A stretch of 64,000 nucleotides of DNA from the NCBI GenBank assembly GCA_964570365.1, contig CAZMXT010000001.1, positions 73,440 through 137,439 of the forward strand, written 5' to 3'. The translations under genes were made by a program, and so were the position numbers. Source of the stretch: an uncultured Pseudomonadales bacterium. GTDB lineage: Bacteria > Patescibacteriota > Microgenomatia > UBA1400 > PJMF01. The notes beneath the pieces were generated by a model. It had not been told where the DNA came from and searched no databases. It worked only from the letters and a program-made list of their open reading frames with translations. Shown here one piece after another: positions 1 to 64,000 of this stretch. Within the stretch, counting starts at the first letter, position 1; the number at the start of each line of letters is the position of its first letter.

Positions 1-1394
1 ATTACAGAGGGGGCAAAGGGCATAAACCAATCCCTCCGCTTCATCACATCATTAATCTTCTCTCTGATATGAGGACCGCGAGGGTCAGCAAGAGCACTGC
101 GCTGGCCTAAAGCTCGAGGGCCCCACTCACCTCGTCCTTGAAACCAGCCAATTACCTTTCCAGAAACAATCTCTGTAGCAACCTTAGTCAAAAATGTTTT
201 GCGAGGAAAAGACTTAAAACTAACTTGCTTCTTAAATTTATCAAGTGCAATTTTTATCTCCGCATTACTAAAGCTACGACCAAAATCAGCTCTTTTGAGT
301 TCGGAACGGCGAAGTTGCTGAGAAACTTTTTGGTACCCTAAAAGTGCCGCACCGACCGCAATTCCGCTATCACCAGGGTTAGGATATACCCACAAATCCT
401 TTACTTTACCTTCATTTAGTAACTTCATACTCATCTTCACATTTAGGAAAAGGCCTCCTGCTGCTGAAAAGGTATTTAATTTATACTTTTTTTGTAGATA
501 CTTAAAGAACTTTAAAACTCGTTCTTCGAGAACTTGTTGTGCAGCTGCCGCTACATGGCGGTCACCATATTTTTCGACTAAATCTTTTAAATAACTGAAC
601 GTCTTTGTCTTGCTAAAAAACTCTATGGTCGAGACGCTGTTTACTTCTAACCAACTTGAACGACCCACCCACTTACCATCTATAAAATCTGGAAAGAACT
701 TACGCATTTCTTTAAGACATTTTTCTGGTTCGCCGTACACTGCTAGACCCATCGTCTTACCTTCACCATCATTTAACTTAAAACCTAACCCAACCGTTAC
801 CGCGCCATAATACAGGGCCAATGAAGCATAGATTGGGACTTCTTCGAGTTCTTGAAGTTGATTGTTCTTTCCAAGAAATATTTTGCCGCAGTTCGGCCGA
901 CCATCAGCGTTTGTACCGAAGCCGTCAAGCGCAACCACTAAGCAATGATCATGGGGACCACACCAATATGCAGTTGCAGCATGTGCGTCAGCATGAGAAA
1001 CACAGAGGATTTTAGAGTCATCTTTAACGAAGTTCTTCAAGGTAATGGTCTGTGGAGCCGAATATCTGACTATGGAAAAAGCACGTTGAAAAAACCAAGT
1101 CAAAAAATTCCAAACTCCACAATAGCGAATTCCTTCAAAGTATGCTTTGTAGTAAGCTAGAGAAGTGTACAAAGACATTGGGGAAGAAGTTGTTACAAAG
1201 TAGTCAACATGCTTTAGCTTCCAGTTTGTAAAACGAAAAGCATCCTCCATTGAGAGTACTGGAAATGATAGATCGTGTTTTTTCTTGCTCGCTCGTTCCT
1301 CTGCCTGGGCAAAAAGCAGTTCTCCATCTTCGAGTAGTGCAATTGAATTATCGTGATTATTCGAAAATTGGGACGTTAGCCCTATAATTTTCAT
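1..1394 (-). CDS. O-carbamoyltransferase, NodU/CmcH/TobZ family (partial; C-terminus runs beyond the window start)
   Basis: The minus-strand translation starts MKIIGLTSQFSNNHDNSIALLEDGELLF and contains GWFQGRGEWGPRALGQRSALADPR and RDWFMPFAPS, stretches typical of carbamoyltransferases. The ATG at 1392-1394 overlaps the TGA of the upstream ORF (ATGA). The forward-strand ORFs in the track at 138-1160 are antisense artefacts. Confidence 0.75.
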   Translation of the reverse strand, partial: MKIIGLTSQFSNNHDNSIALLEDGELLFAQAEERASKKKHDLSFPVLSMEDAFRFTNWKLKHVDYFVTTSSPMSLYTSLAYYKAYFEGIRYCGVWNFLTWFFQRAFSIVRYSAPQTITLKNFVKDDSKILCVSHADAHAATAYWCGPHDHCLVVALDGFGTNADGRPNCGKIFLGKNNQLQELEEVPIYASLALYYGAVTVGLGFKLNDGEGKTMGLAVYGEPEKCLKEMRKFFPDFIDGKWVGRSSWLEVNSVSTIEFFSKTKTFSYLKDLVEKYGDRHVAAAAQQVLEERVLKFFKYLQKKYKLNTFSAAGGLFLNVKMSMKLLNEGKVKDLWVYPNPGDSGIAVGAALLGYQKVSQQLRRSELKRADFGRSFSNAEIKIALDKFKKQVSFKSFPRKTFLTKVATEIVSGKVIGWFQGRGEWGPRALGQRSALADPRGPHIREKINDVMKRRDWFMPFAPSV

Positions 1395-3049
1395 AGAGAC
1401 CTTAGTTGGGCAGGGGTAATATATAATTGTTTATTAGAGTAATCAATTCGCAAAAGGTTATACCTTTCAGGACTAAGGGACTGTGCAGCTGCCTTAAGTG
1501 CTTCCAGCTCATAAAAGTATCCGAATCCATATTCGCCATCACTAAAATATCCTTGGCTTGATAAATCCCACATAAATCCTTGACTTAACAAACTTTGTGG
1601 TATTACGCCTTGAGAATAATAGATGACCATTAAGGTGTAACCTACGCCTTGCTGGAAAGGTAATTTTTGGTTAGGAATAATAAAATCTTCTTTCGAAGAA
1701 ACGTAGAAAAAGTTGATTTTTTTACTGCTAATATTTTGAGCCTGAAACTGCTCCACCATTGTACGACGCTGCATTGAGACAACTGTTTTCTCCTTTAAGT
1801 AAGATTGAATCTGGGTGGATTGAAATGTGATAAAAAGCAAGAAGAATATTAGAGTGCCTGCCAAGACCTTTACTGACCTTTTCTTCAACTCAAGTCCTGC
1901 TAGTATAATCGCTATTCCCACTAGTGGGAGATAGACATACCTACTTTCCATATATGCATTCCCTTTTTGAATAATAGTTAGCGGGAGCAAAGCCAAAAAA
2001 TAAAAAAATCCTCCAATAATGACGTTCTGCCACCGCAAATATCCTCTAACTAGTAAAAATACCCCTACAGCGAGCAATCCAAAAGTAAGTATCACAGAAA
2101 GCACTAGACTTAGGCTGAGCTCCACATATGGAGCTGAATATTTGCCATGAAAAAGGAGTGTGTTGATTTTATATCCCCAGCCAAATAGGAAGGGTGCTGG
2201 AATAAATAATTGACTAACTGTTGCAAGTGGAGCAGAAATAATATTTTTAAAAAGGACTTCCAGACCACTATTATTTGCAGTTGATTGTTTAACCATAATT
2301 CCGGACGCTTCAGAACTTAAAAAAAAGTAGTGCAAGTAACGCAGCAGCGTAGTGCAGGTAATTACCAAAAAGAATGAGGTAGTTTTTAAGTTAGAACGCC
2401 AGTTTCCCCCTCTTTGTAGATAGAAAAGAAAGATGTAGAAAAAGCTAAAAAGCGCATTCATTTCTTTTGTTAAGAAAGAAAGATAAAAAAGAAAGATAGA
2501 TAGGATAAGTTGATCTCTCCTATTTGTACTCAGGTAGTAGAGGAAAAAAAGTATTGAGACTAAGAGCAGGCAAGTTGCTAGCGGTACTGAAATAGAGGCA
2601 GCGAACCACGTAACAGCCTGGTGGGAGGTAATATTAATCAGAAAAATAACTACAGCAGCAAAATTAACGTACTTGGCCGAGCGAATTTTTTGAAGAACCA
2701 AGAAAAGAGAAAATCCAGTTAGACCGTGTAGCGTGATAGAAAAAATAGTTAATGGAATTAAGTTAAATCCAAAAGCTAGGTAAAAGAAAGTGTTAAATAT
2801 TTGAGTAAGTGGTCTTCCTTGGGCAAAGACTAGCGCATTCAAAATCCCCGACTCAGCTATTACCCCGAGCTCTTTTCCATATGTAAGTCCTAAGCCCATC
2901 CATTCATCTTGTTCAAAAAAATGAAAAAAAAGACGCCAGTAGGTAAGGAACGCGATACCTACAAAAACAACTAACCATCTTGACCATTCTGGAGTTTGAG
3001 TAAAAAAATTCAATAGGGAATTATTTGTTGGAGGTTTTCTTTTTTTCAT
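1391..3049 (-). CDS. polytopic integral membrane protein, function unknown (candidate GT-C-like glycosyltransferase)
   Basis: A 552-aa ORF, strongly hydrophobic along its whole length with many predicted TM helices. It sits in the glycosylation locus and is translationally coupled (ATGA) to the downstream carbamoyltransferase. Confidence 0.55.
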   Translation of the reverse strand: MKKRKPPTNNSLLNFFTQTPEWSRWLVVFVGIAFLTYWRLFFHFFEQDEWMGLGLTYGKELGVIAESGILNALVFAQGRPLTQIFNTFFYLAFGFNLIPLTIFSITLHGLTGFSLFLVLQKIRSAKYVNFAAVVIFLINITSHQAVTWFAASISVPLATCLLLVSILFFLYYLSTNRRDQLILSIFLFYLSFLTKEMNALFSFFYIFLFYLQRGGNWRSNLKTTSFFLVITCTTLLRYLHYFFLSSEASGIMVKQSTANNSGLEVLFKNIISAPLATVSQLFIPAPFLFGWGYKINTLLFHGKYSAPYVELSLSLVLSVILTFGLLAVGVFLLVRGYLRWQNVIIGGFFYFLALLPLTIIQKGNAYMESRYVYLPLVGIAIILAGLELKKRSVKVLAGTLIFFLLFITFQSTQIQSYLKEKTVVSMQRRTMVEQFQAQNISSKKINFFYVSSKEDFIIPNQKLPFQQGVGYTLMVIYYSQGVIPQSLLSQGFMWDLSSQGYFSDGEYGFGYFYELEALKAAAQSLSPERYNLLRIDYSNKQLYITPAQLRSL

Positions 3050-3082
3050 TCTAATTAATCAATAACTTCTTGAGTGTAACAT

Positions 3083-6000
3083 ATGCAGTTGACCTTTCAA
3101 AAATCTAGCTGTATTGTTATTTTGAAAATAGCATTCACTTATACTTCGGATTTTCACTTAAAGGCAAAAGGTCGTTTGAAGATACTATCCTTTTTTAAAT
3201 TTTTAAAAAGAATACCCAGTTGGGTAACTGAGGTGGTAATTCTTTTTTTTCTCTCATGGACTCCTTTTTTTTGGTTAAAAAGTGATCAAGTAATTTTAGG
3301 TCATGACGCGGGATTTCGCCTAGATATGACCAATTACTTACGTGACCTTTGGTATTCTTGGACCCCCTCACCAGGTTTTGGAGCTGATTGGACTCTTAAC
3401 AAGGGTTTTCTTATAGCACAAACTCCAGAAACTTTTTTTACTTTTGTGACTAATGATGTATCTCTAGGTCAAAGACTTTCATTTGTTTTTTGGTTTTTTA
3501 TGATTGGCTTATCTATGTATATCTTTGTTAAACATTTTTTCCCAAGAAAAGAATTCTTTACTTTCAGAATATTTTCAAGTTTATTTTATATGTACAACTT
3601 TTTCTTGCTGCAAGGCTGGTTTATTACCGAGAGAGGAAAGTTTTCTCTATATGTAGCACTTCCATTAGGACTACTTATCTTATACGAAACATTACTAAAA
3701 AAAATTCCTCCTTTGAAGGGTGCTACTTTATTTGGACTTATTTTCTTTTTTTTCAATGGAGGTGGCTCACCTCCTCTTTACGGAGCAATTTTAGTCGTCT
3801 ACAGTGTGAGTTTTTTCTACCTATCTTTTGTTAATATCTGGCAAAATGGAGCTAAGGGTTTACTCCATTCTTTAAAAACTATTTTTCTTTTTGGAGTAAT
3901 TACCGTACTTTTAAATTCTTATTGGATTATTCCGCAAATCCAGTTAGCAAAAAATCAATACGGAGCTAGACTAGCCGCATCTGGAGGAATTGAAAGCATA
4001 CTTAACTGGGAAAAGACTGTCAGTAAAAATGCAAGTCTTATAAATCTTTTCCGCCTACAGGGCATACCTGATTGGTACGATAGTCCTAACCACACTTATT
4101 CCCGCTTTTTTCTAGAAAATCCCCTCCTTATTGTATTAAGCTTCTTGCCCATTTCACTGATACTTCTTGGTCTTTTTCTTCATCACCGTTTTAGAGTTGA
4201 AGAAAGAAATGATCACTTATTTTTTCTCATTTTGCTTATTTTAATAGTGAGTTGTTTGTTTGCAGCAGGCTCGCACGACCCTTTTGGCTCAATCTACTTG
4301 CTCTTTATTAAGTATATTCCAGGATTTGCTATATTTCGTTCAGCGATATATAAATTTGGCCCAGGTGTTTGGTTCAGCATTATTTTCCTTTCTGGATACT
4401 CTCTCAACTTCTTACTCCTACATCTGAGATCTAGAAAAAAACTTTCCCTTGTAATAACTAGTCTGAGTATTTTCACTTTGTTGGCATATCACTTTCCTTT
4501 TTTTACGCATCAGTTCTTTCAGTTTGATCCACCATTTGGCACCCGCGTCGCGGTCCCAAAGTATGTGATTGAAACTGCCGGATACATGAATAAGAATGCT
4601 TCCTCAGATTCTCGGCTTTTACTATTACCCAAACTTTACCCTTCATTCCCTGTTGATAGTTATAAATGGGGCTTCTGGAGTTTTGACTTGCTTCCTAGAT
4701 TAAGTTTTTCTCACTCTGTTATCGTTAATGAGGCTGGAGCTCCTCCAATTATTGATTCCTTGTACAAAGCTGCTGATCAGCAGAATCTTTTAGTGTTCAA
4801 CCGAATTAGTCAGATGCTAGGAGTCAATTATGTGCTTTGGAGGTCTGACATTCTCTATCATGATAAAAAAACCCAAGCGAAAGAATTTTCAGATAATCTC
4901 TTCTCTCCAATGAACGCTAATCACCCCGAATCTGTAAAAGATTTTAATGAGTGGCAGCTGTACCCTTTAACTACCTCTTCCAAACTTTTTTCAACCCATC
5001 AGAGAGCCACTTTAACCCAAATCTCTGGTTCTGGATTTGCGAAAGTTCTTGAATCTGAGCCAGTCATGTCCCCGGGCAAGCTCTACTTGGATCAGGCTGA
5101 TTTAGAAGAAACTGCTTTAAGTAGAGAGCTCAGCCTTGATTCAGCTTATATTATTGAAGCACATTGTCTCAACTGTCATTACCTGACTGATCCCAACTTT
5201 CCCTTATTTGGTGTAAGTTTCCCATTTGTAAGATTCCTTCCAAACTCGCTTATATATCCGTATGTTATTTTTAAAGAAAACGAAGCCTTAGCAAATGCAA
5301 GCAATTCTCCAGTCAAAAAGATTGATACTGGTCTACTTTTTGCTGACAAAAGAATTAATGAAGTTTCGTTTCTTCTGCAAGAGCATCAGGACGCTAGATT
5401 AGCGGAGAGCCTTCAGGCAACTATCAACAGATATAAGTCTTTAATAGCAACGATACAGACTGAACTACCTGAGCTCTCAGGACTCACCCAGCGAGAAAAC
5501 CAAACTAAACTACTTTCTCATTTGTATGCACACCAGAAGTTACTGTATCAATCTTCCGGTGTTTCTAGTGAATTAAGTGAGTTTGTTCAAGCCACGCTCC
5601 GGAGCATCGAAGAAGAAGATAGTATTATTCAAAGGACAGGGTTTTTATCTTCCGCAGAAGCAGTGAATGTAAAGAAATTTCTGATTTCAGTTCCTGTATC
5701 TGGGACATACGAAGTACATTTAGTTAATACAGATGTCAAAAAAATAAAATCACTCTGGCAAGGAAAAGAAGTTGATCTTAGTAATGAGTTATCTCTTGAA
5801 GTAGGCGAGTATCAGCTAGAGATCATTTACCCAAAAGCCGAAAATCTCACTCTTTCTCGCCCAGTGGAAATTTCCGGAAAACTACAAGAAAAGAATAGTG
5901 AAAGAGTTGGGTTTAACATTCAAGACTTTGATCATGCCAGCGAGTACTTCATAAGCTTTGAGTACTTCAGCCAACAAGAACAATCCACCTCTTTTTCAAT

Positions 6001-6625
6001 CTTACAAGATAATGACCCACAACCAGAAAAGTACAAGCTGCAGCCTAAAACCAATGTCACACTAAAAAGCAATGGTCAATGGAACACCTATACACATTTC
6101 TTTGTACCCAATGAGTATGCAAAAGAAGTGAACCTCTTTATTACCTCCTTTAACTCTGAAGGAACAAATCCTGAAATAGAAATTCGGAATTTTGAGGTAA
6201 AGAAAATTGCTACACTAGATGTATTTTTAGTAAAGCAAGCTTCTCCAATCACCTCGAAGAATCTCAATTCAGAAAAAATTCCTATCAGTTTCACAACTTT
6301 GAATCCAACCAAACACTTGATACATCTCAACACTGCCCCAGAATCTTTCTTTCTACACTTTAATCAAAGTTACAATCCTGGATGGGCACTTTATCCTGCT
6401 GGAACCCCTTGGTGGCAGACACTCTGGAAAAAATCAATTGCGGCAGATGCTCACTTTATAGGGAACACCTATGCTAATACTTGGTACCTGAAAAATGCTC
6501 AACATCAAGACTTAATTGTTTTTTACCGACCTCAGGCCGTCTTTTACGCGGCTGCCTTAATTTCAACCATTATGATCATCTTTAGCACTTCCTACTTGAT
6601 TCTAATCACAAGAAAAAGAAAATGA
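3083..6625 (+). CDS. giant membrane protein: N-terminal multi-TM domain of about 480 aa plus a large C-terminal non-membrane domain of about 700 aa
   Basis: An 1180-aa ORF. The N-terminal half is hydrophobic, with GHDAGFRLDMTNYLRDLWYSWTPSPGFG in the first loop. The C-terminal half is hydrophilic and has one final TM segment (AAALISTIMIIFSTSYLILI). An alternative TTG start at 3176, preceded by AAAGG, would widen the 33-bp divergent gap. Confidence 0.65.
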   Translation: MQLTFQKSSCIVILKIAFTYTSDFHLKAKGRLKILSFFKFLKRIPSWVTEVVILFFLSWTPFFWLKSDQVILGHDAGFRLDMTNYLRDLWYSWTPSPGFGADWTLNKGFLIAQTPETFFTFVTNDVSLGQRLSFVFWFFMIGLSMYIFVKHFFPRKEFFTFRIFSSLFYMYNFFLLQGWFITERGKFSLYVALPLGLLILYETLLKKIPPLKGATLFGLIFFFFNGGGSPPLYGAILVVYSVSFFYLSFVNIWQNGAKGLLHSLKTIFLFGVITVLLNSYWIIPQIQLAKNQYGARLAASGGIESILNWEKTVSKNASLINLFRLQGIPDWYDSPNHTYSRFFLENPLLIVLSFLPISLILLGLFLHHRFRVEERNDHLFFLILLILIVSCLFAAGSHDPFGSIYLLFIKYIPGFAIFRSAIYKFGPGVWFSIIFLSGYSLNFLLLHLRSRKKLSLVITSLSIFTLLAYHFPFFTHQFFQFDPPFGTRVAVPKYVIETAGYMNKNASSDSRLLLLPKLYPSFPVDSYKWGFWSFDLLPRLSFSHSVIVNEAGAPPIIDSLYKAADQQNLLVFNRISQMLGVNYVLWRSDILYHDKKTQAKEFSDNLFSPMNANHPESVKDFNEWQLYPLTTSSKLFSTHQRATLTQISGSGFAKVLESEPVMSPGKLYLDQADLEETALSRELSLDSAYIIEAHCLNCHYLTDPNFPLFGVSFPFVRFLPNSLIYPYVIFKENEALANASNSPVKKIDTGLLFADKRINEVSFLLQEHQDARLAESLQATINRYKSLIATIQTELPELSGLTQRENQTKLLSHLYAHQKLLYQSSGVSSELSEFVQATLRSIEEEDSIIQRTGFLSSAEAVNVKKFLISVPVSGTYEVHLVNTDVKKIKSLWQGKEVDLSNELSLEVGEYQLEIIYPKAENLTLSRPVEISGKLQEKNSERVGFNIQDFDHASEYFISFEYFSQQEQSTSFSILQDNDPQPEKYKLQPKTNVTLKSNGQWNTYTHFFVPNEYAKEVNLFITSFNSEGTNPEIEIRNFEVKKIATLDVFLVKQASPITSKNLNSEKIPISFTTLNPTKHLIHLNTAPESFFLHFNQSYNPGWALYPAGTPWWQTLWKKSIAADAHFIGNTYANTWYLKNAQHQDLIVFYRPQAVFYAAALISTIMIIFSTSYLILITRKRK

Positions 6626-6978
6626 AGCGTCTTAACCTTCAGTTAATTAGGTTTATCCATAATAATCAGGAGCAAATTATTGTACTGATAGCGATATACA
6701 GTGTCATGAATTTTTTCTCTTCATTACCTTACCTCAACTTGTTTTTTACGCCTTGGACCACAATTCTTTTTGAAGGAATAGTTGCCACGTTGCTTTTTGG
6801 AAAAAGAGTTCCTTTTATTTTCGCTTTTATTTTATTGGGATTTTCCCTGTATGCAACTGTTTTTTCCTTTTATAGCTCTGCAGAAGATGCCGGAGTCTTT
6901 ATCTATATTTTTTTAACTCTTGGCTTTTTGATTCAGGTTGTAGGCTATTTACGCTCACTCCCTCACAGATCTAAATGA
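6622..6978 (+). CDS. small membrane protein (118 aa), hypothetical
   Basis: An ATGA overlap couples it to the upstream giant ORF. It has 3-4 predicted TM helices and no recognisable motif. Confidence 0.4.
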   Translation: MKRLNLQLIRFIHNNQEQIIVLIAIYSVMNFFSSLPYLNLFFTPWTTILFEGIVATLLFGKRVPFIFAFILLGFSLYATVFSFYSSAEDAGVFIYIFLTLGFLIQVVGYLRSLPHRSK

Positions 6979-6990
6979 TATGATAAAAAA

Positions 6991-8550
6991 ATGAAGAAAT
7001 GGTACTTTTTACTCTCACTGGGAATTATCTTACTCGCCTTTATCTTTCGCTTTCAACCACTCAAAGTACCCTTTTGGGTAGATGAGTTTAGTACCGCTTA
7101 CCAGGCTAATCTATTGCTCAAGTTTGGACCTTCGATTATTAGCAATCCCAATTATTACTTTGAACATCACAATGTAACTACACATGTTTTAGTGGCACTC
7201 TTTTTTCAGTTTTTTGGTCAAAGCGAGTTTGCGGCACGCTTCCCACTGATGATCATTGGCTCATTTGTTCCCCTGCTTATATTTTGGCTCGGAAAGAAGG
7301 TTTTTGACCCCCTCACTGGTATTACAGCCAGCGTTTTATCTATTTTTTCTTACTTTATGATTACTTGGTCCCGACAAGCAAGAGGATACGTTATTCAGCA
7401 GTTACTAGTTCTTTTACTTTTTCTGACATACTTCAGCATTTTAGAATCAAAAAGAAATCGCCCTTTCCTACTCTTTTTGTTAGGAATAATTATTCTGTTA
7501 GGAACGTTAACCCACATCATGTTTATGATTGCGTTCGGGACTATGATTCTGCACTTCTGCATATTTCATTTCTCAGAACTTAAAAAGTTTCTTAAGCAGC
7601 CATTTTTTTATCTGTGCATCGGCATATTTTTCTCGATCATTTGGTACGTTGGAATACTTGGCCAAGTAGGTGTTCAAGTAGCGACTATTGCAAGTGGACA
7701 GCTCTCAAATAACCTTTGGTATTATCACTCCTTTTTATGGCGTGAGTACTCCTTAATTACTTTTCTAGGCTTAATTGGACTAGGGCTTGCACTCATAACA
7801 AAAAAAAGATTTGCCTATTTGATTAGTCTCTACTTCTTTTTGCAGTTCATATTCTTGTGTTTTTTCTTTGGACCCTATGTTTCGCGTTACCTACTGCCAC
7901 TCTTCCCATTTTTATTACTAGGCGTTGCGTACTCGCTGACCTACTTTACCAATGCTCTTTTTAAAACCCAGCAGAAGTGGAAGGTACCCCAGCAGTTACA
8001 AAAAGCCCTACCGTTGATACTCGCCCTGCTGATCATTGCAAATGGAGATAAATTTACCCTTAAACCTAAAAGTTATTACTCAGTGAATCATGACTTCCGA
8101 GAAATTGCTGTGATCGACTACGATCAAGTCTATGACCTGATTAAAAAGAAAGGTGAGTTGGATAAAGGCCAGACTGCGGTTGTTGATACTTGGGGAGATC
8201 GTCTAGTTTGGTACTTGGGCACAGAGTTTGAAGGCTCGTACTTCTTTCGCTGGATTGATGGACAGGGATTAATGAAACAAACCTCATTTAGCTTTAACAC
8301 TCAGGGAGAAAAAGTATTGGGTAACCGAAATCAAGCTAAGTTTATGGGTGAGTTAGCCGATCTTCAACTGGCCATGAAAAAATATCCTAAAGGCTTCATT
8401 TGGATAGATGATTCTTCCCTTCCCAAAGAAGTTCTTGATTTTGCTGAAGCCAACTTTCACAAGGAGTTAGTCTTAGATCACTACACTTTAGATGATAATC
8501 CATACTCTATCTGGCCAGGGACACTTTACAGTTGGGGTATTAGTCTATGA
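6991..8550 (+). CDS. GT-C fold glycosyltransferase, PMT/ArnT-like (GT39/GT83-like)
   Basis: A 519-aa polytopic protein. The first extracytoplasmic loop reads PFWVDEFSTAYQA, with a DE motif after TM1 as in PMT/ArnT enzymes. The membrane domain is long and followed by a hydrophilic C-terminal domain. Confidence 0.55.
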   Translation: MKKWYFLLSLGIILLAFIFRFQPLKVPFWVDEFSTAYQANLLLKFGPSIISNPNYYFEHHNVTTHVLVALFFQFFGQSEFAARFPLMIIGSFVPLLIFWLGKKVFDPLTGITASVLSIFSYFMITWSRQARGYVIQQLLVLLLFLTYFSILESKRNRPFLLFLLGIIILLGTLTHIMFMIAFGTMILHFCIFHFSELKKFLKQPFFYLCIGIFFSIIWYVGILGQVGVQVATIASGQLSNNLWYYHSFLWREYSLITFLGLIGLGLALITKKRFAYLISLYFFLQFIFLCFFFGPYVSRYLLPLFPFLLLGVAYSLTYFTNALFKTQQKWKVPQQLQKALPLILALLIIANGDKFTLKPKSYYSVNHDFREIAVIDYDQVYDLIKKKGELDKGQTAVVDTWGDRLVWYLGTEFEGSYFFRWIDGQGLMKQTSFSFNTQGEKVLGNRNQAKFMGELADLQLAMKKYPKGFIWIDDSSLPKEVLDFAEANFHKELVLDHYTLDDNPYSIWPGTLYSWGISL

Positions 8551-9746
8551 TACGCAGCCTCTTTCAACGTTCTATTACTCTATTTATGGGTCTGGCTGCA
8601 GGCAAAGTGCTAAGTACGATAATCTTTATCTTACTGGCCCGCACCCTTTTACCAGAAAGCTTTGGACAAATCTTATTTTTAGCTACCTTTCTGCAAATAG
8701 TCACTGTCCTGGCTGATTTTGGGCTGGTCCAGTGGTATCAAGCTCACTATGAAAAAGAAAAAGACCATTTCCTCTTTCACCGCATTTTGAGAGCCCGCCT
8801 ACTGACTTTAATTGTATCGGCAGTAGCTGCGTTCACTTTCTTAACTTTAACCCGGACTTTTCCCCTTCCAGTAATAGTGCTCCTGATCTTTACACTGTTG
8901 CCGGATTCACTGCTGTCCATTGGAGATGCATATTACCTGCCTCGCCAAAAAACCAAGGCAATATCTTATAAGAATCCCTCGAGAATGCTCATCATCTTAG
9001 CTGGGTACCTCCTCACCCAAAAATTCTTTAACTTAGAGATCGCTGCTTGCCTCTTTCTCTTCAGCTCACTAATTACTGCTATCTGGTTTTTTCCTTGGAA
9101 GGTCCTAAAAGATTGGTTCTCATTTAATTTGATGGAGAGTTACGAAACTTTAAAATCTTCCGCTACTTTCGCCTTCTTAATTGTCACTTCATTCTTATAT
9201 GCCCGAAGCGACTCGTTTGTGATTCAGTATAGTCTTGGGAGCGGAGCTCTGGGTATCTATGGAGCTGCGTATAGATACTTGGAGAGCCTTAGCCTACTTC
9301 CAACCGCTTTGGCACAGAATCTTTTCCCCTTAGCTGCTCGAAAAGGCTTTATTACTGCGACGCAACTGCAAAAGATATTTGCCATTATGGCAGTGCTAGG
9401 TCTCGTGTTAGCTACTGGACTATATTTCAGTGCCGAGTTATTAACTACTACGTTATTAGGCGTAAACTATAGTGCTGCATCACCGCTCGTCAGAGTTTTC
9501 TCCTTTGTTGTTTTACTCTTCTTTATTAACTCTCCGCTGAGCATGGTGGTTCAGAGTTCAAGTTTAGTCAAAAAATTTCTGCCTTTTGGAATGATTAATA
9601 CGCTCCTGAATATTGGTGGTAACTTGTTTTTAATACCTCAGTACGGGATTATTGCAGCAGCATGGATGATGGTGGTAACTGAGCTAACAGGATTTCTGAT
9701 TAACTGCCTCTTTGTTCTGAAAGTTTACAGCCCTAAAAACACTTAA
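8547..9746 (+). CDS. Wzx-like polysaccharide/oligosaccharide flippase (MOP superfamily)
   Basis: A 399-aa protein with about 12 predicted TM helices and an N-terminus (GLAAGKVLSTIIFILLARTLLPESFGQI) typical of polysaccharide biosynthesis (PST) proteins. It overlaps the upstream gene by 4 bp. Confidence 0.6.
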   Translation: MIRSLFQRSITLFMGLAAGKVLSTIIFILLARTLLPESFGQILFLATFLQIVTVLADFGLVQWYQAHYEKEKDHFLFHRILRARLLTLIVSAVAAFTFLTLTRTFPLPVIVLLIFTLLPDSLLSIGDAYYLPRQKTKAISYKNPSRMLIILAGYLLTQKFFNLEIAACLFLFSSLITAIWFFPWKVLKDWFSFNLMESYETLKSSATFAFLIVTSFLYARSDSFVIQYSLGSGALGIYGAAYRYLESLSLLPTALAQNLFPLAARKGFITATQLQKIFAIMAVLGLVLATGLYFSAELLTTTLLGVNYSAASPLVRVFSFVVLLFFINSPLSMVVQSSSLVKKFLPFGMINTLLNIGGNLFLIPQYGIIAAAWMMVVTELTGFLINCLFVLKVYSPKNT

Positions 9747-9754
9747 ACGCCTCT

Positions 9755-11290
9755 ATGACCTTTACTTTAGTTATTATCCATTGGAACACCCCAGAGCTTC
9801 TAGAACAACAATTAACGGCACTTCATGATCTTAAGCATGGAGAAGTTATCGTGATTGATAATGCTTCCTCAGCCAGCATTCACTTACTAGAAGAAAGCTT
9901 TCCAAGAGTAAAGTTTATTTACAACCAGATAAATAAGGGCTTTAGCTTTGCTTGTAATCAAGGTTTAAGCCAAGCCACCGGAAACTGGGTCATGTTCCTT
10001 AACTCTGATGTGGAAATTGATGAACCCCGAATTGAGAATATGATCAGGTTTGTTGAGGAGAAAAACCTAGTCGCAGCTTCTCCAGACTTTTCTAACGATG
10101 ACTATAAAAAACCAATCCCGTCTTTTTGGAGTTTGTTCGTTGAGTTTACACCTCTCTCAACATTGATTTCTTTGAGTGAAGCGTCCCCTCTGACCTTAGT
10201 TGGTGGATGCTTACTGATAAAGAAAACCACGTTGCTAGGACTTCAAGGCTGGGATGAGCGGTTTTTCCTCTGGTTTGAAGATTCCGACTTATCTAAGCGC
10301 TTAGTTGAACAGAAACTGCCTTTTGAGTTAATCAAGGATACAGGAATTAACCATATTGGAGGGACCTCTCTTAGAACACTTACTACTCAAGAACAGAGGA
10401 CAATTTTCTTCCTCTCTTTAAGGCTCTATGCAGAAAAATACTTTTCCGGTTTTGGAAGAAATTTTCTGAGCGCTATGACCCAGAAATTTTCCAGTAATAA
10501 ATTACTTCCGTCAGATCCTAAAATAACTGCCAGTATTGTGGTCCCAAACCAAACTAACACTCTCTTAGAGAAATTTCTTCAGCATAATTACCAGTACTTT
10601 GATTTCTCGATGGAAGAACTAATTGTTGTGAGCAGCGCTGAGATATCATGGGACTTAAAAATGACTTACCCCGAAACAATTTTTATACACTCGAAGCAAC
10701 GGCTGGGCTTTGCTGCAGCAGTGAACTTGGGACTAAAACGCAGTCGTGGTTTATACCTTGGCACCGTAAATGATGATGTGACTCTAGAAAAGAACTGGCT
10801 TAAAAAGCTCGTCGCTCACTTCGAAGACAGCACTGCCAGTCTCTCCCCCCTGATTCTTAATAGATCAGGTGAAGTTGAATCACTAGGTATTAATGTATTA
10901 CCGTTTGGCCGGGCAGAGAGATTACGGGAGATCGCACTAGAAAGAAACTCTGATACATTTAATGGGGCATGTGTGATCTTTTGTAGAAAGGCATTAGAAG
11001 AAGTAGGTTTATTTGATGAGAACTTTCAGTCTTACTTAGAAGATATTGATTTAGGCTTACGTTTCAAAAAAGCTGGCTGGATAAACAAGACCGTCAGTCA
11101 AGTAAAAGTACTTCATCTTGGCCAACAAACCTCTCATGACATGGGAGCACAGAAGAACTTTCTGGACTTTCGCAATTGGTGGCTAGTCATGATAAAAAAT
11201 TTTCCAATCAGTCATTGGTTCCAACATCTCTTGCCCATTTTTCTGGAGAGAGGCAGGAACTTGTCAGGCTGGTTAAAAGCTAGAAACTAG
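9755..11290 (+). CDS. bidomain GT2 glycosyltransferase (two tandem GT-A domains)
   Basis: The first domain reads VIIHWNTPELLEQ...VIDNASS...FACNQG...NSDVEID...WFEDSDLSKR. The second reads IVVPNQTN...GFAAAVNLGL...TVNDDV...YLEDIDLGLR. Both are GT2-type layouts with DxD-like motifs. Confidence 0.8.
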   Translation: MTFTLVIIHWNTPELLEQQLTALHDLKHGEVIVIDNASSASIHLLEESFPRVKFIYNQINKGFSFACNQGLSQATGNWVMFLNSDVEIDEPRIENMIRFVEEKNLVAASPDFSNDDYKKPIPSFWSLFVEFTPLSTLISLSEASPLTLVGGCLLIKKTTLLGLQGWDERFFLWFEDSDLSKRLVEQKLPFELIKDTGINHIGGTSLRTLTTQEQRTIFFLSLRLYAEKYFSGFGRNFLSAMTQKFSSNKLLPSDPKITASIVVPNQTNTLLEKFLQHNYQYFDFSMEELIVVSSAEISWDLKMTYPETIFIHSKQRLGFAAAVNLGLKRSRGLYLGTVNDDVTLEKNWLKKLVAHFEDSTASLSPLILNRSGEVESLGINVLPFGRAERLREIALERNSDTFNGACVIFCRKALEEVGLFDENFQSYLEDIDLGLRFKKAGWINKTVSQVKVLHLGQQTSHDMGAQKNFLDFRNWWLVMIKNFPISHWFQHLLPIFLERGRNLSGWLKARN

Positions 11291-11291
11291 T

Positions 11292-12740
11292 ATGTTGTCA
11301 CCACCCCAAGATAGATACTTTACGCTTGCCTGCTTTTTAACTTTGAGTACTCTGTTTGTCTTCATCCGCTTATTTAATATCTCTAACTCTCTCCTTTACT
11401 TTAATGATATGGGTCGAGATTCTTTGGTATTACTGGAATGGGCTGAAACAGGAAAACCTCCATTATTAGGACCTCAAACAAGTGCATTACCTTTTAACCA
11501 GAGTGCGCTCTACTTCTATCTCCTTTATCCCATCTTTCTACTAACTCACTACTCTAGCTTTTCAGCCGTTCTGACGAATGTAGGTTTTTACCTCGTAACT
11601 TTTGCAACAGCTCTATACATTTCTCGTAAAAATAAAATCCTGACTAAAGTAAGCTTACTAGTTTTTTTCTTGCTTACAATCCATCCCCAGTTTATAATTC
11701 AAAATAGATTTGTTTGGAACCCCTCATTTGTGGGCCCTTCCATTTTGCTTGCCTTTCTCTTTTTTTACAGACTAAAAGAAAAGTTTTCTTTTAAGTATCT
11801 AGCTGCTTTTTCATTAAGCATCGCTGCTGCTACTGCCTTTAGTTACTCAGCTCTTCCAATCCTTTTAGCCTTTGGGGTAGCCAGCATTGTCTACTTCCGA
11901 GTTCGTTCATTCATAATAGGAGCTACGACTGCTATGGCTTTGGGGATTGTGAATTTGCCCACTATTTTCTTTGAACTCAGACATGGCTTTGTACTGACTC
12001 AGATGATGCTTACTAGAGAGAAACTTGCTCAGTCTGGTGCTGGCTTTTCACCACAACTGAGAGATCTAATCAGATACTCTCTATCGACCTCCAACGGTCA
12101 ACTTAATATTTTTGTAGTCTTTTTATTTGTCACTGCACTCATCATTTCATATTTTATTTTTCGTCGCCAAAAAGAGAGTTCAGCGCAAGAGAGTATTTTT
12201 CAGGTGGCTTTTTTAGTATTTAGTCTGGCAGTTGTGTTCACTTTGGTCATCCCAATTGGCATTCACGCTCACTATATATTTGGAGTAGTGACGCTCGGAT
12301 TTATAACTTTGGCAGTCATACCTAATCGGGTCCTAGCCCCACTACTTAGTTTGATAGTACTAGTCTGGCTCTTACCAATAGCGAAAGGCAATTATTTTTT
12401 GCCAGTAAGTCGAACAGTCTTTCAAATGGAAAGTTGTTTTGCCACAATTTGCAATCAAGAAAAAGAAGCCCTGTTTGTGAGCGTTCAATCTGATTTTCAT
12501 CCCTACCATAATGCCCCAGAACATCGATTTCTGCTAAGAAAAGCAGGCTGTAATGTCAAAAATATTGAAGCTAATCCTGAAGCCGCACAGCATATGGTTG
12601 TAGTGTTGGATAGTTCACTCTATGAACACGGTAGGACTACGTATAACGAGCTGAGTATGTTTGGACCAGCAAAGGAACTAAGAAAGTACACCTGCCTGCC
12701 TAACTTTGGAGTAGTATTGCTAGAGAAAAGTTTGGACTAG
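11292..12740 (+). CDS. polytopic membrane protein, GT-C candidate (GRD-motif family, paralog of 45982-47523)
   Basis: The 482-aa protein has FIRLFNISNSLLYFNDMGRDSLVLL...LLGPQTS...LYFYLLYPIFLL, which aligns with FLRLWNFRNTLEFLGDQGRDVIVAS...LIGPVTS...LYYYFMVPFLFL in the 45982 ORF. Confidence 0.55.
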   Translation: MLSPPQDRYFTLACFLTLSTLFVFIRLFNISNSLLYFNDMGRDSLVLLEWAETGKPPLLGPQTSALPFNQSALYFYLLYPIFLLTHYSSFSAVLTNVGFYLVTFATALYISRKNKILTKVSLLVFFLLTIHPQFIIQNRFVWNPSFVGPSILLAFLFFYRLKEKFSFKYLAAFSLSIAAATAFSYSALPILLAFGVASIVYFRVRSFIIGATTAMALGIVNLPTIFFELRHGFVLTQMMLTREKLAQSGAGFSPQLRDLIRYSLSTSNGQLNIFVVFLFVTALIISYFIFRRQKESSAQESIFQVAFLVFSLAVVFTLVIPIGIHAHYIFGVVTLGFITLAVIPNRVLAPLLSLIVLVWLLPIAKGNYFLPVSRTVFQMESCFATICNQEKEALFVSVQSDFHPYHNAPEHRFLLRKAGCNVKNIEANPEAAQHMVVVLDSSLYEHGRTTYNELSMFGPAKELRKYTCLPNFGVVLLEKSLD

Positions 12741-13657
12741 ATAGACTCGAAGATGCTTAAAAAATACTTTACTGTTTCTTCTAGCCCTTGACGCAACCCA
12801 ACCTGAGCTTTCCAACCCAGTAGTTCTTGCGCCTTGGTCGCATCAGCTACAAGTACTAAAGGATCTCCAGGCCTATTAGGGAAGTTCTTGATCTTAGCCT
12901 TCTTCTCCATAATCTCTTCTAGCAGCTGAATTACTTCAGCCACAGAGGCAGGTTTTTGAGTTGAAAAGTTAAAGTAGTGATACTTATGAGGTTGCTGCTG
13001 CGAAAATTCTAGCCCCCTGATATGTCCTGATACTATATCGTCTATGTGAATAAAGTCACGACGATGCTCACCACTTCCCCAGACAGTGACCTCTTCTCCC
13101 TTATAAATCTGTTTGATGAACCTTGGTATGGCGTGAGTTTCAGGTTGGTGATTTTCTTCTGGACCATAAAGATTAAAGTAACGCAAACCCATTCCCGTAA
13201 AACCGTAACTTTCTACATAGGACGACACAAGTCCTTCCATAGCCAACTTGGTCATTCCATAGGGGTTAATTGGAATTGTGCGATCATCTTCAAAAATTGG
13301 AGATCTGAGTGGCTCTCCATACACTGCTGCGCTAGAAGAAAAAATAAAAGTCGAAATATTGTTCTGACGCATCGCCTCGAGTACGGAAACTGTACCTGAA
13401 ATGTTAACGTCCACAAACTTTTGTGGGAACTTGACTGACTCCCCTGCCTCGATTAAGGCTGCTAAGTGAAAAACGGCATCGGCGTCTTTGACTTCTGCCA
13501 GCATTTTTTGAGTATCTTGGATATCTGCAATCACGGCTGGGAACTCTGGATTATCTCTTAAGTCTATGTTCTTTACTTCATGGCCTGCATGTTTCAAAGC
13601 TCTGCACAAATGTTTGCCCAGAAATCCTGAGCCACCTGTTACGATAATTTTTGACAT
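12737..13657 (-). CDS. NAD-dependent sugar epimerase/dehydratase (SDR family, UDP-hexose 4-epimerase-like)
   Basis: The N-terminus MSKIIVTGGSGFLGKHLC carries a GxxGxxG Rossmann motif, and a YxxxK-type catalytic region (PYGMTK) is present. It is 306 aa, a typical length for this family. Confidence 0.8.
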   Translation of the reverse strand: MSKIIVTGGSGFLGKHLCRALKHAGHEVKNIDLRDNPEFPAVIADIQDTQKMLAEVKDADAVFHLAALIEAGESVKFPQKFVDVNISGTVSVLEAMRQNNISTFIFSSSAAVYGEPLRSPIFEDDRTIPINPYGMTKLAMEGLVSSYVESYGFTGMGLRYFNLYGPEENHQPETHAIPRFIKQIYKGEEVTVWGSGEHRRDFIHIDDIVSGHIRGLEFSQQQPHKYHYFNFSTQKPASVAEVIQLLEEIMEKKAKIKNFPNRPGDPLVLVADATKAQELLGWKAQVGLRQGLEETVKYFLSIFESI

Positions 13658-13666
13658 AGAGACTCC

Positions 13667-14875
13667 TTAAGATACCCAATATCCCTGGATAAATAATACA
13701 GTATTAATCAGTAATAGAATGCACAAAATGCCTAGAAAGCATAGTGTAATCAGTGATTTTTTTGGTAAGAAATGAACGAGGACTAAGAAAATGGGGAAGC
13801 AAACTAATAAAAATCTGGGCATGCTTAAGAAGTTTCCCGTTAAAGTGGGGAGTAAAAATACACCAAGTCCAAAAAATACCCACGACGGTCTTACGTATTT
13901 GGCAGCTAATACTAGTAGAGGAAGCCCTAAAGTACCTGCCAAAAATTCATTCACCACAGTAAAGTACCGCCAGTTAAATGGCCGGAAGGTAAGCAGCGTC
14001 TTGAGCGATCTCCACCAGGTTTGGGGATATGTTATGAAGCCTTCTTGCCTACCCGCTCCAAAATCAGCCTGGACATGCAAAAAGTACAACGGATCTTTAA
14101 ACTCCTGCTGTAGAAAAAACATATAACTCAAAAGTCCTACGCTACTGCACAGAATCAGGACTGCTTGGGGCAATGATTTTTGGAAAAAGCTTTTTATAAG
14201 CTCAACGCTAAGAATTATCTTCTTTTTTTGCTGGCTCTGCTTTTCATAAAATTGAAGAGCAAGTTCAATGAGTAAAGCCGGAATCAAGAAGATTCCTACC
14301 ACCCGGGTAGCAGCAGCCAACATCGCAAAAAGACTAGCTCTAAACCACCAGCCCTTTCTGGCTGTATAAAATGAGCTAATAACTAATAAGAGAAATAATG
14401 ACTCAGTATAAAGAGCCCCTAAGAAAAAAGCTGTCGGGAAGAGAAAGAGTAGTAAGACTGCAAGCCATGCTTTATCTTTATCAAAAAATTCTTTGACAAA
14501 TGCATACCATACCCAAGCCAATAACAAACTAAAAACATTTGTTAGGACTAAACCACCTGCCAAAGAAATTAAGCTGGAGCCAAAGGTAAGATGCAAGAAA
14601 CCCAATATAATGTAGGGAAACAAAGGGAAAAAAGCCTGAACTAAACCGAACCCCACATATCCTTCAGCAGCAATCGTTAGATAATGAACTCCATCAAAGT
14701 TTGCCCAACTAAAAAGCCAACGAGGTAAATGTGTGCTTGGCAAAATAGTATCAAAGTAAGGAAACGATGGCTGATAAAGTAAAAAGCTGTCAGCAAAAAA
14801 ACTTAAACCAAATAGAGTTACCCGCCATATAATAAAAAAAAGGGTGATGAGAGCCAGCTCTTTTTTACTAAGCAT
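13667..14875 (-). CDS. polytopic membrane protein, candidate mannosyltransferase of the PIG-V/DUF2029-like GT-C type
   Basis: A 402-aa protein that is hydrophobic throughout. Its loop motif WANFDGVHYLTIAAEGY resembles the conserved loop of PIG-V/GT87-type membrane mannosyltransferases. This is recalled from memory, not searched. Confidence 0.45.
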   Translation of the reverse strand: MLSKKELALITLFFIIWRVTLFGLSFFADSFLLYQPSFPYFDTILPSTHLPRWLFSWANFDGVHYLTIAAEGYVGFGLVQAFFPLFPYIILGFLHLTFGSSLISLAGGLVLTNVFSLLLAWVWYAFVKEFFDKDKAWLAVLLLFLFPTAFFLGALYTESLFLLLVISSFYTARKGWWFRASLFAMLAAATRVVGIFLIPALLIELALQFYEKQSQQKKKIILSVELIKSFFQKSLPQAVLILCSSVGLLSYMFFLQQEFKDPLYFLHVQADFGAGRQEGFITYPQTWWRSLKTLLTFRPFNWRYFTVVNEFLAGTLGLPLLVLAAKYVRPSWVFFGLGVFLLPTLTGNFLSMPRFLLVCFPIFLVLVHFLPKKSLITLCFLGILCILLLINTVLFIQGYWVS

Positions 14876-16565
14876 TTATGATTTTTCTTCTAAACTGACT
14901 GATGCCACAGAGCGCTATTGCGATCAGAGTAAGTCCACTTGCTGAGTTCCCGATCAAACGCGGCCAAGTCCGTTGAGTGAAGCGTGTTTGAACTTGGTAC
15001 TGACCGGCTGGTAAAGTATATGCGAGCCTTCCTTTTATTTGTTCATTATTACTATAGCTCAGCTTGAGCCAACTCTGAACACCCACAGCTTTGACTCTTG
15101 TCTCCCAACCTGGGAAGTTCATAGTTGGCTCAGTTACTATTGAAGGCTCGGTTAACTGAAGTTCATAGTTACGATATGACCCCTTCCAGTTGTACACATT
15201 GATACTGCCTTTCCCCTCCAGTAAAGTAGGTGCTGGACTCCAGTCCGATATCTCGGTGTAGGTAAAGTTTTGAGGCAAGTTTTCGTTAGCTGTAGTTGTA
15301 CTTTGAGGAAAGTTATCATAACCAACAGACTCTTTATGAAAGTACGATACTGCCTCCACTCTAGTAAAAGTTAGGAGTTGAAGTAGTAATAGAATAACAA
15401 AGCAACTTTTTCCCCATTTTCCTAGTTGCTGATACACAAATGCAGCTAATGGAATCAAAAATACCACTAAGAATAAAGTTAACCGCCAAGGAAATTGTAT
15501 AAAATTAGCTAAGGGAACCAGCTGCCAAATCATTGCACTGAATTGAAGCTGCGCAACTAGAAGAATCCAAGCTATTCCTGTGCAAAAAAGCAGAGTTCTT
15601 TTACCATGCAGAGGAATTTTTTTCCAGATCTTAATTCCGATTACCTCAGTTGCTGCTACCAAAACAAAGAATTGGAGTAATCCAACGCTAAATGCTGCTG
15701 AGTCAATCCTCCCAGGATAAGAGAAACCAGACTTTAGTGGTGAAAAAAGGAGCTGTTTTAGAGTTGGGAAATGTTGCAAAAACCCTTGTGATATTCCCGC
15801 CCCATTAATCACTGTATATTTTTGCTCTAATAATGCTGGCAGCCAAAACCAAAGAGAAAGCAGACCTGCTAAGACAAGAACAATACTAAAATTACTCCAC
15901 ATCTTGGTTTTTTTTCCAAACCTCAACAACCCATAGGTGAACAGGAGCGGTGTCCCAAACAGAACAGTCACATTATGGGAAAGAAAAAATGCGGCTAAAA
16001 GGAAAACCAAAATAAGTTCAAACTTGAGACCTGGTGTCTTTGCCTTCTGAGCAATAGTGTCAATTCCAAGTAAGAGCCAAGGAAACAAGCTCAAAGCTAG
16101 TATCTCACCAATACTGCCACGGAAAAAAAATAACTGCAAAATATATGGGCTGGCAGCGAAGACTCCAATCCCAAAACGTCGGCTAGAAAGGTCAAATCCT
16201 AGCAGCTTTAACCAAAACCAAGCTCCAATCAAACCACTCACAATTGCTGTAGCAGCAAGTATTTTAAAAGTCAGCTCATACGAGACTTTGGCAAAAGAAA
16301 AAGGCAGTGACAGAATATTGGCTAACGGATAATTAAAGTTAAACACCGGATATCCGTAGTGATTCATAAGATTGGGAGCAAAACGAGGTGGAAACTGACC
16401 CTCACGCACCGCCGCCTTATAGTTCGCAAAACGAGCTAAGTGGTTCTCCCCATCGTGGGTAGTAGGAAAATCTGAGTGGAGAAAAACACGAGTAACAAAG
16501 AAAGCTAAAAATACAATCCAGCCAATAGTGGTGAGCATAGATTTAGCTAAAAGTTTTTTACGCAT
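14868..16565 (-). CDS. large polytopic membrane protein, GQFP-RW motif family (GT-C candidate; paralog of 32270 and 35399)
   Basis: N-terminal loop THDGENHLARFANYKAAVREGQFPPRFAPNLMNHYGYPVFNFNYPL. The same motif layout recurs in two other ORFs in the window. The membrane core is followed by a C-terminal domain of about 150 aa. Confidence 0.6.
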   Translation of the reverse strand: MRKKLLAKSMLTTIGWIVFLAFFVTRVFLHSDFPTTHDGENHLARFANYKAAVREGQFPPRFAPNLMNHYGYPVFNFNYPLANILSLPFSFAKVSYELTFKILAATAIVSGLIGAWFWLKLLGFDLSSRRFGIGVFAASPYILQLFFFRGSIGEILALSLFPWLLLGIDTIAQKAKTPGLKFELILVFLLAAFFLSHNVTVLFGTPLLFTYGLLRFGKKTKMWSNFSIVLVLAGLLSLWFWLPALLEQKYTVINGAGISQGFLQHFPTLKQLLFSPLKSGFSYPGRIDSAAFSVGLLQFFVLVAATEVIGIKIWKKIPLHGKRTLLFCTGIAWILLVAQLQFSAMIWQLVPLANFIQFPWRLTLFLVVFLIPLAAFVYQQLGKWGKSCFVILLLLQLLTFTRVEAVSYFHKESVGYDNFPQSTTTANENLPQNFTYTEISDWSPAPTLLEGKGSINVYNWKGSYRNYELQLTEPSIVTEPTMNFPGWETRVKAVGVQSWLKLSYSNNEQIKGRLAYTLPAGQYQVQTRFTQRTWPRLIGNSASGLTLIAIALCGISQFRRKIINA

Positions 16566-16571
16566 CTTGGT

Positions 16572-17660
16572 CTATTTGCTTGGAAAAAGCGAGTGATAAA
16601 CCTTAACTGTTTCTAGTGCGGTCTTTGCCCAACTGAACTCTTTACTCCATTTATAACCAGCTCTGACTCTTTCTTCTCTGCGAGTTTTCGACCAGCTCAG
16701 CACTTGTTTAATACCATTAGCTAATGACTCCGCATCATCTTCAACATACTCTGCCACTTCACCCCCTACTTCAACAAGTGACGAACTTCTGACTGCCACC
16801 ACGGGCGTGCGACACTGCATTGCTTCTAAAATTGGCAAGCCAAAACCTTCATAGAGTGATGGCTGGACATAGACTTGAGCACCAGCATAAACAGCAGCCA
16901 ATTCATTCGTAGCAGCAGCTGAAAGTTCAGTCAAGAAGTGAACTCTGTCAAGGACGTTACTCAGAGCTAGTTGAGTTTCAATGGCTTTCCATTCTGGAAT
17001 ATCTTGTGGAATAAAGTTTCGACCTACACATACTAAGTGAAGATGAGGCGGAAAGTACTTCATGGCCTTAATGAGTTGAGGAATATTCTTATTGTAATTA
17101 ATATCTCCCACATACAACACATACTCTTTGGGCAGTTGGTATTTCTTCATTGTCGTTAGAAGCACTTTTTCTTCAGGCTGTTGGAGCTCTGGATTAGCCG
17201 CTAAGTACACAACGTGAATCTTCTCCCTTCTGATATGTAAGTGTTTCACAATATCCTCTTTTGAACTCAACGAATCTGTGATAATCGCATCAGCTTTTCG
17301 TAGCGACAGCAACTGTCTAAAAAAGGTAAGCTTGCCTTTTTTTCCTGGAGGATACTGCTTAGGAAACTTCAAGGGGATTACATCATGAACTGTAACCACA
17401 CTTTTGGAACCTCTAAAAAATGGTAGAGTAGGAAAAAATAAATCAAAGTATGGGTAATGAACTAGGCTTTGCGATCCAGCTACCTTTGCTTTTAAAATCT
17501 TTTGAGATTTGCGCTCTGCAGAACTTTCTAACTGAATTACTTTCAAGTTATTTACTTGCTCTAGTTCTGCCGCTAAAAAACGCGTATACATGCCAACGCC
17601 TCTGCCGGAGTTTTCATTCACAAGCGGAGAAGTGTCAAGAAAGATGGTGATCTCGTTCAT
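16572..17660 (-). CDS. GT4 family glycosyltransferase (GT-B fold)
   Basis: The C-terminal signature YVQPSLYEGFGLPILEAMQCRTPVVAVRSS matches the EX7E region of GT4 enzymes. Confidence 0.85.
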   Translation of the reverse strand: MNEITIFLDTSPLVNENSGRGVGMYTRFLAAELEQVNNLKVIQLESSAERKSQKILKAKVAGSQSLVHYPYFDLFFPTLPFFRGSKSVVTVHDVIPLKFPKQYPPGKKGKLTFFRQLLSLRKADAIITDSLSSKEDIVKHLHIRREKIHVVYLAANPELQQPEEKVLLTTMKKYQLPKEYVLYVGDINYNKNIPQLIKAMKYFPPHLHLVCVGRNFIPQDIPEWKAIETQLALSNVLDRVHFLTELSAAATNELAAVYAGAQVYVQPSLYEGFGLPILEAMQCRTPVVAVRSSSLVEVGGEVAEYVEDDAESLANGIKQVLSWSKTRREERVRAGYKWSKEFSWAKTALETVKVYHSLFPSK

Positions 17661-18429
17661 AAATTTCCCATAACTTTAAGTACGCTACAGCATGATGCAA
17701 TCCACTAAAAATAGCAAAAACAAACCCCGCTGCTCCATCAAGTAAGCCTTTGTGCCGGAAAAAGATCATAAGAAAAGTAAAGACTGGCTTCCAAATCAAG
17801 AACTGAGCTGCCGTCAAAATATTCACCTTCGTACCAAGCTCTTTTAGTTGAGTACTTTTGAAGGTGGTATATGTGTTGAACTTGCGAAGGTACTCACTAA
17901 AGTTATGGTTACCATAATGAAGTAGGTGACCCTTTGCCCAAGCAACTTCCCCTTTTACTACCATTTGTTCATGCACGTCTTTCTGAGGAAGCTTGGCGAG
18001 TCCTTTTCGGTACAAACGAATTACCGCATCCGGATACTGACCTCCTTTAGAAAGAAACCTCCCTAAGAACCAGTTCTTCCGTTTAATCCACCACCCAGCT
18101 GGAAGGGCTGACTCAGATGAAGGTTTTTGAATCTCCTGATGAAGCACCTGAATGAATGCAGCCAATTCATCATCTACTACTTCGTCGGCATCTAACTGCA
18201 GAATCAAGTCGCCAGTTGCTAAGTCCATTGCTTGTTGCTTATTAATATGAAAGTTTGCTTTATTGGTGGTGGCCGTAACTTTAGCACCCAACTTTTCTGC
18301 CAACTCTACTGTTTTATCCTCAGACTCTCCGTCTACCACAATAATTTCATCTGCAAAACTTTTGACTGCGAGGAGACAGCGTGTAATATTTTTTTCTTCA
18401 TTGTGGGTAGCAAGGACGACTGAGATCAT
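17635..18429 (-). CDS. GT2 family glycosyltransferase
   Basis: It has MISVVLATHNEEKNITRCL...IIVVDGESEDKT...LDADE, a GT-A fold with DxD-like motifs. Confidence 0.8.
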   Translation of the reverse strand: MISVVLATHNEEKNITRCLLAVKSFADEIIVVDGESEDKTVELAEKLGAKVTATTNKANFHINKQQAMDLATGDLILQLDADEVVDDELAAFIQVLHQEIQKPSSESALPAGWWIKRKNWFLGRFLSKGGQYPDAVIRLYRKGLAKLPQKDVHEQMVVKGEVAWAKGHLLHYGNHNFSEYLRKFNTYTTFKSTQLKELGTKVNILTAAQFLIWKPVFTFLMIFFRHKGLLDGAAGFVFAIFSGLHHAVAYLKLWEIYERDHHLS

Positions 18430-18854
18430 AGTGACGGTAACGCTCCAAACTTACGAAGGGTTCTCTCTGTGCCTGTATTCAGATCATACTTCTGCAAATC
18501 ATCAGACTTTACCCAAGCAAAATCCACCCACTCATCATTAAGCTGAACACTTCCTTCAACACTCACATCAAAGTAGAGGTAAATTAAGTACTGTTCCTCT
18601 GTTGTCCCATCACGAAACTTTTTAAGTTTTTGATCGTCTGCAAAAAAAAGCGGTGAGAGTGTTTTTACATATAAAGCAGACTCTTCCCAAATCTCTCTTT
18701 TTAAAGCTTCCTCCACTGTTTCATTGTCTTCTACACCTCCACCAACTAAACCCCATTGTCCAGGAAAAACCCCATGGTCATTGGACATCTTACAGAGTAA
18801 GAACTCCCCTGCCTGATTTCTAATGACACCAACTGCAATTAAACGTCTGAGCAT
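18426..18854 (-). CDS. NUDIX hydrolase
   Basis: The Nudix box GGGVEDNETVEEALKREIWEES is present. At 142 aa it is the size of GDP-mannose mannosyl hydrolase-like Nudix enzymes found in sugar clusters. Confidence 0.8.
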   Translation of the reverse strand: MLRRLIAVGVIRNQAGEFLLCKMSNDHGVFPGQWGLVGGGVEDNETVEEALKREIWEESALYVKTLSPLFFADDQKLKKFRDGTTEEQYLIYLYFDVSVEGSVQLNDEWVDFAWVKSDDLQKYDLNTGTERTLRKFGALPSL

Positions 18855-18864
18855 AATTTTTTCT

Positions 18865-20478
18865 TTATAGAACCTTCACTTCCCAAGCATCCTGTTCTTT
18901 ATTCCACTCCACAATCACCGTTTCGTCCGGGAATCGGTCCGGAGTAGCTGCTATAAATCTATAGCGCCCCACCTTATAACCATACCTGAAACCTATTGTA
19001 TCAGGCAAGTGTCTTTGTATCGTAGTAAAGAAGGTTTCTGCAGACATTTTTTTGTACCACGCTGCGGAAATATATTGGTAGCCACTTTCGTCTACAATCG
19101 CAATTTTCCTGCCTTCAGCTTGAGTTTCTGCTTGGACCAAGGCAGCTGCAAACCCTGCCTTTAAGACCTTTGCACTTTGTTGGGGATAGGCAGTAAAGTA
19201 ATCGTTAAAGTAGCTCACAGCTTGGAAAAGCAGCACAACTGACACTAGTGCGGTTAACACATGCTTTTTAGTGAGAAACTGTAGCTGGGAATTTCTTTCT
19301 AGTACCCGCCAAGTCCAGCAAAGACCTTCTACTGCTATCAATACCCAGAAAAAGAAAAAGCCCAAACTCCGAGTGGCATGTGGTGCATCTACTGTTATAA
19401 CAGCTGGGAGGGGTGTAACCAATAAAAAGAAGAGCAGTAAGGCAGGAACCTTTGCTGAAATAGATTTCTTTTGTTGCAACGCTAGCAAGCATCTAGCCAC
19501 TGACCAGGTGATTCCCACCCAACCGAAAACATACACTATGGGTAGCAAGTGGCCATGAAAGGCAATTGTATGCCAAGGATGCCCACCACCTTCTCTAACT
19601 AAAAATTGAGCGCCAAATGTCGCTCGGTAGTTACTAACCACTTTTTGACCAAAGAAAAAAAACTTACTTCCGACTAACTTTTGGCTGAATCCACTTAGCT
19701 GACCTCTGTACTTGGTGTACTCCATCCAAGTGGATTCGTCAGAGAAAATAGTAATTCCACTCTTTTGTTGAGAGAGAGAGGCAAAAGAAACTAGTCCAAT
19801 TGCTAACACCAGTAGTAAGCCCGCGATAGGCAACCTCCATTTTGAGAACTGCCTATAACCTCGCCAGAAAATGATTGTTGGAACTAGAAAGGGTGCCAGT
19901 AATAGTGGTGTGTTGTAGACAAAAACTGAGCTCAAAATGAAAGTAATACCTAAAAAATCAATAATGAATCTTTTATTTGAGTGCTGTATTAGTAAGAGGA
20001 GTACGCCGGTTAAAAAAAGACTCAAAGCCACATTTGCTTCCCAAGCCATTCGAGAGTAGAAAAAGAATACTGGCTGAGTAGCTATCAGCACTGCTACCAG
20101 CAAACTGTATTTTTTTGAAAAGCCGAGAACTCTAAACGAAAACAGGTATCCAATTAACACCAAGGCTGTCCCAGCAACTACCGAAGGCAACCTCACTACT
20201 AAATCTGAAGTCCCAAAGACTGAAAAAAAGGCAACTAGGATAAATGGATAGCCCGGCAGTTTGTAGTCACCAAAAGACTTCAAGCTCAGCGGCCACGACA
20301 TCCCCCACTCATCCGTCCCTGTCCCTTTTAAAAGTAAGGCATTGTAGGCTAAGGCCGCTTCATCTCTATTTAAAGTAGCAGGTAAAGTAGACGCTCCCCA
20401 GATTCGAACTAAAAAAGCCATGCACAGAATGAGCGAAAGTAAAAATGAAGGAGGAAGTTTTTTAATCATATGTGACAA
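18865..20478 (-). CDS. GT-C glycosyltransferase, PMT/ArnT-like (GT39/GT83 family)
   Basis: Loop 1 reads LNRDEAALAYNALLLKGTGTDEWGMSWPLSLKSFGDYKLPGYPF, the DE...FGDYK(L)P pattern of ArnT/PMT_2. It is 537 aa and polytopic. Confidence 0.75.
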   Translation of the reverse strand: MSHMIKKLPPSFLLSLILCMAFLVRIWGASTLPATLNRDEAALAYNALLLKGTGTDEWGMSWPLSLKSFGDYKLPGYPFILVAFFSVFGTSDLVVRLPSVVAGTALVLIGYLFSFRVLGFSKKYSLLVAVLIATQPVFFFYSRMAWEANVALSLFLTGVLLLLIQHSNKRFIIDFLGITFILSSVFVYNTPLLLAPFLVPTIIFWRGYRQFSKWRLPIAGLLLVLAIGLVSFASLSQQKSGITIFSDESTWMEYTKYRGQLSGFSQKLVGSKFFFFGQKVVSNYRATFGAQFLVREGGGHPWHTIAFHGHLLPIVYVFGWVGITWSVARCLLALQQKKSISAKVPALLLFFLLVTPLPAVITVDAPHATRSLGFFFFWVLIAVEGLCWTWRVLERNSQLQFLTKKHVLTALVSVVLLFQAVSYFNDYFTAYPQQSAKVLKAGFAAALVQAETQAEGRKIAIVDESGYQYISAAWYKKMSAETFFTTIQRHLPDTIGFRYGYKVGRYRFIAATPDRFPDETVIVEWNKEQDAWEVKVL

Positions 20479-22177
20479 TTACAAATCTAGCTACGTTACC
20501 CACTCCATATACTTGATGTACAGAACTTGGTTGACGGGTACTTTTCTCAGATAACTCTTTAATCTCATCAGGTTTCCCAGCAACTAAGAAAGCAGACTCA
20601 GAGGTAAGTGTTTTCTGATCGGGAATTCCAAATGTAATATCAGGAATACTAGCTTGAAATTGATATGATTGGCTTGACCAGCTCTGGAACTCGTTTCCAG
20701 TATACGGCCCGTACGCCATTAGCCACAAATAAAACCTATCATCAAAACGAGAAATAAATACTTTTCGATTACTTTTTTGTTGAAAAATATCTTTAGCTAA
20801 ACTCTTGTAGCCATCCTGCCACTCTAGAGCTGACTCCCTGGGATAAATCTTAAAGTAATGAAAGGAAAAACTAAAAATAAAGCTCAGTACCAGTACGCAA
20901 AAAAGAGCTACCGGTAAAAATCCTAAAATTACCGTTCTGGAACCCTGTACATAAGAACTTAACCAGCTGAGCACTTTTACAGTTCCAATACCAATCAACA
21001 CCGATAGCGGCACTAGTGCATTTAAAGAACGAAGTGCATGGGGTGTTCCTTCAGGTACAGCAGCGGGTAGTAATGCTATAACCCACCATGTAATCAAGAA
21101 TAGGAGTACTCGCTTATTCTCAAACCAAAGACTAAAAACTCCTCCGACTAAAAAGGGCAGTAAAAATAAAGGAAAGAGGCCATGAATTCCAGTCCCATGC
21201 CGTAAGTTGGGATCTCCACTTAAAAATAAAAAATTCAGCGATAGGTGGTCACTGTAGTTCATTGCTAACTCTCTAGCTGTTAGCCAAGCTCGATGAAAAT
21301 ACACTCTATCAATAGCAGTATTACCTGCTAACTCGCGGTAAACATTGGATTGTAGGACTTCCTGATCATTTTTGAGAATTGAGTCAGTCCCCAACCTAAA
21401 CCGATTGCTGTCAGCGTAAAGCGGTGATTGGAACATTGGCACCAAACAGAGGAGGAAAAGTAGGACCGGTAGAATAATATGAGGCAGACTCTTCTTCAAG
21501 TTGTTGGCAAATCCCTGATGATTAAAGAGTGGCAGTAACAGAGTCGCTGCTACAAAGACAGCTAGCCAAACAAAGCGCACCGAGAAGTACGTGTAGGTTG
21601 CCACACTACCTAATACAGCTGAGAGAAAGAACCACCTTGGATTTTGACGAGCACATAGTAAAGATCCGACAGAAAGAGCTAACAAAAATTGTCCCAAATG
21701 ACCCTCAAAGGCCGTGCGAGAAAACATGATTGACCAGGGCGCAATCGTTATTACCAGCATCGTGGCCAAGGCGATCAGAGTGGCTCGAGAGACGAGTGTT
21801 CCGTGACGAACTTTTTGCCTCAGACCTAGGGTACTGAGTTGCCATGCAATCCAAGCTGCTGCAATAATTGTTCCTATGCCAGACAAACTACTCACTAGTC
21901 GCAAACTGAACTCACTCACTCCAACTAGCTTCGCTACTGCTGAAGCAAACCAAATATAAACGGGTAACTTGTAGTCCCCATAAGAAGGGTAAATCACCTG
22001 AAACCAAGGCCTGCCATGCATATCTTTGCCTGTCTGAGCCACTGACTTGACGTCCACCAGCATGGCTGCTTCATCCCAATAAAGAGAGCTCGGCACTTCG
22101 CCGAGTTTATACAGACGCAGAGTCAAGGCTAAGAACAAGATACACCCAACAATCAACCCCAGATACTTTCGCGGCAT
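20462..22177 (-). CDS. GT-C glycosyltransferase, PMT/ArnT-like (GT39/GT83 family)
   Basis: Loop 1 reads LYWDEAAMLVDVKSVAQTGKDMHGRPWFQVIYPSYGDYKLPVYIW. It is 571 aa with a polytopic domain followed by a C-terminal soluble domain. Confidence 0.8.
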   Translation of the reverse strand: MPRKYLGLIVGCILFLALTLRLYKLGEVPSSLYWDEAAMLVDVKSVAQTGKDMHGRPWFQVIYPSYGDYKLPVYIWFASAVAKLVGVSEFSLRLVSSLSGIGTIIAAAWIAWQLSTLGLRQKVRHGTLVSRATLIALATMLVITIAPWSIMFSRTAFEGHLGQFLLALSVGSLLCARQNPRWFFLSAVLGSVATYTYFSVRFVWLAVFVAATLLLPLFNHQGFANNLKKSLPHIILPVLLFLLCLVPMFQSPLYADSNRFRLGTDSILKNDQEVLQSNVYRELAGNTAIDRVYFHRAWLTARELAMNYSDHLSLNFLFLSGDPNLRHGTGIHGLFPLFLLPFLVGGVFSLWFENKRVLLFLITWWVIALLPAAVPEGTPHALRSLNALVPLSVLIGIGTVKVLSWLSSYVQGSRTVILGFLPVALFCVLVLSFIFSFSFHYFKIYPRESALEWQDGYKSLAKDIFQQKSNRKVFISRFDDRFYLWLMAYGPYTGNEFQSWSSQSYQFQASIPDITFGIPDQKTLTSESAFLVAGKPDEIKELSEKSTRQPSSVHQVYGVGNVARFVIVTYD

Positions 22178-22234
22178 TTATTGATCATAGCATTTCTCAT
22201 TGCGAGTGGGAAAAGAGACAGGTAAGATGATCTG

Positions 22235-23485
22235 ATGACTTCGTTCCGTCCTATTCATTTATTGATCGTGATTTACTTAATCTCCAGATTATTCATTTGG
22301 GTTTTTCGACCCCAAGCCTTTAGCGAAATCATTTACAGTTATATGCCTTATGCCCATCTCTGGGCCAGTGGCACCAAACCATACCTGGAGCAGTGGTACG
22401 AATATCCACCAGTGACAATTCCGTTGTTTTACATACCCCATATCATTGATCGAGAAACTCGTGAAACTCCTTTTCACTTGAACTACCTACAAAGTTATCG
22501 AGGTTTGCTATTGATTGTTGATCTACTCCTTTTTGGATTGATCTGGAAAACACTACAAAAGCAAAAAGTTGCCTTACCAATTTTTATTACTGCTGTACTC
22601 TATTACATTGGGGTTACCACAAAAGCTCACCACTTTCTGTATGACACCATGGACCTGACTTTTGCCGCTTCGCTCACTCTAGCAGCAGCCGCACCAGTGA
22701 TTTTATCTGCCAAAACTGCCAGCTTTTTTTCTTGGCTGGGCACTTTTTTGGCAATTGGCTTAAAGTACGTCAACGCCCCCCTAATACCGATCTATGCTTT
22801 GTTAGAGCGACAGAACTGGAAACGACTAGTGGTGTCTGGCTTTATTGCCTTTGCGTTAGTCTGGGCATTGCCACTCAGTTTGTTCCGATCTTCCTTGTCT
22901 GTCAGCTTGGTTTACCACGATATGCGCGGAATTCAAGTTGATAGTGCAGCAGCCATTCTCCTCAGAACTATTGACCAATTTACTCAGAGTGAGCGGATCA
23001 TCGAGATTTATAAGAATTATGAAGTTACTGGCCCGCTGACGGATCAAGCCAAGAGCGTAATGAAAGTTCTTTTTCCAGCTTCACTGCTTATTTACGTAGC
23101 TATCGCATGTTGGTTAGTGCTTAAGGTAACTCACAAACGCAGTCAGTTTCTCCGTATTCATCTCACTCTAGGGTATATCTTACTTTTTATGCTCACTGGA
23201 AAAGTGCTTTCGACCCCATTTCTCCTCTGGCATATTCCTTTACTCGCCATCTACCCTTTTACAAGCCTCAAGAGGCAACTGAGCTTTCTCGTCCCTTCGG
23301 CCATCATTATCTTTGTATCAATGACTCAAGTTTCCAATGATCTGATTGGTATTTTTCCTATTCCCTTAATTGTAGGATGGATTCGAACCCTCGCTTTTGG
23401 CTTTCTGTTTATTCAATGGCTCTGTCTGACTAGAGATGAACAAAGAGAAGCTCATTCTCCAGTTACTAGTGCAACTGATAAATAA
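22235..23485 (+). CDS. polytopic membrane protein, candidate GT-C (GT87/DUF2029-like)
   Basis: A hydrophobic 416-aa protein. Its loop motif YEYPPVTIPLFYIPH resembles the YPP-containing loop of GT87-like membrane glycosyltransferases. This is recalled from memory. Confidence 0.45.
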   Translation: MTSFRPIHLLIVIYLISRLFIWVFRPQAFSEIIYSYMPYAHLWASGTKPYLEQWYEYPPVTIPLFYIPHIIDRETRETPFHLNYLQSYRGLLLIVDLLLFGLIWKTLQKQKVALPIFITAVLYYIGVTTKAHHFLYDTMDLTFAASLTLAAAAPVILSAKTASFFSWLGTFLAIGLKYVNAPLIPIYALLERQNWKRLVVSGFIAFALVWALPLSLFRSSLSVSLVYHDMRGIQVDSAAAILLRTIDQFTQSERIIEIYKNYEVTGPLTDQAKSVMKVLFPASLLIYVAIACWLVLKVTHKRSQFLRIHLTLGYILLFMLTGKVLSTPFLLWHIPLLAIYPFTSLKRQLSFLVPSAIIIFVSMTQVSNDLIGIFPIPLIVGWIRTLAFGFLFIQWLCLTRDEQREAHSPVTSATDK

Positions 23486-25118
23486 CCCAGACCACTTTAC
23501 CTTGCAGGTCTCGTACTTCTGATACTTCCTGGGCAACCGAACCTTGTTGGGTAAGACGATTGAATTCTGTACGCGAAGATGCAATGATTCCCTTATTGCT
23601 ACTACTTAATGCATCCACAAACTCGATGTTCTGAAATTGTAGAAACTCACCTTGATCTTTTTTAGCCCACTCATTTTCACCCTGAACTAGGCTTGGGTCG
23701 GTCTTCGTGTAAAACCAGTAATACATTGCAGGACGACCTTGCTCGCGGGTAATAAAGACTGGCAGGTTTGGAGCGCTATGCTGCCTTTTCTTTACTTCAG
23801 CTACCATTTCTTTATACCCATATTGCCATTCAGAGGCATAGAGTTGTGGAAACACTAAGGAGTAAAACCTCCAGAATTGGCCGAATTGGATTAAGAAAAA
23901 AAGAGCTAGTGGAACTGTTAAGATTTCCGGACTTACTCGGGGCCACTTTTGTTTCAGCCACACTACTGAGTACATCACTCCAAAACTGAGGATTAACAAC
24001 AGAGCAGGCATCACTGGCAAAATGCGCAAAGCGTGGGGTGCTGCTTTGGTTAGACCAGCTGGAACAACTCCAATTAAAATCCAGAAAAAAAGAAATGCGA
24101 CTTTCCGATCGCGCATCTTGAATAAATAAAAAATACCTAGCGACAAAAACACCGCATCTAGTAAATAAAATTGACCCACTATTTGAACTGAGTGACGCGG
24201 ATTCTGGTCACCTTGGATAAAAAGAAAAGTTGGTGAAAAATGCTTAAAGTAATTTTCAATAAAGCCGCGACCGTAAAAAAAGTAACGATGGTATAGCAAG
24301 CGGGCGATGTGTGTATCCCCAGCTGCCTCACGATAGGTATTACTCTGCTCTACAAAAATTGGATCACTAAAGAGATTTGTTTCTTTAAAGCGTTGTTGTT
24401 GAATTGGATCCCGGAAACTTAGTAACAGCGGAAGAATGAGTAAAATAAAGAAAATACCCATAGGAAAGATTTTTTTTAAGTTCGCCTTCCAGTCACCTTC
24501 TAATAACCACAGTCCCAATAACCCCATCGCTAAAAATGGAGCGATTAAACGAGTAGCATGATAAGCGTACATGGAGAGTGCTAACAACCCAAAACTAATA
24601 AAGTAGGTTCTTCTGCTCGCTCCTGCTTTCAATCCTAAATAAACTCCCCAAGTAACTAAACAGGTAGCTAAGTTTACCTCCCAAGCAGCGCGCGAGAACT
24701 GAATCGCCCAGGGAGAAATGCTGACTACAAACATCGTTAAGAGTTGAACAATGTCTGGTGAAAAACGAAGCTTTTTAGCGAATACACGAGCGATTAATCC
24801 TGTCCCGATTACTATCAGCAGTCCAGCTATAGCACTCGGAAATCGCACCGCCTCCTCATTTAATCCAAGTAAAGCCACTGCCGGAACTACCACATAAAAG
24901 TACAATGCTGGTTTATAATCACCAAATGACTCAAATGCTGAAATGGGCCAATTATGTCCATGATGATCTTTACCCGTTTTTAAGATTGAGTAAGCATCGT
25001 AACCTAAAGCTACCTCTTCCCAATAAAGAGCCGGGGGGGAACTTGATATGTTATAAAAACGAGTGAATACAGCCAGACCTAAAATAGTAATGAATCCCAG
25101 CAAAAAGATTTTTTTCAT
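23466..25118 (-). CDS. GT-C glycosyltransferase, PMT/ArnT-like (variant EE motif)
   Basis: Loop 1 reads LYWEEVALGYDAYSILKTGKDHHGHNWPISAFESFGDYKPALYFY. It is a paralog of 20462 and 25125, with EE in place of DE. Confidence 0.75.
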   Translation of the reverse strand: MKKIFLLGFITILGLAVFTRFYNISSSPPALYWEEVALGYDAYSILKTGKDHHGHNWPISAFESFGDYKPALYFYVVVPAVALLGLNEEAVRFPSAIAGLLIVIGTGLIARVFAKKLRFSPDIVQLLTMFVVSISPWAIQFSRAAWEVNLATCLVTWGVYLGLKAGASRRTYFISFGLLALSMYAYHATRLIAPFLAMGLLGLWLLEGDWKANLKKIFPMGIFFILLILPLLLSFRDPIQQQRFKETNLFSDPIFVEQSNTYREAAGDTHIARLLYHRYFFYGRGFIENYFKHFSPTFLFIQGDQNPRHSVQIVGQFYLLDAVFLSLGIFYLFKMRDRKVAFLFFWILIGVVPAGLTKAAPHALRILPVMPALLLILSFGVMYSVVWLKQKWPRVSPEILTVPLALFFLIQFGQFWRFYSLVFPQLYASEWQYGYKEMVAEVKKRQHSAPNLPVFITREQGRPAMYYWFYTKTDPSLVQGENEWAKKDQGEFLQFQNIEFVDALSSSNKGIIASSRTEFNRLTQQGSVAQEVSEVRDLQGKVVWVIYQLH

Positions 25119-25124
25119 GCTTGT

Positions 25125-26777
25125 TTAGTATGTCACCTCATTTGGTGTCCTAGTAACTGTAAATCGAACTTTTCCGTCTGTACCCCTCACAACTGCCATT
25201 GCTTTTTCAGCTGGAATTTCACTCGGAGTGGCAATGATTAAAACGTTTTTCCGACCTAAATCCCCTTCATTAATGCTGCGACTAAACTCATACTTAACCA
25301 ACGAACCCCCGTGGTACCAAATCGGATTTGTTTTCCGAGAGAAAAGTGCAAAGATATAAGGTTGTTGATAAAAATCTGTAAAGAGAATTCTTTCAACCTC
25401 TGGCTCATACTGCTTGGCATACTCCATTACTTCTAAGTACCCATCGAGAAAGTCTACACTCACTTCCCGTTGATAGCTGCCATAGTAGCGGTGTAAGTAG
25501 CTGAGCGAAAAGAGACAGTGTAAAAGCAGCCAAGTACCTACAACTGACTTAACCAGTAATTCTTTTTCTGACTTCGTTCCATTAACTCGCTGATTTAATG
25601 AAAGTGGCTGCAGTAACTTCCAAAGTGAGTCTGCGCCTGCCACAGCTAAAAGCAGGAATCCTGGCAAAGCTAGTAGTGCACGATTACTATGTGGAATATC
25701 TCGGCCAATAGCTGCTGGCAATAAGCCAATAAGAATCCAACCCACTGCAATTAACCAGAGTTGCTTTTCATCTGCGATGACCGAAATTTTTTTACGCAGA
25801 AATATAGGAGAGAGGACTCCCGCTACAACCAGCAAGAAAGTTGTTGGCAACAAGACTCCCCAATGACCATCACCGTGACGCAAAGAATTTGTCCATCCAA
25901 AACTCAAAAAAGCTGGCGAGATATGTGCCGAAAAATGGTAGATAAATGCTTCTAATTTTTCCACTGGACTCAGTGGTAATGTAAAAATGGTACTCTGCCA
26001 GAACCTATCAGCTCCGTGACCAAATAGTGAATCTTGAATGAGTGGTAAGAGACCAATGCTGGTTAGTACTCCCACGCAGAGCAGACTTTTGCGCTCAATC
26101 CAAAATACTTTTCTCTTTAAAAATATGAACAGTAGTACTAAAAGAGGCACCACAATTTTAGTACTGTGATAACTATATAAAGCAGCTGCTAAAAAAGTAC
26201 TAGTTGCACCAATATTAAAAAAGCGCTGCCATGCTTTAACTACCTGATTTAATCTAAGTAAGAAAACCAGGGACCAAATCAAAAAGCAGAGAGCAATCCC
26301 ACTTTCGAAACCAATTCGAGAAAAATGAATATGCCACGGAGAGAGGGCAATTAATAATCCTGAGAGTAATGAAAGTGAAGCCGCCGAGAGAAAAACATTC
26401 TCCTCCTTATTTACTACCGACTTGCGTTCTAACAACTGGTAGGTAAGCAAAATCATCCCTCCAACCGCTGCAACCCCAGCCAGTGCAAAAGGTAATCTCA
26501 CTGCCCAGAGGTTCATTCCAAATACAACAGTGAAAAAACCATTTAGATAGATTGGTAACGGCGCTTTGTAGTCGCCAAAAGAACGAAATGAAGTAGGCAA
26601 TCGATTCAACCACTCATCACGGCGCGTGGTCCAGACAGCATACCCATTGTAACCAATTGCAGCTTCATCCCAGCTCATACCATGTGGAACTTCTCCAATT
26701 TTGTAGAGACGTAAAACTGTGGCCAAAATCAAGATTAAGCCCACAAGAATCAGCCATCGTTTAGAAAGCAGATTCAT
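25125..26777 (-). CDS. GT-C glycosyltransferase, PMT/ArnT-like (GT39/GT83 family)
   Basis: Loop 1 reads MSWDEAAIGYNGYAVWTTRRDEWLNRLPTSFRSFGDYKAPLPIY. The start is placed at the internal Met (MNLLSKRW), where the ATG at 26775-26777 forms an ATGA overlap with the stop of the upstream GT2 gene. The longer track ORF running to 26855 is probably an artefact. Confidence 0.75.
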   Translation of the reverse strand: MNLLSKRWLILVGLILILATVLRLYKIGEVPHGMSWDEAAIGYNGYAVWTTRRDEWLNRLPTSFRSFGDYKAPLPIYLNGFFTVVFGMNLWAVRLPFALAGVAAVGGMILLTYQLLERKSVVNKEENVFLSAASLSLLSGLLIALSPWHIHFSRIGFESGIALCFLIWSLVFLLRLNQVVKAWQRFFNIGATSTFLAAALYSYHSTKIVVPLLVLLFIFLKRKVFWIERKSLLCVGVLTSIGLLPLIQDSLFGHGADRFWQSTIFTLPLSPVEKLEAFIYHFSAHISPAFLSFGWTNSLRHGDGHWGVLLPTTFLLVVAGVLSPIFLRKKISVIADEKQLWLIAVGWILIGLLPAAIGRDIPHSNRALLALPGFLLLAVAGADSLWKLLQPLSLNQRVNGTKSEKELLVKSVVGTWLLLHCLFSLSYLHRYYGSYQREVSVDFLDGYLEVMEYAKQYEPEVERILFTDFYQQPYIFALFSRKTNPIWYHGGSLVKYEFSRSINEGDLGRKNVLIIATPSEIPAEKAMAVVRGTDGKVRFTVTRTPNEVTY

Positions 26778-27697
26778 ACTTGATCCCTTTTCCACCACCA
26801 GTATGGCTGCCATAAAATAAAAAGCATTTTTTGAGTCAAACTTCCATTTCTCCAAGTAAAGACACGGGCATTGCGCCAGCTCATTTGAGTAATTCTCTGC
26901 TCACCAAAAACCTCCGCGTTAGTCGTTTCATGATAATGTTTCACTCTAGCCTGATTCTCAAAGAGAACTTGCCAACCTTTTTTCCTGGCTCTAAAAGATA
27001 AATCTACGTCTTCCCAATAGGCTGGGTAGTAAACTGGGTCAAACCCTTTTAGCTCTAACCACTTCTGTTTATCAAAGATGCCACTCCCCCCGCTCACCCA
27101 GGCCGTAGGGCCGGATGCAAACTCTGTGGCTCGTGCATGGATGAAAAGTCCTCTCTCAAACCACAACGAATTTTTGCCTCCCACCACCTCTTCTTCTCCT
27201 TCAAGCGTTTGCTCTTTTTCTAGACAGCCCACCGCAAACACTGCTGAGTTATTAAAATGAGGCAGAAGATACTTGAGAATATCGGCAGCTGGCTGAACGT
27301 CAGTATTAATCAAAAAAACTAGTTCATGTTTTGCTTGCTCTACAGCCCGATTACAGGTTGCCGCAAAGCGAAGATTCTGTCGGTTTTTTATCAAAGTAAT
27401 TGTTACACTTTTATTTGGATGAGTTAACTCAGTTCGCATCATCTCAAACTCTGAGGAAGAAGATTTTTGAGTATTGTCCGCTTGAGCATCGGAGAAGAAC
27501 TGCTGTTTTAACCACTCGCAGCTATTGTCTGAACTGGCATCGTCCATAATGACAATTTCATCCCCACTTCGGAGCATGGCAATTACCGAGGCTAAGTTAT
27601 CTGCCAGTAACGCCTGACCATTAAAGTTTGGAATAATAGCAGAGACATTACGACCACCATAAACTGGGTCGTTCGCAAAAGAAGAAATCGAAGTCAT
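26774..27697 (-). CDS. GT2 family glycosyltransferase
   Basis: It has VSAIIPNFNGQALL...IVIMDDASSDNS...NTDV and a C-terminal YWEDVDLSFRARKKGW region typical of GT2 enzymes. Confidence 0.8.
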   Translation of the reverse strand: MTSISSFANDPVYGGRNVSAIIPNFNGQALLADNLASVIAMLRSGDEIVIMDDASSDNSCEWLKQQFFSDAQADNTQKSSSSEFEMMRTELTHPNKSVTITLIKNRQNLRFAATCNRAVEQAKHELVFLINTDVQPAADILKYLLPHFNNSAVFAVGCLEKEQTLEGEEEVVGGKNSLWFERGLFIHARATEFASGPTAWVSGGSGIFDKQKWLELKGFDPVYYPAYWEDVDLSFRARKKGWQVLFENQARVKHYHETTNAEVFGEQRITQMSWRNARVFTWRNGSLTQKMLFILWQPYWWWKRDQV

Positions 27698-27704
27698 AAT
27701 GCTA

Positions 27705-28802
27705 TTACCTTTTTATCATTTGTTGCAAGGTCTTTTCAAAGCGATCTTGCGAGAACTGCCTTACTTGCGCTCTAGCCATTTCTCTAAGCGATGTACAAAG
27801 TTGTGTGTCCGTAATTAATTTTGTGGTTAACTCCAAACATTCATTTTCTGTCTGCCATAAATATGCAGTGAACTCAGCGCCTACTACCTCAGTTTGACCA
27901 CCCTTACCTACCACGACTGGGATGCAACCGCTAGCCATTGCTTCTCCTGTACTAATTCCAAAGTGCTCTACTTTTTCAGGCGCCTCAGCTTCATTTACCT
28001 CAAACCCAGCCGCGTGCCAATAAATACTCGCTTTAGCATACCATTCCAAGAGTTGACTACGCGCCACATCGTGCAGAAAAGTAATTGGCAAGTCTTTTGC
28101 AAGTTGATAAAGCTGACTCACATACTCTTGATCTTCTATCCCACCAATCAAAACTAGCCTCCAATCTGCCATCAGCTCCGGGTTAGACTGCAACATCTTC
28201 TGAAAGATTTTTATCAAAAGATCTTGCCTTTTTGCATGTGTATGTTGAAAAAAACGCCCCACACTTAAAATCACTTTTTGTTTTTTTGGAGCATGCTGGA
28301 AACAATCCTCCTCTATCACAGGATAGTGAACAAACGGAACAGAAGTCTGCCAAGCTTTTTCAACTACGTTTTGAGTAAACTGTGAGTTCGCATTTTTAAC
28401 AGACCAATTTTTGAGCTTTAATCTTTCCAAAACTGAGGTTTTACGGTTGGTGAATGGAATCTGGATGTGTAAAACATTATTCTTTGCTGCACTAAAAAAT
28501 AAACTGCCGTCAGTGACGTAGTAGAGCAAGTCATACTTGCGAGTCCAATCTAGCTTCCTAAAAAAAGAAGTCTGAGTGCCTAACGGGCTAGCAATAAACC
28601 CAACTACATCAAGTGAAGAGCCTAAGAAGCGACTGTAGTTCTGGCGATATTGAGCCACTTGGTCAGAGGTCAGTGGGTCAGTGGCAGAGATGGCTACTTC
28701 AACTTGGTGTGAGTTGCCCAAAGCCTGTGCGACTTTAAATAAATATCTTTCGCCGCCACCAAAGTGTTTGGGAATATATGGCGAGTATAAACAAACCCTC
28801 AT
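27705..28802 (-). CDS. GT-B fold glycosyltransferase (GT4-like)
   Basis: The C-terminal domain contains EHFGISTGEAMASGCIPVVVGKGG, a GT4/GT1-like nucleotide-sugar binding region. It is 365 aa. Confidence 0.7.
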   Translation of the reverse strand: MRVCLYSPYIPKHFGGGERYLFKVAQALGNSHQVEVAISATDPLTSDQVAQYRQNYSRFLGSSLDVVGFIASPLGTQTSFFRKLDWTRKYDLLYYVTDGSLFFSAAKNNVLHIQIPFTNRKTSVLERLKLKNWSVKNANSQFTQNVVEKAWQTSVPFVHYPVIEEDCFQHAPKKQKVILSVGRFFQHTHAKRQDLLIKIFQKMLQSNPELMADWRLVLIGGIEDQEYVSQLYQLAKDLPITFLHDVARSQLLEWYAKASIYWHAAGFEVNEAEAPEKVEHFGISTGEAMASGCIPVVVGKGGQTEVVGAEFTAYLWQTENECLELTTKLITDTQLCTSLREMARAQVRQFSQDRFEKTLQQMIKR

Positions 28803-29680
28803 GTCACCTCTTCGTCTTTTTTGAGTTCTTTCTTCTCAACAGCAAGCACAGGTGATAAGTCTTCAGGTTTGACACTTTTCCATTGGTTATTAATTTCTAA
28901 CTCTACCCGTTGATACTTCTCGGCTAACGACGGTTTCTGTTGTAATTCCCAAACTTGGATGTAAACCAAAATTCTATTTATTGCCTGCACTAGCGCCTCA
29001 ATCAGACCCTCTAAACCATCCTGGTAGCCTTTTTTGAGAACGGCGCGTCGAAAGAACTCCATGCTCCCTTTTCGTAGCAGCGTCATAAAAGAAACTGGCG
29101 CAACACTTGATTCATACAAAAGTCTAGCTTCGATGGGGGTCCAACTCGCACTCTTGAGTAAGCCATCTACCGTATTTCGGTGGGTCAGATGTACAAGCGA
29201 ACTATGCAGCTGTACTGATTCACCAGTAAAAACTGGACTCTCATGAATATCACCTTGCCACTTCTCTAGGGCACTCAATCTAAATACTCGGGTAATAAAC
29301 TCACTTTGCCAGCCACCGGATTGAAAGACTTTTCCATACATCATGTTCTGTCGATGGAAAACCAAGGCATTTGCGGTACTGGTCTCAGTTTGGACCAGAA
29401 TTTCTTTAGCGAGTCGTGGAGTCACTCGTTCATCAGCATCAATGTAAAAAACCCACTCAGAACTGGCAGCCTCTTTGCCAATATTTCTCTTCTCTGAAAA
29501 AGAGTGAGTCTGTGAGGCAATTACTTTCGCTCCAGCTCGCTCTGCTATCCCAACAGTTTGATCTTCAGAGTCTGAGTCCACCACGATAATCTCGCTGCAC
29601 CATTGCAGTGCTTCCAAGCAATTCGCGAGCATGAGCTCTTCGTTTTTGGTGATGATGATGGCTGAGATGCTAGGTCGCAT
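28799..29680 (-). CDS. GT2 family glycosyltransferase
   Basis: It has MRPSISAIIITKNEELMLANCLE...IIVVDSDSEDQT...IDADE and is a paralog of 17635-18429. Confidence 0.8.
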   Translation of the reverse strand: MRPSISAIIITKNEELMLANCLEALQWCSEIIVVDSDSEDQTVGIAERAGAKVIASQTHSFSEKRNIGKEAASSEWVFYIDADERVTPRLAKEILVQTETSTANALVFHRQNMMYGKVFQSGGWQSEFITRVFRLSALEKWQGDIHESPVFTGESVQLHSSLVHLTHRNTVDGLLKSASWTPIEARLLYESSVAPVSFMTLLRKGSMEFFRRAVLKKGYQDGLEGLIEALVQAINRILVYIQVWELQQKPSLAEKYQRVELEINNQWKSVKPEDLSPVLAVEKKELKKDEEVT

Positions 29681-29687
29681 GGTATAG

Positions 29688-30692
29688 CTAGATGATTGTC
29701 TGCTTACCCATTCTACCTAAAAGAAAATCAATTGTCGCCCGTCGTTCCGTTGCGTCTCCTAGAACTAGGAAGCGCAGAGCTAAGCGAAAAATATTTGCCT
29801 GGAAGAAGAAGATCTCCGGAACTGCTTTCCAGGCAGGTTTGGGAATTTTTTTGGTTTTTGTTGCAAGAGGGTTGTGCATTTTCTGCAATTCTTGCATAGA
29901 GTAGGAGTATCTTAAGAAAAAGTAAAATCTATTTCGAGTTTGATAGTATCTATTGAGCTCAGAGCCTGCTCCACCTGAGGAACTGGCGTTGGCATGCCAA
30001 ACTTTGGCATCTGGCGCATAAAGAACCTTAAATCCAGCTTGTCGAACTCGGATACTCCAATCCACATCCTCTAAGTAGAGGAAGTACTTTCCCTCAAGTA
30101 CTCCTACTTTTTCGATGACTGAGTAGGGCATGAGCACACAGCAGCCGGTAGCAAAATCTGTTTCTTGAGCTTGATCAAAGTGGCCGCGATCTAGTTCATC
30201 CACTCCCCGATGAAACGCATCCAAGTTTGCCCAGTCAATACTTCCCCCTGCATACCACAAGACTTTTCCTTTTTGCGATGGGGTATAGCTAGCATGGTGG
30301 TACTCGTTACCTGGGGCAAAGTAGATTTTGGGAGTAATCATCCCAACTTTTTCGCTTGACTCAGCGCAGGCGATCAGCTTAGTAAGAAACTCTTCATCTT
30401 GGGTTGTGTCATTGTTTAAAATCAAGATATAATCCGGCTTCTTTTCTCGAGCTACATACTCAATTCCTAAGTTGTTACCATCAGTAAACCCTAAGTTGGT
30501 ATCACTTCTGACAATCACGGTATTTTTAGGCAGCTGTTTCTGAGGAATGATCAGCGCGTCTTTAGAGCCATTATCAACTACCACTGTTGAGACGGTGTAA
30601 CTCTTTCTCTTTATTTTACGCAGTGAATCCAAGCACGCCCGAGTGTCTTGATCGTTATTGTAGTGAACAATGATAATAGCAACGTGAACCAT
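29688..30692 (-). CDS. GT2 family glycosyltransferase
   Basis: It has VAIIIVHYNNDQDTRACLDSL...VVVDNGSKD...ILNNDT...YLEDVDWSIR, a classic GT2 layout. Confidence 0.85.
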   Translation of the reverse strand: MVHVAIIIVHYNNDQDTRACLDSLRKIKRKSYTVSTVVVDNGSKDALIIPQKQLPKNTVIVRSDTNLGFTDGNNLGIEYVAREKKPDYILILNNDTTQDEEFLTKLIACAESSEKVGMITPKIYFAPGNEYHHASYTPSQKGKVLWYAGGSIDWANLDAFHRGVDELDRGHFDQAQETDFATGCCVLMPYSVIEKVGVLEGKYFLYLEDVDWSIRVRQAGFKVLYAPDAKVWHANASSSGGAGSELNRYYQTRNRFYFFLRYSYSMQELQKMHNPLATKTKKIPKPAWKAVPEIFFFQANIFRLALRFLVLGDATERRATIDFLLGRMGKQTII

Positions 30693-30724
30693 GATTGATT
30701 ATTGTACCGCACTTCTGAGGTGCT

Positions 30725-31666
30725 TTACCTTTTTAATCGGCGTCGGAGTTGCCACCAGAGCTTCATCAAGCCATTTGTGTGCTGGACTTGCCAATCAGCA
30801 ATCCAGTAGTTAAGGTCTCTTTGAGAACTTCGCAACCCGGCAATAATATCTCTAGGGACATTCTGTGGATCAGTTGTCTTGAAACCATGTTGCTGCCAGC
30901 TCTTGAGTACCACGCTTAACTGATAAAAAGATTGTAGGTAGCTCAGACTCAAACCATGCATACCCTCTTCAATTCCTTTTTCCGCAAAGCATCTGCGAAA
31001 AAACTCATCCCAGAATGTCTTAATTGTTTTGGCAGGCGAGGTAGAAAATGAAGCTACACTCCCACTAGTAAGCTCGATGGTGCTATAGCGATTTAACCGT
31101 TCGATATACTGCTCGATTGTTTGATAGTGGTGGTGCCGAATTGCCCACTCTTCTTTGGCAGCGAGCTCCTCACAACGTCCGGAGACTTGAGGGGCTGCGT
31201 GAATTGTGTCTTCCCACTGTACGGCACCTCGTCGAAACAAGCGCAGTTGATAGTCTGGCCACCAGCCAGTTTTTTCAATCCAACGATCAAAAATAATGTT
31301 TTTCCGAGGTAAAAAGTATGCGAATGTTTCAGAGTTTTTGTCCTCAACTATAGCGAGAATTTTCTGAGCAAGTTGAGGTGGCACTTCTTCATCAGCATCA
31401 ATCACCAACACCCATTCACCTTTTGCCTTACTAACTGCAAAGTTCCGGGCTGGCTCTACATACTGAACATCTTTATGGGGAAATATATCAGCTGAAAAAT
31501 CTTTAGCTATCTCCAAGGTGTTGTCAGTACTCTCCATATCAACGACAACAATCTGATCTACAAACATCAAAGAACTTAAACACCTTCTCAGCGTTTCCGC
31601 AGAGTTTTTTGTGTTTATAACAGCCGAAATTTTGACGGAATTTTTGTGTTCAATCACATGCCTCAC
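30725..31666 (-). CDS. GT2 family glycosyltransferase
   Basis: It has ISAVINTKNSAETLRRCLSSL...IVVVDMESTDNT...VIDADEE. Confidence 0.8.
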   Translation of the reverse strand: MRHVIEHKNSVKISAVINTKNSAETLRRCLSSLMFVDQIVVVDMESTDNTLEIAKDFSADIFPHKDVQYVEPARNFAVSKAKGEWVLVIDADEEVPPQLAQKILAIVEDKNSETFAYFLPRKNIIFDRWIEKTGWWPDYQLRLFRRGAVQWEDTIHAAPQVSGRCEELAAKEEWAIRHHHYQTIEQYIERLNRYSTIELTSGSVASFSTSPAKTIKTFWDEFFRRCFAEKGIEEGMHGLSLSYLQSFYQLSVVLKSWQQHGFKTTDPQNVPRDIIAGLRSSQRDLNYWIADWQVQHTNGLMKLWWQLRRRLKR

Positions 31667-32271
31667 TTATTAATTTTTATGACTGTCTCATTTAACCACA
31701 TTTTATCTTTTAAGAACTCCACTTCATGTTTGCGGTAATCAAAGAGCCCATTTGCCCGACGAAGGTCATCAGAACTACGTAAAAAAAATAGCTGGATATT
31801 TCCAGCACCATCTTGGAAAACTGCAGTACCCTCATTTTGGAAGCGAGTTGTTTGGTTTGGAAGCTTTCTTTCCACCAGTAACTCTGAGAGGGAGGGTCGG
31901 CCACGCACAATGATCTCCTGACTACTTAATAACGGCGAGTGAAATTCTAGCAAGACTGTCTCTTGAGCTTCAGGATTGGGAATCGGGTTCTTCATCTCTA
32001 GTGTGCCAGTTAAAGTAACCAGCTCGCGGTTAAAGGTAAAGTTGCCAGGAGAATAATGTTCTCGGAACTTCCAGTACTTTTGCGGATCTAGAGTTTGGGT
32101 TTCTTCCAGTTGCTTTAGAAAAGTCTCTAGAGTCATTGCCCTGCGCGCTGCAAAAAGTTGGTGCGAGAAGCTGGGTACTAGGAGCAAGGCCAGCAACAAC
32201 ATACTTAGACCCACGAAAGCAGTAAAAAATACTGAGACGGATTTTTTAGCTCTAGGATACAATGAGGACAT
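31663..32271 (-). CDS. membrane-anchored hypothetical protein (N-terminal TM plus soluble domain)
   Basis: A 202-aa protein with one N-terminal TM helix (VFFTAFVGLSMLLLALLLVP) and no recognised motif. Its start codon overlaps the start of the divergent 32270 gene (CATG). Confidence 0.45.
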   Translation of the reverse strand: MSSLYPRAKKSVSVFFTAFVGLSMLLLALLLVPSFSHQLFAARRAMTLETFLKQLEETQTLDPQKYWKFREHYSPGNFTFNRELVTLTGTLEMKNPIPNPEAQETVLLEFHSPLLSSQEIIVRGRPSLSELLVERKLPNQTTRFQNEGTAVFQDGAGNIQLFFLRSSDDLRRANGLFDYRKHEVEFLKDKMWLNETVIKINK

Positions 32272-33994
32272 GCGATTTTTAGCTCAGCAACTTTGGCGTA
32301 GCAAAGATATTTTATACTGTCTACTCCTTTTCATTGTAGCACTGGTTTTCTCCCTAGACCTCTTCTTACATCAGGGGCGGCCAGCTACTTTTGATGGACC
32401 AACTCACCTAACAACGATGGCTCAATTCTTCTTAGGGATGAAAGATGGGCAGTTCCCAGTCAGCTGGGCAGATGGCTTTGCAAACTATGGCATGCCTATT
32501 CCTTTGATTGCTCAGCAACTGACTTCTTACTTAGGTGGTGCATTCATTTTTTTTACTCGGGATGTGGTTTTGGCCTATAACCTGGTAGTATTGCTCGGAG
32601 CAGTCCTTTCTACTTGCTTTTTTTACGCTTTTCTACGCTTATTTTTTAAACAAGAAAGCTCCTTAGCGGGGAGTATTCTGTTCAGTTTAGCGCCCTATCG
32701 AATCATCAACATTTATACTCGTGGAGCCATCCCTGAATTTTTTGTGGCGGTTTTTATTCCCTTAATTGCGATTGGTATGGTCACTTTTTTTCGTGATAAA
32801 AAGAACTGGGGTTTACCCGTTTTTCTAATAGGACTGTGTGGACTAATTTTGAGTCACCCCATGATGCTCGTACCTGCCAGTTTTATCTTAGCTCCGGTCG
32901 CTCTGGTAGCCAGCTGGTCTTGCTGGAAAAACTGGCGTCAAGTACTTGTGATTGGCTTTTTGACTGGAGCCGCTTTTGCGCTTACTGCCTACTACTTGGT
33001 TCCGCTATTTGGAGAAATTAAGTATTTATATTATGGACAAGGAACCAAGCACTTTATTTCCAACAACTTCCTGACCTGGAAGAACTACTTCCAACCTGCA
33101 TGGCCGTACTACACTGCTACAGATATTGGACCACGCGGCCAGTACTTTCATCTTGGAACAGTGGAAATGGTGGCACTACTTGCCGGTGCTGTGGTCACCG
33201 TTATCCGCTTTATAAGAAAACCGCACCGAAACCTGACGGTGTTAGATGGCGCATTAATCGTCACCGGAGTTATTATTTTCTTCACTCTCTCTGTGTCTGA
33301 ACCGTTATACAGAGCTCTTTTACCATTAAATAATATTCAACATCCCTGGCGCATGTTAACTGCGCTGATTTTTTTGCCACCATTTATTTTGGCCTATCTT
33401 CTGGATCAAATGAAAGCTCTGCAAAAATACCAATACTGGTTGGCCGGCGCAGCCGTCCTCCTAATTTGTGGTCTTCGCTTCCCTCAGCTCTACGGCAAGA
33501 ATTATATCTGGTATCCAGATTCTTTTTACTACTTCACCCCGATTAACTTGCATGGCGAGGTCTTAAATACGATCTGGACCGGGAGCAGCAGAGACTACTC
33601 GATCCAGTCCCAAAAGGCTCAGATTATTGGCGGCAACGGGCAGATCGCACAGATGAACGTACTGACCGGCCAACGTCAGTATCAAGTTTCCGCCACGACT
33701 CCGATCCGAATGGTGGACTACACCTTCTACTTCCCTGGTTGGAAGGCATATGTAGATGGACAAGAAGTACCCATAGAGTTCCAAGATATGAATTACCGGG
33801 GCGTAATTACGTATCAAGTTCCAGAAGGAAACCATCAGGTAATGTTGCGTTTTGAAGATACGAAGATGAGACTCTTGGGTAAAGTGGTGACCGTATCTAC
33901 GGTGATCAGCCTAGTTATGATCTACTTTTGTCTTAGACTGCGTAACTCAGCAAAGAGTTTTTCCCGACCGAGCAAGAAGAAAACAGCTAAGTAA
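32270..33994 (+). CDS. large polytopic membrane protein, GQFP-RW motif family (GT-C candidate)
   Basis: N-terminal loop FDGPTHLTTMAQFFLGMKDGQFPVSWADGFANYGMPIPLIAQQL. It is a paralog of 14868 and 35399 and is 574 aa. Confidence 0.65.
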   Translation: MRFLAQQLWRSKDILYCLLLFIVALVFSLDLFLHQGRPATFDGPTHLTTMAQFFLGMKDGQFPVSWADGFANYGMPIPLIAQQLTSYLGGAFIFFTRDVVLAYNLVVLLGAVLSTCFFYAFLRLFFKQESSLAGSILFSLAPYRIINIYTRGAIPEFFVAVFIPLIAIGMVTFFRDKKNWGLPVFLIGLCGLILSHPMMLVPASFILAPVALVASWSCWKNWRQVLVIGFLTGAAFALTAYYLVPLFGEIKYLYYGQGTKHFISNNFLTWKNYFQPAWPYYTATDIGPRGQYFHLGTVEMVALLAGAVVTVIRFIRKPHRNLTVLDGALIVTGVIIFFTLSVSEPLYRALLPLNNIQHPWRMLTALIFLPPFILAYLLDQMKALQKYQYWLAGAAVLLICGLRFPQLYGKNYIWYPDSFYYFTPINLHGEVLNTIWTGSSRDYSIQSQKAQIIGGNGQIAQMNVLTGQRQYQVSATTPIRMVDYTFYFPGWKAYVDGQEVPIEFQDMNYRGVITYQVPEGNHQVMLRFEDTKMRLLGKVVTVSTVISLVMIYFCLRLRNSAKSFSRPSKKKTAK

Positions 33995-35406
33995 ACCAGC
34001 ACCGTTAAGATCATTCCAGAGACCATATTTGGAAAACTTCTGGACCACACCCCACTTAAACTCACCCCAACTAAGGCCATTGCCCCTGCAGCTACTAACT
34101 GTCGCCAGGTATTTTCCCAGACCTGAACTGGCAGTATCTTACGCACATACCAAATTGGTAACACGGAACTAAACGAGATAATAAATGCCGCAATTGCCAC
34201 TCCTTGAAAGCCAAACCACCAAATCATTAAAGGCGTTAAAATCCAGGTTAAAGAGGTCCACATAATCATTAACTTTAATGTCACATCAATCTTACCAATT
34301 GCACTCAGCGTATTGGTCAGGGGAGTAGAAATTGCTCCCCAGCCAATGCTTAAGGTAAACAGAATAAAGGTCAATAATGCTGGCTGCCACTTTTGATACT
34401 TCGCCACCAGTGATATGAAGGGTCCAATAAAAACACACATCCCAATGAGTAGTGGGAAAATGGAGAGTGAGATAAAAAATAAGGTTTTTTCGATTGCCTT
34501 GCGCAGCAGATTACGATCGTGTTGCAATCTTGAGTATGTGGGGAAGGTAATTGCAATCACGTTCTGGACCGTCAACTGGTAGGGAACTTGAGACCATTGC
34601 TTGGCAAAGTTAATGTAGCCAAATTCCTGTAAAGGCAAAAATAAGCCCAGGAAAAGATAAAAAAGCTGATCCTTAATCCTTGCTAGAAAATCATTGAGCT
34701 GGAACTTGGTACCCGTCCCCAGCATAGTCCGCAAAGCCACCCGATTGAGTGCAAAGCCAATTGGCCACCGTTGAATTAGATACATGACCAGTACTCCGAG
34801 TATAGAGCGCAGCAAAATCGCATACATATAGGACTGGACCCCGAAGCCATTTACGGCTAAATAAACCAAGATGCCATAGTACGTTAGCTGCTCAACTACC
34901 TGGGGAAAAACCATTTTAGAGAAATCTAACCTGCGTTCGAGAATTACTGAAGGAATAGTTTTTAAACTGGCTAAAGGGAAAGAGATACCCAAGGCGAGTA
35001 AAACGAATACGCCATTGGCGCCAATCTTTGGGGTTAAAACCCCACTCATCGCTAAACCTACCGTAATCAAGAAGATGAACCAAGATAAGATCTGCTGAAC
35101 CGTAAAAACGGTACGGTACTCGGTGACCGTCGGCGAGTCTTTTTTCTGAATCAGCGCAGACGCTAAACCAATATCAGAAAAAAACGTCAGTAAACCAATA
35201 ATGCTGGTCACCACTCCGTAAATGCCAAACTCTTGAACTGTTAGGTATGCTCCCAAGACAAAAGATGCACCTAAACCAATAAGGTGTAGCAGCAGTGTAC
35301 GAGCCATGTACGAGGCAGCCCCAGAAACGGATTTGCGCTTAATCTCTTGGACTTCTTCTGCGCCAATTCCTTCTAGCGAAGTTGTGACAGCAGCTGTTTC
35401 AGACAT
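33922..35406 (-). CDS. Wzx-like flippase / polysaccharide biosynthesis protein (MOP superfamily)
   Basis: It has about 12-14 predicted TM helices. The start is placed at MSETAAV (ATG 35404-35406), giving an 8-bp overlap with the upstream gene; the track's longer ORF starts at 35442. No soluble domain is present. Confidence 0.6.
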   Translation of the reverse strand: MSETAAVTTSLEGIGAEEVQEIKRKSVSGAASYMARTLLLHLIGLGASFVLGAYLTVQEFGIYGVVTSIIGLLTFFSDIGLASALIQKKDSPTVTEYRTVFTVQQILSWFIFLITVGLAMSGVLTPKIGANGVFVLLALGISFPLASLKTIPSVILERRLDFSKMVFPQVVEQLTYYGILVYLAVNGFGVQSYMYAILLRSILGVLVMYLIQRWPIGFALNRVALRTMLGTGTKFQLNDFLARIKDQLFYLFLGLFLPLQEFGYINFAKQWSQVPYQLTVQNVIAITFPTYSRLQHDRNLLRKAIEKTLFFISLSIFPLLIGMCVFIGPFISLVAKYQKWQPALLTFILFTLSIGWGAISTPLTNTLSAIGKIDVTLKLMIMWTSLTWILTPLMIWWFGFQGVAIAAFIISFSSVLPIWYVRKILPVQVWENTWRQLVAAGAMALVGVSLSGVWSRSFPNMVSGMILTVLVYLAVFFLLGREKLFAELRSLRQK

Positions 35407-37096
35407 TATTTTGTTTACTTTCTGTGTGGTGGAAGATAACATACCCGAGTAAGATAACTCCGCTAATCGCAGAAATCGTATCGGCTAAACTTCTAATTGG
35501 GGTACTGCCAAACTCAAAACCCAGTAAATGTTCACCCGCTGGCACGTCTGCGGCGATCGTACCGTGTTGACCCAGTCTTTTCACTAATGGCGTTTTGCCA
35601 TCCAGTTCTACCTGCCAACCTGGAAAGTCAGCCACCATCAGATCAAATGTCGCCGGACTCGTAAATGTAGTTCTAAATAACTTCTGATGTCCCCGATCGA
35701 CCAGCACCTCCACCTTTGACTCTGTACCTCCTGGAACTAAGTACTTTTCAGTTGGAGGTGTTAATTCTGAAGCCATCTGGATAGGAATATAATCTGGCAG
35801 AATACTGCTCATCTCGCTTCTAATCCGTTCTGGAGAACTGTAGTAAAAGCTATCCGTATTTTCTAAGTAGCTTTCGGGGCGAAAAAAGAACGTATTTCCA
35901 ATCAGCAACACTCCGCCAAGTAGCAGCACATATAAGTACCGGACCATTTTGTGTGTAATTAAAGTTACGCTTGCTCCAGCCAGTAGGGCGATAAAAACGG
36001 CGGCCACTGACAAATACCGCCAAGGGAACTGAACAAAGTGGAGCAAAGGAATGTGATCCCAGATTGGTTGGGACTTCAGCAACGTCATAAATAAACTCAG
36101 TCCCAGAAGAGCTAAAAGTACTGCATAGAATCCATTTCGGGAACGTAAGAATTGCTTGGGGGATAGAGTTTTTGCTCTGCGCAGCAACAACACTGCTAGA
36201 ACTATCAGAGCAATTATTTGGCCTGCACCCAAGAAAAAAGAAATATCATCTTGAGGCCCCCAGCTCGAACCGCCGTACTTCCAGTTGGCAGAAAAGAACT
36301 GACGAATATAGAGGAAGTGTTGCGAGTAATGGAAGTAGCCAGTCAGGATTTTATCAATTTGGGTAAATGACTTTTCGGCAAAAGAAGGAAGCAAGTAAAA
36401 GGCAGCACTACCAAGTGCTAGAAGGTAGGCACCTCCTACTTGAGCGATTGCTCTACCAATACTTAGCTGTTTATTTCTCTCCCAGAACCAAATCGCAACG
36501 GCAAAAGCCAAACTAAAAGGTAAAAAGATCAAAGTAGACACATTGTGGCTTAAAAACAGCGTAATCAAGCTGAGCGTTAAAGTAATGAACCCAGTCTTTT
36601 CTTTGCGATAAATCTGCAAAATTCCGAGCAAAATCCACGGCATGGCCATAATGGCCCATGACTCGCTCAAAGCTCCTCGGACAAACAGATTCACTGCCCG
36701 GTACGGAGCCAACGTAAGGCAAAAAGCGGTGAAAATGCCACCTGACCGACCAAACATTCTCGCACCTAATTTATAAGCTCCCAAGGCAGTACCCACAGCT
36801 GTCATCAAGTAAAGTAGCTTAATTGAAGCAACTAAATCAAAACCTAGCCAGTGCCAAAAGGCACCCACATAGTAAGGAAGTGGCGCATAAAACTCATATA
36901 AAGGCATTCCATATCCATACCCGAAGTTGGCTGACCAGCGCACTGGGAACTGACCTTCTTGAAGAGCCAAAAGCATCTCCCCAATTCTGGCTCCATGAAC
37001 ATAGTCATGAACTCGAAAAAAACTAGGATGCAGCAACGACCAGGAACTAGCCAAGACAGCGAGCAGGAGAGAAAAACCAACCAATACTTTTTTCAT
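35399..37096 (-). CDS. large polytopic membrane protein, GQFP-RW motif family (GT-C candidate)
   Basis: N-terminal loop FRVHDYVHGARIGEMLLALQEGQFPVRWSANFGYGYGMPLYEFYAPLPYY. It is 565 aa. Confidence 0.65.
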   Translation of the reverse strand: MKKVLVGFSLLLAVLASSWSLLHPSFFRVHDYVHGARIGEMLLALQEGQFPVRWSANFGYGYGMPLYEFYAPLPYYVGAFWHWLGFDLVASIKLLYLMTAVGTALGAYKLGARMFGRSGGIFTAFCLTLAPYRAVNLFVRGALSESWAIMAMPWILLGILQIYRKEKTGFITLTLSLITLFLSHNVSTLIFLPFSLAFAVAIWFWERNKQLSIGRAIAQVGGAYLLALGSAAFYLLPSFAEKSFTQIDKILTGYFHYSQHFLYIRQFFSANWKYGGSSWGPQDDISFFLGAGQIIALIVLAVLLLRRAKTLSPKQFLRSRNGFYAVLLALLGLSLFMTLLKSQPIWDHIPLLHFVQFPWRYLSVAAVFIALLAGASVTLITHKMVRYLYVLLLGGVLLIGNTFFFRPESYLENTDSFYYSSPERIRSEMSSILPDYIPIQMASELTPPTEKYLVPGGTESKVEVLVDRGHQKLFRTTFTSPATFDLMVADFPGWQVELDGKTPLVKRLGQHGTIAADVPAGEHLLGFEFGSTPIRSLADTISAISGVILLGYVIFHHTESKQNNV

Positions 37097-37119
37097 TGCT
37101 TCAGTTATTCTAATACAGT

Positions 37120-38190
37120 ATGCCGCAAAGGTCTGAACTTCTCAAAGTGATTCTTCAAACTGTTGCAGTGACTTTGCTTTTGGTCATTCTACTCTTTGGC
37201 GCCACTGCTGGGGTACTAGGATTCTATGCGTACAGACAAGCAAAGCTTTTTAGCGACAGCGCAGGCGTGTCTATTCCAGAGCTGATTGAAGTTGCTCGAG
37301 CTGGCTGGAGAGTCCAACCGCGTCAAAATAATCAACGAGTCAATTTTTTAATCTTAGGCACTGATGAACTTGCTTCCCGCGGAACTGTACCAGTCCTAAC
37401 AGACACCATGATGGTGGCATCTTTGAACCTGAATAATGGTCAACTAAATATGCTCTCTGTACCTCGAGATCTTTGGTCTGCTGAGTACCAAACTCGAATT
37501 AACGCCTTATATACTTATGGAAAAGACCGCTACCCTGACGAACCCGCGCGATTTCCTCGTGAAGTCATTGAAGAGCTCTTCGAGCTCCAAACTAATTACA
37601 CAGTCATTTTAAAGTTAGAGACTGTTGGAGAATTGATTGATGCTATCGGCGGAGTAGAAGTTGAAGTACAAGAAACATTTGTCGACCCGCTCTTTCCTCG
37701 CCCAGAAGTTGACGTGACAGTTGAACGAGATCCTCAAAAGCTCTATCAAACCGTCATTTTTACGGAAGGAACAGAAAAGATGACTGGCGAACGAGCCCTA
37801 CAGTACATCAGGAGCCGTCACTCCACAGGGAATCAGGGGGATGACGTAGCTCGCTCTGTCCGCCAACAAGCGGTCATCACCAGTTTGATCGCAACCCTGC
37901 GGCAACCTTCATTTTATAAAGATTTTTCTCGAGCCGGAAAGCTGTACTCTTTTTATCAAAAAGAATTTGCACAGTTTATTCCTATTACCGAGGTAATTGG
38001 CATGGTAAAACAGTTATATCCAGTGAAAAATCAAGTCAGCCTACAAAGCCACTCATTAAGTATATTTCCTGACGAACCAACTGGGTCAATTACTCACCCT
38101 CCAGTTAATAGGTATCAAGGCCAATGGGTATATGAAGTTCGAGATAAAGCAGCGCTGGAGCAAGAGGTCCATCAAAAATTACAACTATGA
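37120..38190 (+). CDS. LytR-CpsA-Psr (LCP) family glycopolymer/phosphotransferase ligase
   Basis: An N-terminal TM anchor is followed by NFLILGTDE...VLTDTMMVASLN...LSVPRDL, the hallmark LCP motifs. Confidence 0.85.
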   Translation: MPQRSELLKVILQTVAVTLLLVILLFGATAGVLGFYAYRQAKLFSDSAGVSIPELIEVARAGWRVQPRQNNQRVNFLILGTDELASRGTVPVLTDTMMVASLNLNNGQLNMLSVPRDLWSAEYQTRINALYTYGKDRYPDEPARFPREVIEELFELQTNYTVILKLETVGELIDAIGGVEVEVQETFVDPLFPRPEVDVTVERDPQKLYQTVIFTEGTEKMTGERALQYIRSRHSTGNQGDDVARSVRQQAVITSLIATLRQPSFYKDFSRAGKLYSFYQKEFAQFIPITEVIGMVKQLYPVKNQVSLQSHSLSIFPDEPTGSITHPPVNRYQGQWVYEVRDKAALEQEVHQKLQL

Positions 38191-38390
38191 CACTTCGCCA
38201 ATCTCACCAGCCACTCAGTCACAAGCTAGTCATGCGGATATCTGTTACAATCATCATCATTCTGACTCTTCTAGTTGGCTACTACGAATCAACTTTATAT
38301 ATTTGGCAGACCAATCACCGAAGCGCGCTAGAAAAATTTAACGTCAATACAACCAAAGAATTACTTAAGTTAGAGGTGGAGACCAAATGA
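38187..38390 (+). CDS. small membrane protein (67 aa), hypothetical
   Basis: One TM helix ([14 protein letters not shown]). ATGA overlaps at both ends (38187-38190 and 38387-38390) suggest translational coupling between the LCP gene and rmlB. Confidence 0.35.
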
Positions 38391-39397
38391 AATTACTTGT
38401 GACAGGAGGCGCCGGCTTCATCGGTTCAAACTTTATTCACTATTGGCTCAGGAATCATCCCGATGATCAGGTAACGAACTTCGATAAGCTCACTTACGCG
38501 GGCAATCTTGAAAACTTAAGAGCAATTGAGAAAAACCCTGCCTACCACTTTATCCAGGGTGATATTACCTCTCCAGAACAAGTCGCTCAAGCTCTCAATA
38601 ATATTGATGTCGTGGTCCACTTTGCGGCCGAGACTCACGTAGACCGGTCAATTTTGGGACCTGGCATTTTTTTACAGACCAACGTGATTGGGACTCAAGT
38701 CCTGCTCGACGCTGTCCTAAAAGCAGGAATCCAGCGCTTTCATCACATCTCTACTGACGAAGTATTTGGTTCGCTAGAACTTGGTTCTCAAGAGAAATTC
38801 ACTGAACAGACCGCATATGATCCTCGCAGTCCTTATTCTGCCAGCAAAGCAGCCTCAGATCACTTAGTTCGTGCCTATGGAGAAACCTATGGCTTGCCCT
38901 ACACTATTACCAACTGCTCAAACAACTACGGCGAGTATCAATTCCCGGAGAAACTTTTTGGCTTAACTATCACCAACCTGATCGAGGGCAAGAAGGTTCT
39001 GGTGTATGGAGATGGTCTAAATGTGCGCGACTGGTTATATGTACAGGATCATTGCCGAGCCATTGAAGCCGTGCTGCTCAAAGGTCAGTTGCAAGAAACC
39101 TACACGGTCGGCGGCTTAAAAGATGATGTCAGTAACCTCGAAGTAGTCAAAATGATAATGAGAATTATGGGTCAGAACGAGCAAATGATTGAGTTCGTCA
39201 AGGACCGACCAGGTCATGATCGTCGCTATGCAGTAAATTGGGACAAGATCCATGATCAGCTCGGCTGGTCGCCTTCTGTAACTTTAGAAGAAGGTTTAGT
39301 CAAAACCATTGCTTGGTATCAAGAAAATGAAGCTTGGTGGAAACCCTTGAAAGAGAATACTCAAGCTTTTTTTGCGCAAAACTATAAAAAAGCCTAA
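38387..39397 (+). CDS. rfbB: dTDP-glucose 4,6-dehydratase
   Basis: It has [16 protein letters not shown]...[14 protein letters not shown]...[10 protein letters not shown]...ITNCSNNYG, the canonical RmlB-type extended SDR. Confidence 0.9.
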
Positions 39398-39415
39398 AAA
39401 CTTCTAAGGAAAAAT

Positions 39416-39949
39416 ATGAAGATTGCAGATACCTACGAGCATCAATTAACCACTCAAGCCTATGGCCAGAAACCATTCATTGAAGGTGTTGAGATCATTG
39501 AGCTGTCTTTTCATAATGACGATGGAGGCAATTTTGTCGAGCTTTTCCGCCTAGAAGAGGGCCGCATCGCGGGTGTCAAAGAGCCTTTTACAGCTAAACA
39601 AATTAGTGCATCTGTTTTAACTCCTGGTACGATTAAGGCCTTTCATATCCACAAAAAACAAAATGATTTATGGTATGTCTCACCCTACGACCGCTTGCTC
39701 GTGAACTTGCGTGACTTGCGAGAAGACTCTCCTACCTTCAATGCGCATGTACGATTGGTTCTGGGAGGCGGTAAGAACTCAATGCTTCGGATCCCTCATG
39801 GCGTAGCTCACGGCGCCGCCAATGCGTACGAACGCAACATGACACTTTTGTATGCCACCAGCGAACAATTTAACCCTTCTGAGCCTGACGAACATCGCCT
39901 ACCCTGGGATGCATTTGGCGCAGAAATCTGGGCGCTGGTAAAAGGTTGA
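39416..39949 (+). CDS. cupin-fold dTDP-sugar epimerase/isomerase (RmlC-like; could instead be a 3,4-ketoisomerase)
   Basis: A 177-aa protein. HNDDGGNFVELFRLEE aligns with the DERGFFMETY region of RmlC. A possible RBS (aaggaaaaat) lies upstream. Confidence 0.55.
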   Translation: MKIADTYEHQLTTQAYGQKPFIEGVEIIELSFHNDDGGNFVELFRLEEGRIAGVKEPFTAKQISASVLTPGTIKAFHIHKKQNDLWYVSPYDRLLVNLRDLREDSPTFNAHVRLVLGGGKNSMLRIPHGVAHGAANAYERNMTLLYATSEQFNPSEPDEHRLPWDAFGAEIWALVKG

Positions 39950-39950
39950 G

Positions 39951-40829
39951 ATGAAAACTTCAATTATCGGAACCGGTCTTTCTGGTTTAGTCGGCTCTAA
40001 ATTAGTTACAGATTTTGAAGCCTCCTACGACTTCCAAAACCTAGATGTCACTCACCCCACTAAACCAGTAGATATTACCAATTTGGAACAACTTCGACAG
40101 GTATTTACTGCTTCTGAGGCACCAGTGGTGGTTCATTTCGCTGCCTTTACTGACGTTAATAAAGCTTGGGAAGATCGAGACAATAAAGAAGGCATCGTCT
40201 ATAAAGTGAACGTGACCGGCACTGAAAATATTGCCCGGGCAGCCAAAGAAACGAATAAGCATTTAATCCATATTTCCACTGCCTACGTCTTTGATGGCAA
40301 GAAATCTGAGTCATATACAGAAGAAGATCAGATGAGCCCGATTGAGTGGTATGGCCAAACGAAATCCTGGGCCGAAGAGAAAGTGATGAAAGTAGGTGGC
40401 AGCTGGACAATTCTGCGAATTGATCAGCCTTTCCGCAGTGACTCCTTTCCGAAAAAAGATATTGCCCACCGAATTATTGCTGGGCTGCAAGACAAGACGC
40501 TGTATCCGTTATTTACTGATCATTTTTTTGGCCCTACCTACATTAATGACTTTGCGAAAGTGATTGATTGGGTGATTCGGACCAAGACTGCTGGACTCTT
40601 TCATGCTTCTTCTGGCGAGCGCTGGACTGATTATGATTTTGCCAGCCTCATTTCCCAAACACTGAACTTACCTGGAGAGCTTCAAGTAGGCGACTTAGAT
40701 GAGTATCTGAGAACTTTGACCAGACCATATCAGCGAAATACCGCTTTAAATACGACTAAACTTTTTGCAAAACTGGACTTCCAGCCAAAAAGTATTAAAC
40801 GAGCAATCGCAGAAATAACCGATTTTTAA
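39951..40829 (+). CDS. dTDP-4-dehydrorhamnose reductase-like (RmlD family)
   Basis: It has MKTSIIGTGLSGLVGSKL...HISTAYVFDG...YGQTKSWAE, matching the RmlD pattern STDYVFDG...YGKTK. Confidence 0.75.
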   Translation: MKTSIIGTGLSGLVGSKLVTDFEASYDFQNLDVTHPTKPVDITNLEQLRQVFTASEAPVVVHFAAFTDVNKAWEDRDNKEGIVYKVNVTGTENIARAAKETNKHLIHISTAYVFDGKKSESYTEEDQMSPIEWYGQTKSWAEEKVMKVGGSWTILRIDQPFRSDSFPKKDIAHRIIAGLQDKTLYPLFTDHFFGPTYINDFAKVIDWVIRTKTAGLFHASSGERWTDYDFASLISQTLNLPGELQVGDLDEYLRTLTRPYQRNTALNTTKLFAKLDFQPKSIKRAIAEITDF

Positions 40830-41506
40830 TTTTTCTCCTGCCGACTTTGAGATTTGCGCCACGCCTCAATGAGCTTGTGATGCCCTTGGAGCAAGATTTC
40901 CGGAACTTGCCAACCCTGGTACTCTACTGGTCGAGTGTATTGAGGATGTCCAAGAAAGCCCACTGCCGAGTGTGACTCATTCGTCGTGCTACTTTCATTT
41001 CCTAGCACTCCTTCGATGAGTCTGCTAATCGCGTCCACCATCACTAAAGCGGCAGGCTCACCGCCAGTCAACACGAAATCTCCTATCCGCAACTCTTCAT
41101 CTGCCAAGTGCCAAGCTACACGCTCATCGACGCCTTCATAGTGTCCACAAATAATCACCAGCTCATCCAGCTGTGACAACTCAACTGCTTTTTCTTGAGT
41201 AAAGGCCTGACCTTTGGCTGAAGTTAAGATTACTCGGGACTTACGTGCTGCTCGATTTGGGTCATGCTCTTTATCTTTGTACCCTAAATCATACAACGCT
41301 GCATGGATGGGTTCTACCTTCATTACCATCCCTGGACCGCCACCAAATGGTCGGTCATCAGTGGTTTGATGCTTATCGGTCGCAAAGTCACGGATATTAA
41401 TAAGCTGGTACTCATTGATCCCTTTTGCATCTGCGCGCTTCAACATTGACGTCGAAAAAGGAGAGCTAAAAAACTCTGGAAAAAGGGTCAGTACTTTAAA
41501 TCTCAT
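40826..41506 (-). CDS. trmD: tRNA (guanine37-N1)-methyltransferase
   Basis: It has MRFKVLTLFPEFF...RPFGGGPGMVMKVEPI...ICGHYEGVDERV...GDFVLTGGEPAALVMVDAI, a classic SPOUT TrmD. Confidence 0.9.
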   Translation of the reverse strand: MRFKVLTLFPEFFSSPFSTSMLKRADAKGINEYQLINIRDFATDKHQTTDDRPFGGGPGMVMKVEPIHAALYDLGYKDKEHDPNRAARKSRVILTSAKGQAFTQEKAVELSQLDELVIICGHYEGVDERVAWHLADEELRIGDFVLTGGEPAALVMVDAISRLIEGVLGNESSTTNESHSAVGFLGHPQYTRPVEYQGWQVPEILLQGHHKLIEAWRKSQSRQEKN

Positions 41507-41557
41507 GACAGAATTATACTCGCCCTGCTATACTCTACCAATTAGCGTCTTAGACTT
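41507..41557. promoter_or_regulatory. divergent promoter region between trmD (-) and the UDP-sugar dehydrogenase gene (+)
   Basis: A 51-bp AT-rich spacer containing TATACT-like -10 hexamers (gaattatactcgccctgctatactct). Confidence 0.35.
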
Positions 41558-42850
41558 ATGAATATTTGCATCATTGGTACTGGTTTTGTAGGAGTTGTAG
41601 CGGCTGCTGTGTATGCCTCACTTGGGCATACTGTGATTGGATTGGATGTCGATTTGGCCAAAATTGAGAAGTTGCGTCAGGGAATCGTGCCTTTTTTTGA
41701 ACCTCAGTTAAAAGAGTTACTGATTGAGCAACAAAGCTTGGGTAAACTAAGCTTCACCACTGAGTATAAAGTGGCTATTTCCAACTCTGAAATTGTGATT
41801 ATTGCCGTAGGAACTCCTTCTGCTCCTGACGGTCAAGCCGATTTAAAGTATGTGGTTGCTTCGGCAGAATCATTAGCACCTTTTCTGAAAGAAAAAGCCA
41901 TCGTCATCATCAAGTCTACGGTTCCACCCGGCACATTGCCTAAAATAGAAGATGTAATTCGCCGGAAGACACAGGTAAAGTTTTTTACTGCTTCACTGCC
42001 TGAATTCTTGAAAGAAGGCAGCGCTGTGCATGACACCCTTAATCCAGATCGAATCGTGATTGGTGCAACCGACCCTTTTGTTTTTGCAACACTGGAAGCT
42101 CTGCACGCTCCATTTGAAGCCCATATCGTTAAAGTTCGACCTGAGTCTGCTCAAATGGCCAAGTATGCTGCCAATGCTTACCTAGCTACTAGAATTACCT
42201 TTATTAATCAAATTGCTGATTTGTGCGAAAAGAATGGAGCTGACATTCAGGATGTGATCGAGGCCATTGGCTATGACAAAAGAATTGGCAAACATTATTG
42301 GTATCCTGGATTTGGCTATGGTGGCTCCTGTTTTCCCAAAGATGTCAAAGAGCTAGCTGCCTACTCACGTGCCATAAATGAAGAGCATAATCTCTTGAAT
42401 AAAATTAATGAACTGAATGAGCAACGAGTAGCTAAACTGCTGGATTCATACAAAGATAGAATTGGTGGTTGGCAAGGCAAAAAAGTGGCTGTTCTCGGCC
42501 TGTCTTTCAAACCAAATACTGATGACATGCGTGAGGCCCCCAGCACTAGAGTTATTCCTTATTTGCTAGAACACGGAGCTATGGTTACTGGATATGACCC
42601 AAAAACCGTTGAGGTTGCGCCCCACTTCATTCCCGCCAATGAGCACTTGAGTTTCACCGAAGATCTCAATGCTGCAGTCGAAGGTACAGACGTGATTTTC
42701 AGCTTAATTGAGTGGCCAGAAATTACCACCTACGACTTTAGCTCGGCTAGAAATAAGGATAAAACACAGTGGTTTATTGATGCCCGCAATCAATTCTCGC
42801 CTGCCAGAGTCAGTGAGTGGGGTTTTGAGTACATTGGAATAGGAAGATAG
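41558..42850 (+). CDS. UDP-glucose/UDP-sugar 6-dehydrogenase
   Basis: It has MNICIIGTGFVGVV (NAD-binding) and GFGYGGSCFPKDVKEL (catalytic Cys), typical of the UDP-glucose/GDP-mannose dehydrogenase family. It could equally be a WbpA-like UDP-GlcNAc 6-dehydrogenase. Confidence 0.85.
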   Translation: MNICIIGTGFVGVVAAAVYASLGHTVIGLDVDLAKIEKLRQGIVPFFEPQLKELLIEQQSLGKLSFTTEYKVAISNSEIVIIAVGTPSAPDGQADLKYVVASAESLAPFLKEKAIVIIKSTVPPGTLPKIEDVIRRKTQVKFFTASLPEFLKEGSAVHDTLNPDRIVIGATDPFVFATLEALHAPFEAHIVKVRPESAQMAKYAANAYLATRITFINQIADLCEKNGADIQDVIEAIGYDKRIGKHYWYPGFGYGGSCFPKDVKELAAYSRAINEEHNLLNKINELNEQRVAKLLDSYKDRIGGWQGKKVAVLGLSFKPNTDDMREAPSTRVIPYLLEHGAMVTGYDPKTVEVAPHFIPANEHLSFTEDLNAAVEGTDVIFSLIEWPEITTYDFSSARNKDKTQWFIDARNQFSPARVSEWGFEYIGIGR

Positions 42851-42861
42851 AAATTGCGAAT

Positions 42862-43824
42862 ATGGCAAACCAGACTAAAATTTTAATTACTGGTGGAACG
42901 GGCTTTGCTGGCTCTCACTTGATAGCGGCGCTAAAAAAGAAGGAGTATCAAAATATTCATGTGACTCACTTTGCCTCAACCCAGAACGCGGAGCTAGGCA
43001 AAGAAGTCGTAGTCCATCAGCTTAACTTGACAGACAAATCGAGTGTGGCTGCTTTAATCAAAGAAGTTCAGCCGGAGCAGATATATCACCTGGCTTCGTT
43101 CGCAGCTGTAGGAAAAAGTTTCCAACAGGCTTCGATGATCCTCGAAAATAACATTACTTTGCAGTTGAATGTCCTTGAAGCCATGCGCGAGCACGCTCCT
43201 AAAGCTCGACTTTTATCAATTGGCAGCGCTGAAGAGTATGGTCTGGTCTCTACGGAGATTGCCAAAGCTCACCGTAAAATTAATGAAGAAACAGCCTTAA
43301 ATCCAGTCAATCCATATGCTGTTTCCAAAGTTGCTCAGGATTTGCTGGCAAACGCCTATTTTTTGTCATTTCAACTAGATATTGTCAGAGTCAGACCCTT
43401 CAATCACATTGGCGAAAATCAATCGCCTGATTTTGTCATCCCAGCTTTTGCTAGCCAGATTGTAAAGATTGAAAAAGACCCAGAAAGCAAGCTGAAAGTT
43501 GGCAATTTGGAGAGCATTCGTGACTTTACTGATGTCAAAGATATGGTTCAGGCCTATATTGTTTTGATGGAGAAAGGCAGAGCTGGAACTGTGTACAATA
43601 TTGGTAGTGGAAGGGGGGTAAGAATTAAAGAAGTGCTCGAGACACTGCTTCAATTGGCCAATCAACCCATTCAAGTGGAAGAAGATCCCTCTAGACTACG
43701 CCCTTCAGATGTACCCTACTTTGTAGCTGACATCACCAAGATTCGGGAGCTTGGCTGGGAGCCCAAGATTGAGTTATCACATACTTTAGAACGAGTACTA
43801 AATGAATGGAGATCCAAAGCATGA
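42862..43824 (+). CDS. NAD(P)-dependent 4-keto-6-deoxy sugar reductase/epimerase (Rmd/Fcl-like SDR)
   Basis: It has [14 protein letters not shown] and PYAVSK (YxxxK). It lies immediately upstream of gmd and is translationally coupled to it (ATGA at 43821-43824). Confidence 0.7.
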
Positions 43825-44795
43825 AAAAAGCGTTTATAACTGGGATAACCGGCCAAGATGGTTCGTACCTAGCTGAATCACTCTTAGAAAAGGGCTATCA
43901 AGTGTATGGCTTAAATCGCCGGACAAGCACCCAAAATTTTGAACGGATTCAATCAATTATTCACAACCCAAACCTGCAGTTGGTTTCTGGTGACTTACTC
44001 GATCAGCATTCCCTGACTGTCGCCTTGAAGGATATTCAACCTGATGAAGTGTACAACTTGGCTGCTCAGTCATTTGTTAAAACGAGTTGGGACCAACCAG
44101 TTCTGACTGGTGAGTTCACTGCTCTGGGGGTGACGCGAATGCTTGAAGCCGTGCGTTTTGCTTGCCCACAAGCTCGTTTCTACCAAGCTAGTTCTTCCGA
44201 GATGTTTGGTAAAGTTCAGGAGGTACCTCAAACCGAAGACACGCCTTTCTACCCTCGCTCGCCTTACGGCGTTGCGAAGGCATACGGACACTGGATTACA
44301 GTCAACTACCGCGAATCTTTTGATCTCTTTGCGTGCTCGGGCCTACTCTTTAATCATGAGTCTCCTCGCCGTGGCTTAGAGTTCGTAACTCGCAAAATTG
44401 CCAATGCCGTAGCTCGAGTGAAGTTAGGAAAACAACAGCATGTAGAACTGGGCAATATGGAAGCCAAGCGTGACTGGGGCTATGCCAAAGACTATGTTGA
44501 AGCCATGTGGTTAATGCTTCAACAAGATAAGCCTGAAGACTATGTCATTGCTACCGGAGAAACTCATTCTGTACAAGAATTTTTAGAGCTGTCATGTCAA
44601 GTGGCTGGGATTCAAGATTGGCAATCTATTTATAAACATAACCCTAGCTATGACCGACCAGCAGAAGTAGATCTCCTGATCGGAAACCCTTCAAAAGCCA
44701 AGCAAAAATTAGGTTGGAAACCCACCATTACCTTCTCACAACTAGTTGAGTTAATGGTTTTAGCTGAGCTTAAAATAGAAAGTGCTGCTCAATGA
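43821..44795 (+). CDS. gmd: GDP-mannose 4,6-dehydratase
   Basis: It has [36 protein letters not shown]...YNLAAQSFV...[21 protein letters not shown]...NHESPRRG, the canonical Gmd. Confidence 0.9.
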
Positions 44796-45964
44796 AGAAG
44801 GCCTTTGTCATCATTCCCACCTACAATGAGCGTGAGAACATCGCCAAAGTAATCCCTTTGCTACTAGAAGTGTTTAGTAAAGTAGCTGATTGGGACATGA
44901 ATATTTTGGTGGTAGATGATAATTCTCCAGATAGAACTTCTGAAGTGGTTCAAGAACTACAAAAAAAATCCAAAAATATCTTCTTACTCTTAAACCCTCA
45001 CAAGTCGGGTCTGGGCGGAGCCTACTTAAAAGCTATGGCCAAGGCTTTTGATGAACTCAATGCCGACGTGGTTTTTGAGTTTGATGCAGATCTATCTCAT
45101 GATCCAACCAAAATTCCCAATTTCCTTAAAAAAATTGATCAGGGGTATGACATGGTACTGGGTTCTCGCTATATTTCTGGTGGTGGCATACCAGAAAACT
45201 GGGGACTCCATCGAAAGCTTTTAAGCGTCATTGGAAACTTGAGTATTATGTTAGTCCTGACAGACTTCCGAATCAGAGACTGGACCGGTGGCTACCGCGC
45301 TATCACCCGCAAAGTCTATGAAGCAGTTCATCCCGAGCTGCACAGTGAGCGATTCACCGGCTACACTTTTCAGATTGGCTTTTTACACAAGGCAGTTAAA
45401 AAAGGATTTAGCATTACCGAAGTACCTTTTAAGTTTGTAGATCGAGAGGTGGGTGAATCCAAGCTTGGGATGGAGTATATTAAAAATACGCTGTTATACA
45501 TTTTTCGCGTTCGCACTAAAGAAATCCTAACTAATCGAATTTTTAAGTTTATCGTGACTGGTAGCGTGGGAGCTCTTGTTCAGCTCTTATCCCTGCAGTT
45601 CTGGCGCAAATCATTCCCATATGAAGCTGCGTATTTTATCTCCTTAGAGACTGCTATTCTCTCTAACTTTATCTTAAGTAACTTCTGGACCTTTGCTGAC
45701 CGGAAGCCCAAACTTAGTCAGTACCCTAGTAAATTCGCCCAGTTTAACTTTGCATCAGCTGGATCGATCGTTGTCCAATTAATTATTGCGACAGCTGGTA
45801 AAAATCTGATTGGTTTGCATAGTCTCCTTACTGTACCGTTCATTAACTTAGAGATTGATACTGGTCTGATTTATGCAGTGATTGGGATTCTGGTCGGCAT
45901 GTCCTGGAACTTCTTCGCCTATAGTCGTTTTATTTGGAAAAAGCCACCAACTAAGGGGTCTTAG
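44792..45964 (+). CDS. polyprenyl-phosphate sugar synthase (Ppm1/DPM1-like GT2) fused to a C-terminal GtrA-like membrane domain
   Basis: The N-terminus [12 protein letters not shown]...VVDDNSPD...[10 protein letters not shown]...GSRYI matches DPM1-like enzymes. The C-terminus [15 protein letters not shown]...NFWTFADRK is a GtrA-family 4-TM domain. Confidence 0.8.
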
Positions 45965-45981
45965 TCTAGAGTTAACCTTAT

Positions 45982-47523
45982 ATGCTCGGTTTTCCCACTC
46001 TTTCTTCCATAAAACAGCGGATCAAAAAAATGAGTGTGATTGAGTGGATTTTAGTGGTGTTGTTGCTCGGGGGAGGCTTTTTACGTTTGTGGAACTTTCG
46101 CAATACTTTGGAGTTTCTCGGTGATCAAGGTCGTGACGTAATCGTCGCCAGTCGTATCTTTAGAGACCATGACCTTGTTTTGATTGGACCGGTCACCAGT
46201 ACAGGAGACATGTATCTGGGTCCCCTGTACTACTACTTCATGGTTCCATTTCTGTTTCTTAGTTTCCCCAATCCCATTGGACCAGCCTACGCAGTTGCAG
46301 CCCTTTCTATTCTGACTATCTTCCTGATGTACCAGCTAGGGAAGGAAATCGTCGGCCAAAAAGCGGCCATACTTGGGGCATTCTTTTTTGCGTTTTCGAG
46401 TGTCGCGGTCAGGTTTGCCCGCTTTAGTTGGAACCCTAATCCTGCGCCTTTACTCTCAATCATTTTTATCTGGGCATTGTGTAGAGCGCGCCTGAAAAGC
46501 CATTGGTACTTTGTACTGGCTGCTGCCTGCATTGCCATCTTAATCCAACTTCACTACGTAGCTTTATTGACCGTGCCAATGGCAGGTCTGGTGTGGCTAG
46601 CAGAGGCATTTAAACTGCGTCAGAAAGCAAGTATGGCGAAAAGATTCCTTGCTGCCACTCTAGTCTCACTGCTCCTGTTTGTGGCTTCATTGGCACCTTT
46701 AATTGCCTTTGACATTCGACACGATTACTTGAACTTTAACTCTTTAAAGTCCTTTATTGCTGACAGCCAGGACCCGCTGGAAGCCCAATCTATCAGCGAA
46801 AAGATTGCTACCACCCTCAAAGAGACACATGGCAGAAGTTTGCACATCTTCTTTGAAGTCTCCATTGGTAAACAAAGAACCCTAAATACTGTACTACTCA
46901 TCGGTGTCTTAGCAGCTCTAGTCATCATGTTAACTAAAAAGAAGAATGAGTGGAGAGATGGCCTCAGGTTACTTTTTCTTATCTACGTCGTGAGTGTTTT
47001 GGGTTTGTCTTTCTATCGCGGTTCTGTCTTTGACCACTATATTTCCTTCTTATTTCCCGCCACTTTCCTCATCTTTGGCAGTGTCCTAACCTGGATTAGT
47101 CAACATAAACTTGGAAAGCTGCTTGCAATCATTTTGATTGGAATTTTCCTTGGGTGGAATATTCCGCGCTACCCTTTGCGCACTCTGGGCTGGACAGTAG
47201 ATGAAATGCAGCAAACCAGCCAGACAGTGCTAGATCGAGTGAAACCAGGAGAAAAATATAACGTAATTTTACTTTCAGAATCAAAGGATATTTACGGTCA
47301 GAATTATCAGTACTTTCTACATGCTTCTGACAAACCGCCAGTACGACTTGAACAACTAGGAGAGGCCAGTAAATTATTTATAATTGATGAGCAACGACTG
47401 CCGATTGATGTAACCCAAATGCCAATTTATGAAATTGTCGTATTTCCCAATAAGAAGCCGACTGAAGTGTATACTATACAAGACGGTCCCCGTATTACAG
47501 TTCTGAAGAAAGAAGATGACTAA
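45982..47523 (+). CDS. polytopic membrane protein, GT-C candidate (GRD-motif family, paralog of 11292)
   Basis: See 11292; the two share the GDQGRD...LIGPVTS block. It is 513 aa with a hydrophilic C-terminal domain of about 150 aa. Confidence 0.55.
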   Translation: MLGFPTLSSIKQRIKKMSVIEWILVVLLLGGGFLRLWNFRNTLEFLGDQGRDVIVASRIFRDHDLVLIGPVTSTGDMYLGPLYYYFMVPFLFLSFPNPIGPAYAVAALSILTIFLMYQLGKEIVGQKAAILGAFFFAFSSVAVRFARFSWNPNPAPLLSIIFIWALCRARLKSHWYFVLAAACIAILIQLHYVALLTVPMAGLVWLAEAFKLRQKASMAKRFLAATLVSLLLFVASLAPLIAFDIRHDYLNFNSLKSFIADSQDPLEAQSISEKIATTLKETHGRSLHIFFEVSIGKQRTLNTVLLIGVLAALVIMLTKKKNEWRDGLRLLFLIYVVSVLGLSFYRGSVFDHYISFLFPATFLIFGSVLTWISQHKLGKLLAIILIGIFLGWNIPRYPLRTLGWTVDEMQQTSQTVLDRVKPGEKYNVILLSESKDIYGQNYQYFLHASDKPPVRLEQLGEASKLFIIDEQRLPIDVTQMPIYEIVVFPNKKPTEVYTIQDGPRITVLKKEDD

Positions 47524-47532
47524 TTCTTTTGT

Positions 47533-48309
47533 ATGGCTAACTATCGCCTTCACCTCTCAATTGTAATTCCTTCTTATAATGAAGCCAAAAATATTCATCG
47601 AGGAGTTCTTACATCTCTGGCGGAACATTTGTCAAAACTAGAAGGCTCATGGGAAGTTATTTTTAGTGACGATGGCTCAAACGATGAAACAGTTCCCTTA
47701 ATTCGCGAGTTTATTCAAAAGTATTCCAAGCAATTTCCTGACCAGCTTTCCATCTTAGAGAACATTCACGCTGGCAAGGGACCAACCGTCCAAGCTGGAA
47801 TGTTAAAGGCTCAAGGAAAGTATCGTCTTTTTACCGACTTTGACCAATCTACACCCCTAAATGAAGTCAAGAAGTTACTCAAGCATGCTCAGGAAAATTA
47901 CCCAGTAGTGATTGGTTCTCGAGAGATTGAAGGCGCCCATCGAGACCGCGAACCCCTACATCGTCACTTAATGGGACGGGGCTTCAACTTGCTCGTCCAG
48001 ATATTAGCCATACCCGGCATCTATGACACCCAGTGTGGCTTTAAACTTTTCAGCGCAGAAGCTACTGAGCAACTTTTTAGTAAGTTGTATGTGTACGGCA
48101 AACGATCTGCTCGTCAAGATGCTTTCACTGGTGCTTTTGACGTCGAGGCCCTTTACCTAGCAAAAAAATATGGCTTCAAAATTAAAGAAGTCCCTATTCA
48201 GTGGGAGCACAATGAAACCGATCGAGTTAGTCCTGTGAGAGACTCAGTCAGGATGCTCCGAGATATCTTCAGAATCAGGATTGCAGATCTAAATGGAAAG
48301 TATACATAA
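47533..48309 (+). CDS. GT2 polyprenyl-phosphate glycosyltransferase (DPM1/GtrB-like)
   Basis: It has LSIVIPSYNEAKNI...VIFSDDGSNDET...FTDFDQSTP...QCGFKLFS. The DxD and QxGFK arrangement is typical of Dol-P/undecaprenyl-P hexose synthases. Confidence 0.75.
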   Translation: MANYRLHLSIVIPSYNEAKNIHRGVLTSLAEHLSKLEGSWEVIFSDDGSNDETVPLIREFIQKYSKQFPDQLSILENIHAGKGPTVQAGMLKAQGKYRLFTDFDQSTPLNEVKKLLKHAQENYPVVIGSREIEGAHRDREPLHRHLMGRGFNLLVQILAIPGIYDTQCGFKLFSAEATEQLFSKLYVYGKRSARQDAFTGAFDVEALYLAKKYGFKIKEVPIQWEHNETDRVSPVRDSVRMLRDIFRIRIADLNGKYT

Positions 48310-48311
48310 AG

Positions 48312-49532
48312 ATGCGCAGCTCTGCCTTTCTACTTGCCTGTAGTTTTTACTTTATACTCCTTACTTTTTACGCCGTTGCTTCTTTTGCGCTAACCGATCC
48401 AAATTTGGTGCTGACGAGCTGGCCACCCTTCTGGAACTTCCAACAGTGGATGTGGCAAACTTTCTTTCTCAATCGCCAACTTTTAGCTAGCACCTTTGGC
48501 GCTTTATTCATCGGCATGTTTGCTTCCTACTTATGCGTTGTACGAGCAGTTCAGCAACAAAGTCCCAAGCAAATTTTCTTGATCAGCTTGGTATTCGCTT
48601 TTCCATTACTCCTTTCCTATAACGCTTTATCGCACGACGTTTTCAATTATATTTTTAATGCCAAGATGGCTGTAATCTATCACGCCAACCCACATCAGCA
48701 CGTCGCCCTTGATTTTGCTCAAGATACCTGGACACGTTTCATGCATAACACACACACACCCGCACCGTATGGGTATGGCTGGACTCTATTTTCGCTCATA
48801 CCATTTCTGCTAGGAGTGGGTAAATTTACTTTCACTTGGCTTCTTTTCCGACTTACTAGCGTACTTAGCTTAGCTGTGCTTTTCTTCTCGCTCCAGCAAT
48901 TTCTAAAACAGGACACAAAGTCAGGAAAAAAATTTGCACTTCTTTTTTTTAATCCTTTGCTTTTAATCGAGGTCGTTAGCAACTCCCACAATGACCTCTG
49001 GATGATTGCGCCAGCTATCCTCGGGTTTAGTCTCGTTTTGAGATTAAAAAACAAACTATTTAATACACTTTTCGACCAGATCCTTATTTCCGCCGGACTG
49101 CTTCTCTTTTCTATCTCAGTCAAGTTAGCCACAGTGACTTTACTCCCATTTTGGGCTATCCTTGTCGCAGTTCGGGCGGTTCCTATGAACAACTGGGTTG
49201 GGCGCCCTCAGGACTTCTTAAAAAGGAACCTTCCACTGCTCTGTTCGCTCTGTCTATTCTTACTGCTCTTAACCCCTAGATCTCAACAATTCCATCCTTG
49301 GTACTTGGTTTGGATTTTGGCTTGGCTACCCCTGATTAAACAAAGATTTTGGACGTATGGGGTAGTGATTTTATCCGCCAGCTCTTTACTTCGTTATTTA
49401 CCCTGGATCTGGGCAGGAGGCTTTTCCCCTCTGATTATTCAGCAACAAAAAATGATCACTTGGATCCCACTACTGGTCTTTTCCGTAAGCTGGCTAACTC
49501 TGAGATTCATCAAACCCCGGCTTCAGCTATAA
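48312..49532 (+). CDS. polytopic membrane protein, hypothetical (possible GT-C)
   Basis: A 406-aa protein, hydrophobic throughout, with loop motif LSHDVFNYIFNAKMAVIYHANPH. It is coupled to the upstream DPM1-like gene by a 2-bp gap. Confidence 0.5.
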   Translation: MRSSAFLLACSFYFILLTFYAVASFALTDPNLVLTSWPPFWNFQQWMWQTFFLNRQLLASTFGALFIGMFASYLCVVRAVQQQSPKQIFLISLVFAFPLLLSYNALSHDVFNYIFNAKMAVIYHANPHQHVALDFAQDTWTRFMHNTHTPAPYGYGWTLFSLIPFLLGVGKFTFTWLLFRLTSVLSLAVLFFSLQQFLKQDTKSGKKFALLFFNPLLLIEVVSNSHNDLWMIAPAILGFSLVLRLKNKLFNTLFDQILISAGLLLFSISVKLATVTLLPFWAILVAVRAVPMNNWVGRPQDFLKRNLPLLCSLCLFLLLLTPRSQQFHPWYLVWILAWLPLIKQRFWTYGVVILSASSLLRYLPWIWAGGFSPLIIQQQKMITWIPLLVFSVSWLTLRFIKPRLQL

Positions 49533-49539
49533 TCAAATA

Positions 49540-51093
49540 GTGAAAACTCGTTACCTCTACCTCGGAATCATTTTAACTTACCTGCTTTCTCACTTATGGA
49601 ATCTGAGTGTATTTCCAGTTTTTTCTGATGAAGCTATCTATATTCGCTGGTCGCAATTGATACTAGACGACTGGAAACAGTACTTATTTTTTGCCATGAA
49701 TGACGGCAAAACACCATTATTTATTTGGCTACTTACTCCCTTACAGTTGTTTTTTAGCAATCAATTGGTAGCCGGCAGAATTTTGTCTGTAGCAGTTGGG
49801 CTTGCTCAAGTTCTCGTCATGGGCCAGCTAGTGAAGCAACTTGGTGGGCGACGGCAGACTCAATTTCTGGCCATGCTCTTTTCTACTCTGCTACCATTTT
49901 GGTTTTTTTCTCACCGCGTTGCTTTGATGGACGGTTTATTGACTCTCTTTCTTTCCTTAGCATTTTGGTCGGGGCTGAGGTTGGTTCAAGGGTCACAGAA
50001 AAATCTGCGGCACGCTGCCCCACTAATTACCTTGACTGGCATCTTTACTGGCTTAGCAGTTTGGAGCAAGCTCCCAGCCATTTTCTTTGTCGGTGCATTA
50101 CCACTATTGAGCTCACTGCCTGCCCAGCTAAGTCGGGAGGAAAGGGTCCGTAGATTCTTGTACTTAGGAGTGGCAGCAGGAATCGGTATTTTTATGTTGT
50201 TGCTACTGCGAGTTAGTCCCGCTTTTGGTCAACTGTTCAGTCGTAGTCAAGACTTTACCTACTCTCTAAGTGAAATCATGGTTGAAGGTAAATGGACCCA
50301 GACCTTGCCCAGCTTCCCTACTTACTTTGCATACTTTGGTCAGTATCTCACCTGGCCGGTAGTAGTCTTAAGTTTGGCTGGACTTTTTATGGATACAACC
50401 AGGAGGAAAGTAGCCATATTACTGCTATTTGCTGTAGCCTTCTGTCTGCCCATTACCTTGCTTGGAAAAGTCGTGTACCCTCGCTACTTATTGCCTGGAG
50501 CTATTTTCTTTACCTTGGCCAGCGTACTGACACTCCAAGCAATGCACGATCAAATATTTGTCCTAAAAAAAGCAAAGTCTATGCTTTATCAAGTGATGAT
50601 TGCATTGCTGTTTGCAGCTATTCTGGGAAATATTTTTACTGCTTCTGCCAGCTTTACTGCAGCCTTTACTTTTGCTCCCAATGCAACCCCGTTTGTCTCC
50701 GCTGACCGTCAACAGTACTTGGAGGAATGGTCATCAGGACACGGTATTTCCGAAGTAGCAGCAATGATTAAAGAGGCAGCCAAGACAAGAAAAATTGCAG
50801 TGGCCACAGAAGGCAGATTCGGCACTTTGCCTGACGGCCTACTGCTTTTCTTTCATCGTACGAATACCGAAAACATTTATATTGAAGGCACTGGTCAGTA
50901 CCCAGTCAAGACCTTGCCTGAATTCTTTGTCCAACGAGCTAAATTAGCCAACCAATCATGGTTAATAGTCAACTCCCATCGGATGGAGCTTCCCCTAGAC
51001 GAGTCCAAGTTAATTCGAGAATTTTGCCGACCCAACAACGCGCCCTGTCTTCAGGTCTGGGATGTAACGGATGAGGTGAAAAAGGCCCCTTAG
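49540..51093 (+). CDS. GT-C glycosyltransferase, PMT/ArnT-like
   Basis: Loop 1 reads VFPVFSDEAIYIRWSQLILDDW...DGKTPLFIW, a DE motif in the correct position. It is 517 aa with a C-terminal soluble domain. Confidence 0.65.
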   Translation: MKTRYLYLGIILTYLLSHLWNLSVFPVFSDEAIYIRWSQLILDDWKQYLFFAMNDGKTPLFIWLLTPLQLFFSNQLVAGRILSVAVGLAQVLVMGQLVKQLGGRRQTQFLAMLFSTLLPFWFFSHRVALMDGLLTLFLSLAFWSGLRLVQGSQKNLRHAAPLITLTGIFTGLAVWSKLPAIFFVGALPLLSSLPAQLSREERVRRFLYLGVAAGIGIFMLLLLRVSPAFGQLFSRSQDFTYSLSEIMVEGKWTQTLPSFPTYFAYFGQYLTWPVVVLSLAGLFMDTTRRKVAILLLFAVAFCLPITLLGKVVYPRYLLPGAIFFTLASVLTLQAMHDQIFVLKKAKSMLYQVMIALLFAAILGNIFTASASFTAAFTFAPNATPFVSADRQQYLEEWSSGHGISEVAAMIKEAAKTRKIAVATEGRFGTLPDGLLLFFHRTNTENIYIEGTGQYPVKTLPEFFVQRAKLANQSWLIVNSHRMELPLDESKLIREFCRPNNAPCLQVWDVTDEVKKAP

Positions 51094-51776
51094 GTAAGCT
51101 CATGGAGTGTTAATTCTTTAACGATGTACCCAAATCCCCGAATGGTTTGAATGATTGTGTTGTGGGAACCTAGCAGGATCCTGATCCGTCGCATGTAGAC
51201 GTCAATCGTGGTAAACGAAGGAGTATCTGCTTCCCCCCAAATATTATCGATGATCATTTCTCGGTTGATGACACAATTTTTATGACGAACTAAAAAAGCT
51301 AAAAGCTCAAACTCCCGCTTCCGAAGCTGGACAGTTCTCTGACCTACATGCACTAATCCAGCCCTGGGAAACAAACTCAGCTGGCCAGCTCTTAAAGGAC
51401 CGCTATCTAGATTCTTGGTTCTAGCTAACAGCTTCTGCACACGCAGTAGTAACTCAACACTAGAGAAGGGCTTCGCCAAGTAATCGTCTGCTCCTTTTTG
51501 TAGGCCAAAAATGCGATCAGGGATAGAGCACTTCTCGGAGAGAATCAAAATTGGAGAGGTTGATAGCGAATGGTGTAGATACTCAGCAATTTCTACCCCG
51601 TCACCGTCTGGCAATCGGCGATCGAGCATCACCAAGCTGGGACGATGAGTCGCCAAAAAAGTATATCCTTCCTCCAAGTTGGCTGCCGTAAAAACCCTAT
51701 ACTCGGACTTGGGTAATAGCTGCTGAATGGAGTGGGTCAACTGGGTATCATCTTCCACTACCAAAATATTGTGCAT
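51090..51776 (-). CDS. OmpR/PhoB-family response regulator (receiver plus winged-helix DNA-binding domain)
   Basis: The receiver domain reads ILVVEDDTQL...VMLDRRLPDGDG...KPFS. The C-terminal winged-helix domain reads TVQLRKREFELLAFL...TIRGFGYIV. No histidine kinase is adjacent. Confidence 0.9.
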   Translation of the reverse strand: MHNILVVEDDTQLTHSIQQLLPKSEYRVFTAANLEEGYTFLATHRPSLVMLDRRLPDGDGVEIAEYLHHSLSTSPILILSEKCSIPDRIFGLQKGADDYLAKPFSSVELLLRVQKLLARTKNLDSGPLRAGQLSLFPRAGLVHVGQRTVQLRKREFELLAFLVRHKNCVINREMIIDNIWGEADTPSFTTIDVYMRRIRILLGSHNTIIQTIRGFGYIVKELTLHELT

Positions 51777-51851
51777 ACCCTGACTATATCAAAGAAGATT
51801 AAATTATTCTTAAATTTTGGGAGAAATTGGCGAGCAGATTTTGAAACTTTG

Positions 51852-51922
51852 ATCCCAGGCTAGGATTCGAACCTAGAAGAACAGGGTCAGAACCTGTTGT
51901 GATGCCATTTCACTACCTGGGA
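51852..51922 (-). tRNA. tRNA-Gln (anticodon CUG)
   Basis: The reverse complement folds as a cloverleaf: acceptor TCCCAGG/CCTGGGA, D-stem GTGA/TCAC, anticodon stem ACAGG/CCTGT with loop TTCTGAC, and T-arm CTAGG-TTCGAAT-CCTAG. It has a U1-A72 pair and no encoded CCA. Confidence 0.75.
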
Positions 51923-52072
51923 GCTCAGCACTTAACCGAGGAATTATAACAAAACTCCTCCATTCCTACAGCTAGGGCTTCATTTAATAATCTTTTAATA
52001 TTGCTGTCATTGTTTTGTCATCTATTTTAAATAGAATTTGTCTATTATTACTCTACGAATAAAAGAACTCTT

Positions 52073-52666
52073 ATGAGCAGAGAAAAAAAGAATCCCGTTG
52101 TGCAGGGTGACCTAGCAGAAACAGCTCGTACCCAACCACTTCCCTTTATTTTAATGAACGGGGAGTGGCAGGATGGCACTCCTTGGCAGTTTGTGGCCAC
52201 TCCATCTTCAGAAAACTTTCCCAACCCTAGTCTGTGTACAGCTGCCTTCTGTGTGGTGACTTATCAAGAAAAACTCGTCGTGGTTGAGCACACCAAACGA
52301 GGGATCGAGCTCCCCGGCGGGCATGTTGATCCAGATGAAGAAATTCCCCGGACCGTTGAGCGGGAGGTACTAGAAGAATCTGGCGCCAGAGTCCTCCAGC
52401 CCACCTTTTTTGGCTACAAGAAAGTCTCACCAGCGAATCCAATTCCTCATCGAGATGATCAAAGCAAATTTTATCCTTTTCCTCATTCCTTTGTTCCCTA
52501 CTACTTCTGCGAAGCTGCAGAGATGCTCAATGTGCCGTTGGCAGCGGACGTGAAGGCTGTCCACTTAGTTACCCTCCAGGAAGCTCGCCAGCTCTTCACG
52601 CCAGGACAGAATCATCACGTAATCATTCAACACTTACTCCAACAAGGAGTCATCAGACTGCAATGA
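52073..52666 (+). CDS. NUDIX hydrolase
   Basis: The Nudix box GGHVDPDEEIPRTVEREVLEESG is present. It is the first gene of the aminosugar operon. Confidence 0.85.
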   Translation: MSREKKNPVVQGDLAETARTQPLPFILMNGEWQDGTPWQFVATPSSENFPNPSLCTAAFCVVTYQEKLVVVEHTKRGIELPGGHVDPDEEIPRTVEREVLEESGARVLQPTFFGYKKVSPANPIPHRDDQSKFYPFPHSFVPYYFCEAAEMLNVPLAADVKAVHLVTLQEARQLFTPGQNHHVIIQHLLQQGVIRLQ

Positions 52667-53643
52667 TGAAGCCAACTCCACCAATCACCCGACCTATTTC
52701 TATTGGCTTGATTGGCTATGGAAAGCAAGGTAGTCAGCACTTTGAGAGCCTACTTCCACTGATCAAACAGCATCGAATCCAGATCTGCGGTATTTGTGAC
52801 CTACTCCAGCCTGGAACATTTCAAAATATCCCCTTTTTTCAGGATTACCGTGATCTGTTGGCAGAGCAAAAACCAGATGCGGTCATTATCACCACTCCTA
52901 ACTACTTACACCAAGAGATCGGCATGGCAGCGCTCAGCGCAGGTTGTGACATCATTAAGGAAAAGCCATTGGCAACTTCGTATGCCGAGGGCAAAGAGCT
53001 GATTCAACGAGCAGAAACGCTGGACCGATTGGTCATTACTGCCCAGCAGCGTTTCTACTCTCCATTTTTTCAAAAGGTAAAGCAGCTCATTCCTGAGCTG
53101 GGAGAAATCTTGGACTTCTCTTATCACTTCACCGTCAATGATGAAACCAATAGCTGGTACTGGGAACTGGCAAAAGCCGGCGGAGGTAGCTGGTTAAATA
53201 TGGGCTGGCACGGCATTACGATTTTGCAGTGGCTGCTTGGTCCAGTCACCGATGTCCAACTGACCTGGAACACAGGCGGCAAACGCAACTGGGTGTATGA
53301 CACTGACCACAGCTCATTCGCCCGCCTTACTATTAACCAGAACACTACCGGTCATGTGTTCTTCAGCTGTATCTACCCAAAAGAAGAGTCGCTCAAGATT
53401 GTTGGCAATAATGGCACAATTCTCCTGACGCGGGAAAAGTTGAAGTTTATTACTTCTACCAAGGTTCGCGTTTACCGCTCCTTTCAACCCACTACCACTG
53501 CCTATGTCCGCCAGTATCAGCGCATCTTTCAACAGTTGGGGACGCGAGAGCACCGCATGCAGGCAGATCTTCAAACGTTGGCCGTTATCTCACAGGGAAT
53601 CGAGTCCCTCAATAAAGGAGGCTTCCATGCCAAAAAAAACTGA
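52663..53643 (+). CDS. Gfo/Idh/MocA-family NAD(P)-dependent sugar oxidoreductase (WbpB/WlbA-like candidate)
   Basis: It has ISIGLIGYGKQGSQH (Rossmann) and ITTPNYLHQEIGMAAL...EKPLA, a typical Gfo/Idh/MocA N-domain. Confidence 0.8.
   Translation: MMKPTPPITRPISIGLIGYGKQGSQHFESLLPLIKQHRIQICGICDLLQPGTFQNIPFFQDYRDLLAEQKPDAVIITTPNYLHQEIGMAALSAGCDIIKEKPLATSYAEGKELIQRAETLDRLVITAQQRFYSPFFQKVKQLIPELGEILDFSYHFTVNDETNSWYWELAKAGGGSWLNMGWHGITILQWLLGPVTDVQLTWNTGGKRNWVYDTDHSSFARLTINQNTTGHVFFSCIYPKEESLKIVGNNGTILLTREKLKFITSTKVRVYRSFQPTTTAYVRQYQRIFQQLGTREHRMQADLQTLAVISQGIESLNKGGFHAKKN
53612..53620 (+). promoter_or_regulatory. Shine-Dalgarno sequence (AAAGGAGG) for the aminotransferase gene
   Basis: A perfect AAGGAGG core lies 7 nt upstream of the ATG at 53627, inside the 3' end of the preceding gene. 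Confidence 0.5.
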
Positions 53644-54901
53644 AGCGATCTTGGCCATTAATGGTGGTATCCCCGCCGTTACACTTACCCCACCCCATCA
53701 TATCTGGCCACCTGCTCCGACCGAAGATGAAAGACGGGATTTAATGCAGCAACGAGAGCTTGATATCGGCATTAAAGGCCGCGTCGGACCTATCCGAGTT
53801 TTTGAGGAACTGTTTAAAGACTTTCTGGAACACCAGGTTCAGTATGCGATTACCTTCAACTCCGGCACCTCAGCGCTCCTGGCAGCGTACTTTGCACTAG
53901 GTATTGAAGAAGGTGATGAAGTGATTGCCCCAGCAATTACCTACCATGCGGCTGTTAGTTGCCTATATTTTTTACGCGCCAATCCTGTCCTCGTAGATGT
54001 AGAACTAGATACCTGGACGATTGATCCGGCCAAGATTGAAGCCGCAATTTCTCCGCGGACCAAAGCAATTATTGTCGTTCATCAATGGGGGCATCCCGCT
54101 GACATGGATCGCATCCTTGCAATCGCCAAGAAGCATCGCCTCAAAGTCATTGAGGATTGTTCTCATGCTCACGGCAGTCGGTACAAGGGGAGACTAGTGG
54201 GCACATTCGGTGAGGTGGCAGTCTTCTCACTCCAAACCAATAAGCTGATCTTCGCTGGAGAAGGGGGGATTTTAGTCACGAATAGCATGGAGGTGCACGA
54301 TCGGGCGACCTTGCTCGGACATTATCGAGATCGTTCTAAAAATGAAGTTATCTCTAAGTTCTATCAGCAATTTTGGGTGACGGGCTATGGTCTAAAACTT
54401 CGCATGTCTCCCTACAATGCCATTACCGCCATCCATTCTTTAGCGGCTGCTCATACGCGAATTGCCATGCGCAAAGCTTGTTTGGAGTACTTTTCTGAGA
54501 AACTACGAGTCTTTCCAGAACTAACTATTCTGCAACCGAGAACTGAAGTGGAACTAGGTGCCTGGTATGGCTTCAAGCCTCGGTATGATTCCAGCAAGTT
54601 TCATAGTATTTCTCGTCAAAAATATATTGATGCGTTAGTTGCAGAAGGGGTAGATGTGAGTGAGCCAGGTTCGCCAGCCTTTTCGAGCTTGCCTCTTTTT
54701 ACTCTCAAAGATGACCAGATGTTTCGCAATCGTGATACTAAAAAAGTCTATCAGCCTGGTGACTTTCCTCAGGCAGAAAGATTAGCTCGTGAAAGCCTTT
54801 CCCTCCCGACATTCTCACGTTGGCCAGATGACAAAAAAGCTATGAATCAGTATGTCGCTGCGTTTCAAAAGTTACATGATAACTGGCAGGAATTAGCATG
54901 A
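53627..54901 (+). CDS. DegT/DnrJ/EryC1/StrS-family PLP-dependent sugar aminotransferase
   Basis: It has ITFNSGTSALLAAYFALGIEEGDEVI...HQWGHPADM...FSLQTNKLI (PLP-lysine region). The start is set at MPKK (ATG 53627-53629), 7 nt downstream of AAAGGAGG. The track's longer ORF starting at 53504 overlaps the previous gene. Confidence 0.85.
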   Translation: MPKKTEAILAINGGIPAVTLTPPHHIWPPAPTEDERRDLMQQRELDIGIKGRVGPIRVFEELFKDFLEHQVQYAITFNSGTSALLAAYFALGIEEGDEVIAPAITYHAAVSCLYFLRANPVLVDVELDTWTIDPAKIEAAISPRTKAIIVVHQWGHPADMDRILAIAKKHRLKVIEDCSHAHGSRYKGRLVGTFGEVAVFSLQTNKLIFAGEGGILVTNSMEVHDRATLLGHYRDRSKNEVISKFYQQFWVTGYGLKLRMSPYNAITAIHSLAAAHTRIAMRKACLEYFSEKLRVFPELTILQPRTEVELGAWYGFKPRYDSSKFHSISRQKYIDALVAEGVDVSEPGSPAFSSLPLFTLKDDQMFRNRDTKKVYQPGDFPQAERLARESLSLPTFSRWPDDKKAMNQYVAAFQKLHDNWQELA

Positions 54902-55464
54902 CCAAGATCTTATTCACTGGTACTACTAGCTCGGGAAAAACCACCCTCCTGCGTCACTTTAAAGCAAACTCGAGAGTTGGCGTCACCGTTATTGATGAAG
55001 TAGCCCGACCAATTCTGGAAAATCATCCTGAGCTCCTCAAAAGCCCCCAACTACAAAGCATTATTTTTGCCGAACAAACCAGGCTAGAAAAAGAGGCGGC
55101 GGCGGCGGGAGCAGGGGTCATTCTCTGCGACCGAGGCAGCGTAGACGTTCTGGCACATGCAAAACTTTTTGGTCAGGAACTTCTCCCAGAGTGGCGCACC
55201 TGGAGCCAGCAGGAATATGACCAAATTTACTTGCTTGACCAGAAGGACATTCGGTTCCAGCGAACACCCCTTCAGCAACACCTGGAAGAACAGGACTGGG
55301 GAAAGTTCCGGATGGACTTAGAAGCGCAACTCCACCTTACCTTAGCTGAGTGCGGTTTGGCCTACACTATTCTCTCTGGGAGCGTAGAGCATCGAATTGC
55401 TCAGGTTGAAGAGAAAATCTGGCAAAGCTTGTGGGAAGCAGAAAGACGGCATCAGAAAGAGTAA
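54898..55464 (+). CDS. P-loop NTPase / predicted kinase (AAA_28/NadR-kinase-like)
   Basis: It has the Walker A motif FTGTTSSGKTT and a Walker B-like VILCDRG. It is 188 aa and ATGA-coupled to the aminotransferase. Confidence 0.55.
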   Translation: MTKILFTGTTSSGKTTLLRHFKANSRVGVTVIDEVARPILENHPELLKSPQLQSIIFAEQTRLEKEAAAAGAGVILCDRGSVDVLAHAKLFGQELLPEWRTWSQQEYDQIYLLDQKDIRFQRTPLQQHLEEQDWGKFRMDLEAQLHLTLAECGLAYTILSGSVEHRIAQVEEKIWQSLWEAERRHQKE

Positions 55465-55465
55465 G

Positions 55466-56227
55466 ATGCCCATTTTTAATCAAAGCATTTTCTTTTGGTG
55501 CTGCAAGCCACTAGGTGCTCTTTGTCTGGAATTCCTTCTCCAGACACTTGAAAAACAGTACTCAATCACCAAGCTTCTTGGTGTCTGTACTGCTACAACT
55601 GATTCCTCTCATCAGCAGATTAGTGAGATCGCCCAAAAGTATAACGTTCCTGTTTTTACGGAAGACCAGCCGATCGATCTACATGCTGATCTAGGTCTAG
55701 TGATAGGCTTTCCACAGCGCATCCCACTCAGTACCATCCAACGTTTTTCGCATGGAGTAATCAACCTGCACTTTGCCCCCCTGCCCGAATATCGGGGCTC
55801 GGGTACTCTCACTCATGCCATCATTAACCAAGCAGAGACGTATGGCCTGACCTTCCACTATATTGACGAGAAACTAGATACTGGACCAATCATTGCTACG
55901 CGACTGATTCCACTTTCTCCCACCAAAATAGCCTCACAGGTAATCGAAGAGCTGGAGGAACTTGGCTTTAGTTTTTTCCAGGAGTATCTAGAGCGCTTTA
56001 TCACTACTAAACTGCCGACTACCCCACAAGCAGAGTTGATCAGGCACTTTCAGATCATTCCGAAGTTCTGCACGCGGAAATCCATTGAAGAATTATATGA
56101 GCTCTCTCCAGCTTGGTCACTCGAAAAAATCCACCGCTATGTACGAGCGCTGAGTCTGGGAAAAAATCGCCAACCATACTTCAAGTTTGGAGAACAGAAA
56201 ATCTTTTTGAGCCTTAGGCAAACGTAA
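55466..56227 (+). CDS. formyltransferase (Fmt/ArnA-N/PurN-type N-10-formyl-THF-dependent sugar N-formyltransferase candidate)
   Basis: NLHFAPLPEYRGSGTLTHAIIN matches the HxSLLPxxRG formyltransferase core, and the catalytic Asp region DEKLDTGPII is present. The start is placed at MPIFNQ (ATG 55466), immediately after the upstream stop. Confidence 0.7.
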   Translation: MPIFNQSIFFWCCKPLGALCLEFLLQTLEKQYSITKLLGVCTATTDSSHQQISEIAQKYNVPVFTEDQPIDLHADLGLVIGFPQRIPLSTIQRFSHGVINLHFAPLPEYRGSGTLTHAIINQAETYGLTFHYIDEKLDTGPIIATRLIPLSPTKIASQVIEELEELGFSFFQEYLERFITTKLPTTPQAELIRHFQIIPKFCTRKSIEELYELSPAWSLEKIHRYVRALSLGKNRQPYFKFGEQKIFLSLRQT

Positions 56228-57437
56228 ACATGCCCTTTTCGTAAATCACTCGGCGTGTACCGTTGGTCATGACAGCTGTCACAGTTCGATCAGTTGTGGA
56301 GATAATGTCAGTGTGCTCAGGAGAGTCGTTGAAGCCATGAGCTTCCCAGTCTTCCTTACTCAGATCTGCCGGGTTACCGCGATAACAATCCTTGTATGCC
56401 ATCCCAATTGCTAAGTGAGTATTCCCAAAAGGGCCACCGATATTTTCATCATAGAGCGTCTCTGCCATCACGTGTGTGATCCGAGACATTCGCTTGTCGG
56501 TGAGGGAGTATTCACCAATTTTATTGGCGTTCTTACTCTTGAGCATCTGTTGCAGTAATTTGTTGCCGACTCGAGCATGAGCCTGCGTCACTATGCCATC
56601 TTTAAATGTCAGCGAAATATCTCGCAGGACATTGCCATAACGGTAAAGTGGTTGATTAAACTTAATCCACCCTTCAGTGCCTCGCCAATCCGGTGACGTA
56701 AAAAACTCAAAGCTGGGAATATTGCGACCACCTCCCCCATTCCAGATTCGATTGGCACCGAGCTTGACCCGCAAATCCACGTCTTTCCCTTTTACTTCCA
56801 AGTAATCAATCTCCATCTCGTTGAGTTTTGCTTTGATCTGACGTTGGAAGATGAGTAACTCTTGCCACTCAGCCACGGGATTTGCCTTGTCCAGGAAGCA
56901 AGCCTTAATGATTTGTTGCCAGTAGTCTTTTAAGGAAAGACCAACTTCTCTGGCTGCTGCCTCTACTCCCCAGAGTCCAATCGTCCAGGTAAACTTTCCT
57001 TGAGTTTCTTTCTCAACTAACCACTCGCGATACTTGGTTTTTGAGTCGCGGGACAAAGTGATTTTCTGTGGATCAATATTCTTCAATTCTTGAGGATCCA
57101 CGTCAGCAATGATCGAGATATGATGATTCAATAAGGCAACTTTGGCTTTGGTGAACTCTGCTGGAAAGAACTCTAGTTGGTCATTTGATGCCAGCTGGAA
57201 AAAGTCTTTGCTAAAACCGGTCGGGGTTAAGCGGATAATCGGATGTCCGCCTGCTTCCAGGATGACATTCTGCAACTCCCGCGCTAGGGGTTTGGCCACA
57301 TCTGGGACTGTACACTCCACGACTTCCCCAGCCTTCATTCCTTTCCCTGAGTTCAGGGCGAACTTAACTAATACTTCCGCATATCGACGTAAAATTTTGG
57401 TAGGAGGTAGATAAAAAGAAGTATCTAAAGTTTTCAT
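56214..57437 (-). CDS. aminopeptidase, M29 (AmpS/PepS) family
   Basis: A 407-aa protein whose N-terminus (RRYAEVLVKFALNSGKGMKAGEVV) matches the conserved M29 start. It contains the metal-binding His/Glu/Asp-rich segments. Confidence 0.65.
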   Translation of the reverse strand: MKTLDTSFYLPPTKILRRYAEVLVKFALNSGKGMKAGEVVECTVPDVAKPLARELQNVILEAGGHPIIRLTPTGFSKDFFQLASNDQLEFFPAEFTKAKVALLNHHISIIADVDPQELKNIDPQKITLSRDSKTKYREWLVEKETQGKFTWTIGLWGVEAAAREVGLSLKDYWQQIIKACFLDKANPVAEWQELLIFQRQIKAKLNEMEIDYLEVKGKDVDLRVKLGANRIWNGGGGRNIPSFEFFTSPDWRGTEGWIKFNQPLYRYGNVLRDISLTFKDGIVTQAHARVGNKLLQQMLKSKNANKIGEYSLTDKRMSRITHVMAETLYDENIGGPFGNTHLAIGMAYKDCYRGNPADLSKEDWEAHGFNDSPEHTDIISTTDRTVTAVMTNGTRRVIYEKGMFTFA

Positions 57438-58021
57438 TTCTTTTCCTGTAGATAAATAAATAGCTTGGCCATTGCCATAGCTCGGTGACTAATTAGCCCT
57501 TTGACCTGATCTCCAAGCTGGCCAAATGAGTCCTGATAGCCGGTCGGCACAAAAATGGGATCATAGCCAAAACCGGCTTCACCTTCAGTTGCTAGAGCTA
57601 TAGTACCGGTCACTTCACCTTCAAAAAACTGACATATATCAATCTGGGGATCATACCATGCGATCACGCTCACAAACTTGGCGCTACGATCTGAGTGAGT
57701 TTCCAGCTGGCGCAAAACTTCATTTACCCGATCTTTATCTGAACCTGGAAAAAAGCGCTTTGAGTGCACGCCGGGACGATTATTGAGGGCAGTAACTAAC
57801 AGTCCGCTATCATCTGCTATGGCCAGCAGACCTGATTGTTGACTAAAGCCACGGGCTTTGAGCTCAGCATTTTCCTCAAAAGTCTGCCCCGTTTCTTCGA
57901 CGTCAAATTCCTCAGGAACTCCAACCTCTGCCGGAGAAACTACCGTAATGGGCAGAACCTGAAAAGCGGTTCTGATCTCTTGAATTTTTTCGGGATTGCG
58001 ACTGGCTACCAGCAACTGCAT
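57434..58021 (-). CDS. rdgB: non-canonical purine NTP pyrophosphatase (dITP/XTP pyrophosphatase)
   Basis: It has LLVASRNPEKIQE...DDSGL...GFGYDPIF, Ham1/RdgB family motifs. Confidence 0.85.
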   Translation of the reverse strand: MQLLVASRNPEKIQEIRTAFQVLPITVVSPAEVGVPEEFDVEETGQTFEENAELKARGFSQQSGLLAIADDSGLLVTALNNRPGVHSKRFFPGSDKDRVNEVLRQLETHSDRSAKFVSVIAWYDPQIDICQFFEGEVTGTIALATEGEAGFGYDPIFVPTGYQDSFGQLGDQVKGLISHRAMAMAKLFIYLQEKK

Positions 58022-58320
58022 TAATCCGCCTGTTGTCCACCACCACCACCCAACATACCACCAAGTCCACCCGTCATGCTCTGCAACTTCTTGGCTGCCA
58101 GCTCTTGGGACTTCTTAATTGCTCTGTTCAGGATGTCGATCACATCTGGGCTACTAATGCCTTGGACTGATAATTGTTTGATTTTTTGATCACCCGAGAT
58201 CACCACTAAAATATCACCTTCTTCGATTCGAATTTCCTCTTCCGAGAGCTCTTGCTGCATCTGCTTGGCTTGTTTGCGAAGTTGGTTTAAGTCACCCAGG
58301 GCTTTGAATGGATTTGCCAT
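58021..58320 (-). CDS. ybaB: YbaB/EbfC nucleoid-associated protein
   Basis: A 99-aa protein: MANPFKALGDLNQLRKQAKQMQQEL...GGGLV-like core ending in a Gly-rich tail. It sits immediately after dnaX, as in the canonical dnaX-ybaB arrangement. Confidence 0.85.
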   Translation of the reverse strand: MANPFKALGDLNQLRKQAKQMQQELSEEEIRIEEGDILVVISGDQKIKQLSVQGISSPDVIDILNRAIKKSQELAAKKLQSMTGGLGGMLGGGGGQQAD

Positions 58321-58361
58321 ATATCTCCTTTAATTTTTTGGTCTCTCTTGGAGAGATTCTA

Positions 58362-60038
58362 CTACAAGAAAACTTCTTTAGCGAGCTTAATTAAGTGATC
58401 ATCCTCATTGACATCTCCAGATATCGTAGAAAGTTTTGCCCCAGCCTCAGATTGCGGAGCCAGGCTAAACTCAAAAAGGACTCTTCCCCCCAGGACTTCG
58501 ACACAACACTCTTCTAAGATGGTAAGAAATTTTGGTTGGCGGAGCTGATCACGATGAAACTGATAGTAAACTTCAATCTTCGCCTCCCCATTCTGATTGA
58601 CTGAAGGTTTCGCTGACTGCAAAAATGCTCCAATCGAAGAGTTCCGCTGTCGAACTCGCTGAATGAACTCTTCCCAGCGCAGCAAAAGCACTGCACCGTT
58701 CAGCAACTCACCAGTCTCTACCATTCTGCTAGTGGTGACTGGAACAGGATGATGAATTTCATCAGGAATCTGCAGATTTACCGACACGACATTTTGTATG
58801 ACTACTGTTTCAGTCAAGCTAGAAAATATTTCTGCAGTTGACTCTTTCGATGCACTTTTGCGGGACTCTGGTGGGCTAGCAGGTTTGGCCTTACTAGAAG
58901 GAGAAACTGCCGTCACTGAACTCCCACCCTCCCTATCTTTGGCTTTAAAAACCAGCTCCAGTGCTTTCAGTTCTAAAGCCAGAAATGGTAGAGCAACTGC
59001 ACTCACGAGCAAGCTCATAAACTGGGTCAACAAGAAATGGGAAATTTTTTTACTAAAATGTGGAGTTTCTTGGGTGGTCACCGCCTGAATTAAGTCATCA
59101 TGCAGCAGCTCGAGCAGCTGTTGGTGAAAGTAGCTTTGGTCACTGCCGGTAATACGCAGCTCTTGAAAAAGTGCTACTACTTGCTGCTCATCCTTCTTCA
59201 CCACTGCATCCAGTAACTCCCAAATTTTTTGCTCTGGCGCTGAGTGAAGCAGGTTTTGGACCCGGTCCAGCGTAAGCTTGGACTGACCAGCCGCCACTGA
59301 TTCTAGCAACTTAACTCCATCTCGGAAGCTGCCATCTGCTACTCGCGAAATTTGCTTGAGCGCAGCTTGGTCGTACTCAATACGTTCTTTCTCTAAAATC
59401 TGGGCAAGCGCTTGAGTCAGCTCTACCTCAGTCGCTTTGCCAAACTGCACTGTCATGCAGCGAGACAGAATCGTGGCTGGCACCTTATGCAGTTCCGTAG
59501 TGGCCAAAATAAAAACCAAGTGCGCTGGCGGCTCCTCCAAGATCTTGAGTAAGGCATTGAACGCCTCGGTGGTGAGCATGTGCACTTCATCCAAGATAAA
59601 GACAGAAACTTTGCCTTCCTGAGGTGGCAAGTACGCTCGTTCCTTGAGTTGCCGAATATCGTCAATCCCTCGATGACTCGCCGCATCCAGCTCAGTGACC
59701 ACAAATGAGCTGCCTCGATAGATTCGTTGCACGATCTCGCTGGCAGGTACAGGCTCTTGGAGTTGTGGATTAAGTGTTTTTTTAGCTTTGATGGCGGCTG
59801 CAGGAGCCTGAAAAAAAAGCGTCTCCACGGCGGCTTCATTGAGCGGCTCGTTGAGGATGGCCGCAACAATTCTGGCAGCTGAGGTCTTGCCAGTACCCTT
59901 AGGGCCAGTAAAAAGCAGCGCATGAGGAAACGAACCACTTTCCATTAAAGATTGTAGATTTTGGCGAACAGAGCCGAGATGTAGGCCGGCTACAGTAGTA
60001 GGTCGATACTGGCGATACCAGGACATAGGAATAACCAC
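58362..60038 (-). CDS. dnaX: DNA polymerase III subunit gamma/tau
   Basis: It has YRQYRPTTVAGLHLG...FTGPKGTGKTS (Walker A)...LDEVHMLT...SRC, clamp-loader AAA+ motifs. Confidence 0.85.
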   Translation of the reverse strand: MVIPMSWYRQYRPTTVAGLHLGSVRQNLQSLMESGSFPHALLFTGPKGTGKTSAARIVAAILNEPLNEAAVETLFFQAPAAAIKAKKTLNPQLQEPVPASEIVQRIYRGSSFVVTELDAASHRGIDDIRQLKERAYLPPQEGKVSVFILDEVHMLTTEAFNALLKILEEPPAHLVFILATTELHKVPATILSRCMTVQFGKATEVELTQALAQILEKERIEYDQAALKQISRVADGSFRDGVKLLESVAAGQSKLTLDRVQNLLHSAPEQKIWELLDAVVKKDEQQVVALFQELRITGSDQSYFHQQLLELLHDDLIQAVTTQETPHFSKKISHFLLTQFMSLLVSAVALPFLALELKALELVFKAKDREGGSSVTAVSPSSKAKPASPPESRKSASKESTAEIFSSLTETVVIQNVVSVNLQIPDEIHHPVPVTTSRMVETGELLNGAVLLLRWEEFIQRVRQRNSSIGAFLQSAKPSVNQNGEAKIEVYYQFHRDQLRQPKFLTILEECCVEVLGGRVLFEFSLAPQSEAGAKLSTISGDVNEDDHLIKLAKEVFL

Positions 60039-60086
60039 ATTGTGGCGAGATGAGGTGTGAGTGTCAACTGGAAACTCCAGCTGAGC

Positions 60087-60482
60087 TTACTCTTCCTCGT
60101 GGTGATACCCCAGCAAATGCATGATCCCGTGCTCCACAAAAAAGCAAATCTGCTCATCGACACGCTTGCCATACCGCCGAGCATGACTCACAGCTTCAGG
60201 GAAGCTCACCACAATATCTCCTAGATGCGGTGGCATGCCCTCTGGCAGAGGGAAGTCATTATATTGGTGTCGTTCGTGCTGAGGGAAGGACAGCACATCC
60301 GTCGTTCCTTCATGAAGCAGCTTTGACTCATTGAGCGTCTTGATCTTCCGCGCTCCAACAATCGAGATATCAACTTGGGCGTCAAAGACTGTATTTTCCT
60401 GCAAAATACTCTCAATCCGCTGCCGAATAAGCTTGCGGTTAACTGGATAGCGTGACTGGACGAAGAGGTTAACGACGATCAT
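60087..60482 (-). CDS. ybeY: endoribonuclease YbeY (rRNA maturation factor)
   Basis: The C-terminus is HGIMHLLGYHHEEE, the H3xH5xH zinc motif. The start is set at MIVVNL (ATG about 60480-60482); the track's longer ORF overlaps the upstream gene. Confidence 0.85.
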   Translation of the reverse strand: MIVVNLFVQSRYPVNRKLIRQRIESILQENTVFDAQVDISIVGARKIKTLNESKLLHEGTTDVLSFPQHERHQYNDFPLPEGMPPHLGDIVVSFPEAVSHARRYGKRVDEQICFFVEHGIMHLLGYHHEEE

Positions 60483-61278
60483 AACGAAGGCTAAGTAGGC
60501 CAAGTGGAATCGTATCATGTGGGTCATTGATAAACATGACCAGCACATGGCCACGACTGTTGGGGCTCCAAATTTTTGCTGAACGAATCACTTCGGGAGC
60601 ACCACCAAACTGAGCTCGCATCCAGTCTGCTGGGCCAATATCTCCAACTGCAGACACGACGGCGCACTGCTCAGCCGGGTTAATCACCAACATCTTGCGG
60701 AACTTCATCCAGTTTTTTAGAACATCATTCTGTGTTTGCCAGGTTGGCAAAAAGCTTATGGGTACAGAAATATAGTACTTTTCTCGGGCTATGGCAGCAG
60801 GAGTCAGCTGTCCCATCTCAGTAAACCAGCCAAAACCGCCGCGACTCTCGCGAATTCCAGCTTCCAGATAAGTAACGTGGTTCATTAACAAATCAGTGGG
60901 ATGTCTTCGTAAATGAGGTTGGGCAGCCATCATCCCGATCGAGTAGGGTAACCGAACTCCTTCCAGTTCAGCCACTACCTCAAAACCCAGCATGTCTGTC
61001 AGCTGCTGCTCTAAGTACAGCTCCTCTTGGCGAGGTAAGTGACCGGCCGGAGTTTGTACAATCCCCACCATTTTTTGCAGCACTGCTTCGTGCTCTTCTT
61101 GGGTCAGCGTTTGATACATGCTTTGATCCGCTGCAGCTGCATCGTGTTGCAGCTGTTGGGCAACATAGCTATCTACAGCCAGAACCGAAGCCTGCGGGAA
61201 AGGAACAGTAACGGAATTCGCCGGAAAACTCGGATTCCCGGGCTGAATTGTAGGCGTGGGCTGTAAGTACGCGTCCAT
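60469..61278 (-). CDS. hypothetical protein (269 aa), no recognised domain
   Basis: It has a Q/A/P-rich N-terminus and no TM helix or nucleotide-binding motif. It occupies the position usually taken by phoH upstream of ybeY. Confidence 0.5.
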   Translation of the reverse strand: MDAYLQPTPTIQPGNPSFPANSVTVPFPQASVLAVDSYVAQQLQHDAAAADQSMYQTLTQEEHEAVLQKMVGIVQTPAGHLPRQEELYLEQQLTDMLGFEVVAELEGVRLPYSIGMMAAQPHLRRHPTDLLMNHVTYLEAGIRESRGGFGWFTEMGQLTPAAIAREKYYISVPISFLPTWQTQNDVLKNWMKFRKMLVINPAEQCAVVSAVGDIGPADWMRAQFGGAPEVIRSAKIWSPNSRGHVLVMFINDPHDTIPLGLLSLRYDRR

Positions 61279-61293
61279 AATGTAAAAGTAATC

Positions 61294-62751
61294 CTACAAA
61301 GTTTCCTGGCGCTTGAGTAGCTCCAATGCAGTCTGAAGTCGCTTGAGTACTTCTTCACGACCCAGCACAGCAAAAGTATCAAAAAGAGGTGGAGTAGCTT
61401 CCTGACCGGTGACGCTGACACGCAGCAACATAAAGTACTGACTCTTTTTATAGTCTTTCTCTGCTTGGAGGGTCCGAAGTTTTTCTTCTAACGCTGATAT
61501 TTGCCATTCTTTTAAATCTTGCAAAACCATCAGAGTTTCCCCTAACTGTTGCAACACCTCAGCCGCTGAAGACTTGCGTAACAAGACTTGTGGCTCCACG
61601 GTAATGGCGCGATAAAAGAAACTAGTCAAGCTCTCAACGTCTTTTAAAGTGACTAAACGCTCTGTCACTAACGGCAAGATACTGTCAATTCGATCGTGTG
61701 GAAAGTCAGCGGGTAAGTACGGCTGAATTCTGACTTTCAGTTCCGCAAATGAGAGATTGCGAATATACACACCGTTCATCCAGTCCAATTTTTTCTGATC
61801 AAAGACGGGACCAGTTTTTTGAACACGATCCAAAGTCATCACTTTCAGAAACTCAGCAAACGAGAAGATCTCTGACTTTTCTGGATGTGACCAACCTAGC
61901 AATGCAATGAAGTTCAGCAGCGCCTCCGGCAAGTACCCCTTCTCCCGGTAGCTTAAAATAGAGACATCATTCTTGCGCTTGGATAACTTACTCTTGTCAG
62001 CATTACGAATCAGTGGCAAATGAGCAAAAATCGGCATCTCCCAATTAAAGTACTGGTAAATTAGCAGATGCTTGGGTGTACTGCTAATCCACTCTTCACC
62101 TCTGAGTACGTGGGAGATCTCCATTAAGTGGTCATCAACGACCACCGCAAAATGATAGGTGGGAAAGCCATCTGACTTGATCAGGACTTGATCATCGACG
62201 CTCTGAAACTCAAAGCTGACCTTCCCGCGAATCGAATCATTCCAGTTAATACTTCCAGTTTCTGGAACTTTAAGTCGTACGACTGAAGGCAACCCAGCCG
62301 CTCTTTTCTCTGCTACTTCTGCCACTGAGAGATGGCGACAGGTTTTGTCATAGCGCGGTAACTGGCCAGCTTTTTGTTGGGCATCTCTCATTTGAGTCAG
62401 ACGCTCGCTACTACAAAAGCAGTAGTAGGCATTGCCAGACTCCAGCAACTGCTCAATATATTTGTGGTAAATATCTAAACGCTCTGATTGTTTATATGGG
62501 GCGTATGGACCACCTTTTTTGACACCCTCGTCATACTCAATCCCCAACCACTCGAAGGCTTCATAGATTTTTTCTTCAGCTCCCTCAACAAAGCGACCTC
62601 GATCAGTGTCTTCAATTCTAATCACAAATTGACCACCATTCTGACGCGCTAGAGCTAGGTCAAACATCGACATCCAAGCAGTCCCAACGTGAGCAATTCC
62701 AGTCGGGCTGGGAGCAATTCGGGTGCGGACCACTTTCTTTTCCATGGACAT
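61294..62751 (-). CDS. gltX: glutamate--tRNA ligase
   Basis: It has RIAPSPTGIAHVGTAWMSMF (a HIGH-type motif) and KLSKRK (KMSKS) plus the conserved GluRS core. Confidence 0.9.
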   Translation of the reverse strand: MSMEKKVVRTRIAPSPTGIAHVGTAWMSMFDLALARQNGGQFVIRIEDTDRGRFVEGAEEKIYEAFEWLGIEYDEGVKKGGPYAPYKQSERLDIYHKYIEQLLESGNAYYCFCSSERLTQMRDAQQKAGQLPRYDKTCRHLSVAEVAEKRAAGLPSVVRLKVPETGSINWNDSIRGKVSFEFQSVDDQVLIKSDGFPTYHFAVVVDDHLMEISHVLRGEEWISSTPKHLLIYQYFNWEMPIFAHLPLIRNADKSKLSKRKNDVSILSYREKGYLPEALLNFIALLGWSHPEKSEIFSFAEFLKVMTLDRVQKTGPVFDQKKLDWMNGVYIRNLSFAELKVRIQPYLPADFPHDRIDSILPLVTERLVTLKDVESLTSFFYRAITVEPQVLLRKSSAAEVLQQLGETLMVLQDLKEWQISALEEKLRTLQAEKDYKKSQYFMLLRVSVTGQEATPPLFDTFAVLGREEVLKRLQTALELLKRQETL

Positions 62752-62792
62752 ACAGTTTTTCCTTTTCCGAATTATACCGTACCTCTGGTAAA

Positions 62793-63881
62793 TTACTCTG
62801 TAAGAGCCGGTGCTAACTGCACATACCGGGGGTCGATGGCCGGAACAAAACCTAAAAAGTTATTATCACCCTCAAAAACATAGATTGGCTGTAAGTATTC
62901 TTGTTCCTCAAAGTCATCGTAGTAGCCTAAGTAGACATCTCGAATGATGATATTCTCATCACTCCCCCGCACTGCAATGAATCCCTCACCACCTTGGAGA
63001 AGCTGCCAAGCATTCTGAACCGTGCGCAGCGGGTACGTGTGACGCTGTAAGTAATCTGCTGCTTGGTAATGATACTCAGCGTGGACGATGCTGTCACTGC
63101 CACCTAAACTGCTACTGAGCACTGCATGAATAATCCCTTTTCGCCCCTCGGGTGAGTAAAATTGATACTTTCCATCAACTGGCTGTCGCATAATATCAAC
63201 TTGGGCAAAATCTGCATCTGAGAGTGAAACAGCAGGGATAAACTCATTCCCTAGCGATCTCAGGTACGTCACACTCCCCGAAGACGTCGCAATATCTGAG
63301 CTGAGACTCACGCCAGAGTTAATAAAAGATTTTACATTTTCCAGTGCTGAGACCTCATCTGGGAGGTTCTGCCCCCCCAAGAGTTCAGGCTTATTCAAGT
63401 AATTGGTGGTGAGAGTAAAGTTATGATCTAAGAGATCCATCTCGAGAGTACTGTCTAAAGGAGCAGATTTATTCCAACGATATGTTCGATCATTCAGAAT
63501 AGTGGGGGCGAAGACAAAGCCATATCCAGCGGCAATTTCTTTAATACGTTGGTCCGCCAATAGACTGGTGCTGGCGTGCAGCATCAAGAAAACTTTGGCC
63601 CGATCTTCAAACTTCGGTAGCTGCCCATTAAACGTTTCCAAGGTGTAGGAGCTGGGTTTATTGGCAGCGTCTTGTTCTGGAAGACGAATCTGCGGCAGTA
63701 CTCCGAAACCAACGGTTGGAGGGGGAGGGGCTGGCGGGTGGGTCGCGCGCCAATAGCCACTGGCAGCTATTAGGAATGTCCGGCCGACCATTAAGGCAAC
63801 AATCGCAATTGCACCAAACTTAATAGTTCGACGACCAATATACGCTGCACGAGTAAGGGTAAGACCAGCTTCTGTTGCCAT
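62793..63881 (-). CDS. membrane-anchored extracytoplasmic protein, hypothetical
   Basis: It has an N-terminal TM anchor (FGAIAIVALMVGRTFLIAASGYW), then a proline-rich linker (HPPAPPPPTVG), then a soluble domain of about 300 aa with no recognised motif. Confidence 0.5.
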   Translation of the reverse strand: MATEAGLTLTRAAYIGRRTIKFGAIAIVALMVGRTFLIAASGYWRATHPPAPPPPTVGFGVLPQIRLPEQDAANKPSSYTLETFNGQLPKFEDRAKVFLMLHASTSLLADQRIKEIAAGYGFVFAPTILNDRTYRWNKSAPLDSTLEMDLLDHNFTLTTNYLNKPELLGGQNLPDEVSALENVKSFINSGVSLSSDIATSSGSVTYLRSLGNEFIPAVSLSDADFAQVDIMRQPVDGKYQFYSPEGRKGIIHAVLSSSLGGSDSIVHAEYHYQAADYLQRHTYPLRTVQNAWQLLQGGEGFIAVRGSDENIIIRDVYLGYYDDFEEQEYLQPIYVFEGDNNFLGFVPAIDPRYVQLAPALTE

Positions 63882-64000
63882 ATCTCAAGTGTAGCAAACT
63901 TTCGTCCTTTTTACTGGAGTTTTATTGTGATGACTGAGAGGGGAACGAGAGATTCTTCCAGACGTAGTGTTGATCTAGCCAAGTGAGCAACTGCCGAGTG

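Follow-up and report, generated by a model that had tools for sequence, protein, structure and literature searches.

We found that four neighbouring minus-strand genes (A to D) in a 64-kb stretch of DNA from an uncultured member of the Patescibacteria (CPR), hereafter the window, encode paralogous, apparently intact glycosyltransferases of the GT-C type. We consider it probable that these proteins belong to the PMT_2/ArnT-like group as a branch specific to Patescibacteria, whose members diverged anciently, are individually conserved, are probably all active and are predicted to act as envelope transferases. The enzyme type is ordinary, and the array does not overturn the current understanding of GT-C enzymes; its arrangement is unusually rich and conserved.

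An array of five GT-C-fold genes

An earlier note on this DNA had described four minus-strand ORFs with distinct first-loop motifs, and all four are present with those motifs, including EE in C (Table 1). The note had them interrupted only by a divergent gene. A single plus-strand gene, X416, does lie between B and C, but its product also has the GT-C fold, of the ALG3 / PIG-M / ALG6 / PimE class, and counting it turns the supposed array of four into an array of five. The X416 family has neither annotation nor Pfam match. For A, an ATG at 20469 is a likelier start than the TTG and yields 534 aa, the same as the JGI gene call; for D, the mechanical ORF begins at a TTG (25125-26855), and the ATG in the table is the likely start. 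B and A then overlap by 8 nt (A from ATG 20469) and D and C are separated by 6 nt, and from this geometry D-C and B-A are predicted to behave as translationally coupled pairs. The five-gene arrangement recurs in five metagenome contigs, each assembled independently, and is thus not an assembly artefact. Scanning 18300-27900 gave 14 promoter-like sites (16.2 expected) and 15 terminator-like sites (9.3 ± 3.4 expected), neither clearly above shuffled sequence. One promoter-like site lies upstream of B (22212-22184), which we take only as a hint.

Pairwise BLASTP comparisons among A, B, C and D returned E values from 1.7e-14 to 4.8e-62, with 25-30% identity across nearly the full length. A four-way alignment, suggested in the earlier note, contains 42 invariant columns, including E40, G70-D71-Y72-K73, S142-R143, E147 and P366-H367..R370 (A numbering). 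At the sequence level, these comparisons indicate that A, B, C and D are true paralogs whose similarity reflects homology rather than chance.

Table 1. Features of the array and of its surroundings in the window
Feature	Position	Strand	Remarks
Paralog A, GT-C glycosyltransferase	18865..20478	-	537 aa from TTG; motifs NRDEAAL, FGDYKLP
Paralog B, GT-C glycosyltransferase	20462..22177	-	571 aa; motifs YWDEAAM, YGDYKLP
Intervening gene X416	22235..23485	+	416 aa, ~10 TM
Paralog C, GT-C glycosyltransferase, EE variant	23466..25118	-	550 aa; motifs YWEEVAL, FGDYKPA
Paralog D, GT-C glycosyltransferase	25125..26777	-	550 aa from ATG at 26777; motifs SWDEAAI, FGDYKAP
First-external-loop core of A	20260..20364	-	D39-E40 to K73
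First-external-loop core of B	21968..22075	-	D35-E36 to K70
First-external-loop core of C	24912..25019	-	E34-E35 to K69
First-external-loop core of D	26565..26669	-	D63-E64 to K97, TTG-ORF numbering
GT2 glycosyltransferase, coupled to D	26774..27697	-	Pfam GT2; stop overlaps D start as ATGA
Downstream syntenic block	12737..18854	-	Order conserved in L006, L010-L012, L014, L017, L028
NudI-like NUDIX	18426-18854	-	Downstream block
GT2	17635-18429	-	Downstream block
GT4	16572-17660	-	Downstream block
Multi-TM protein, 565 aa	14868-16565	-	Downstream block; no Pfam match; two window paralogs match PTPS_related/DUF6541
PIG-V-like membrane glycosyltransferase	13667-14875	-	Downstream block
GalE-like epimerase	12737-13657	-	Downstream block
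Upstream syntenic block	27705..31666	-	Order conserved in related loci
GT4	27705-28802	-	Upstream block
Three GT2 genes	28799-29680, 29688-30692, 30725-31666	-	Upstream block
GT2 fused to GtrA/DPMS TM domain	44792..45964	+	Pfam Glycos_transf_2 + GtrA_DPMS_TM
LCP (LytR-CpsA-Psr) glycopolymer-to-peptidoglycan ligase	37120..38190	+
Wzx-type flippases (Polysacc_synt)	8547-9746, 33922-35442

Family assignment and fold

Paralog A matches Pfam PMT_2 (PF13231) with 29.4 bits against a gathering cut-off of 26.1; no Pfam match was obtained for B, C or D at E<=0.01. Precomputed PF13231 matches cover many A orthologs and a minority of C orthologs, and homologs are annotated as GT39, ArnT-like or phospholipid carrier-dependent glycosyltransferase. 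Among the top 120 matches of the family profile, 115 are closest to A (37-51% identity), and the DE motif is found in 116 of the 120. A profile built solely from the four paralogs matched nothing in the PDB. A 41-sequence family profile was required, and its sole match was ArnT (5EZM, E 3.7e-4), a local alignment spanning TM2-TM7 (profile positions 69-233); hhalign gave a probability of 76-81%. The AF2 model of C (pLDDT 95.1) also has ArnT as its top Foldseek match, at a structure-based identity of ~12%. Similarity to the folds of ALG12 and Pmt4 is as strong, and the fold therefore cannot separate glycan, lipid and protein acceptors. All four paralogs are polytopic membrane proteins (~11 TM helices, N-terminus inside, a soluble C-terminal domain of ~120 residues outside), and the predicted structure resembles solved GT-C enzymes. 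Of the ArnT/PMT-like label used previously, the GT-C fold and ArnT as best PDB and Foldseek match are retained, but strict membership of ArnT (GT83) or PMT (GT39) is not.

That any of these genes encodes a genuine ArnT, adding 4-amino-4-deoxy-L-arabinose to lipid A, is hardly credible, even though ArnT is the sole PDB sequence match and top Foldseek match, JGI labels homologs 'ArnT-like' and a UDP-glucose dehydrogenase is encoded in the window. The sequence match to ArnT is local, without significant full-length similarity, structure-based identity is ~12%, and its companion genes were not found in the window (ArnA, ArnB and ArnD are absent among ~40 ORFs scanned, and the best result for the ArnC model is 62 bits, where its cut-off is 529), on which grounds we rejected this candidate. 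Nothing in the list of conserved family residues evidently corresponds to the ArnT zinc ligands E84 and H265/H267, and an LCP ligase is present. The Cupriavidus metallidurans enzyme (5EZM/5F15) carries FEKPP where the array has GDYK, and it is one enzyme acting on lipid A alongside arn partner genes, whereas the array comprises four conserved paralogs, a number unexpected for a single lipid A modification, with no arn partners among the ORFs scanned and with lipid A presumably absent. Patescibacteria, whose envelope is Gram-positive-like, are not known to carry LPS.

We also rejected oligosaccharyltransferases (GT66; PglB/AglB/STT3-like), which transfer a preassembled glycan en bloc and which we regard as most improbable here. 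None of A-D contains WWD, W[WY]DxG or DxD, so that the WWDxG motif of the GT66 C-terminal domain and the DxD motif of GT66 loop 2 are missing in all four; the C-terminal domain is small, at only ~120 residues; and the sequence kinship is with PMT_2/ArnT, which use monophosphate donors.

The first external loop

GT-C enzymes carry an acidic residue or motif (DE, DxD, DD) in their first external loop, at a point upstream of the first helix of that loop (PMC12331936, PMC7801869), and such a motif ahead of the loop helix is a feature of most C-type glycosyltransferases (PMC12331936). The model of C places TM1 at 2-21, a loop helix at 33-48 and a hairpin at 61-70, and the acidic pair (D39-E40 in A, E34-E35 in C) falls 10-13 residues past TM1, where helix 33-48 begins. 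Of the two acids, the second never varies, whereas the first is D except in orthogroup C, which has E; there E34 stands where the catalytic Asp is usually found. At the other end of the loop, K73 of A, which is invariant across the family and corresponds to K69 of C, aligns with ArnT chain residue 88, that is, K85, which lies where periplasmic loop 1 ends and binds the carrier phosphate (PMC7801869). A low-stringency hhalign comparison centred on A places K73 onto K85 and, with low confidence, D39E40 onto ArnT D55E56; an alignment centred on C puts the N-terminal loop out of register against ArnT. For this reason, the equivalence of the acidic pair rests on the A-centred alignment, on a bridge through another PMT_2 protein in the window (6991-8550), whose DE aligns to D39E40 of A, and on the secondary structure of the model. 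Positional homology with the ArnT catalytic loop, on which the earlier description depended, thus stands for the first external loop and for the GDYK Lys on K85, but the acidic pair is co-linear with D55/E56 at low confidence.

The conserved residues are located on the outer face of the protein: DE/EE and the GDYK Lys in loop 1, R-x3-E in loop 2 and P-H-x-x-R in loop 5. Apart from the first acid (D or E), no conserved residue of active-site type varies among A-D or across 272 sequences of the C family. The idea of diversified catalytic motifs is not supported by this comparison: the catalytic residues are unchanged, and the differences are confined to flanking residues and one conservative D-to-E replacement. 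All 10 of the orthogroup-specific conserved positions lie in EL1 or EL4 and none in 257 TM/cytoplasmic columns; those in loop 1 are positions 33, 34, 41, 53, 58, 65 and 70 (C numbering). This restriction of between-group differences to external EL1/EL4 fits diverged substrate recognition; the different donor or acceptor specificities suggested in the earlier note are a putative consequence.

A conserved glutamate in C

EE is found in 229 of the 272 C-family sequences and is the conserved signature of the C orthogroup. Clustering at 50% identity gives over 100 separate clusters that carry EE. About nine DE sequences share C-type residues at nearly all other positions that separate EE from DE. 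At thresholds of 85%/15%, no compensatory substitution strictly co-varied with D34E; positions 37, 41, 52, 146, 247, 277 and 279 co-vary partially. There is precedent for either acid: DPY19 has Glu as its natural catalytic acid, and its E71D mutant keeps ~80% activity (PMC10154233). Like this array, the DPY19 C-mannosyltransferases have Glu or Asp at the loop-1 catalytic position among GT-C-family paralogs, and there the two are largely interchangeable. The D74E mutant of M. tuberculosis PMT (MtPMT) is almost inactive (PMC12331936), from which it follows that EE could signify altered chemistry. Judged by its conservation, EE in C is a tolerated variant of the predicted catalytic acid with no sign of decay, and a natural Glu conserved at the usual catalytic Asp position offers a test case for GT-C active-site tolerance.

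Ancient orthogroups in fixed order

The gene order D-C-X-B-A recurs across Pacebacteria-type MAGs. In the phylogenetic grouping, each paralog forms its own clade with one member per locus across 11-16 loci (14 loci each for B and D), and many MAGs contain orthologs of each, at 35-50% identity, with the gene order unchanged. The orthogroups are marked by NRDEAAL / FGDYKLP (A), YWDExA[MI] / YGDYKLP (B), YWEE[VA]AL / FGD[WY]KP[SAT] (C) and [TS]WDEAAI / FGD[YF]KAP (D). "Duplication and divergence", as proposed earlier, is confirmed insofar as the genes are paralogs, but the duplication is ancient, and the array, syntenic throughout the lineage, is no local expansion. The tandem layout and the motif differences had initially hinted at recent, redundant or antigenic-variation duplicates, with the EE copy drifting towards a pseudogene. 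This is contradicted by the orthogroup structure, and we rejected it as extremely improbable: the paralogs are only 25-30% identical, each has its own syntenic orthologs in many MAGs, and EE prevails across C-family sequences, in which none of the other conserved residues of active-site type changes.

In nearly all related loci, D remains next to C and B next to A, while the C-B junction varies. Together with the spacing of the translational-coupling type, and with pairs that our preferred reading already treats as coupled, this would also suit obligate hetero-oligomers of D with C and of B with A instead of four independent enzymes, one partner in each pair being perhaps mainly structural or acceptor-binding. 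Precedents for such hetero-oligomers are Pmt1-Pmt2 and EmbA-EmbB. We view this arrangement, which could be combined with the preferred reading, as rather unlikely, because genes for successive steps of one pathway would just as readily lie side by side in an operon and all four proteins retain every conserved active-site-type residue, so that none resembles a pseudo-enzyme.

Neighbourhood and predicted role

The array lies within a region rich in glycan genes (Table 1), with up to ~16 GT-C-like proteins in the window. The GT2 gene next to D is fused with it into a single ORF of 829-842 aa in three related MAGs (L006, L011, L018). RmlB and Gmd exceed their NCBIfam cut-offs, RmlC-like, RmlD-like and UDP-glucose dehydrogenase genes are present, and the LCP ligase at 37120 marks the region as one of wall-glycopolymer biosynthesis. 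The protein at 44792-45964 has sub-threshold NCBIfam matches to ArnC, dolichyl-phosphate hexose transferase and PpgS, and is a candidate polyprenyl-phosphate-sugar synthase and possible flippase that could supply the donors of the array, a link that we infer; its gene is ~18 kb away and not specifically tied to A-D. The components of a multi-component system for transmembrane glycosylation (GT2, GtrA/Wzx-type flippase, GT-C, wall-polymer pathway) are all found within the window, and their functional tie to A-D is putative. An ORF at 48312 has a weak MptA-like match.

What this neighbourhood suggests is glycosylation of the envelope on its extracytoplasmic side, with polyprenyl-phosphate sugars as donors and with acceptor and donor as we infer them, and not lipid A modification. 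Indirect pointers to the putative donor are the Lys on ArnT K85, the conserved loop-5 Arg and the GT2-GtrA/DPMS fusion. We propose that a GT2, such as the GT2-GtrA fusion at 44792, would produce a polyprenyl-phosphate monosaccharide at the inner face; once flipped, this would be bound through contacts of its phosphate with Lys and Arg residues, an acceptor hydroxyl would be activated by the first acidic residue, and the sugar would be transferred with inversion to an acceptor outside the membrane. The likeliest acceptor would be a rhamnose-/6-deoxyhexose-containing wall glycopolymer, joined to peptidoglycan by the LCP enzyme. The orthogroups would differ in the sugar or the linkage that they add, and X416, being ALG3/PimE-like, would act in the same pathway.

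Protein O-glycosyltransferases of the PMT type, each of which would use polyprenyl-phosphate sugars to modify Ser/Thr in its own set of secreted, pilus or S-layer proteins, are a possible but doubtful alternative. The Asp that is essential in PMTs is present as Asp-Glu in A, B and D, and C has EE, which is normal in its orthogroup, whereas the D74E change leaves MtPMT with almost no activity. Known PMTs (GT39: yeast Pmt1/2/4, M. tuberculosis PMT) have the PMT domain and the C-terminal 4-TM module PMT_4TMC, with MIR domains added in eukaryotes, and no Pfam match to PMT (PF02366), PMT_4TMC or MIR is reported for A-D; PF02366 is carried by a few distant homologs. The surroundings are moreover of the polysaccharide type (LCP ligase, Wzx flippases, rhamnose/6-deoxyhexose genes, many GT2 and GT4), and no obvious Ser/Thr/Pro-rich acceptor protein was found near the array.

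Envelope glycosylation, our preferred reading, has parallels in Gram-positive bacteria, where PMT_2 GT-Cs decorate LTA, WTA and wall polysaccharides (PMC8035078). These systems (GtlB, GttB, GacL, CsdD/CsdF, GtsC, YkcB; PMC8035078) share with the array a monoderm-type envelope and a PMT_2-like GT-C, as well as a context of GT2, GtrA-/Wzx-type flippases, rhamnose-polysaccharide genes and LCP ligase. They transfer a single sugar from C55-P-sugar to a wall polymer outside the cell, and we would expect the same chemistry here, but they usually pair one GT2 with one GT-C, whereas the array has four (five) GT-Cs and a distant candidate C55-P-sugar synthase. The mycobacterial sets (embC-embA-embB, AftA-D, PimE, MptA) are alike in having several GT-C paralogs, partly in tandem, each forming a different wall-glycan linkage outside the membrane from polyprenyl-phosphate sugars. 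Both also mix GT-C classes (X416 resembles PimE, and the 48312 ORF is weakly MptA-like) and have LCP-type attachment to peptidoglycan.

More tentatively, the syntenic block may be an extracytoplasmic assembly line for an unknown envelope polymer of Microgenomates-type CPR, with one linkage per orthogroup and novel chemistry, a proposal that we think more likely wrong than right. If true, the block of GT2s, GT4, GT2-D, C, X416, B, A and two further polytopic membrane proteins would build a polymer largely outside the membrane, by a logic comparable to mycobacterial arabinogalactan/LAM synthesis, and the Glu-for-Asp C and the ALG3/PimE-like family would perform chemistry unseen in characterised bacterial systems.

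Significance for the lineage

CPR/Patescibacteria are regarded as bacteria that live fixed to the cells of a host, and their genomes are typically small. To our knowledge, their envelope chemistry is essentially unknown, and a literature search on GT-C or ArnT-like arrays in these bacteria returned nothing specific. This lineage keeps a fixed, side-by-side set of at least five GT-C enzymes, each under strong purifying selection; in small genomes, such a set suggests that its biology probably depends centrally on surface glycans assembled outside the membrane. Assigning fold and motifs would also give a better annotation to a family that comprises, at 50% identity, more than 6,700 clusters.

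Four GT-C-fold paralogs and their relation to ArnT and PMT

The array consists of four minus-strand open reading frames (A, B, C and D) in the order D-C-X416-B-A, in which X416 is an intervening plus-strand gene (see the table). As the earlier note had claimed, all four carry ArnT/PMT-like loop-1 motifs, with the acidic pair of the first external loop reading EE instead of DE in C, and their homology extends along almost the entire proteins (pairwise BLASTP, 25-30% identity, E-values of 1.7e-14 to 4.8e-62), with 42 invariant columns in a four-way alignment. The genes are closely packed: a gap of 6 nt separates D from C, B shares 8 nt with A, and the stop codon of the upstream GT2 overlaps the start of D as ATGA. 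Five independently assembled JGI metagenome contigs show the identical arrangement.

Only A clears a Pfam cut-off (PMT_2, 29.4 versus 26.1 bits); searches with the window copies of B, C and D gave no meaningful Pfam or NCBIfam match. A profile of the four paralogs recovered 496 proteins, the best of them from Patescibacteria and Pacebacteria, with names such as 'glycosyltransferase family 39', 'ArnT-like' and 'phospholipid carrier-dependent glycosyltransferase', and an exhaustive profile search (E<=1e-30) put the family at 6,725 cluster representatives at 50% identity. Against the PDB, a 41-sequence profile had a single match, the ArnT of C. metallidurans (E 3.7e-4), and hhalign comparison with ArnT gave 76-81% probability. 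The AlphaFold model of C (57-sequence alignment, pLDDT 95.1, pTM 0.94) matched, in Foldseek order, ArnT (E 1.6e-7), AglB, PglB, STT3, ALG9/12, Pmt4, AftA, Pmt1/2 and Emb. Together, the homolog searches, the model and the Foldseek matches indicate that A-D are GT-C-fold glycosyltransferases. By sequence, PMT_2/ArnT is the nearest group; by fold, the modeled C shows no particular preference for ArnT over ALG12 or Pmt4.

Based on this model and the hydropathy profile, C is predicted to have 11 TM helices with the N-terminus inside (residues 2-21 form TM1), a long first external loop containing a helix (33-48), a hairpin (61-70) and a hydrophobic helix (72-84), a large loop 4 (235-320), and an extracytoplasmic C-terminal α/β domain of ~120 residues. 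In the model, the N-terminal end of the first loop helix is exactly where the acidic pair sits (E34-E35 in C, D39-E40 in A). In ArnT, D55/E56 (5EZM) are equivalent to D77/E78 of Pmt1, and K85 touches the carrier phosphate (PMC7801869). The Lys of the downstream loop-1 motif GDYK was aligned to 5EZM chain residue 88 by HMMER and HH-suite alike; since the chain numbering equals that of the literature plus 3 (checked by ArnT-ArnT alignment), this Lys is aligned to ArnT K85, and the alignments make their equivalence solid. The equivalence of the acidic pair is weaker, relying on a poorer alignment together with the modeled secondary structure: an A-centred profile at low alignment stringency placed D39-E40 co-linear with ArnT D55-E56 at low confidence, a C-centred profile was out of register with ArnT at this pair, and the DE of the family profile aligned to that of 'WVDEFS' in another PMT_2 protein of the window (6991-8550). 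Other family-invariant residues (C numbering) include R143-x3-E147 at the TM3/TM4 turn, comparable to the Rx4-6D loop-2 motif, and P361-H362-x-x-R365 in loop 5, comparable to the donor-phosphate-binding loop-5 Arg of OSTs, TMTCs and MtPMT. Overall, the alignments and the model of C place the motifs at positions equivalent to the ArnT/PMT loop-1 elements rather than at non-homologous ones, and the family and catalytic-loop position originally assigned to A-D were broadly right.

Coordinates and properties of the features discussed (window positions unless a locus from another MAG is named)
Feature	Location	Strand	Properties
A	18865-20478	-	537 aa from TTG; ATG at 20469 gives 534 aa, as in the JGI gene call; loop 1 NRDEAAL..FGDYKLP; clade signature NRDEAAL / FGDYKLP
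B	20462-22177	-	571 aa; loop 1 YWDEAAM..YGDYKLP; clade signature YWDExA[MI] / YGDYKLP
X416	22235-23485	+	416 aa; ~10 TM segments
C	23466-25118	-	550 aa; loop 1 YWEEVAL..FGDYKPA; clade signature YWEE[VA]AL / FGD[WY]KP[SAT]
D	25125-26855	-	mechanical ORF; ATG at 26777 likely start, 550 aa; loop 1 SWDEAAI..FGDYKAP; clade signature [TS]WDEAAI / FGD[YF]KAP
NUDIX hydrolase	18426-18854	-	NudI NCBIfam, 149 versus cut-off 95 bits; between A and next GT2
PMT_2/PMT-type proteins	6991, 45982, 49540 (starts)		45982 PMT_2-like; 49540 Pfam PMT
PIG-V-like protein	13667 (start)
Polytopic membrane paralogs	14868-16565	-	565-574 aa, 24-28% identity within trio; no Pfam match
	32270-33994	+	same family; PTPS_related/DUF6541
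	35399-37096	-	same family; PTPS_related/DUF6541
Sub-cluster	44792-51093	+	GT2 + GtrA/DPMS membrane-domain fusion (44792), 45982, GT2 (47533), MptA-like, weak, 'HDVFNY' (48312), 49540
Large membrane proteins	1391-3049	-	FEQDEWMG; no Pfam match
	3083-6625	+	1180 aa; GHDAGFRLD; no Pfam match
	11292-12740	+	YFNDMGRD; no Pfam match
GT2 (26774-like) + D, single ORF	L006 7494-9983; L011 7482-9980; L018 7477-10005		829-842 aa
14868-like + PIG-V-like fusion	L012 16796-19681		961 aa
35399-like + Wzx-type flippase fusion	L009 1216-4551		1111 aa
GT4 + GT2 fusion	L010 4229-6397; L012 6142-8298		two MAGs

An ancient array with conserved gene order

Using C as the query, we searched a single genome per species and classified every ORF in the 32 loci recovered. 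Many Pacebacteria-type MAGs (loci L006, L008-L012, L014, L017 and L028) share the order GT2s-GT4-GT2-D-C-(X416)-B-A-GT2-GT4-membrane protein-PIG-V-like-epimerase. A neighbour-joining tree built without support values from 123 family members gives every window paralog a separate clade, with a single member from each locus represented (A in 11, B in 14, C in 16 and D in 14 loci), and each clade has its own signature. The recurrent order and the per-paralog clades and signatures indicate that the duplications are ancient and that all copies were retained. The original interpretation needs amending here, in that the array is old and spans the lineage; redundant duplicates are effectively excluded. 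Adjacency of D-C and of B-A is near universal among the loci, and the C-B junction is variable. Several neighbouring genes are fused in some MAGs, which, if these are not frameshift artefacts, binds the fused genes into one pathway.

Gottesman-, Chisholm- and Woesebacteria carry 4-8 tandem family paralogs per locus (L019, L021, L026, L027, L029, L033). Tandem runs in these groups were noted at L019, L021, L025-L027, L029, L030 and L033, and some of their paralogs have a changed loop 1 (e.g. FDDYKAP, FNDYKPP) or loop 2 (SRL for SRE). Many public records of MAGs with this Patescibacteria-type block bear the title 'uncultured Pseudomonadales', 'Gammaproteobacteria', 'Methylococcaceae' or 'Vitreimonas' (L007-L010, L012, L016, L017, L020-L022, L025, L028; P0132, P0299); probably either the taxonomy assigned is mistaken or there is contamination in the bins.

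Conserved catalytic residues and group-specific external loops

Of 120 C orthologs, 114 have EE, as do 108 of 140 additional cluster representatives and 229 of the 272 sequences of the C-family alignment; DE occurs in 116 of the 120 top family-profile matches, nearly all of them closest to A. Throughout these sets there is essentially no variation at E35, D51, D67, K69, R143, E147, H362 and R365. In the neighbour-joining tree (no support values) the EE sequences form a clade that is nested among clades with DE, so EE is the derived state. Some nine DE sequences carry C-type residues at nearly every position separating EE from DE, and no strictly co-varying second site for EE was found in the 272-sequence alignment. 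The EE counts, the invariance of the other residues and the C-like DE sequences indicate that Glu at the first position is a conserved, functional and apparently tolerated state, not decay. Precedents point in opposite ways: MtPMT D74E is near inactive (PMC12331936), whereas DPY19 naturally has Glu71, its E71D variant keeps ~80% activity, and Asp occupies the site in a human paralog (PMC10154233).

When columns conserved in at least 80% of each of the four orthogroups were scored, 22 were identical across all groups and 10 differed between them. All 10 are external, seven in loop 1 (C 33, 34, 41, 53, 58, 65, 70) and three in loop 4 (243, 250, 308), and the 257 TM or cytoplasmic columns contain none. 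In ArnT-type enzymes, the cavities for donor and acceptor are formed by loops 1 and 4 (PMC7801869), and the differences are compatible with substrate recognition having diverged while the catalytic core stayed the same. Different specificities may thus be reflected in the group-specific loop columns; the catalytic residues are conserved, which corrects the earlier picture of diversified catalytic motifs.

Proposed role of the array and its genomic setting

Gram-positive PMT_2-type GT-Cs move single sugars from C55-P-sugar to teichoic acids and rhamnose-rich wall polysaccharides (PMC8035078). By analogy, A-D would act likewise on a wall glycopolymer of this monoderm-type CPR bacterium, each with its own sugar or linkage. 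Such decoration is the best-supported reading, and protein O-glycosylation by A-D is a serious rival. A true ArnT is effectively excluded, as is an OST, whose WWDxG and DxD motifs are absent. A-D form a new branch, so far poorly annotated, of a known kind of enzyme and stand in a notable genomic arrangement; their relevance is moderate and lies mainly in CPR envelope biology and annotation.

The array was described as four GT-C genes; it holds five, X416 being the fifth with this fold. X416 has no Pfam or NCBIfam match, and its 106 homologs (28-61% identity), all named 'hypothetical protein', contain no Pfam domain. Its E56, D72, D137 and D140 are invariant, and its relative PIG-U is non-catalytic. 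The starts of B and X416 diverge 57 nt apart (22178-22234), with a weak sigma-70-like site (TTCCCA-17-TATGAT with TG, 22212-22184, minus strand), and the convergent genes C and X416 overlap by 20 nt at their 3' ends; it is therefore possible that D-C and B-A are transcribed as separate units.

The 64-kb window consists almost entirely of envelope-glycan genes, including many GT2 and GT4 genes, two Wzx-type flippases, UDP-glucose dehydrogenase, an LCP ligase, RmlB and Gmd above NCBIfam cut-offs, and RmlC-like and RmlD-like genes. The sub-cluster starting at 44792 looks like the classical GT2/GT-C pairs of three-component glycosylation systems. The trio of 565-574-aa membrane paralogs is probably another glycosyltransferase-like family within the cluster; its member at 14868 has 'HDGENH' after TM1. 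Three large membrane proteins have an acidic motif right after the first TM helix and are possible further GT-C-like enzymes, which would bring the window total to ~16. The NUDIX hydrolase may act in the turnover of nucleotide sugars or polyprenyl diphosphates.

Follow-up and report, generated by a model that had tools for sequence, protein, structure and literature searches.

Enzymes of the LCP (LytR-CpsA-Psr) family attach finished sugar polymers to the bacterial cell wall. CPR/Patescibacteria represent a large share of bacterial diversity and, to our knowledge, their cell surface, through which contact with the host is made, has hardly been explored by experiment. Ligase activity of the LCP family has been established by reconstitution work, and in Firmicutes the logic of Rha-CWPS assembly, with GT-A enzymes, Wzx, GT-C enzymes, an LCP protein and attachment to MurNAc, is also established (PMC9574508). 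The presence of LCP proteins in CPR has been catalogued before, and the CPR envelope has been inferred to be Gram-positive-like in published analyses (PMC6744442).

The roles of individual residues in solved LCPs are drawn here from one review plus later papers. Two aspartates coordinate Mg2+ (D234/D246 in Cps2A and D152/D165 in Psr) and a set of arginines binds the pyrophosphate (R267/R362/R364/R374 in Cps2A and R118/R219/R227 in TagT), and alanine mutants of the mapped Cps2A and TagT catalytic residues abolish transfer. On the acceptor side, polar residues are found in Staphylococcus aureus LcpA (D123, K135 and N137, suggested to border the sites for peptidoglycan saccharides) and in Psr (D187, K208 and D322). 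A further arginine in region A lies two residues before the second Mg2+ aspartate ('R-S/T-D') and is found in the solved LCPs examined, namely Psr R163, S. aureus LcpA R99 (an equivalence based on the spacing to R122/D123, identical at 23 residues), TagT R95 and Actinomyces oris R128. It has been proposed to contact peptidoglycan in Psr and S. aureus LcpA, is dispensable in A. oris LcpA and is distal to the donor in TagT. PDB entry 9gn3, labelled 'Regulatory protein MsrR', corresponds to Streptococcus pneumoniae Psr, as judged from its fold-search description and an exact +128 numbering offset.

Identity, fold and topology of the LCP protein

The gene at 37120–38190 on the forward strand is an ATG-to-TGA ORF encoding 356 residues within the window, the 64-kb stretch of DNA that was analysed as a whole. 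The sequence-only reading had assigned it to the LCP family, and this membership is upheld by two profiles whose thresholds are passed, PF03816 LytR_cpsA_psr (E = 2.6e-28, 99.5 bits against a gathering score of 24.6) and TIGR00350 'LCP family glycopolymer transferase' (86.9 bits, cutoff 62.3), and by sequence matches to 17–18 distinct solved LCP chains. The fold matches agree. An AlphaFold2 model, computed with 43 homologs as input (mean pLDDT 92.7, pTM 0.85), has the predicted alpha-beta-alpha LCP fold, and in a Foldseek search against the PDB all 33 matches at E ≤ 1e-3 are LCP structures, including TagV, TagT, TagU, Cps2A, S. aureus LcpA, Psr and A. oris LcpA, with TM-scores on the target of 0.54–0.78; the next match has E = 0.035. 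The LCP assignment is therefore confirmed far beyond chance. Since such genes are routinely annotated as 'LCP family protein' and LCPs in CPR were already catalogued, this finding is confirmatory rather than surprising.

PF03816 is the sole Pfam domain of the protein, with no LytR_C and no DNA-binding domain in the Pfam scan, and searching six-frame translations of the 64-kb window with a clade HMM revealed no second LCP gene. Among the NCBIfam equivalog models, TagU (53.9 bits, cutoff 441), LytR (36.4, cutoff 450) and Cps2A (32.6, cutoff 650) all fall far under their cutoffs, so that a specific substrate is not assignable by homology. Hydropathy analysis gives a single peak (Kyte-Doolittle, 2.0–2.6 over 19-residue windows), which coincides with an N-terminal membrane anchor at 37132–37233 (forward strand, about residues 5–38), and the AlphaFold2 model has one long N-terminal helix spanning residues 4–48. 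An N-in/C-out topology is assumed by analogy with characterised LCPs, which would place the catalytic domain (37327–38139, forward strand, about residues 70–340) outside the cytoplasm. The nearest homologs are all Patescibacteria of Microgenomates type, those with names being Woesebacteria, Pacebacteria and Patescibacteria. These names place the lineage in CPR; the Gram-positive-type envelope to which the sequence-only reading pointed is not diagnosable from the LCP gene alone.

Catalytic and acceptor-side residues

Residues were mapped through alignments to Psr, TagV, TagU, Lin1025 and 3pe5, and their frequencies were taken from 80 species-level LCP homologs with 36–56% overall identity. Both Mg2+ aspartates are kept (among homologs with a residue at the position, 78/78 have D82 and 79/79 have D95), and each of the pyrophosphate arginines R116, R231, R233 and R245 is present in 80/80. 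More broadly, D82, D95, R116, D117, N128, R231, R233, D242, R245 and Q249 are invariant in the 78–80 homologs with a residue at these positions, and the catalytic set corresponds to Cps2A D234/D246/R267/R362/R374/D371/Q378 and TagT R118/R219/R227. The loss of conserved catalytic residues, for which a comparison with known LCPs had been recommended, is not seen, and the invariance of the six core residues, two aspartates and four arginines, over 80 species at this level of identity points to purifying selection on the active site. The acceptor-side polar residues D117, N128 and D242 are likewise present in 80/80 homologs, and position 126 is lysine in 67 and arginine in 13 of the 80 (R126 in the protein described here). 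The equivalents of S. aureus LcpA D123, K135 and N137 are thus kept as D117, K/R126 and N128.

The region-A arginine is replaced by L93, and this position is leucine in 78 and phenylalanine in 1 of 79 homologs. Direct alignments place the arginine in Psr, 3pe5, TagV, TagU, Lin1025 and Lmo1026, and the Pfam match starts at T94, which is position 2 of the PF03816 profile. Because A. oris LcpA can do without the arginine and TagT holds it away from the donor, L93 was not counted as disqualifying for LCP membership; its replacement does, however, weaken the assumption of a canonical peptidoglycan acceptor. Upstream of L93 lies a clade-specific arginine or lysine, R87 in this protein. Loop lengths in TagU, Lin1025 and TagV suggest that the D+2 arginine (Psr R154) has its counterpart, in shifted position, in R87. 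On this basis one canonical arginine loss is counted, in preference to the loss of both Psr R154 and R163 that had also been considered. Taken together, L93 and the clade-specific R87 indicate a putatively remodelled acceptor-side loop.

Region B is normally unconserved among LCPs, whereas here the frequencies in the 80 species and the conservation map reveal clade-invariant residues within it, forming the motif F187-D189-F192-P193...D204-P205-L208-Y209. Such conservation is as expected if the reducing end of the donor is conserved along with the glycosyltransferase cassette. The protein contains no cysteines, and none are found in 65 of the 80 homologs.

The surrounding glycan locus and its conservation

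A small ORF of 67 residues with a single TM segment (38187–38390, forward strand) lies between the LCP gene and rmlB, overlapping the stop of the former and the start of the latter with ATGA at both junctions, an arrangement from which it is predicted to be translationally coupled to both. The same slot holds a one-TM ORF of 48–97 residues in 51/75 relatives, which share the signature AGYYH...LEDRYVRVR...LGxEETQxLID. The small ORF has no Pfam family match and a Pfam scan of 33 of its homologs returned scattered noise only, including one FtsL_2 match at E = 0.076, so that no family is assignable. It is followed on the forward strand by rmlB, dTDP-glucose 4,6-dehydratase (38387–39397; TIGR01181 equivalog, 481.6 bits, cutoff 365.1), by a divergent dTDP-4-dehydrorhamnose 3,5-epimerase (39416–39949; PF00908, 65.3 bits, gathering score 27) that is called RmlC-like rather than an equivalog because it reaches only 48.8 bits against TIGR01221 (cutoff 155.75), and by an RmlD-like dTDP-4-dehydrorhamnose reductase (39951–40829; PF04321, 170 bits), which scores 155.6 bits against TIGR01214 (cutoff 224).

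On the other side, 23 bp away and divergent from the LCP gene, lies a gene for a polytopic membrane glycosyltransferase of GT-C fold (PTPS_related/YfhO-like; 35399–37096, reverse strand; PF10131, 53.4 bits). Its AlphaFold2 model (pLDDT 88.6, pTM 0.92) has only GT-C proteins among its top 31 PDB fold matches, at probabilities of 0.94–1.00 and TM-scores of only 0.29–0.46; these include Pmt4, STT3/AglB/PglB, AftD, EmbA/B, ALG9/12, DPY19 and ArnT. The pair H29-D30 that directly follows TM1 does not vary among 44 homologs and may be catalytic. As expected of a GT-C enzyme, the first extracytoplasmic loop of this polytopic protein thus carries a conserved acidic residue. The sequence-only reading had placed the LCP gene beside rml genes and GT-C proteins, and both neighbourhoods are recovered, with the three rml genes following directly at 38387–40829 and the immediate neighbour having a GT-C fold in its predicted structure. 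Scans around the 23-bp gap for promoter-like sites (10 against 6.6±2.5 expected) and terminator-like sites (5 against 5.1 expected) were uninformative.

Next to this gene is a Wzx/MOP-family lipid-linked glycan flippase (33922–35442, reverse strand; PF13440, 160 bits), with a sub-threshold match to NF007773 'MOP flippase family', and a second PTPS_related GT-C paralog of 574 residues (32270–33994, forward strand; PF10131, 28.6 bits), which is 28% identical to the 35399–37096 product over 568 residues. Five cytoplasmic glycosyltransferases assigned by Pfam (GT2, GT4, GT2, GT2, GT2; 26774–31666, reverse strand) presumably assemble the lipid-linked glycan, and such a block is likewise found upstream of the flippase in relatives. 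Further downstream, a GT2-GtrA fusion of the polyprenyl-phosphate sugar synthase type (PF00535 + PF04138), followed by a PMT_2 GT-C protein (44792–47523, forward strand), may constitute with it an extracytoplasmic decoration module, by analogy with three-component glycosylation systems (PMC9574508); the fusion has sub-threshold similarity to PgfS, AglJ, ArnC and dolichyl-P-hexose transferases. An Arn-like (Ara4N) pathway was considered for the ugd, SDR, GT2-GtrA, GT-C, DegT and formyltransferase genes and rejected, since 43806–44795 is a GDP-mannose 4,6-dehydratase above the equivalog cutoff and there is no ArnA-type match. The 64-kb window lacks rmlA, a priming phosphoglycosyltransferase (WecA/TagO or WbaP type) and genes for peptidoglycan synthesis, and the pathway is therefore incomplete as seen; nor does the window contain an ABC exporter, the Wzx flippase being there instead.

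The gene order is conserved in the evaluable loci among 80 species-level relatives, where the genomic context was to be examined according to the initial proposal. The LCP gene is directly followed by rmlB in 71/73 relatives and has rmlD downstream in 61/63, while its divergent upstream neighbour is a GT-C or Wzx gene in 57/64, the GT-C gene being the immediate neighbour in 44/64 and a Wzx gene lying within 2.6 kb upstream in 52/58. Metagenome contigs have the same arrangement, and the partners conserved across loci are rml, Wzx and glycosyltransferase genes. Such synteny indicates that the link of the LCP gene to the glycan locus is no accident of one genome. In the literature on CPR together with LCP or rhamnose we found no description of an LCP-rml cassette. 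One paper on Patescibacteria and rhamnose was found, and its subject is the wall of the host.

Proposed function and comparison with known systems

We consider it probable that the LCP protein ligates a rhamnose-containing lipid-linked polymer to peptidoglycan by the following mechanism, for which we infer the identity of the donor, the peptidoglycan acceptor and the topology. The protein would be held in the cytoplasmic membrane by its one N-terminal helix, and the catalytic domain would face the exterior. The products of rmlB and the RmlC-like and RmlD-like genes would make dTDP-L-rhamnose, the five GT2/GT4 enzymes would build a rhamnose-containing glycan on a polyprenyl-pyrophosphate carrier, and the adjacent Wzx-type flippase would carry it across the membrane. 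Outside, the glycan may be extended or decorated by GT-C enzymes supplied by the GT2-GtrA polyprenyl-phosphate-sugar synthase. The LCP domain would then bind the polyprenyl-pyrophosphate head group via Mg2+ (D82, D95) and R116, R231, R233 and R245, and transfer glycan-1-phosphate to an acceptor hydroxyl, most probably the C6-OH of MurNAc in peptidoglycan, yielding a phosphodiester and releasing polyprenyl phosphate. The sequence-only reading had the glycan covalently anchored to the wall or to a protein; covalent anchoring is what we too infer, and the choice of acceptor bears on the alternatives weighed here.

It is unlikely, in our judgement, that the LCP protein instead glycosylates a surface protein, the type of reaction by which A. 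oris LcpA modifies the sortase substrate GspA; the rhamnose-containing glycan would then end on a wall-anchored or membrane protein. The arginine lost clade-wide is the one that A. oris LcpA can dispense with in protein glycosylation and, being the proposed peptidoglycan contact elsewhere, would be the one least needed by a protein-directed enzyme; yet A. oris LcpA itself keeps it. Sortase is near-ubiquitous in Microgenomates and MdbA/VKOR occurs in CPR as in A. oris (PMC6744442), and many PMT-like GT-C genes lie within the window, but no sortase or LPXTG-type substrate gene is found within 7–10 kb in about 85 loci. The C179-C365 disulfide of A. oris LcpA is also absent, in keeping with the lack of cysteines in this protein and most homologs, and A. 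oris LcpA (5v8c) is the weakest LCP fold match (E = 1.2e-9, against about 1e-15 for TagV). The replacement in region A would also be compatible with a non-MurNAc acceptor, such that the enzyme joins polymer to polymer, a side chain to the rhamnan backbone, or to a membrane glycolipid anchor, and not to peptidoglycan directly. LCP-mediated transfer to rhamnan has been hypothesised for the enterococcal (E. faecalis) EPA (PMC9574508), and the window encodes several sugar-nucleotide pathways and about 16 polytopic membrane proteins, mostly GT-C-like or related to GT-C-like paralogs, which imply a complex, multi-part glycan. We nevertheless regard this as quite improbable, as a second ligase would be required for wall attachment while the window and the cassette hold one LCP, and the equivalents of the S. 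aureus LcpA peptidoglycan-site residues are kept.

That the protein is no ligase in vivo, but recycles carrier lipid as a polyprenyl-pyrophosphate phosphatase or serves as a regulator or pseudo-enzyme, appears very improbable. LCP ectodomains do have pyrophosphatase activity in vitro, a degenerate LCP-fold protein with the four arginines replaced is known (Eubacterium siraeum 4OBM), and the old 'transcriptional attenuator' annotation of the family survives in 'cell envelope-related transcriptional' labels. Unlike in 4OBM, however, the six core catalytic residues are invariant across 80 species, a DNA-binding domain is absent, the catalytic domain is predicted to lie outside the membrane, and reconstitution has demonstrated ligation by the family. 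More tentatively, and with considerable doubt, the clade LCP could be a distinct subtype, characterised by L93, an invariant R/K87 and an unusually conserved region B and operon-locked with the small bitopic membrane protein and rmlBCD, that might attach the rhamnose polymer to a non-canonical acceptor. As acceptor one might think of a protein anchored by sortase, of a further glycan or of peptidoglycan carrying other modifications. In that event the cassette could provide these ultra-small bacteria with a housekeeping secondary wall polymer in place of teichoic acids, possibly with a bearing on their attachment to hosts.

The favoured reading, ligation to peptidoglycan, predicts that cells of the clade carry a covalently anchored rhamnose-containing wall polymer. 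Across 80 species-level genomes from a single CPR lineage, a conserved rhamnose operon begins with a complete-looking LCP whose catalytic set is intact, and the cassette defines a minimal gene set of glycosyltransferases, Wzx, GT-C, LCP, small TM protein and rmlBCD. The clade-wide change from arginine to leucine also offers a natural experiment on what is contributed by the region-A arginine, whose dispensability was already demonstrated in A. oris.

The best sequence and fold matches are the wall teichoic acid-peptidoglycan ligases, Bacillus subtilis TagT/TagU/TagV and S. aureus LcpA (TagV profile E = 1.7e-24, Foldseek E = 1.9e-15; TM-score 0.78 on target for S. aureus LcpA, 6uex). They have the same architecture of one N-terminal TM helix and a single LCP domain, and their Mg2+ aspartates and four pyrophosphate arginines are identical to those described here. 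Sequence identity is, however, only about 17–21%, the arginine of TagT R95 and LcpA R99 is leucine, region B has about 13 additional residues and contains the clade-invariant positions, and the context is rhamnose/Wzx/GT-C in place of tag/tar genes and an ABC exporter. A. oris LcpA shares the LCP fold and its essential PRD arginine R149, equivalent to R116, whereas its region-A arginine, C179-C365 disulfide and genetic linkage to GspA all have no counterpart here. The arabinogalactan-peptidoglycan ligase Lcp1 (CpsA1/LcpA) of Mycobacterium and Corynebacterium provides a further parallel, in that the linker of its polymer contains L-rhamnose and numerous GT-C enzymes carry out most of the polymer's assembly on the outer side of the membrane. 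By fold, the product of the divergent GT-C gene matches AftD and EmbA/B, and the cassette of one relative contains an MptA_B-family gene. Actinobacterial LCPs usually have a LytR_C domain and a stabilising disulfide, however, and the present protein has neither. The proposed pathway follows the logic of Rha-CWPS assembly, in which rml genes, cytoplasmic glycosyltransferases, a Wzx-type flippase and GT-C decoration from polyprenyl-P-sugar precede the last step, attachment to MurNAc by an LCP (PMC9574508). Of the streptococcal/lactococcal type of locus, the window has rmlB, the RmlC- and RmlD-like genes and GT2/GT4 genes, but neither rmlA nor a priming enzyme of the TagO/RgpG type. Organisms with Rha-CWPS export the rhamnan backbone by the RgpC/D ABC transporter, for which the window has no equivalent, and their LCP gene is usually outside the rgp/cwps cluster, whereas in the clade described here the rmlBCD operon starts with it in almost all species.

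The LCP gene and its catalytic core

The ORF at 37120–38190 on the plus strand has exactly the limits that the sequence-only reading had given it, starts with ATG and encodes 356 residues. [quoted passage not shown] With the AlphaFold2 model built from the 43-sequence alignment (mean pLDDT 92.7, pTM 0.85), all 33 Foldseek matches at E<=1e-3 are LCP structures, including TagV, TagT, TagU, Cps2A, S. aureus LcpA, Psr, LytR, BrpA and A. oris LcpA, and the next match has E=0.035. A single hydrophobic segment (approximately residues 5–38), placed by the model within a long N-terminal helix (residues 4–48), precedes the LCP domain, besides which the Pfam scan found no other domain. No second LCP was detected in the 64-kb window with a clade HMM run over all six frames. 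By every defining feature that can be tested except the region-A arginine, the protein belongs to the LCP family.

The core catalytic set of LCP enzymes consists of two Mg2+-binding aspartates (D234/D246 in Cps2A, D152/D165 in Psr) and four arginines binding the pyrophosphate (R267, R362, R374 and a fourth in Cps2A; they include R118, R219 and R227 in TagT, where each alanine mutant abolishes ligation). In PDB entry 9gn3, S. pneumoniae Psr, the chain index plus 128 gives every published residue number, which makes the pairwise alignment a direct map: D82 and D95 of the query correspond to Psr D152 and D165, R116-D117 to R186-D187 (TagT R118, A. oris R149), R231/R233 to R314/R316, D242 to D322 and R245 to R325, and R126/N128 to K135/N137 of S. 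aureus LcpA. The Mg2+ aspartates and pyrophosphate arginines, whose loss had been named beforehand as evidence against the assignment, are thus all retained. A scan with one genome per species gave 167 relatives, and the LCP gene of the best 80 of these 167, at 36–56% identity to the query, was taken for alignment. D82 and D95 are kept in 78/78 and 79/79 of the homologs having a residue there, R116, D117, N128, R231, R233, D242, R245, R248 and Q249 in 80/80 each, and all 80 have K or R at position 126. The catalytic residues are thus invariant although overall identity is just 36–56%, and purifying selection on the active site is strong.

An identical protein is present on metagenome contigs of up to 161 kb. 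The next-best homologs reach just 53–54% identity, and all named ones are Woesebacteria (Patescibacteria group, Microgenomates group in NCBI taxonomy), Pacebacteria or 'Patescibacteria group'; likewise, the informative titles among the best 80 of 167 relatives are Pacebacteria, Woesebacteria, Microgenomatus or Patescibacteria. The window is accordingly from a Microgenomates-type CPR bacterium. The Patescibacteria-type cassette described below is also found under the titles 'uncultured Pseudomonadales bacterium', 'Vitreimonas sp.', 'Methylococcaceae bacterium', 'Limisphaerales bacterium' and 'candidate division TM6' (relative loci L009, L011, L013, L016, L017, L019, L024, L026, L030, L062 and many others), and these discordant titles look like taxonomic mislabels.

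A conserved cassette around the LCP gene

Directly downstream of the LCP gene lie a 67-aa ORF (38187–38390, +), rmlB (TIGR01181, 481.6 bits against 365.1) and genes for an RmlC-like cupin and an RmlD-like reductase, all on the plus strand. ATGA overlaps join the LCP stop to the small-ORF start and the small-ORF stop to the rmlB start, so that LCP, small ORF and rmlB make up a single, translationally coupled unit. On the other side, divergent from the LCP gene across 23 bp, is a 565-aa PTPS_related membrane protein (35399–37096), followed by a Wzx/MOP flippase, a second PTPS_related paralog and five GT2/GT4 genes. The earlier description of the immediate neighbour as GT-C is upheld by its model from 44 homologs (pLDDT 88.6, pTM 0.92), for which each of the 31 best PDB matches is a GT-C enzyme (Pmt4, STT3/AglB/PglB, AftD, EmbA/B, ALG9/12, DPY19, ArnT), with probabilities of 0.94–1.00 and TM-scores of just 0.29–0.46; H29-D30, immediately past TM1, is invariant.

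Inspection of relatives, as the sequence-only reading had advised, shows the cassette recurring on seven contigs and widely among the 80 species-level loci. On the seven metagenome or genome contigs (homologs of 40–54% identity), glycosyltransferase genes, Wzx and a minus-strand GT-C gene are followed by divergent LCP, rmlB, rmlC and rmlD and then by minus-strand trmD; one contig carries these genes rearranged. Counted over the 80 species-level loci, rmlB is directly downstream of LCP in 71/73 evaluable ones, rmlD is downstream in 61/63 and trmD lies beyond rmlD in 55/60. The divergent upstream neighbour is a PTPS_related GT-C in 44/64 and Wzx in 13/64, and Wzx occurs within 2.6 kb of LCP in 52/58. 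This stable linkage, adjoining the housekeeping genes trmD, gltX, ybeY and dnaX, indicates that the cassette is core genome and not a mobile island. The linkage likewise gives strong comparative evidence for an LCP that acts on what the cassette genes make.

The gap between the LCP and GT-C genes (37097–37119) measures 30–108 bp in relatives L003, L004, L005 and L007, and its shortness implies either that both promoters lie inside the partner's coding sequence or that the annotated starts are wrong; a sigma-70 consensus scan there was uninformative. A gene for a small single-TM protein (48–97 aa) lies between LCP and rmlB in 51/75 species-level loci (e.g. L009 8083–8253, L037 8077–8271, L050 1434–1625). 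Common to these proteins is an '...AGYYH(S/A)...' motif where the TM segment ends, and the majority also carry 'LEDRYVRVR..LGxEETQxLID' as a C-terminal helix; the protein of the window has the motif as LVGYYES and lacks the LEDRYVRVR tail. The small protein, which matches no known family, could be an LCP partner or chain-length factor. In one sub-clade (L066, L070, L076, L077, L080, L082) a gene for a 202-aa RmlC-like cupin takes its place.

Glycan genes in the wider window

To the right of the rml genes are ugd, gmd with an SDR gene, a GT2-GtrA fusion of the polyprenyl-phosphate-sugar synthase type and further PMT-like GT-C genes. In L003, L004 and L007, trmD is directly followed by a ~360-aa gene, gltX, ybeY and dnaX; compared with these, the window has, within 41558–63881, ~15 kb of inserted sugar-nucleotide and glycosyltransferase genes (ugd, gmd, SDR, GT2-GtrA, PMT-like, response regulator, tRNA-Gln, NUDIX, GFO oxidoreductase, DegT aminotransferase and a formyltransferase-like gene), and the gltX-ybeY-dnaX block is inverted at 58–63 kb. 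Genes for a GFO/IDH/MocA oxidoreductase, a DegT-family aminotransferase (its ORF, as called, overlapping the preceding one by ~140 bp), an AAA_28 protein and one resembling formyltransferases are grouped at 52663–56227; they suggest that an amino-deoxy sugar is made in N-acylated, possibly N-formylated, form, with all NCBIfam equivalog scores below cutoffs.

The density of extracytoplasmic glycosyltransferase candidates is unusually high. Approximately 16 polytopic membrane proteins (7–11 TM) are encoded between 1391 and 51093, most of them either GT-C-like themselves or related to paralogs that are. Three paralog groups take in 10 of these proteins: PMT_2-like (18865–20478, 20462–22177, 23466–25118, 25125–26855), PTPS_related (14868–16565, 32270–33994, 35399–37096) and a third (11292–12740, 45982–47523). 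Pfam gave no match for several of the polytopic proteins or for a 1180-aa ORF at 3083–6625. G+C climbs steadily from ~0.35–0.40 in the first 12 kb to ~0.47–0.48 in the last 12 kb, and the cumulative GC skew falls monotonically, without a turn; the left end, low in G+C and with glycan genes lacking a Pfam match, may be more recently acquired or faster-evolving.

The 64-kb window yielded no rmlA and no peptidoglycan synthesis genes, and its ORFs of at least 110 aa include no priming phosphoglycosyltransferase (WecA/TagO or WbaP type) or ABC exporter. The steps of rmlA, the priming enzyme and the exporter would thus depend on genes elsewhere or on proteins not recognised as such.

Proposed function and comparison with known LCP enzymes

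The data above establish family, fold, catalytic residues and gene linkage, and from there we infer donor identity, acceptor and topology. By analogy with the scheme established for rhamnose-rich wall polysaccharides in Firmicutes (PMC9574508), the LCP probably ligates a rhamnose-containing glycan to peptidoglycan. The rml genes would supply dTDP-L-rhamnose, cytoplasmic glycosyltransferases would build the glycan on a polyprenyl carrier and Wzx would export it; outside the membrane, GT-C enzymes using polyprenyl-P-sugars would extend or decorate it, and the LCP would move the glycan-1-phosphate onto the MurNAc C6-OH.

One residue that sets this clade apart may bear on the acceptor. Region A of Psr, 3pe5, TagV, TagU, Lin1025 and Lmo1026 reads R-S/T/A-D at the second Mg2+ aspartate, and that of the query reads L93-T94-D95, its Pfam match beginning at profile position 2, which is T94. 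The position is Leu in 78/79 species and Phe in one, and corresponds to Psr R163, A. oris R128, TagT R95 and, by identical spacing to R122/D123, S. aureus LcpA R99. This arginine counts among the residues that solved LCPs have in common, and a contact with peptidoglycan has been proposed for it. TagT R95, however, is distal to the bound donor, and A. oris LcpA R128A supports normal glycosylation, so that the arginine lost here is the one the protein-glycosylating enzyme does without. Protein glycosylation of that kind, with which the ubiquity of sortase in Microgenomates also agrees, is nevertheless unlikely for the query, which has no Cys and hence no actinobacterial disulfide, and no linked substrate gene. 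Polymer-to-polymer or glycolipid attachment appears slightly less probable again, and a non-ligase role, contradicted by the invariant active site, is very improbable.

Two further features mark the clade. An invariant basic residue occurs six positions before L93 (R87; Arg in 74 homologs, Lys in 5), and comparison of loop lengths with TagU, Lin1025 and TagV leads us to infer that it is the canonical D+2 arginine (Psr R154) in a shifted position. Region B has been described as devoid of residues that LCPs share; in this clade it (residues 184–222) is ~13 residues longer than in TagV, with F187, D189, F192, P193, D204, P205, L208 and Y209 invariant. Such conservation is consistent with a donor that has kept its reducing end throughout the clade, and region B is a candidate clade-specific donor-recognition motif.

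No description of the LCP-small ORF-rmlBCD cassette or of the Arg-to-Leu change, a modest variant feature, was found in the open-access literature. LCPs in CPR are themselves not new: the homologs are already named 'LCP family protein' in source databases, and Méheust et al. 2019 (PMC6744442), who argue for a Gram-positive-like CPR envelope, include a one-TM PF03816 family (3.6k.fam01230, median 364 aa) among their protein families. The annotation is sound and useful and yields a testable prediction on CPR cell walls, though it will not surprise a specialist. Compared with characterized enzymes, the protein is an equivalog of none of TagU, LytR and Cps2A, nor is it of the actinobacterial LcpA/LytR_C type.

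Follow-up and report, generated by a model that had tools for sequence, protein, structure and literature searches.

Two putative polyprenyl-phosphate sugar synthases, one of them fused to a GtrA-like domain, in a conserved operon of an uncultured Patescibacteria bacterium

Introduction

Do two GT2-type glycosyltransferases encoded among GT-C-like membrane proteins of a tiny uncultured Patescibacteria bacterium provide lipid-linked sugars for transfer outside the membrane, and if so, which sugars might these be? The three-component scheme into which such enzymes would fit is well established: a GT2 enzyme makes Und-P-sugar at the inner face of the membrane, a protein of the GtrA family is proposed to flip it, and transfer on the outer side falls to a GT-C enzyme (PMC11127046). 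A preliminary description of the 64-kb stretch of DNA analysed here (the window) had likened these two enzymes, hereafter A and B, together with the polytopic membrane protein encoded behind each of them, to modules of the GtrA/GtrB/GtrC kind.

Results

Layout and conservation of the operon

The operon is translationally coupled and runs in the order ugd, rmd, gmd, A, GT-C, B, MptA/B-like GT-C and PMT-like GT-C (Table 1), with neighbouring genes either sharing an ATGA overlap or standing 2-17 bp apart. Both reading frames that the preliminary description had singled out exist at the positions given there, and for A and B the gene calls made by JGI on the source contigs agree exactly. In 81 related Patescibacteria loci, taken from related species-level genomes, the order of this cassette is retained in about 90-97%. 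The succession ugd-rmd-gmd-A occurs in 69 of 71 scorable loci, gmd lies directly upstream of A in 75/77, and a GT-C gene of the 45982-47523 type follows A in 72/76, the median distance between the two being 0 bp. A, this GT-C gene and B keep their order in 70 of 75 loci; B is followed by the MptA/B-like gene in 66 of 70, and the latter by the PMT-like gene in 51 of 63. Homologues of A and B number in the thousands; such conservation, like the domain E-values reported below, lies far beyond chance.

Table 1. Features of the operon and its borders (positions in the window).
Feature	Position	Strand	Description
Sigma-70-like promoter match	41505..41534	+	ATGACA, 18 nt spacer, TG-TATACT; lies between ugd and trmD (minus strand), which are 51 bp apart
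ugd, UDP-glucose 6-dehydrogenase (forms UDP-glucuronate)	41558..42850	+	First gene of the conserved cassette
rmd	42862..43824	+	Solved relatives 2pk3, 6x3b
gmd, GDP-mannose 4,6-dehydratase	43821..44795	+	TIGR01472; solved GMDs
A, putative polyprenyl-phosphate glycosyltransferase, DPM1/DPMS type	44792..45964	+	390 aa; GT2 + GtrA/DPMS domain
GT-C-like polytopic protein, candidate user of the product of A	45982..47523	+	513 aa; PMT_2
B, second polyprenyl-phosphate glycosyltransferase-like GT2	47533..48309	+	258 aa; ALG5/DPG-synthase-like by source annotation
MptA/MptB-family-like GT-C	48312..49532	+	406 aa; PF26314, TIGR03459
PMT/ArnT-like GT-C	49540..51093	+	517 aa; Pfam PMT PF02366
OmpR-type response regulator, convergent	51090..51776	-	Response_reg + Trans_reg_C

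The promoter match upstream of ugd agrees with the consensus at 10 of 12 positions and carries an extended -10 TG, and it may represent the operon promoter; promoter-like sites in the region are not more numerous than in shuffled sequence, so that the evidence for it is weak. A terminator-like site was not found on the plus strand between 44.2 and 51 kb. In most related loci the response regulator gene borders the cassette on its 3' side; it is a conserved neighbour that could possibly, but need not, belong to the cassette functionally.

Enzyme A resembles an archaeal DPMS

In A, a catalytic domain of the GT2 family (about residues 1-226; match to Pfam Glycos_transf_2 at E 5.5e-29 over residues 6-177) is followed by an interface helix (227-247) and a four-helix membrane domain (252-382; nucleotides 45545-45937). 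The membrane domain matches GtrA_DPMS_TM PF04138 at residues 252-382 (E 5.2e-16, 59.3 bits, cutoff 26.1) over profile positions 1-117 of 117, and the AlphaFold model (pLDDT 86) places four long helices at the C-terminus (249-271, 277-300, 308-339 and 357-381). By sequence, the best solved relatives of A are PfDPMS from Pyrococcus furiosus (5mlz; E 1.9e-42, residues 3-361, nearly full length at about 30% identity), ArnC and GtrB, and no other solved relative reaches E 0.001. The 25 best Foldseek matches likewise comprise DPMS, ArnC and GtrB only, with PfDPMS at the top (393 aligned columns). Independently of these comparisons, homologues of A bear the source-database name 'dolichol-phosphate mannosyltransferase'.

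The PfDPMS residues to which roles in binding the metal, the donor and the Dol-P phosphate have been assigned are ones that bona fide DPMSs retain (PMC5526996), and every one of them is present in A. In the alignment, Y10, E12, D39, D89, D91 and H94 of PfDPMS correspond to Y11, E13, D43, D98, D100 and H103 of A, and R117, R131, S135, R202 and K208 to R126, R141, S145, R218 and K224; all of these are invariant among 17 homologues of A. The nucleotide motif DDNSPDRT resembles the DDDSPDRT of PfDPMS. Among the four mannose contacts of PfDPMS (D89, H94, R117 and K178), the first three are kept, R117 being needed for phosphate binding as well, whereas K178, located in a 'KIL' motif, is replaced by T192 within GYTFQ.

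Which sugars might be attached

By homology, A is more likely to take a donor of the GDP-mannose type, and B a UDP-sugar. Mannose and glucose, the example given in the preliminary description, are the default on these grounds, and we treat the individual sugars as candidates only. The preliminary description had made no use of the coupling of A to rmd/gmd (GDP-D-rhamnose) and ugd (UDP-GlcA). Each of the three UDPG_MGDP_dh Pfam domains is present in the ugd product (E 5e-58, 5e-34 and 1e-24), which scores 417 bits against the nucleotide-sugar dehydrogenase model TIGR03026 of NCBIfam (cutoff 190). The best solved relative of Rmd is 2pk3, a GDP-6-deoxy-D-lyxo-4-hexulose reductase (E 2.3e-65, residues 6-317), followed by the GDP-6-deoxy-D-mannose reductase 6x3b (E 4.5e-44). 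Gmd reaches 433.5 bits with TIGR01472 (cutoff 415) and E 1e-125 with solved GMDs; its reading frame opens at 43806, and translation probably begins with the ATG at 43821, in agreement with the JGI call (324 aa). One ATGA overlap joins gmd to rmd at 43821-43824, where the TGA stop of rmd overlaps the gmd ATG, and a second joins it to A at 44792-44795.

Read from the operon rather than from homology, A would use GDP-D-rhamnose (6-deoxy-D-mannose) made by Gmd and Rmd to form polyprenyl-P-D-rhamnose, and B would draw on UDP-glucuronate from Ugd (or, at loci with an inserted UXS gene, on UDP-xylose) and yield polyprenyl-P-GlcA or -Xyl, with the three GT-Cs transferring these sugars outside. The mechanism would be the one that we prefer, with different donors, and the lipid-linked donors would be new; literature on D-rhamnose in connection with Patescibacteria or with undecaprenyl phosphate/GT-C yielded no polyprenyl-P-D-rhamnose donor. 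In favour of this proposal, rmd and gmd, both confidently identified, are linked to A in one chain. The conserved block comprises three enzymes of nucleotide-sugar synthesis, two GT2s resembling Pren-P-sugar synthases and the three GT-Cs; no further Leloir glycosyltransferase lies inside it, and it is intact at loci that lack the upstream rml/LCP genes. Distant relatives, in which A is 40-50% identical, keep an SDR of the GDP-mannose dehydratase/reductase type directly upstream of A (seven loci), and ugd still accompanies both A and B where a locus is rearranged. Furthermore, PfDPMS tolerates GDP-Glc at about a quarter of its activity (PMC5526996), and GDP-D-Rha differs from GDP-Man at C6 only. 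The evidence is synteny throughout, however. The rmlB, rmlC and rmlD genes of other pathways cluster nearby without their transferases, so that the neighbourhood may be a mere sugar-supply island, and GT4 and GT2 Leloir enzymes encoded elsewhere in the window could use GDP-D-Rha and UDP-GlcA. Fused A-type proteins also occur without a gmd/rmd neighbour (six loci with trmD next to A, and one other), the downstream GT-Cs resemble the mannose-using families MptA/B and PMT, and no residue that would recognise or exclude O6 was found. Weighing both sides, we consider D-rhamnose and glucuronate (or xylose) unlikely as the sugars carried.

Enzyme B is a paralogue of A without a membrane helix

B (Pfam Glycos_transf_2, E 2.8e-22) shares 29% identity with A over 255 residues, and the two are the only pair in the window that is alike across the whole catalytic domain. 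Its best solved relatives are PfDPMS (3e-10), ArnC (1e-9) and GtrB (2e-8), and the 16 best Foldseek matches of its AlphaFold model (pLDDT 85.5) consist of ArnC, DPMS and GtrB only, at TM 0.64-0.74. The DXD motif D102-F-D104 and the equivalents of R117 and R131 (R130 and R144) are invariant in 20 homologues, and the nucleotide motif DDGSNDET resembles the DDGSSD of ArnC. No hydrophobic segment of B passes the threshold for a transmembrane helix. For two helices at the positions of the interface helices (142-158 and 234-253), the hydrophobic moments are 0.38 and 0.48, and the model suggests a catalytic domain with two amphipathic interface helices.

B might instead be a soluble GT2 acting on another acceptor, be it an oligosaccharide linked to lipid-PP, a precursor of a wall polymer or, as for glucosyl-3-phosphoglycerate synthase, a small metabolite carrying phosphate, leaving A alone to make a lipid-linked monosaccharide. 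The missing membrane helix would suit this, as would the invariant Gly148 in place of the Ser135 equivalent and an acceptor loop unlike those of A and PfDPMS; moreover, no NCBIfam model scores above its cutoff, weak matches include EpsD, HpsE, PglI and GpgS-type enzymes, and ordinary GT2s (WrtF, RmlT) also match the fold of B (E 1e-11 to 1e-10). We judge such a role improbable: the best fold and sequence matches listed above are all Pren-P glycosyltransferases, the A/B alignment extends through the C-terminal interface-helix region that other GT2s of the window lack, B lies between two GT-C genes in a conserved order with only 2 bp between its stop codon and the next start, and a PfDPMS variant deprived of its whole TM domain is still membrane-targeted and fully active (PMC5526996), which makes a membrane-helix-free enzyme plausible.

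The GT-C-like membrane proteins

The polytopic proteins that follow A and B, at 45982 and 48312, have nine and eight TM-like segments and are GT-C-like. The first matches PMT_2 just under the cutoff (E 2.3e-5, 25.1 bits, cutoff 26.1), and its orthologues match PMT_2 and PMT. For the second and its orthologues, precomputed matches to PF26314 MptA_B_family exist; its score with TIGR03459 is 36 bits (E 3e-9; cutoff 439). The third, at 49540, with eight TM-like segments and an SDE motif in its N-terminal loop ('FSDEAIY'), matches PF02366 above the cutoff (E 2.7e-9, 37.4 bits, cutoff 22.7) and ArnT weakly. Sequence searches detected no solved relatives of these three proteins. Many other GT-C-like proteins are encoded in the window.

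Discussion

Proposed mechanism

Considering the domain architectures, residue conservation, fold relationships and operon conservation observed here, we regard it as probable that A and B are lipid-linked monosaccharide synthases that feed GT-C enzymes, with a GDP-mannose-configured sugar (A) and a UDP-sugar (B) as the likeliest donors. The catalytic activity, the lipid acceptor, flipping, the pairing of GT-Cs with donors and the identity of the sugars are what we infer from these observations. Both enzymes would be cytoplasm-facing, metal-dependent, inverting GT2s, each transferring one sugar from a nucleotide sugar to polyprenyl phosphate, probably undecaprenyl-P. In A, metal and diphosphate would be bound by the DAD motif (D98, D100), the phosphate of the lipid would be placed between two interface helices by R126, R141 and S145, and R218 and K224 would lie in a gating acceptor loop. 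The fused four-helix domain would anchor A and may aid transfer of the product across the membrane. B could bind to the membrane through its amphipathic helices, or dock onto the MptA/B-like protein; a single-sequence search of the window, of limited sensitivity, found no separate flippase for its product. Once flipped, the products would be used by the three GT-Cs of the operon, and possibly by further GT-C-like proteins of the window, as donors for extracytoplasmic glycosylation of a surface protein, a wall polymer or a lipoglycan.

Comparison with known systems

PfDPMS, the 'type-III' DPMS (5mlz, 5mm0, 5mm1 and 9ep0), likewise unites in one polypeptide a GT2 domain, a pair of interface helices and a GtrA-like domain of four helices. 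It shares with A the DAD metal motif, the phosphate site, the Arg and Lys of the acceptor loop and the guanine-binding Asp, and its TM-domain Asn277 and gating Phe338 correspond to N292 and F374. PfDPMS differs from A in motif 1 (DADxQHPP against DADLSHDP), at K178, and at N248 and R341, which align with Gln and Tyr; A thereby falls outside the strict motif definition of type-III DPMS (PMC12992685). A is, moreover, bacterial and presumably mesophilic, stemming from Patescibacteria metagenomes, its acceptor is presumably a bacterial polyprenol rather than dolichol, and its gene is coupled to those for GDP-D-rhamnose synthesis.

The ArnC/ArnT pathway for lipid A aminoarabinose (Ugd, ArnA, ArnB) also brings together, in one operon, Ugd-based tailoring enzymes, a GT2 acting on Pren-P and a GT-C. 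By fold, B matches ArnC best, and the two share the DDGS.D motif; for A, ArnC is the second-ranking family. Equivalents of ArnA, ArnB and ArnD are absent from the conserved cassette, however, ArnC has two C-terminal TM helices and B none, and the scores with the NCBIfam ArnC model, 62 and 48 bits, lie far below its cutoff of 529.

In mycobacteria, the DPM1-type polyprenyl-P-mannose synthase Ppm1 feeds the PPM-dependent GT-Cs MptA/MptB and Pmt; proteins resembling the MptA/B and PMT families are encoded directly after B. Catalytic subunits without TM helices that rely on a membrane partner are known from Ppm1/Ppm2 of M. smegmatis and human DPM1/DPM3. The GT-C similarity is weak, however, a Lnt-like Ppm2 domain is missing, and the mycobacterial products (LM/LAM, mannoproteins) are not expected for Patescibacteria. 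With the eukaryotic and archaeal ALG5-type dolichyl-phosphate beta-glucosyltransferase, whose name the JGI and NCBI pipelines give to homologues of B, B shares the GT2 family, the DXD motif and the putative use of a UDP-sugar; the name was assigned automatically, and B differs in having no TM anchor.

The logic of the locus is that of the GtrA-GtrB-Gtr(type) systems of phage O-antigen glucosylation (Shigella/Salmonella) and of the Gram-positive CsbB/GtcA/YfhO-type systems. For A and B alike, GtrB ranks among the best matches by structure, although both are nearer to DPMS and ArnC. In contrast to these systems, the GtrA module is fused to A and missing for B, and two synthases, three GT-Cs and nucleotide-sugar synthesis genes share one operon. 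The module put forward in the preliminary description is supported by the domains, by the GT-C-like neighbours and by the grouping of both GT2s with lipid-carrier enzymes; a C-terminus unlike GtrA, or a grouping with other GT2s, had been named beforehand as speaking against it, and the opposite was found in each case. Collectively, our data support the view that the locus is a fused and duplicated form of the three-component GtrA/GtrB/GT-C scheme of extracytoplasmic glycosylation, a kind of system already known and here part of a strongly conserved operon.

Gene organization and proposed mechanism

The genes surrounding the two glycosyltransferase genes A and B are best explained as a fused and duplicated three-component system for extracytoplasmic glycosylation, a scheme that has been reviewed (PMC11127046). 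In such a system, A and B would form polyprenyl-phosphate (Pren-P) monosaccharides at the cytoplasmic face of the membrane by inverting, metal-dependent transfer. The GtrA-like domain of A would serve as an anchor and may translocate the product, B would be held at the membrane either by interface helices or by a coupled MptA/B-like protein, and the GT-C enzymes would use the lipid-linked donors outside the membrane. Protein architecture, residue conservation, fold relationships and operon conservation are the observations on which we build; what we infer are the enzymatic activities, the nature of the lipid, the flipping step, how donors pair with GT-C enzymes, and the acceptors.

Eight genes form the cassette (Table). 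At both the rmd/gmd and the gmd/A junction the genes overlap by ATGA, and the remaining junctions measure 2-17 bp. A promoter-like site lies in the gap between trmD and ugd, and no terminator-like site was found within the cassette, both of which are weak evidence. The synthase and the GtrA module are fused in A, and GT-C-like genes follow both A and B. The likeness to GtrA/GtrB/GtrC modules suggested in the preliminary description therefore holds in a fused and duplicated form, and the polytopic membrane protein that it placed behind each synthase is indeed present, with 9 and 8 transmembrane (TM)-like segments, respectively. The GT-C fold of the 513-aa protein is assigned from a sub-threshold PMT_2 match together with the matches of its orthologues, and none of the three GT-C-like proteins of the cassette matched a PDB sequence at E-values up to 1. 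Phmmer searches of the window with the domains of A and with B, as single-sequence queries of limited sensitivity, revealed neither a stand-alone GtrA gene nor a further gene for a Pren-P GT2 enzyme. A gene for an OmpR-type response regulator that lacks an adjoining histidine kinase gene converges on the cassette, and most related genomes keep it at this 3' end.

Features of the window and of related loci (window coordinates, unless preceded by a locus handle)
Feature	Coordinates	Strand	Evidence or position
ugd	41558-42850	+	upstream of A
Rmd-type reductase	42862-43824	+	2pk3 (GDP-6-deoxy-D-lyxo-4-hexulose reductase), E 2.3e-65
Gmd	43821-44795	+	exceeds the TIGR01472 cutoff; matches solved GMDs at 1e-125
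Protein A, 390 aa	44792-45964	+	Glycos_transf_2 and GtrA_DPMS_TM (PF04138)
W164 of A	45281-45283		after conserved Asp163, in R-D-W-T-G-G
GT-C-like protein, 513 aa (GTC)	45982-47523		directly after A; 9 TM-like segments; PMT_2 E 2.3e-5
Protein B, 258 aa	47533-48309	+	Glycos_transf_2 only
MptA/B-like protein, 406 aa (MptAB)	48312-49532		after B; 8 TM-like segments; precomputed MptA_B_family match; TIGR03459 E 3e-9
PMT-like protein, 517 aa (PMT)			next after MptAB; PF02366, 37.4 bits, above cutoff
OmpR-type response regulator	51090-51776	-	cassette 3' end
Examples of further GT-C-like ORFs	6991-8550, 18865-20478, 20462-22177, 23466-25118, 25125-26855, 32270-33994, 35399-37096		
LCP-rml genes	37120-40829		LCP (LytR-CpsA-Psr) ligase, then rmlB-, rmlC-, rmlD-like genes
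Five-gene block	52073-56227		NUDIX, GFO/IDH/MocA oxidoreductase, DegT-type aminotransferase, AAA_28, formyltransferase
SDR	12737-13657	-	UDP-glucose 4-epimerases and 6zl6, E 1e-47 to 1e-43
ORF, 1180 aa	3083-6625		8-9 TM-like segments
ORF, 552 aa	1391-3049		8-9 TM-like segments
SDR before A homologue	L090:6002-6973		2pk3, E 1.6e-88
UXS directly before A homologue	L086:7592-8578, L095:5639-6607, L099:3051-4046, L103:3615-4577		human UXS1 (2b69), E 1.6e-101
trmD-adjoining fusions	L093:1499-2854, L097:6959-8164, L100:5586-6767, L106:6878-8179		GT2-GtrA fusions
A homologue, 59% identical	L047:6863-11215		high-GC MAG labelled Actinomycetota

Protein A and its membrane domain

The preliminary description had viewed A as a DPM1-like GT2 enzyme carrying a C-terminal GtrA-like domain with four TM segments, and matches to Pfam, to PDB sequences and to solved folds all bear this out. 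The domain searches it recommended find both domains in A and a GT2 domain in B. Residues 6-177 of A match Glycos_transf_2 (PF00535; E 5.5e-29), and JGI gene calls on three metagenome contigs give the same ORFs for A and B. When compared by phmmer with all PDB sequences, A aligns over residues 3-361 with almost the full length of the dolichyl-phosphate mannose synthase of Pyrococcus furiosus (PfDPMS; 5mlz; E 1.9e-42), followed by ArnC (~1e-14) and GtrB (4e-10), and no PDB sequence beyond these three enzymes is matched at E < 0.001. An AlphaFold model of A (pLDDT 86; input alignment of 17 homologues) combines a GT-A core with two long helices at the positions of the interface helices and four C-terminal helices. 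PfDPMS, ArnC and GtrB are the sole occupants of ranks 1-25 in the Foldseek list of this model, with PfDPMS aligned over 393 columns at 30% identity. The top fold matches of both A and B consequently all belong to the DPMS/ArnC/GtrB group and not to GT2 enzymes acting without a lipid carrier.

Residue roles in PfDPMS were taken from Gandini et al. (PMC5526996), according to whom R117, R131 and S135 of the lipid-phosphate site and R202 and K208 of the gating acceptor loop are conserved among genuine DPMSs. Their counterparts in A are R126, R141 and S145 for the phosphate site of Dol-P, and R218 and K224 for the acceptor loop. Equally present are the residues for donor binding and for locking the acceptor loop (Y10 and E12; Y11 and E13 in A), for guanine binding (D39; D43 in A), the DAD motif of the DXD metal/diphosphate site (D89 and D91; D98 and D100 in A) and a mannose contact (H94; H103 in A). 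Each of these residues of A is invariant in the alignment with its 17 homologues. Two variants set A apart from PfDPMS, namely S102 in place of Q93, giving DADLSHDP, and Y191-T192 in place of F177-K178, inside GYTFQ; we take both to be those of eukaryotic DPM1. Domain, site residues and fold together support the placement of A in the Pren-P GT2 class (DPMS/GtrB/ArnC), with catalysis as a prediction.

The membrane domain of A matches the entire GtrA profile (PF04138, positions 1-117) with residues 252-382 (E 5.2e-16; 59.3 bits versus a cutoff of 26.1) and forms four transmembrane helices in the model, by which it qualifies as a member of the GtrA family. The flippase role of such domains is a proposed one, even for the founding GtrA members and for PfDPMS (PMC12992685). 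The same paper defines type-III DPMSs by the motif 89-DADxQHPP-96 (x = L/F/Y), by Arg117 (SRY), Arg131, Ser135 and Lys178 (KIL), and by a TM domain with a polar pocket of Asn248 and Asn277 and a gating Phe338. A keeps SRY, R141 and S145. The DADxQHPP motif is altered by the serine at position 102 and by Asp-Pro instead of Pro-Pro, in a form invariant in the close family, and Lys178 is replaced by T192 in GYTFQI. Because of these two deviations, A should not be filed as a strict type-III DPMS. In a family-level MAFFT alignment in which the register of TM4 is uncertain, N248, N277, F338 and R341 fall onto Q264, N292, F374 and Y377 of A. Our prediction is that A functions in the manner of a DPMS to which a GtrA-like domain has been fused.

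Protein B

The ORF at 47533 had been considered a second DPM1/GtrB-like GT2 enzyme, and its GT2 domain and closest fold and sequence relatives agree with this view. B matches PF00535 at E 2.8e-22 and lies above cutoff for no NCBIfam model. It shares 29% identity with A over 255 residues, the C-terminal helix region included, and no other GT2 enzyme of the window shows such similarity. Among solved proteins, its best sequence relatives are PfDPMS (3e-10), ArnC (1e-9) and GtrB (2e-8). Foldseek ranks 1-16 for the B model (pLDDT 85.5) are likewise filled by ArnC, PfDPMS and GtrB (E 1e-15 to 1e-12; TM 0.64-0.74), after which ordinary GT2 enzymes, WrtF and RmlT, appear. D102-F-D104 (DXD), R130 (GSR) and R144 of B correspond to D89/D91, R117 and R131 of PfDPMS and are invariant in 20 homologues. 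The position of Ser135 is taken by an equally invariant Gly148, so that B lacks an equivalent of this serine, and the acceptor loop reads W-E-H-N-E-T-D-R-V-S-P versus F-V-D-R-x-x-G-E-S-K-L of the DPMS type.

No hydrophobic segment of B passes the transmembrane threshold, and B therefore lacks a TM anchor of its own. Since PfDPMS deprived of its entire TM domain is still membrane-targeted and fully active (PMC5526996), this absence does not disqualify B. Helices 142-158 and 234-253 of the B model, its two interface helices beside the active site, are amphipathic (hydrophobic moments 0.38 and 0.48). Homologues of B carry the label 'dolichyl-phosphate beta-glucosyltransferase', an automatic name given by the JGI and NCBI pipelines and the sole pointer to an ALG5-type enzyme. 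With its DXD motif, arginine sites, interface helices and fold, B is supported as a second, predicted Pren-P GT2-like enzyme.

Conservation of the cassette and its variants

Of 8000 candidates scored, 7221 are homologues of A at E < 1e-10, and the best 120 of them are all GT2-GtrA fusions of 382-402 aa with 64-75% identity to A; the search with B gave a similar pattern. At E < 1e-30, A is matched by 903 clusters (50% identity), among which are numerous fused forms, with identities as low as ~31%, and numerous proteins of 235-270 aa that consist of the catalytic part only. Gene order was scored in 81 related loci, namely the species representatives of the genome collection and three contigs from metagenomes; the A proteins of these loci are 54-75% identical to A of the window. 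Among the loci scorable for each arrangement, gmd-A was present in 75 of 77, rmd-gmd-A in 73 of 75 and ugd-rmd-gmd-A in 69 of 71, while downstream A-GTC was kept in 72 of 76, A-GTC-B in 70 of 75, B-MptAB in 66 of 70 and MptAB-PMT in 51 of 63. Median gaps at the scored junctions lie between a 19-bp overlap and 13 bp. The eight-gene operon is hence strongly conserved.

A more distant sample, consisting of metagenome loci around fused homologues with 40-50% identity to A, contains variants of this arrangement. In two loci (L090, L094), a single SDR gene equally like Rmd and Gmd precedes A; the L090 protein is ~40% identical to both and stands in for the rmd-gmd pair. A UDP-glucuronate decarboxylase (UXS) gene lies directly before A in four loci (Table), in one of which (L103) it follows an Rmd/Gmd-like SDR gene, and a further locus (L105) has the order A-B-ugd. 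These variants suggest that different clades use different nucleotide sugars.

A second fused type is found directly beside trmD without nucleotide-sugar genes (L087, L093, L097, L100, L106, L143), and most of these proteins possess the PfDPMS-like motifs D.DFQHPP, TDPTTG and F.YK. Four of them (L093, L097, L100, L106) have D(A/G)DFQHPP, Lys at K178 (F.YK[LV]) and Asn at both N248 and N277; judged by these motifs, they appear close to the type-III DPMS definition, and they adjoin a bacterial trmD. Type-III DPMSs have been stated to occur in archaea only, chiefly hyperthermophiles (2026 paper, PMC12992685). The A homologue in the MAG labelled Actinomycetota (L047) adjoins a 984-aa DUF2079 membrane protein, with no other cassette genes within 10 kb; it could have been acquired horizontally, or the enzyme could serve another purpose there. 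The link of A to GDP-6-deoxyhexose genes reaches past the close clade, yet it is not universal. W164 does not vary within the A family linked to gmd and rmd; C, A, S or P is the residue at this site in most of the remaining homologues, DPM1-like as well as fused. As a specificity marker of the gmd/rmd-linked type, this 'DWT' signature was discarded, as it also occurs in L047, which lacks gmd and rmd, and in a short DPM1-like protein (L158).

Donor sugars

Homology provides the default assignment, by which A would use a mannose-configured GDP-sugar and B a UDP-hexose. The nucleotide-binding stretches (DDNSPDRT in A versus DDDSPDRT in PfDPMS; DDGSNDET in B versus DDGSSD in ArnC) offer a weak hint in the same terms, with a GDP-sugar for A and a UDP-sugar for B. 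Mannose is contacted in PfDPMS by D89, H94, R117 and K178 (PMC5526996). An attempt to deduce the donor sugar from the catalytic residues of A was not discriminating, as each of these contacts has been replaced (T192) or owes its conservation to something else, and no O6-specific residue could be identified in A.

Alternatively, the cassette might be self-contained. It encodes three nucleotide-sugar enzymes, leading to UDP-GlcA and GDP-D-rhamnose, two synthases and three GT-C enzymes, and no other Leloir transferase, so that A might make Pren-P-D-rhamnose and B Pren-P-GlcA (or Pren-P-Xyl where UXS is present), from which the three GT-C enzymes would build or decorate a surface glycan with D-rhamnose and uronic acid among its sugars outside the membrane. 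We regard this as rather improbable. Synteny is the sole evidence in its favor, and unrelated rml genes cluster in the same neighborhood; moreover, GT4 and GT2 Leloir enzymes elsewhere in the window could consume GDP-D-rhamnose and UDP-GlcA. Relatives without gmd or rmd exist as well, such as the trmD-adjoining type, and the logic of the operon loses weight because adjacency to gmd and rmd is not universal among the fused homologues. Both lipid-linked donors would be ones on which our literature searches brought up no report; the D-rhamnose searches returned no paper on a Pren-P-D-rhamnose donor. Searches for DPMSs acting on GDP-6-deoxy-mannose, and for glycosylation in CPR bacteria, yielded nothing directly relevant.

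Genomic surroundings and significance

The window encodes at least 13 GT-C-like polytopic proteins (6991-37096 and 45982-51093), which measure 400-580 aa and possess 7-13 TM-like segments. Many of these proteins have an N-terminal loop with a motif such as WDE, RDE, VDE or SDE and weak matches to PMT_2, PIG-V or PTPS_related. Such an array is unusually dense for a bacterium with a small genome. Many GT2 and GT4 enzymes and two Wzx-like flippases are encoded in the window as well. No rmlA is found between the LCP and rml genes; roughly half of the related loci show this arrangement upstream of trmD. The SDR encoded at 12737-13657 most resembles UDP-glucose 4-epimerases; 6zl6, which it also matches, is deposited only as 'Epimerase domain-containing protein' and is presumably a UDP-glucuronate 4-epimerase. 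By this similarity, the SDR could convert the Ugd product to UDP-GalA. The 1180-aa and 552-aa ORFs have no Pfam match at E 0.001. The block at 52073-56227 resembles a pathway leading to an N-formylated amino sugar. Three relatives were checked and lack it at that position, and because it is not conserved we rejected it as an Arn-like extension of the cassette and left it out of the system.

Patescibacteria (CPR) are uncultured, ultra-small and often epibiotic bacteria, and to our knowledge essentially nothing is known about their surface chemistry. The names on homologues and related genomes place the source organism in this group, as a bacterium of the Pacebacteria/Microgenomates type. One large clade of Patescibacteria keeps a tightly coupled operon for what would be extracytoplasmic glycosylation via lipid-linked monosaccharides. 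Together with the at least 13 GT-C-like proteins, this conserved operon suggests that the cell surface bears a layer of glycan or glycoprotein, which could matter for host attachment. A and B are the obvious biochemical entry points, being small, expressible proteins whose substrates can be purchased or made enzymatically. If GDP-D-rhamnose and UDP-GlcA were the donors, the known set of Pren-P sugars would grow; if they were mannose and glucose donors, the pathway would be an ordinary one, correctly annotated.

Beyond the preliminary description, the eight-gene operon, its coupling to the synthesis of GDP-D-rhamnose and UDP-GlcA, and the wide distribution of the fusions in bacteria have emerged. 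DPMS-GtrA fusions are common in bacteria, and they qualify the recent claim by which only hyperthermophilic archaea would have this enzyme type. The general kind of system is already known, and the cassette is a further, uncharacterized member of it.
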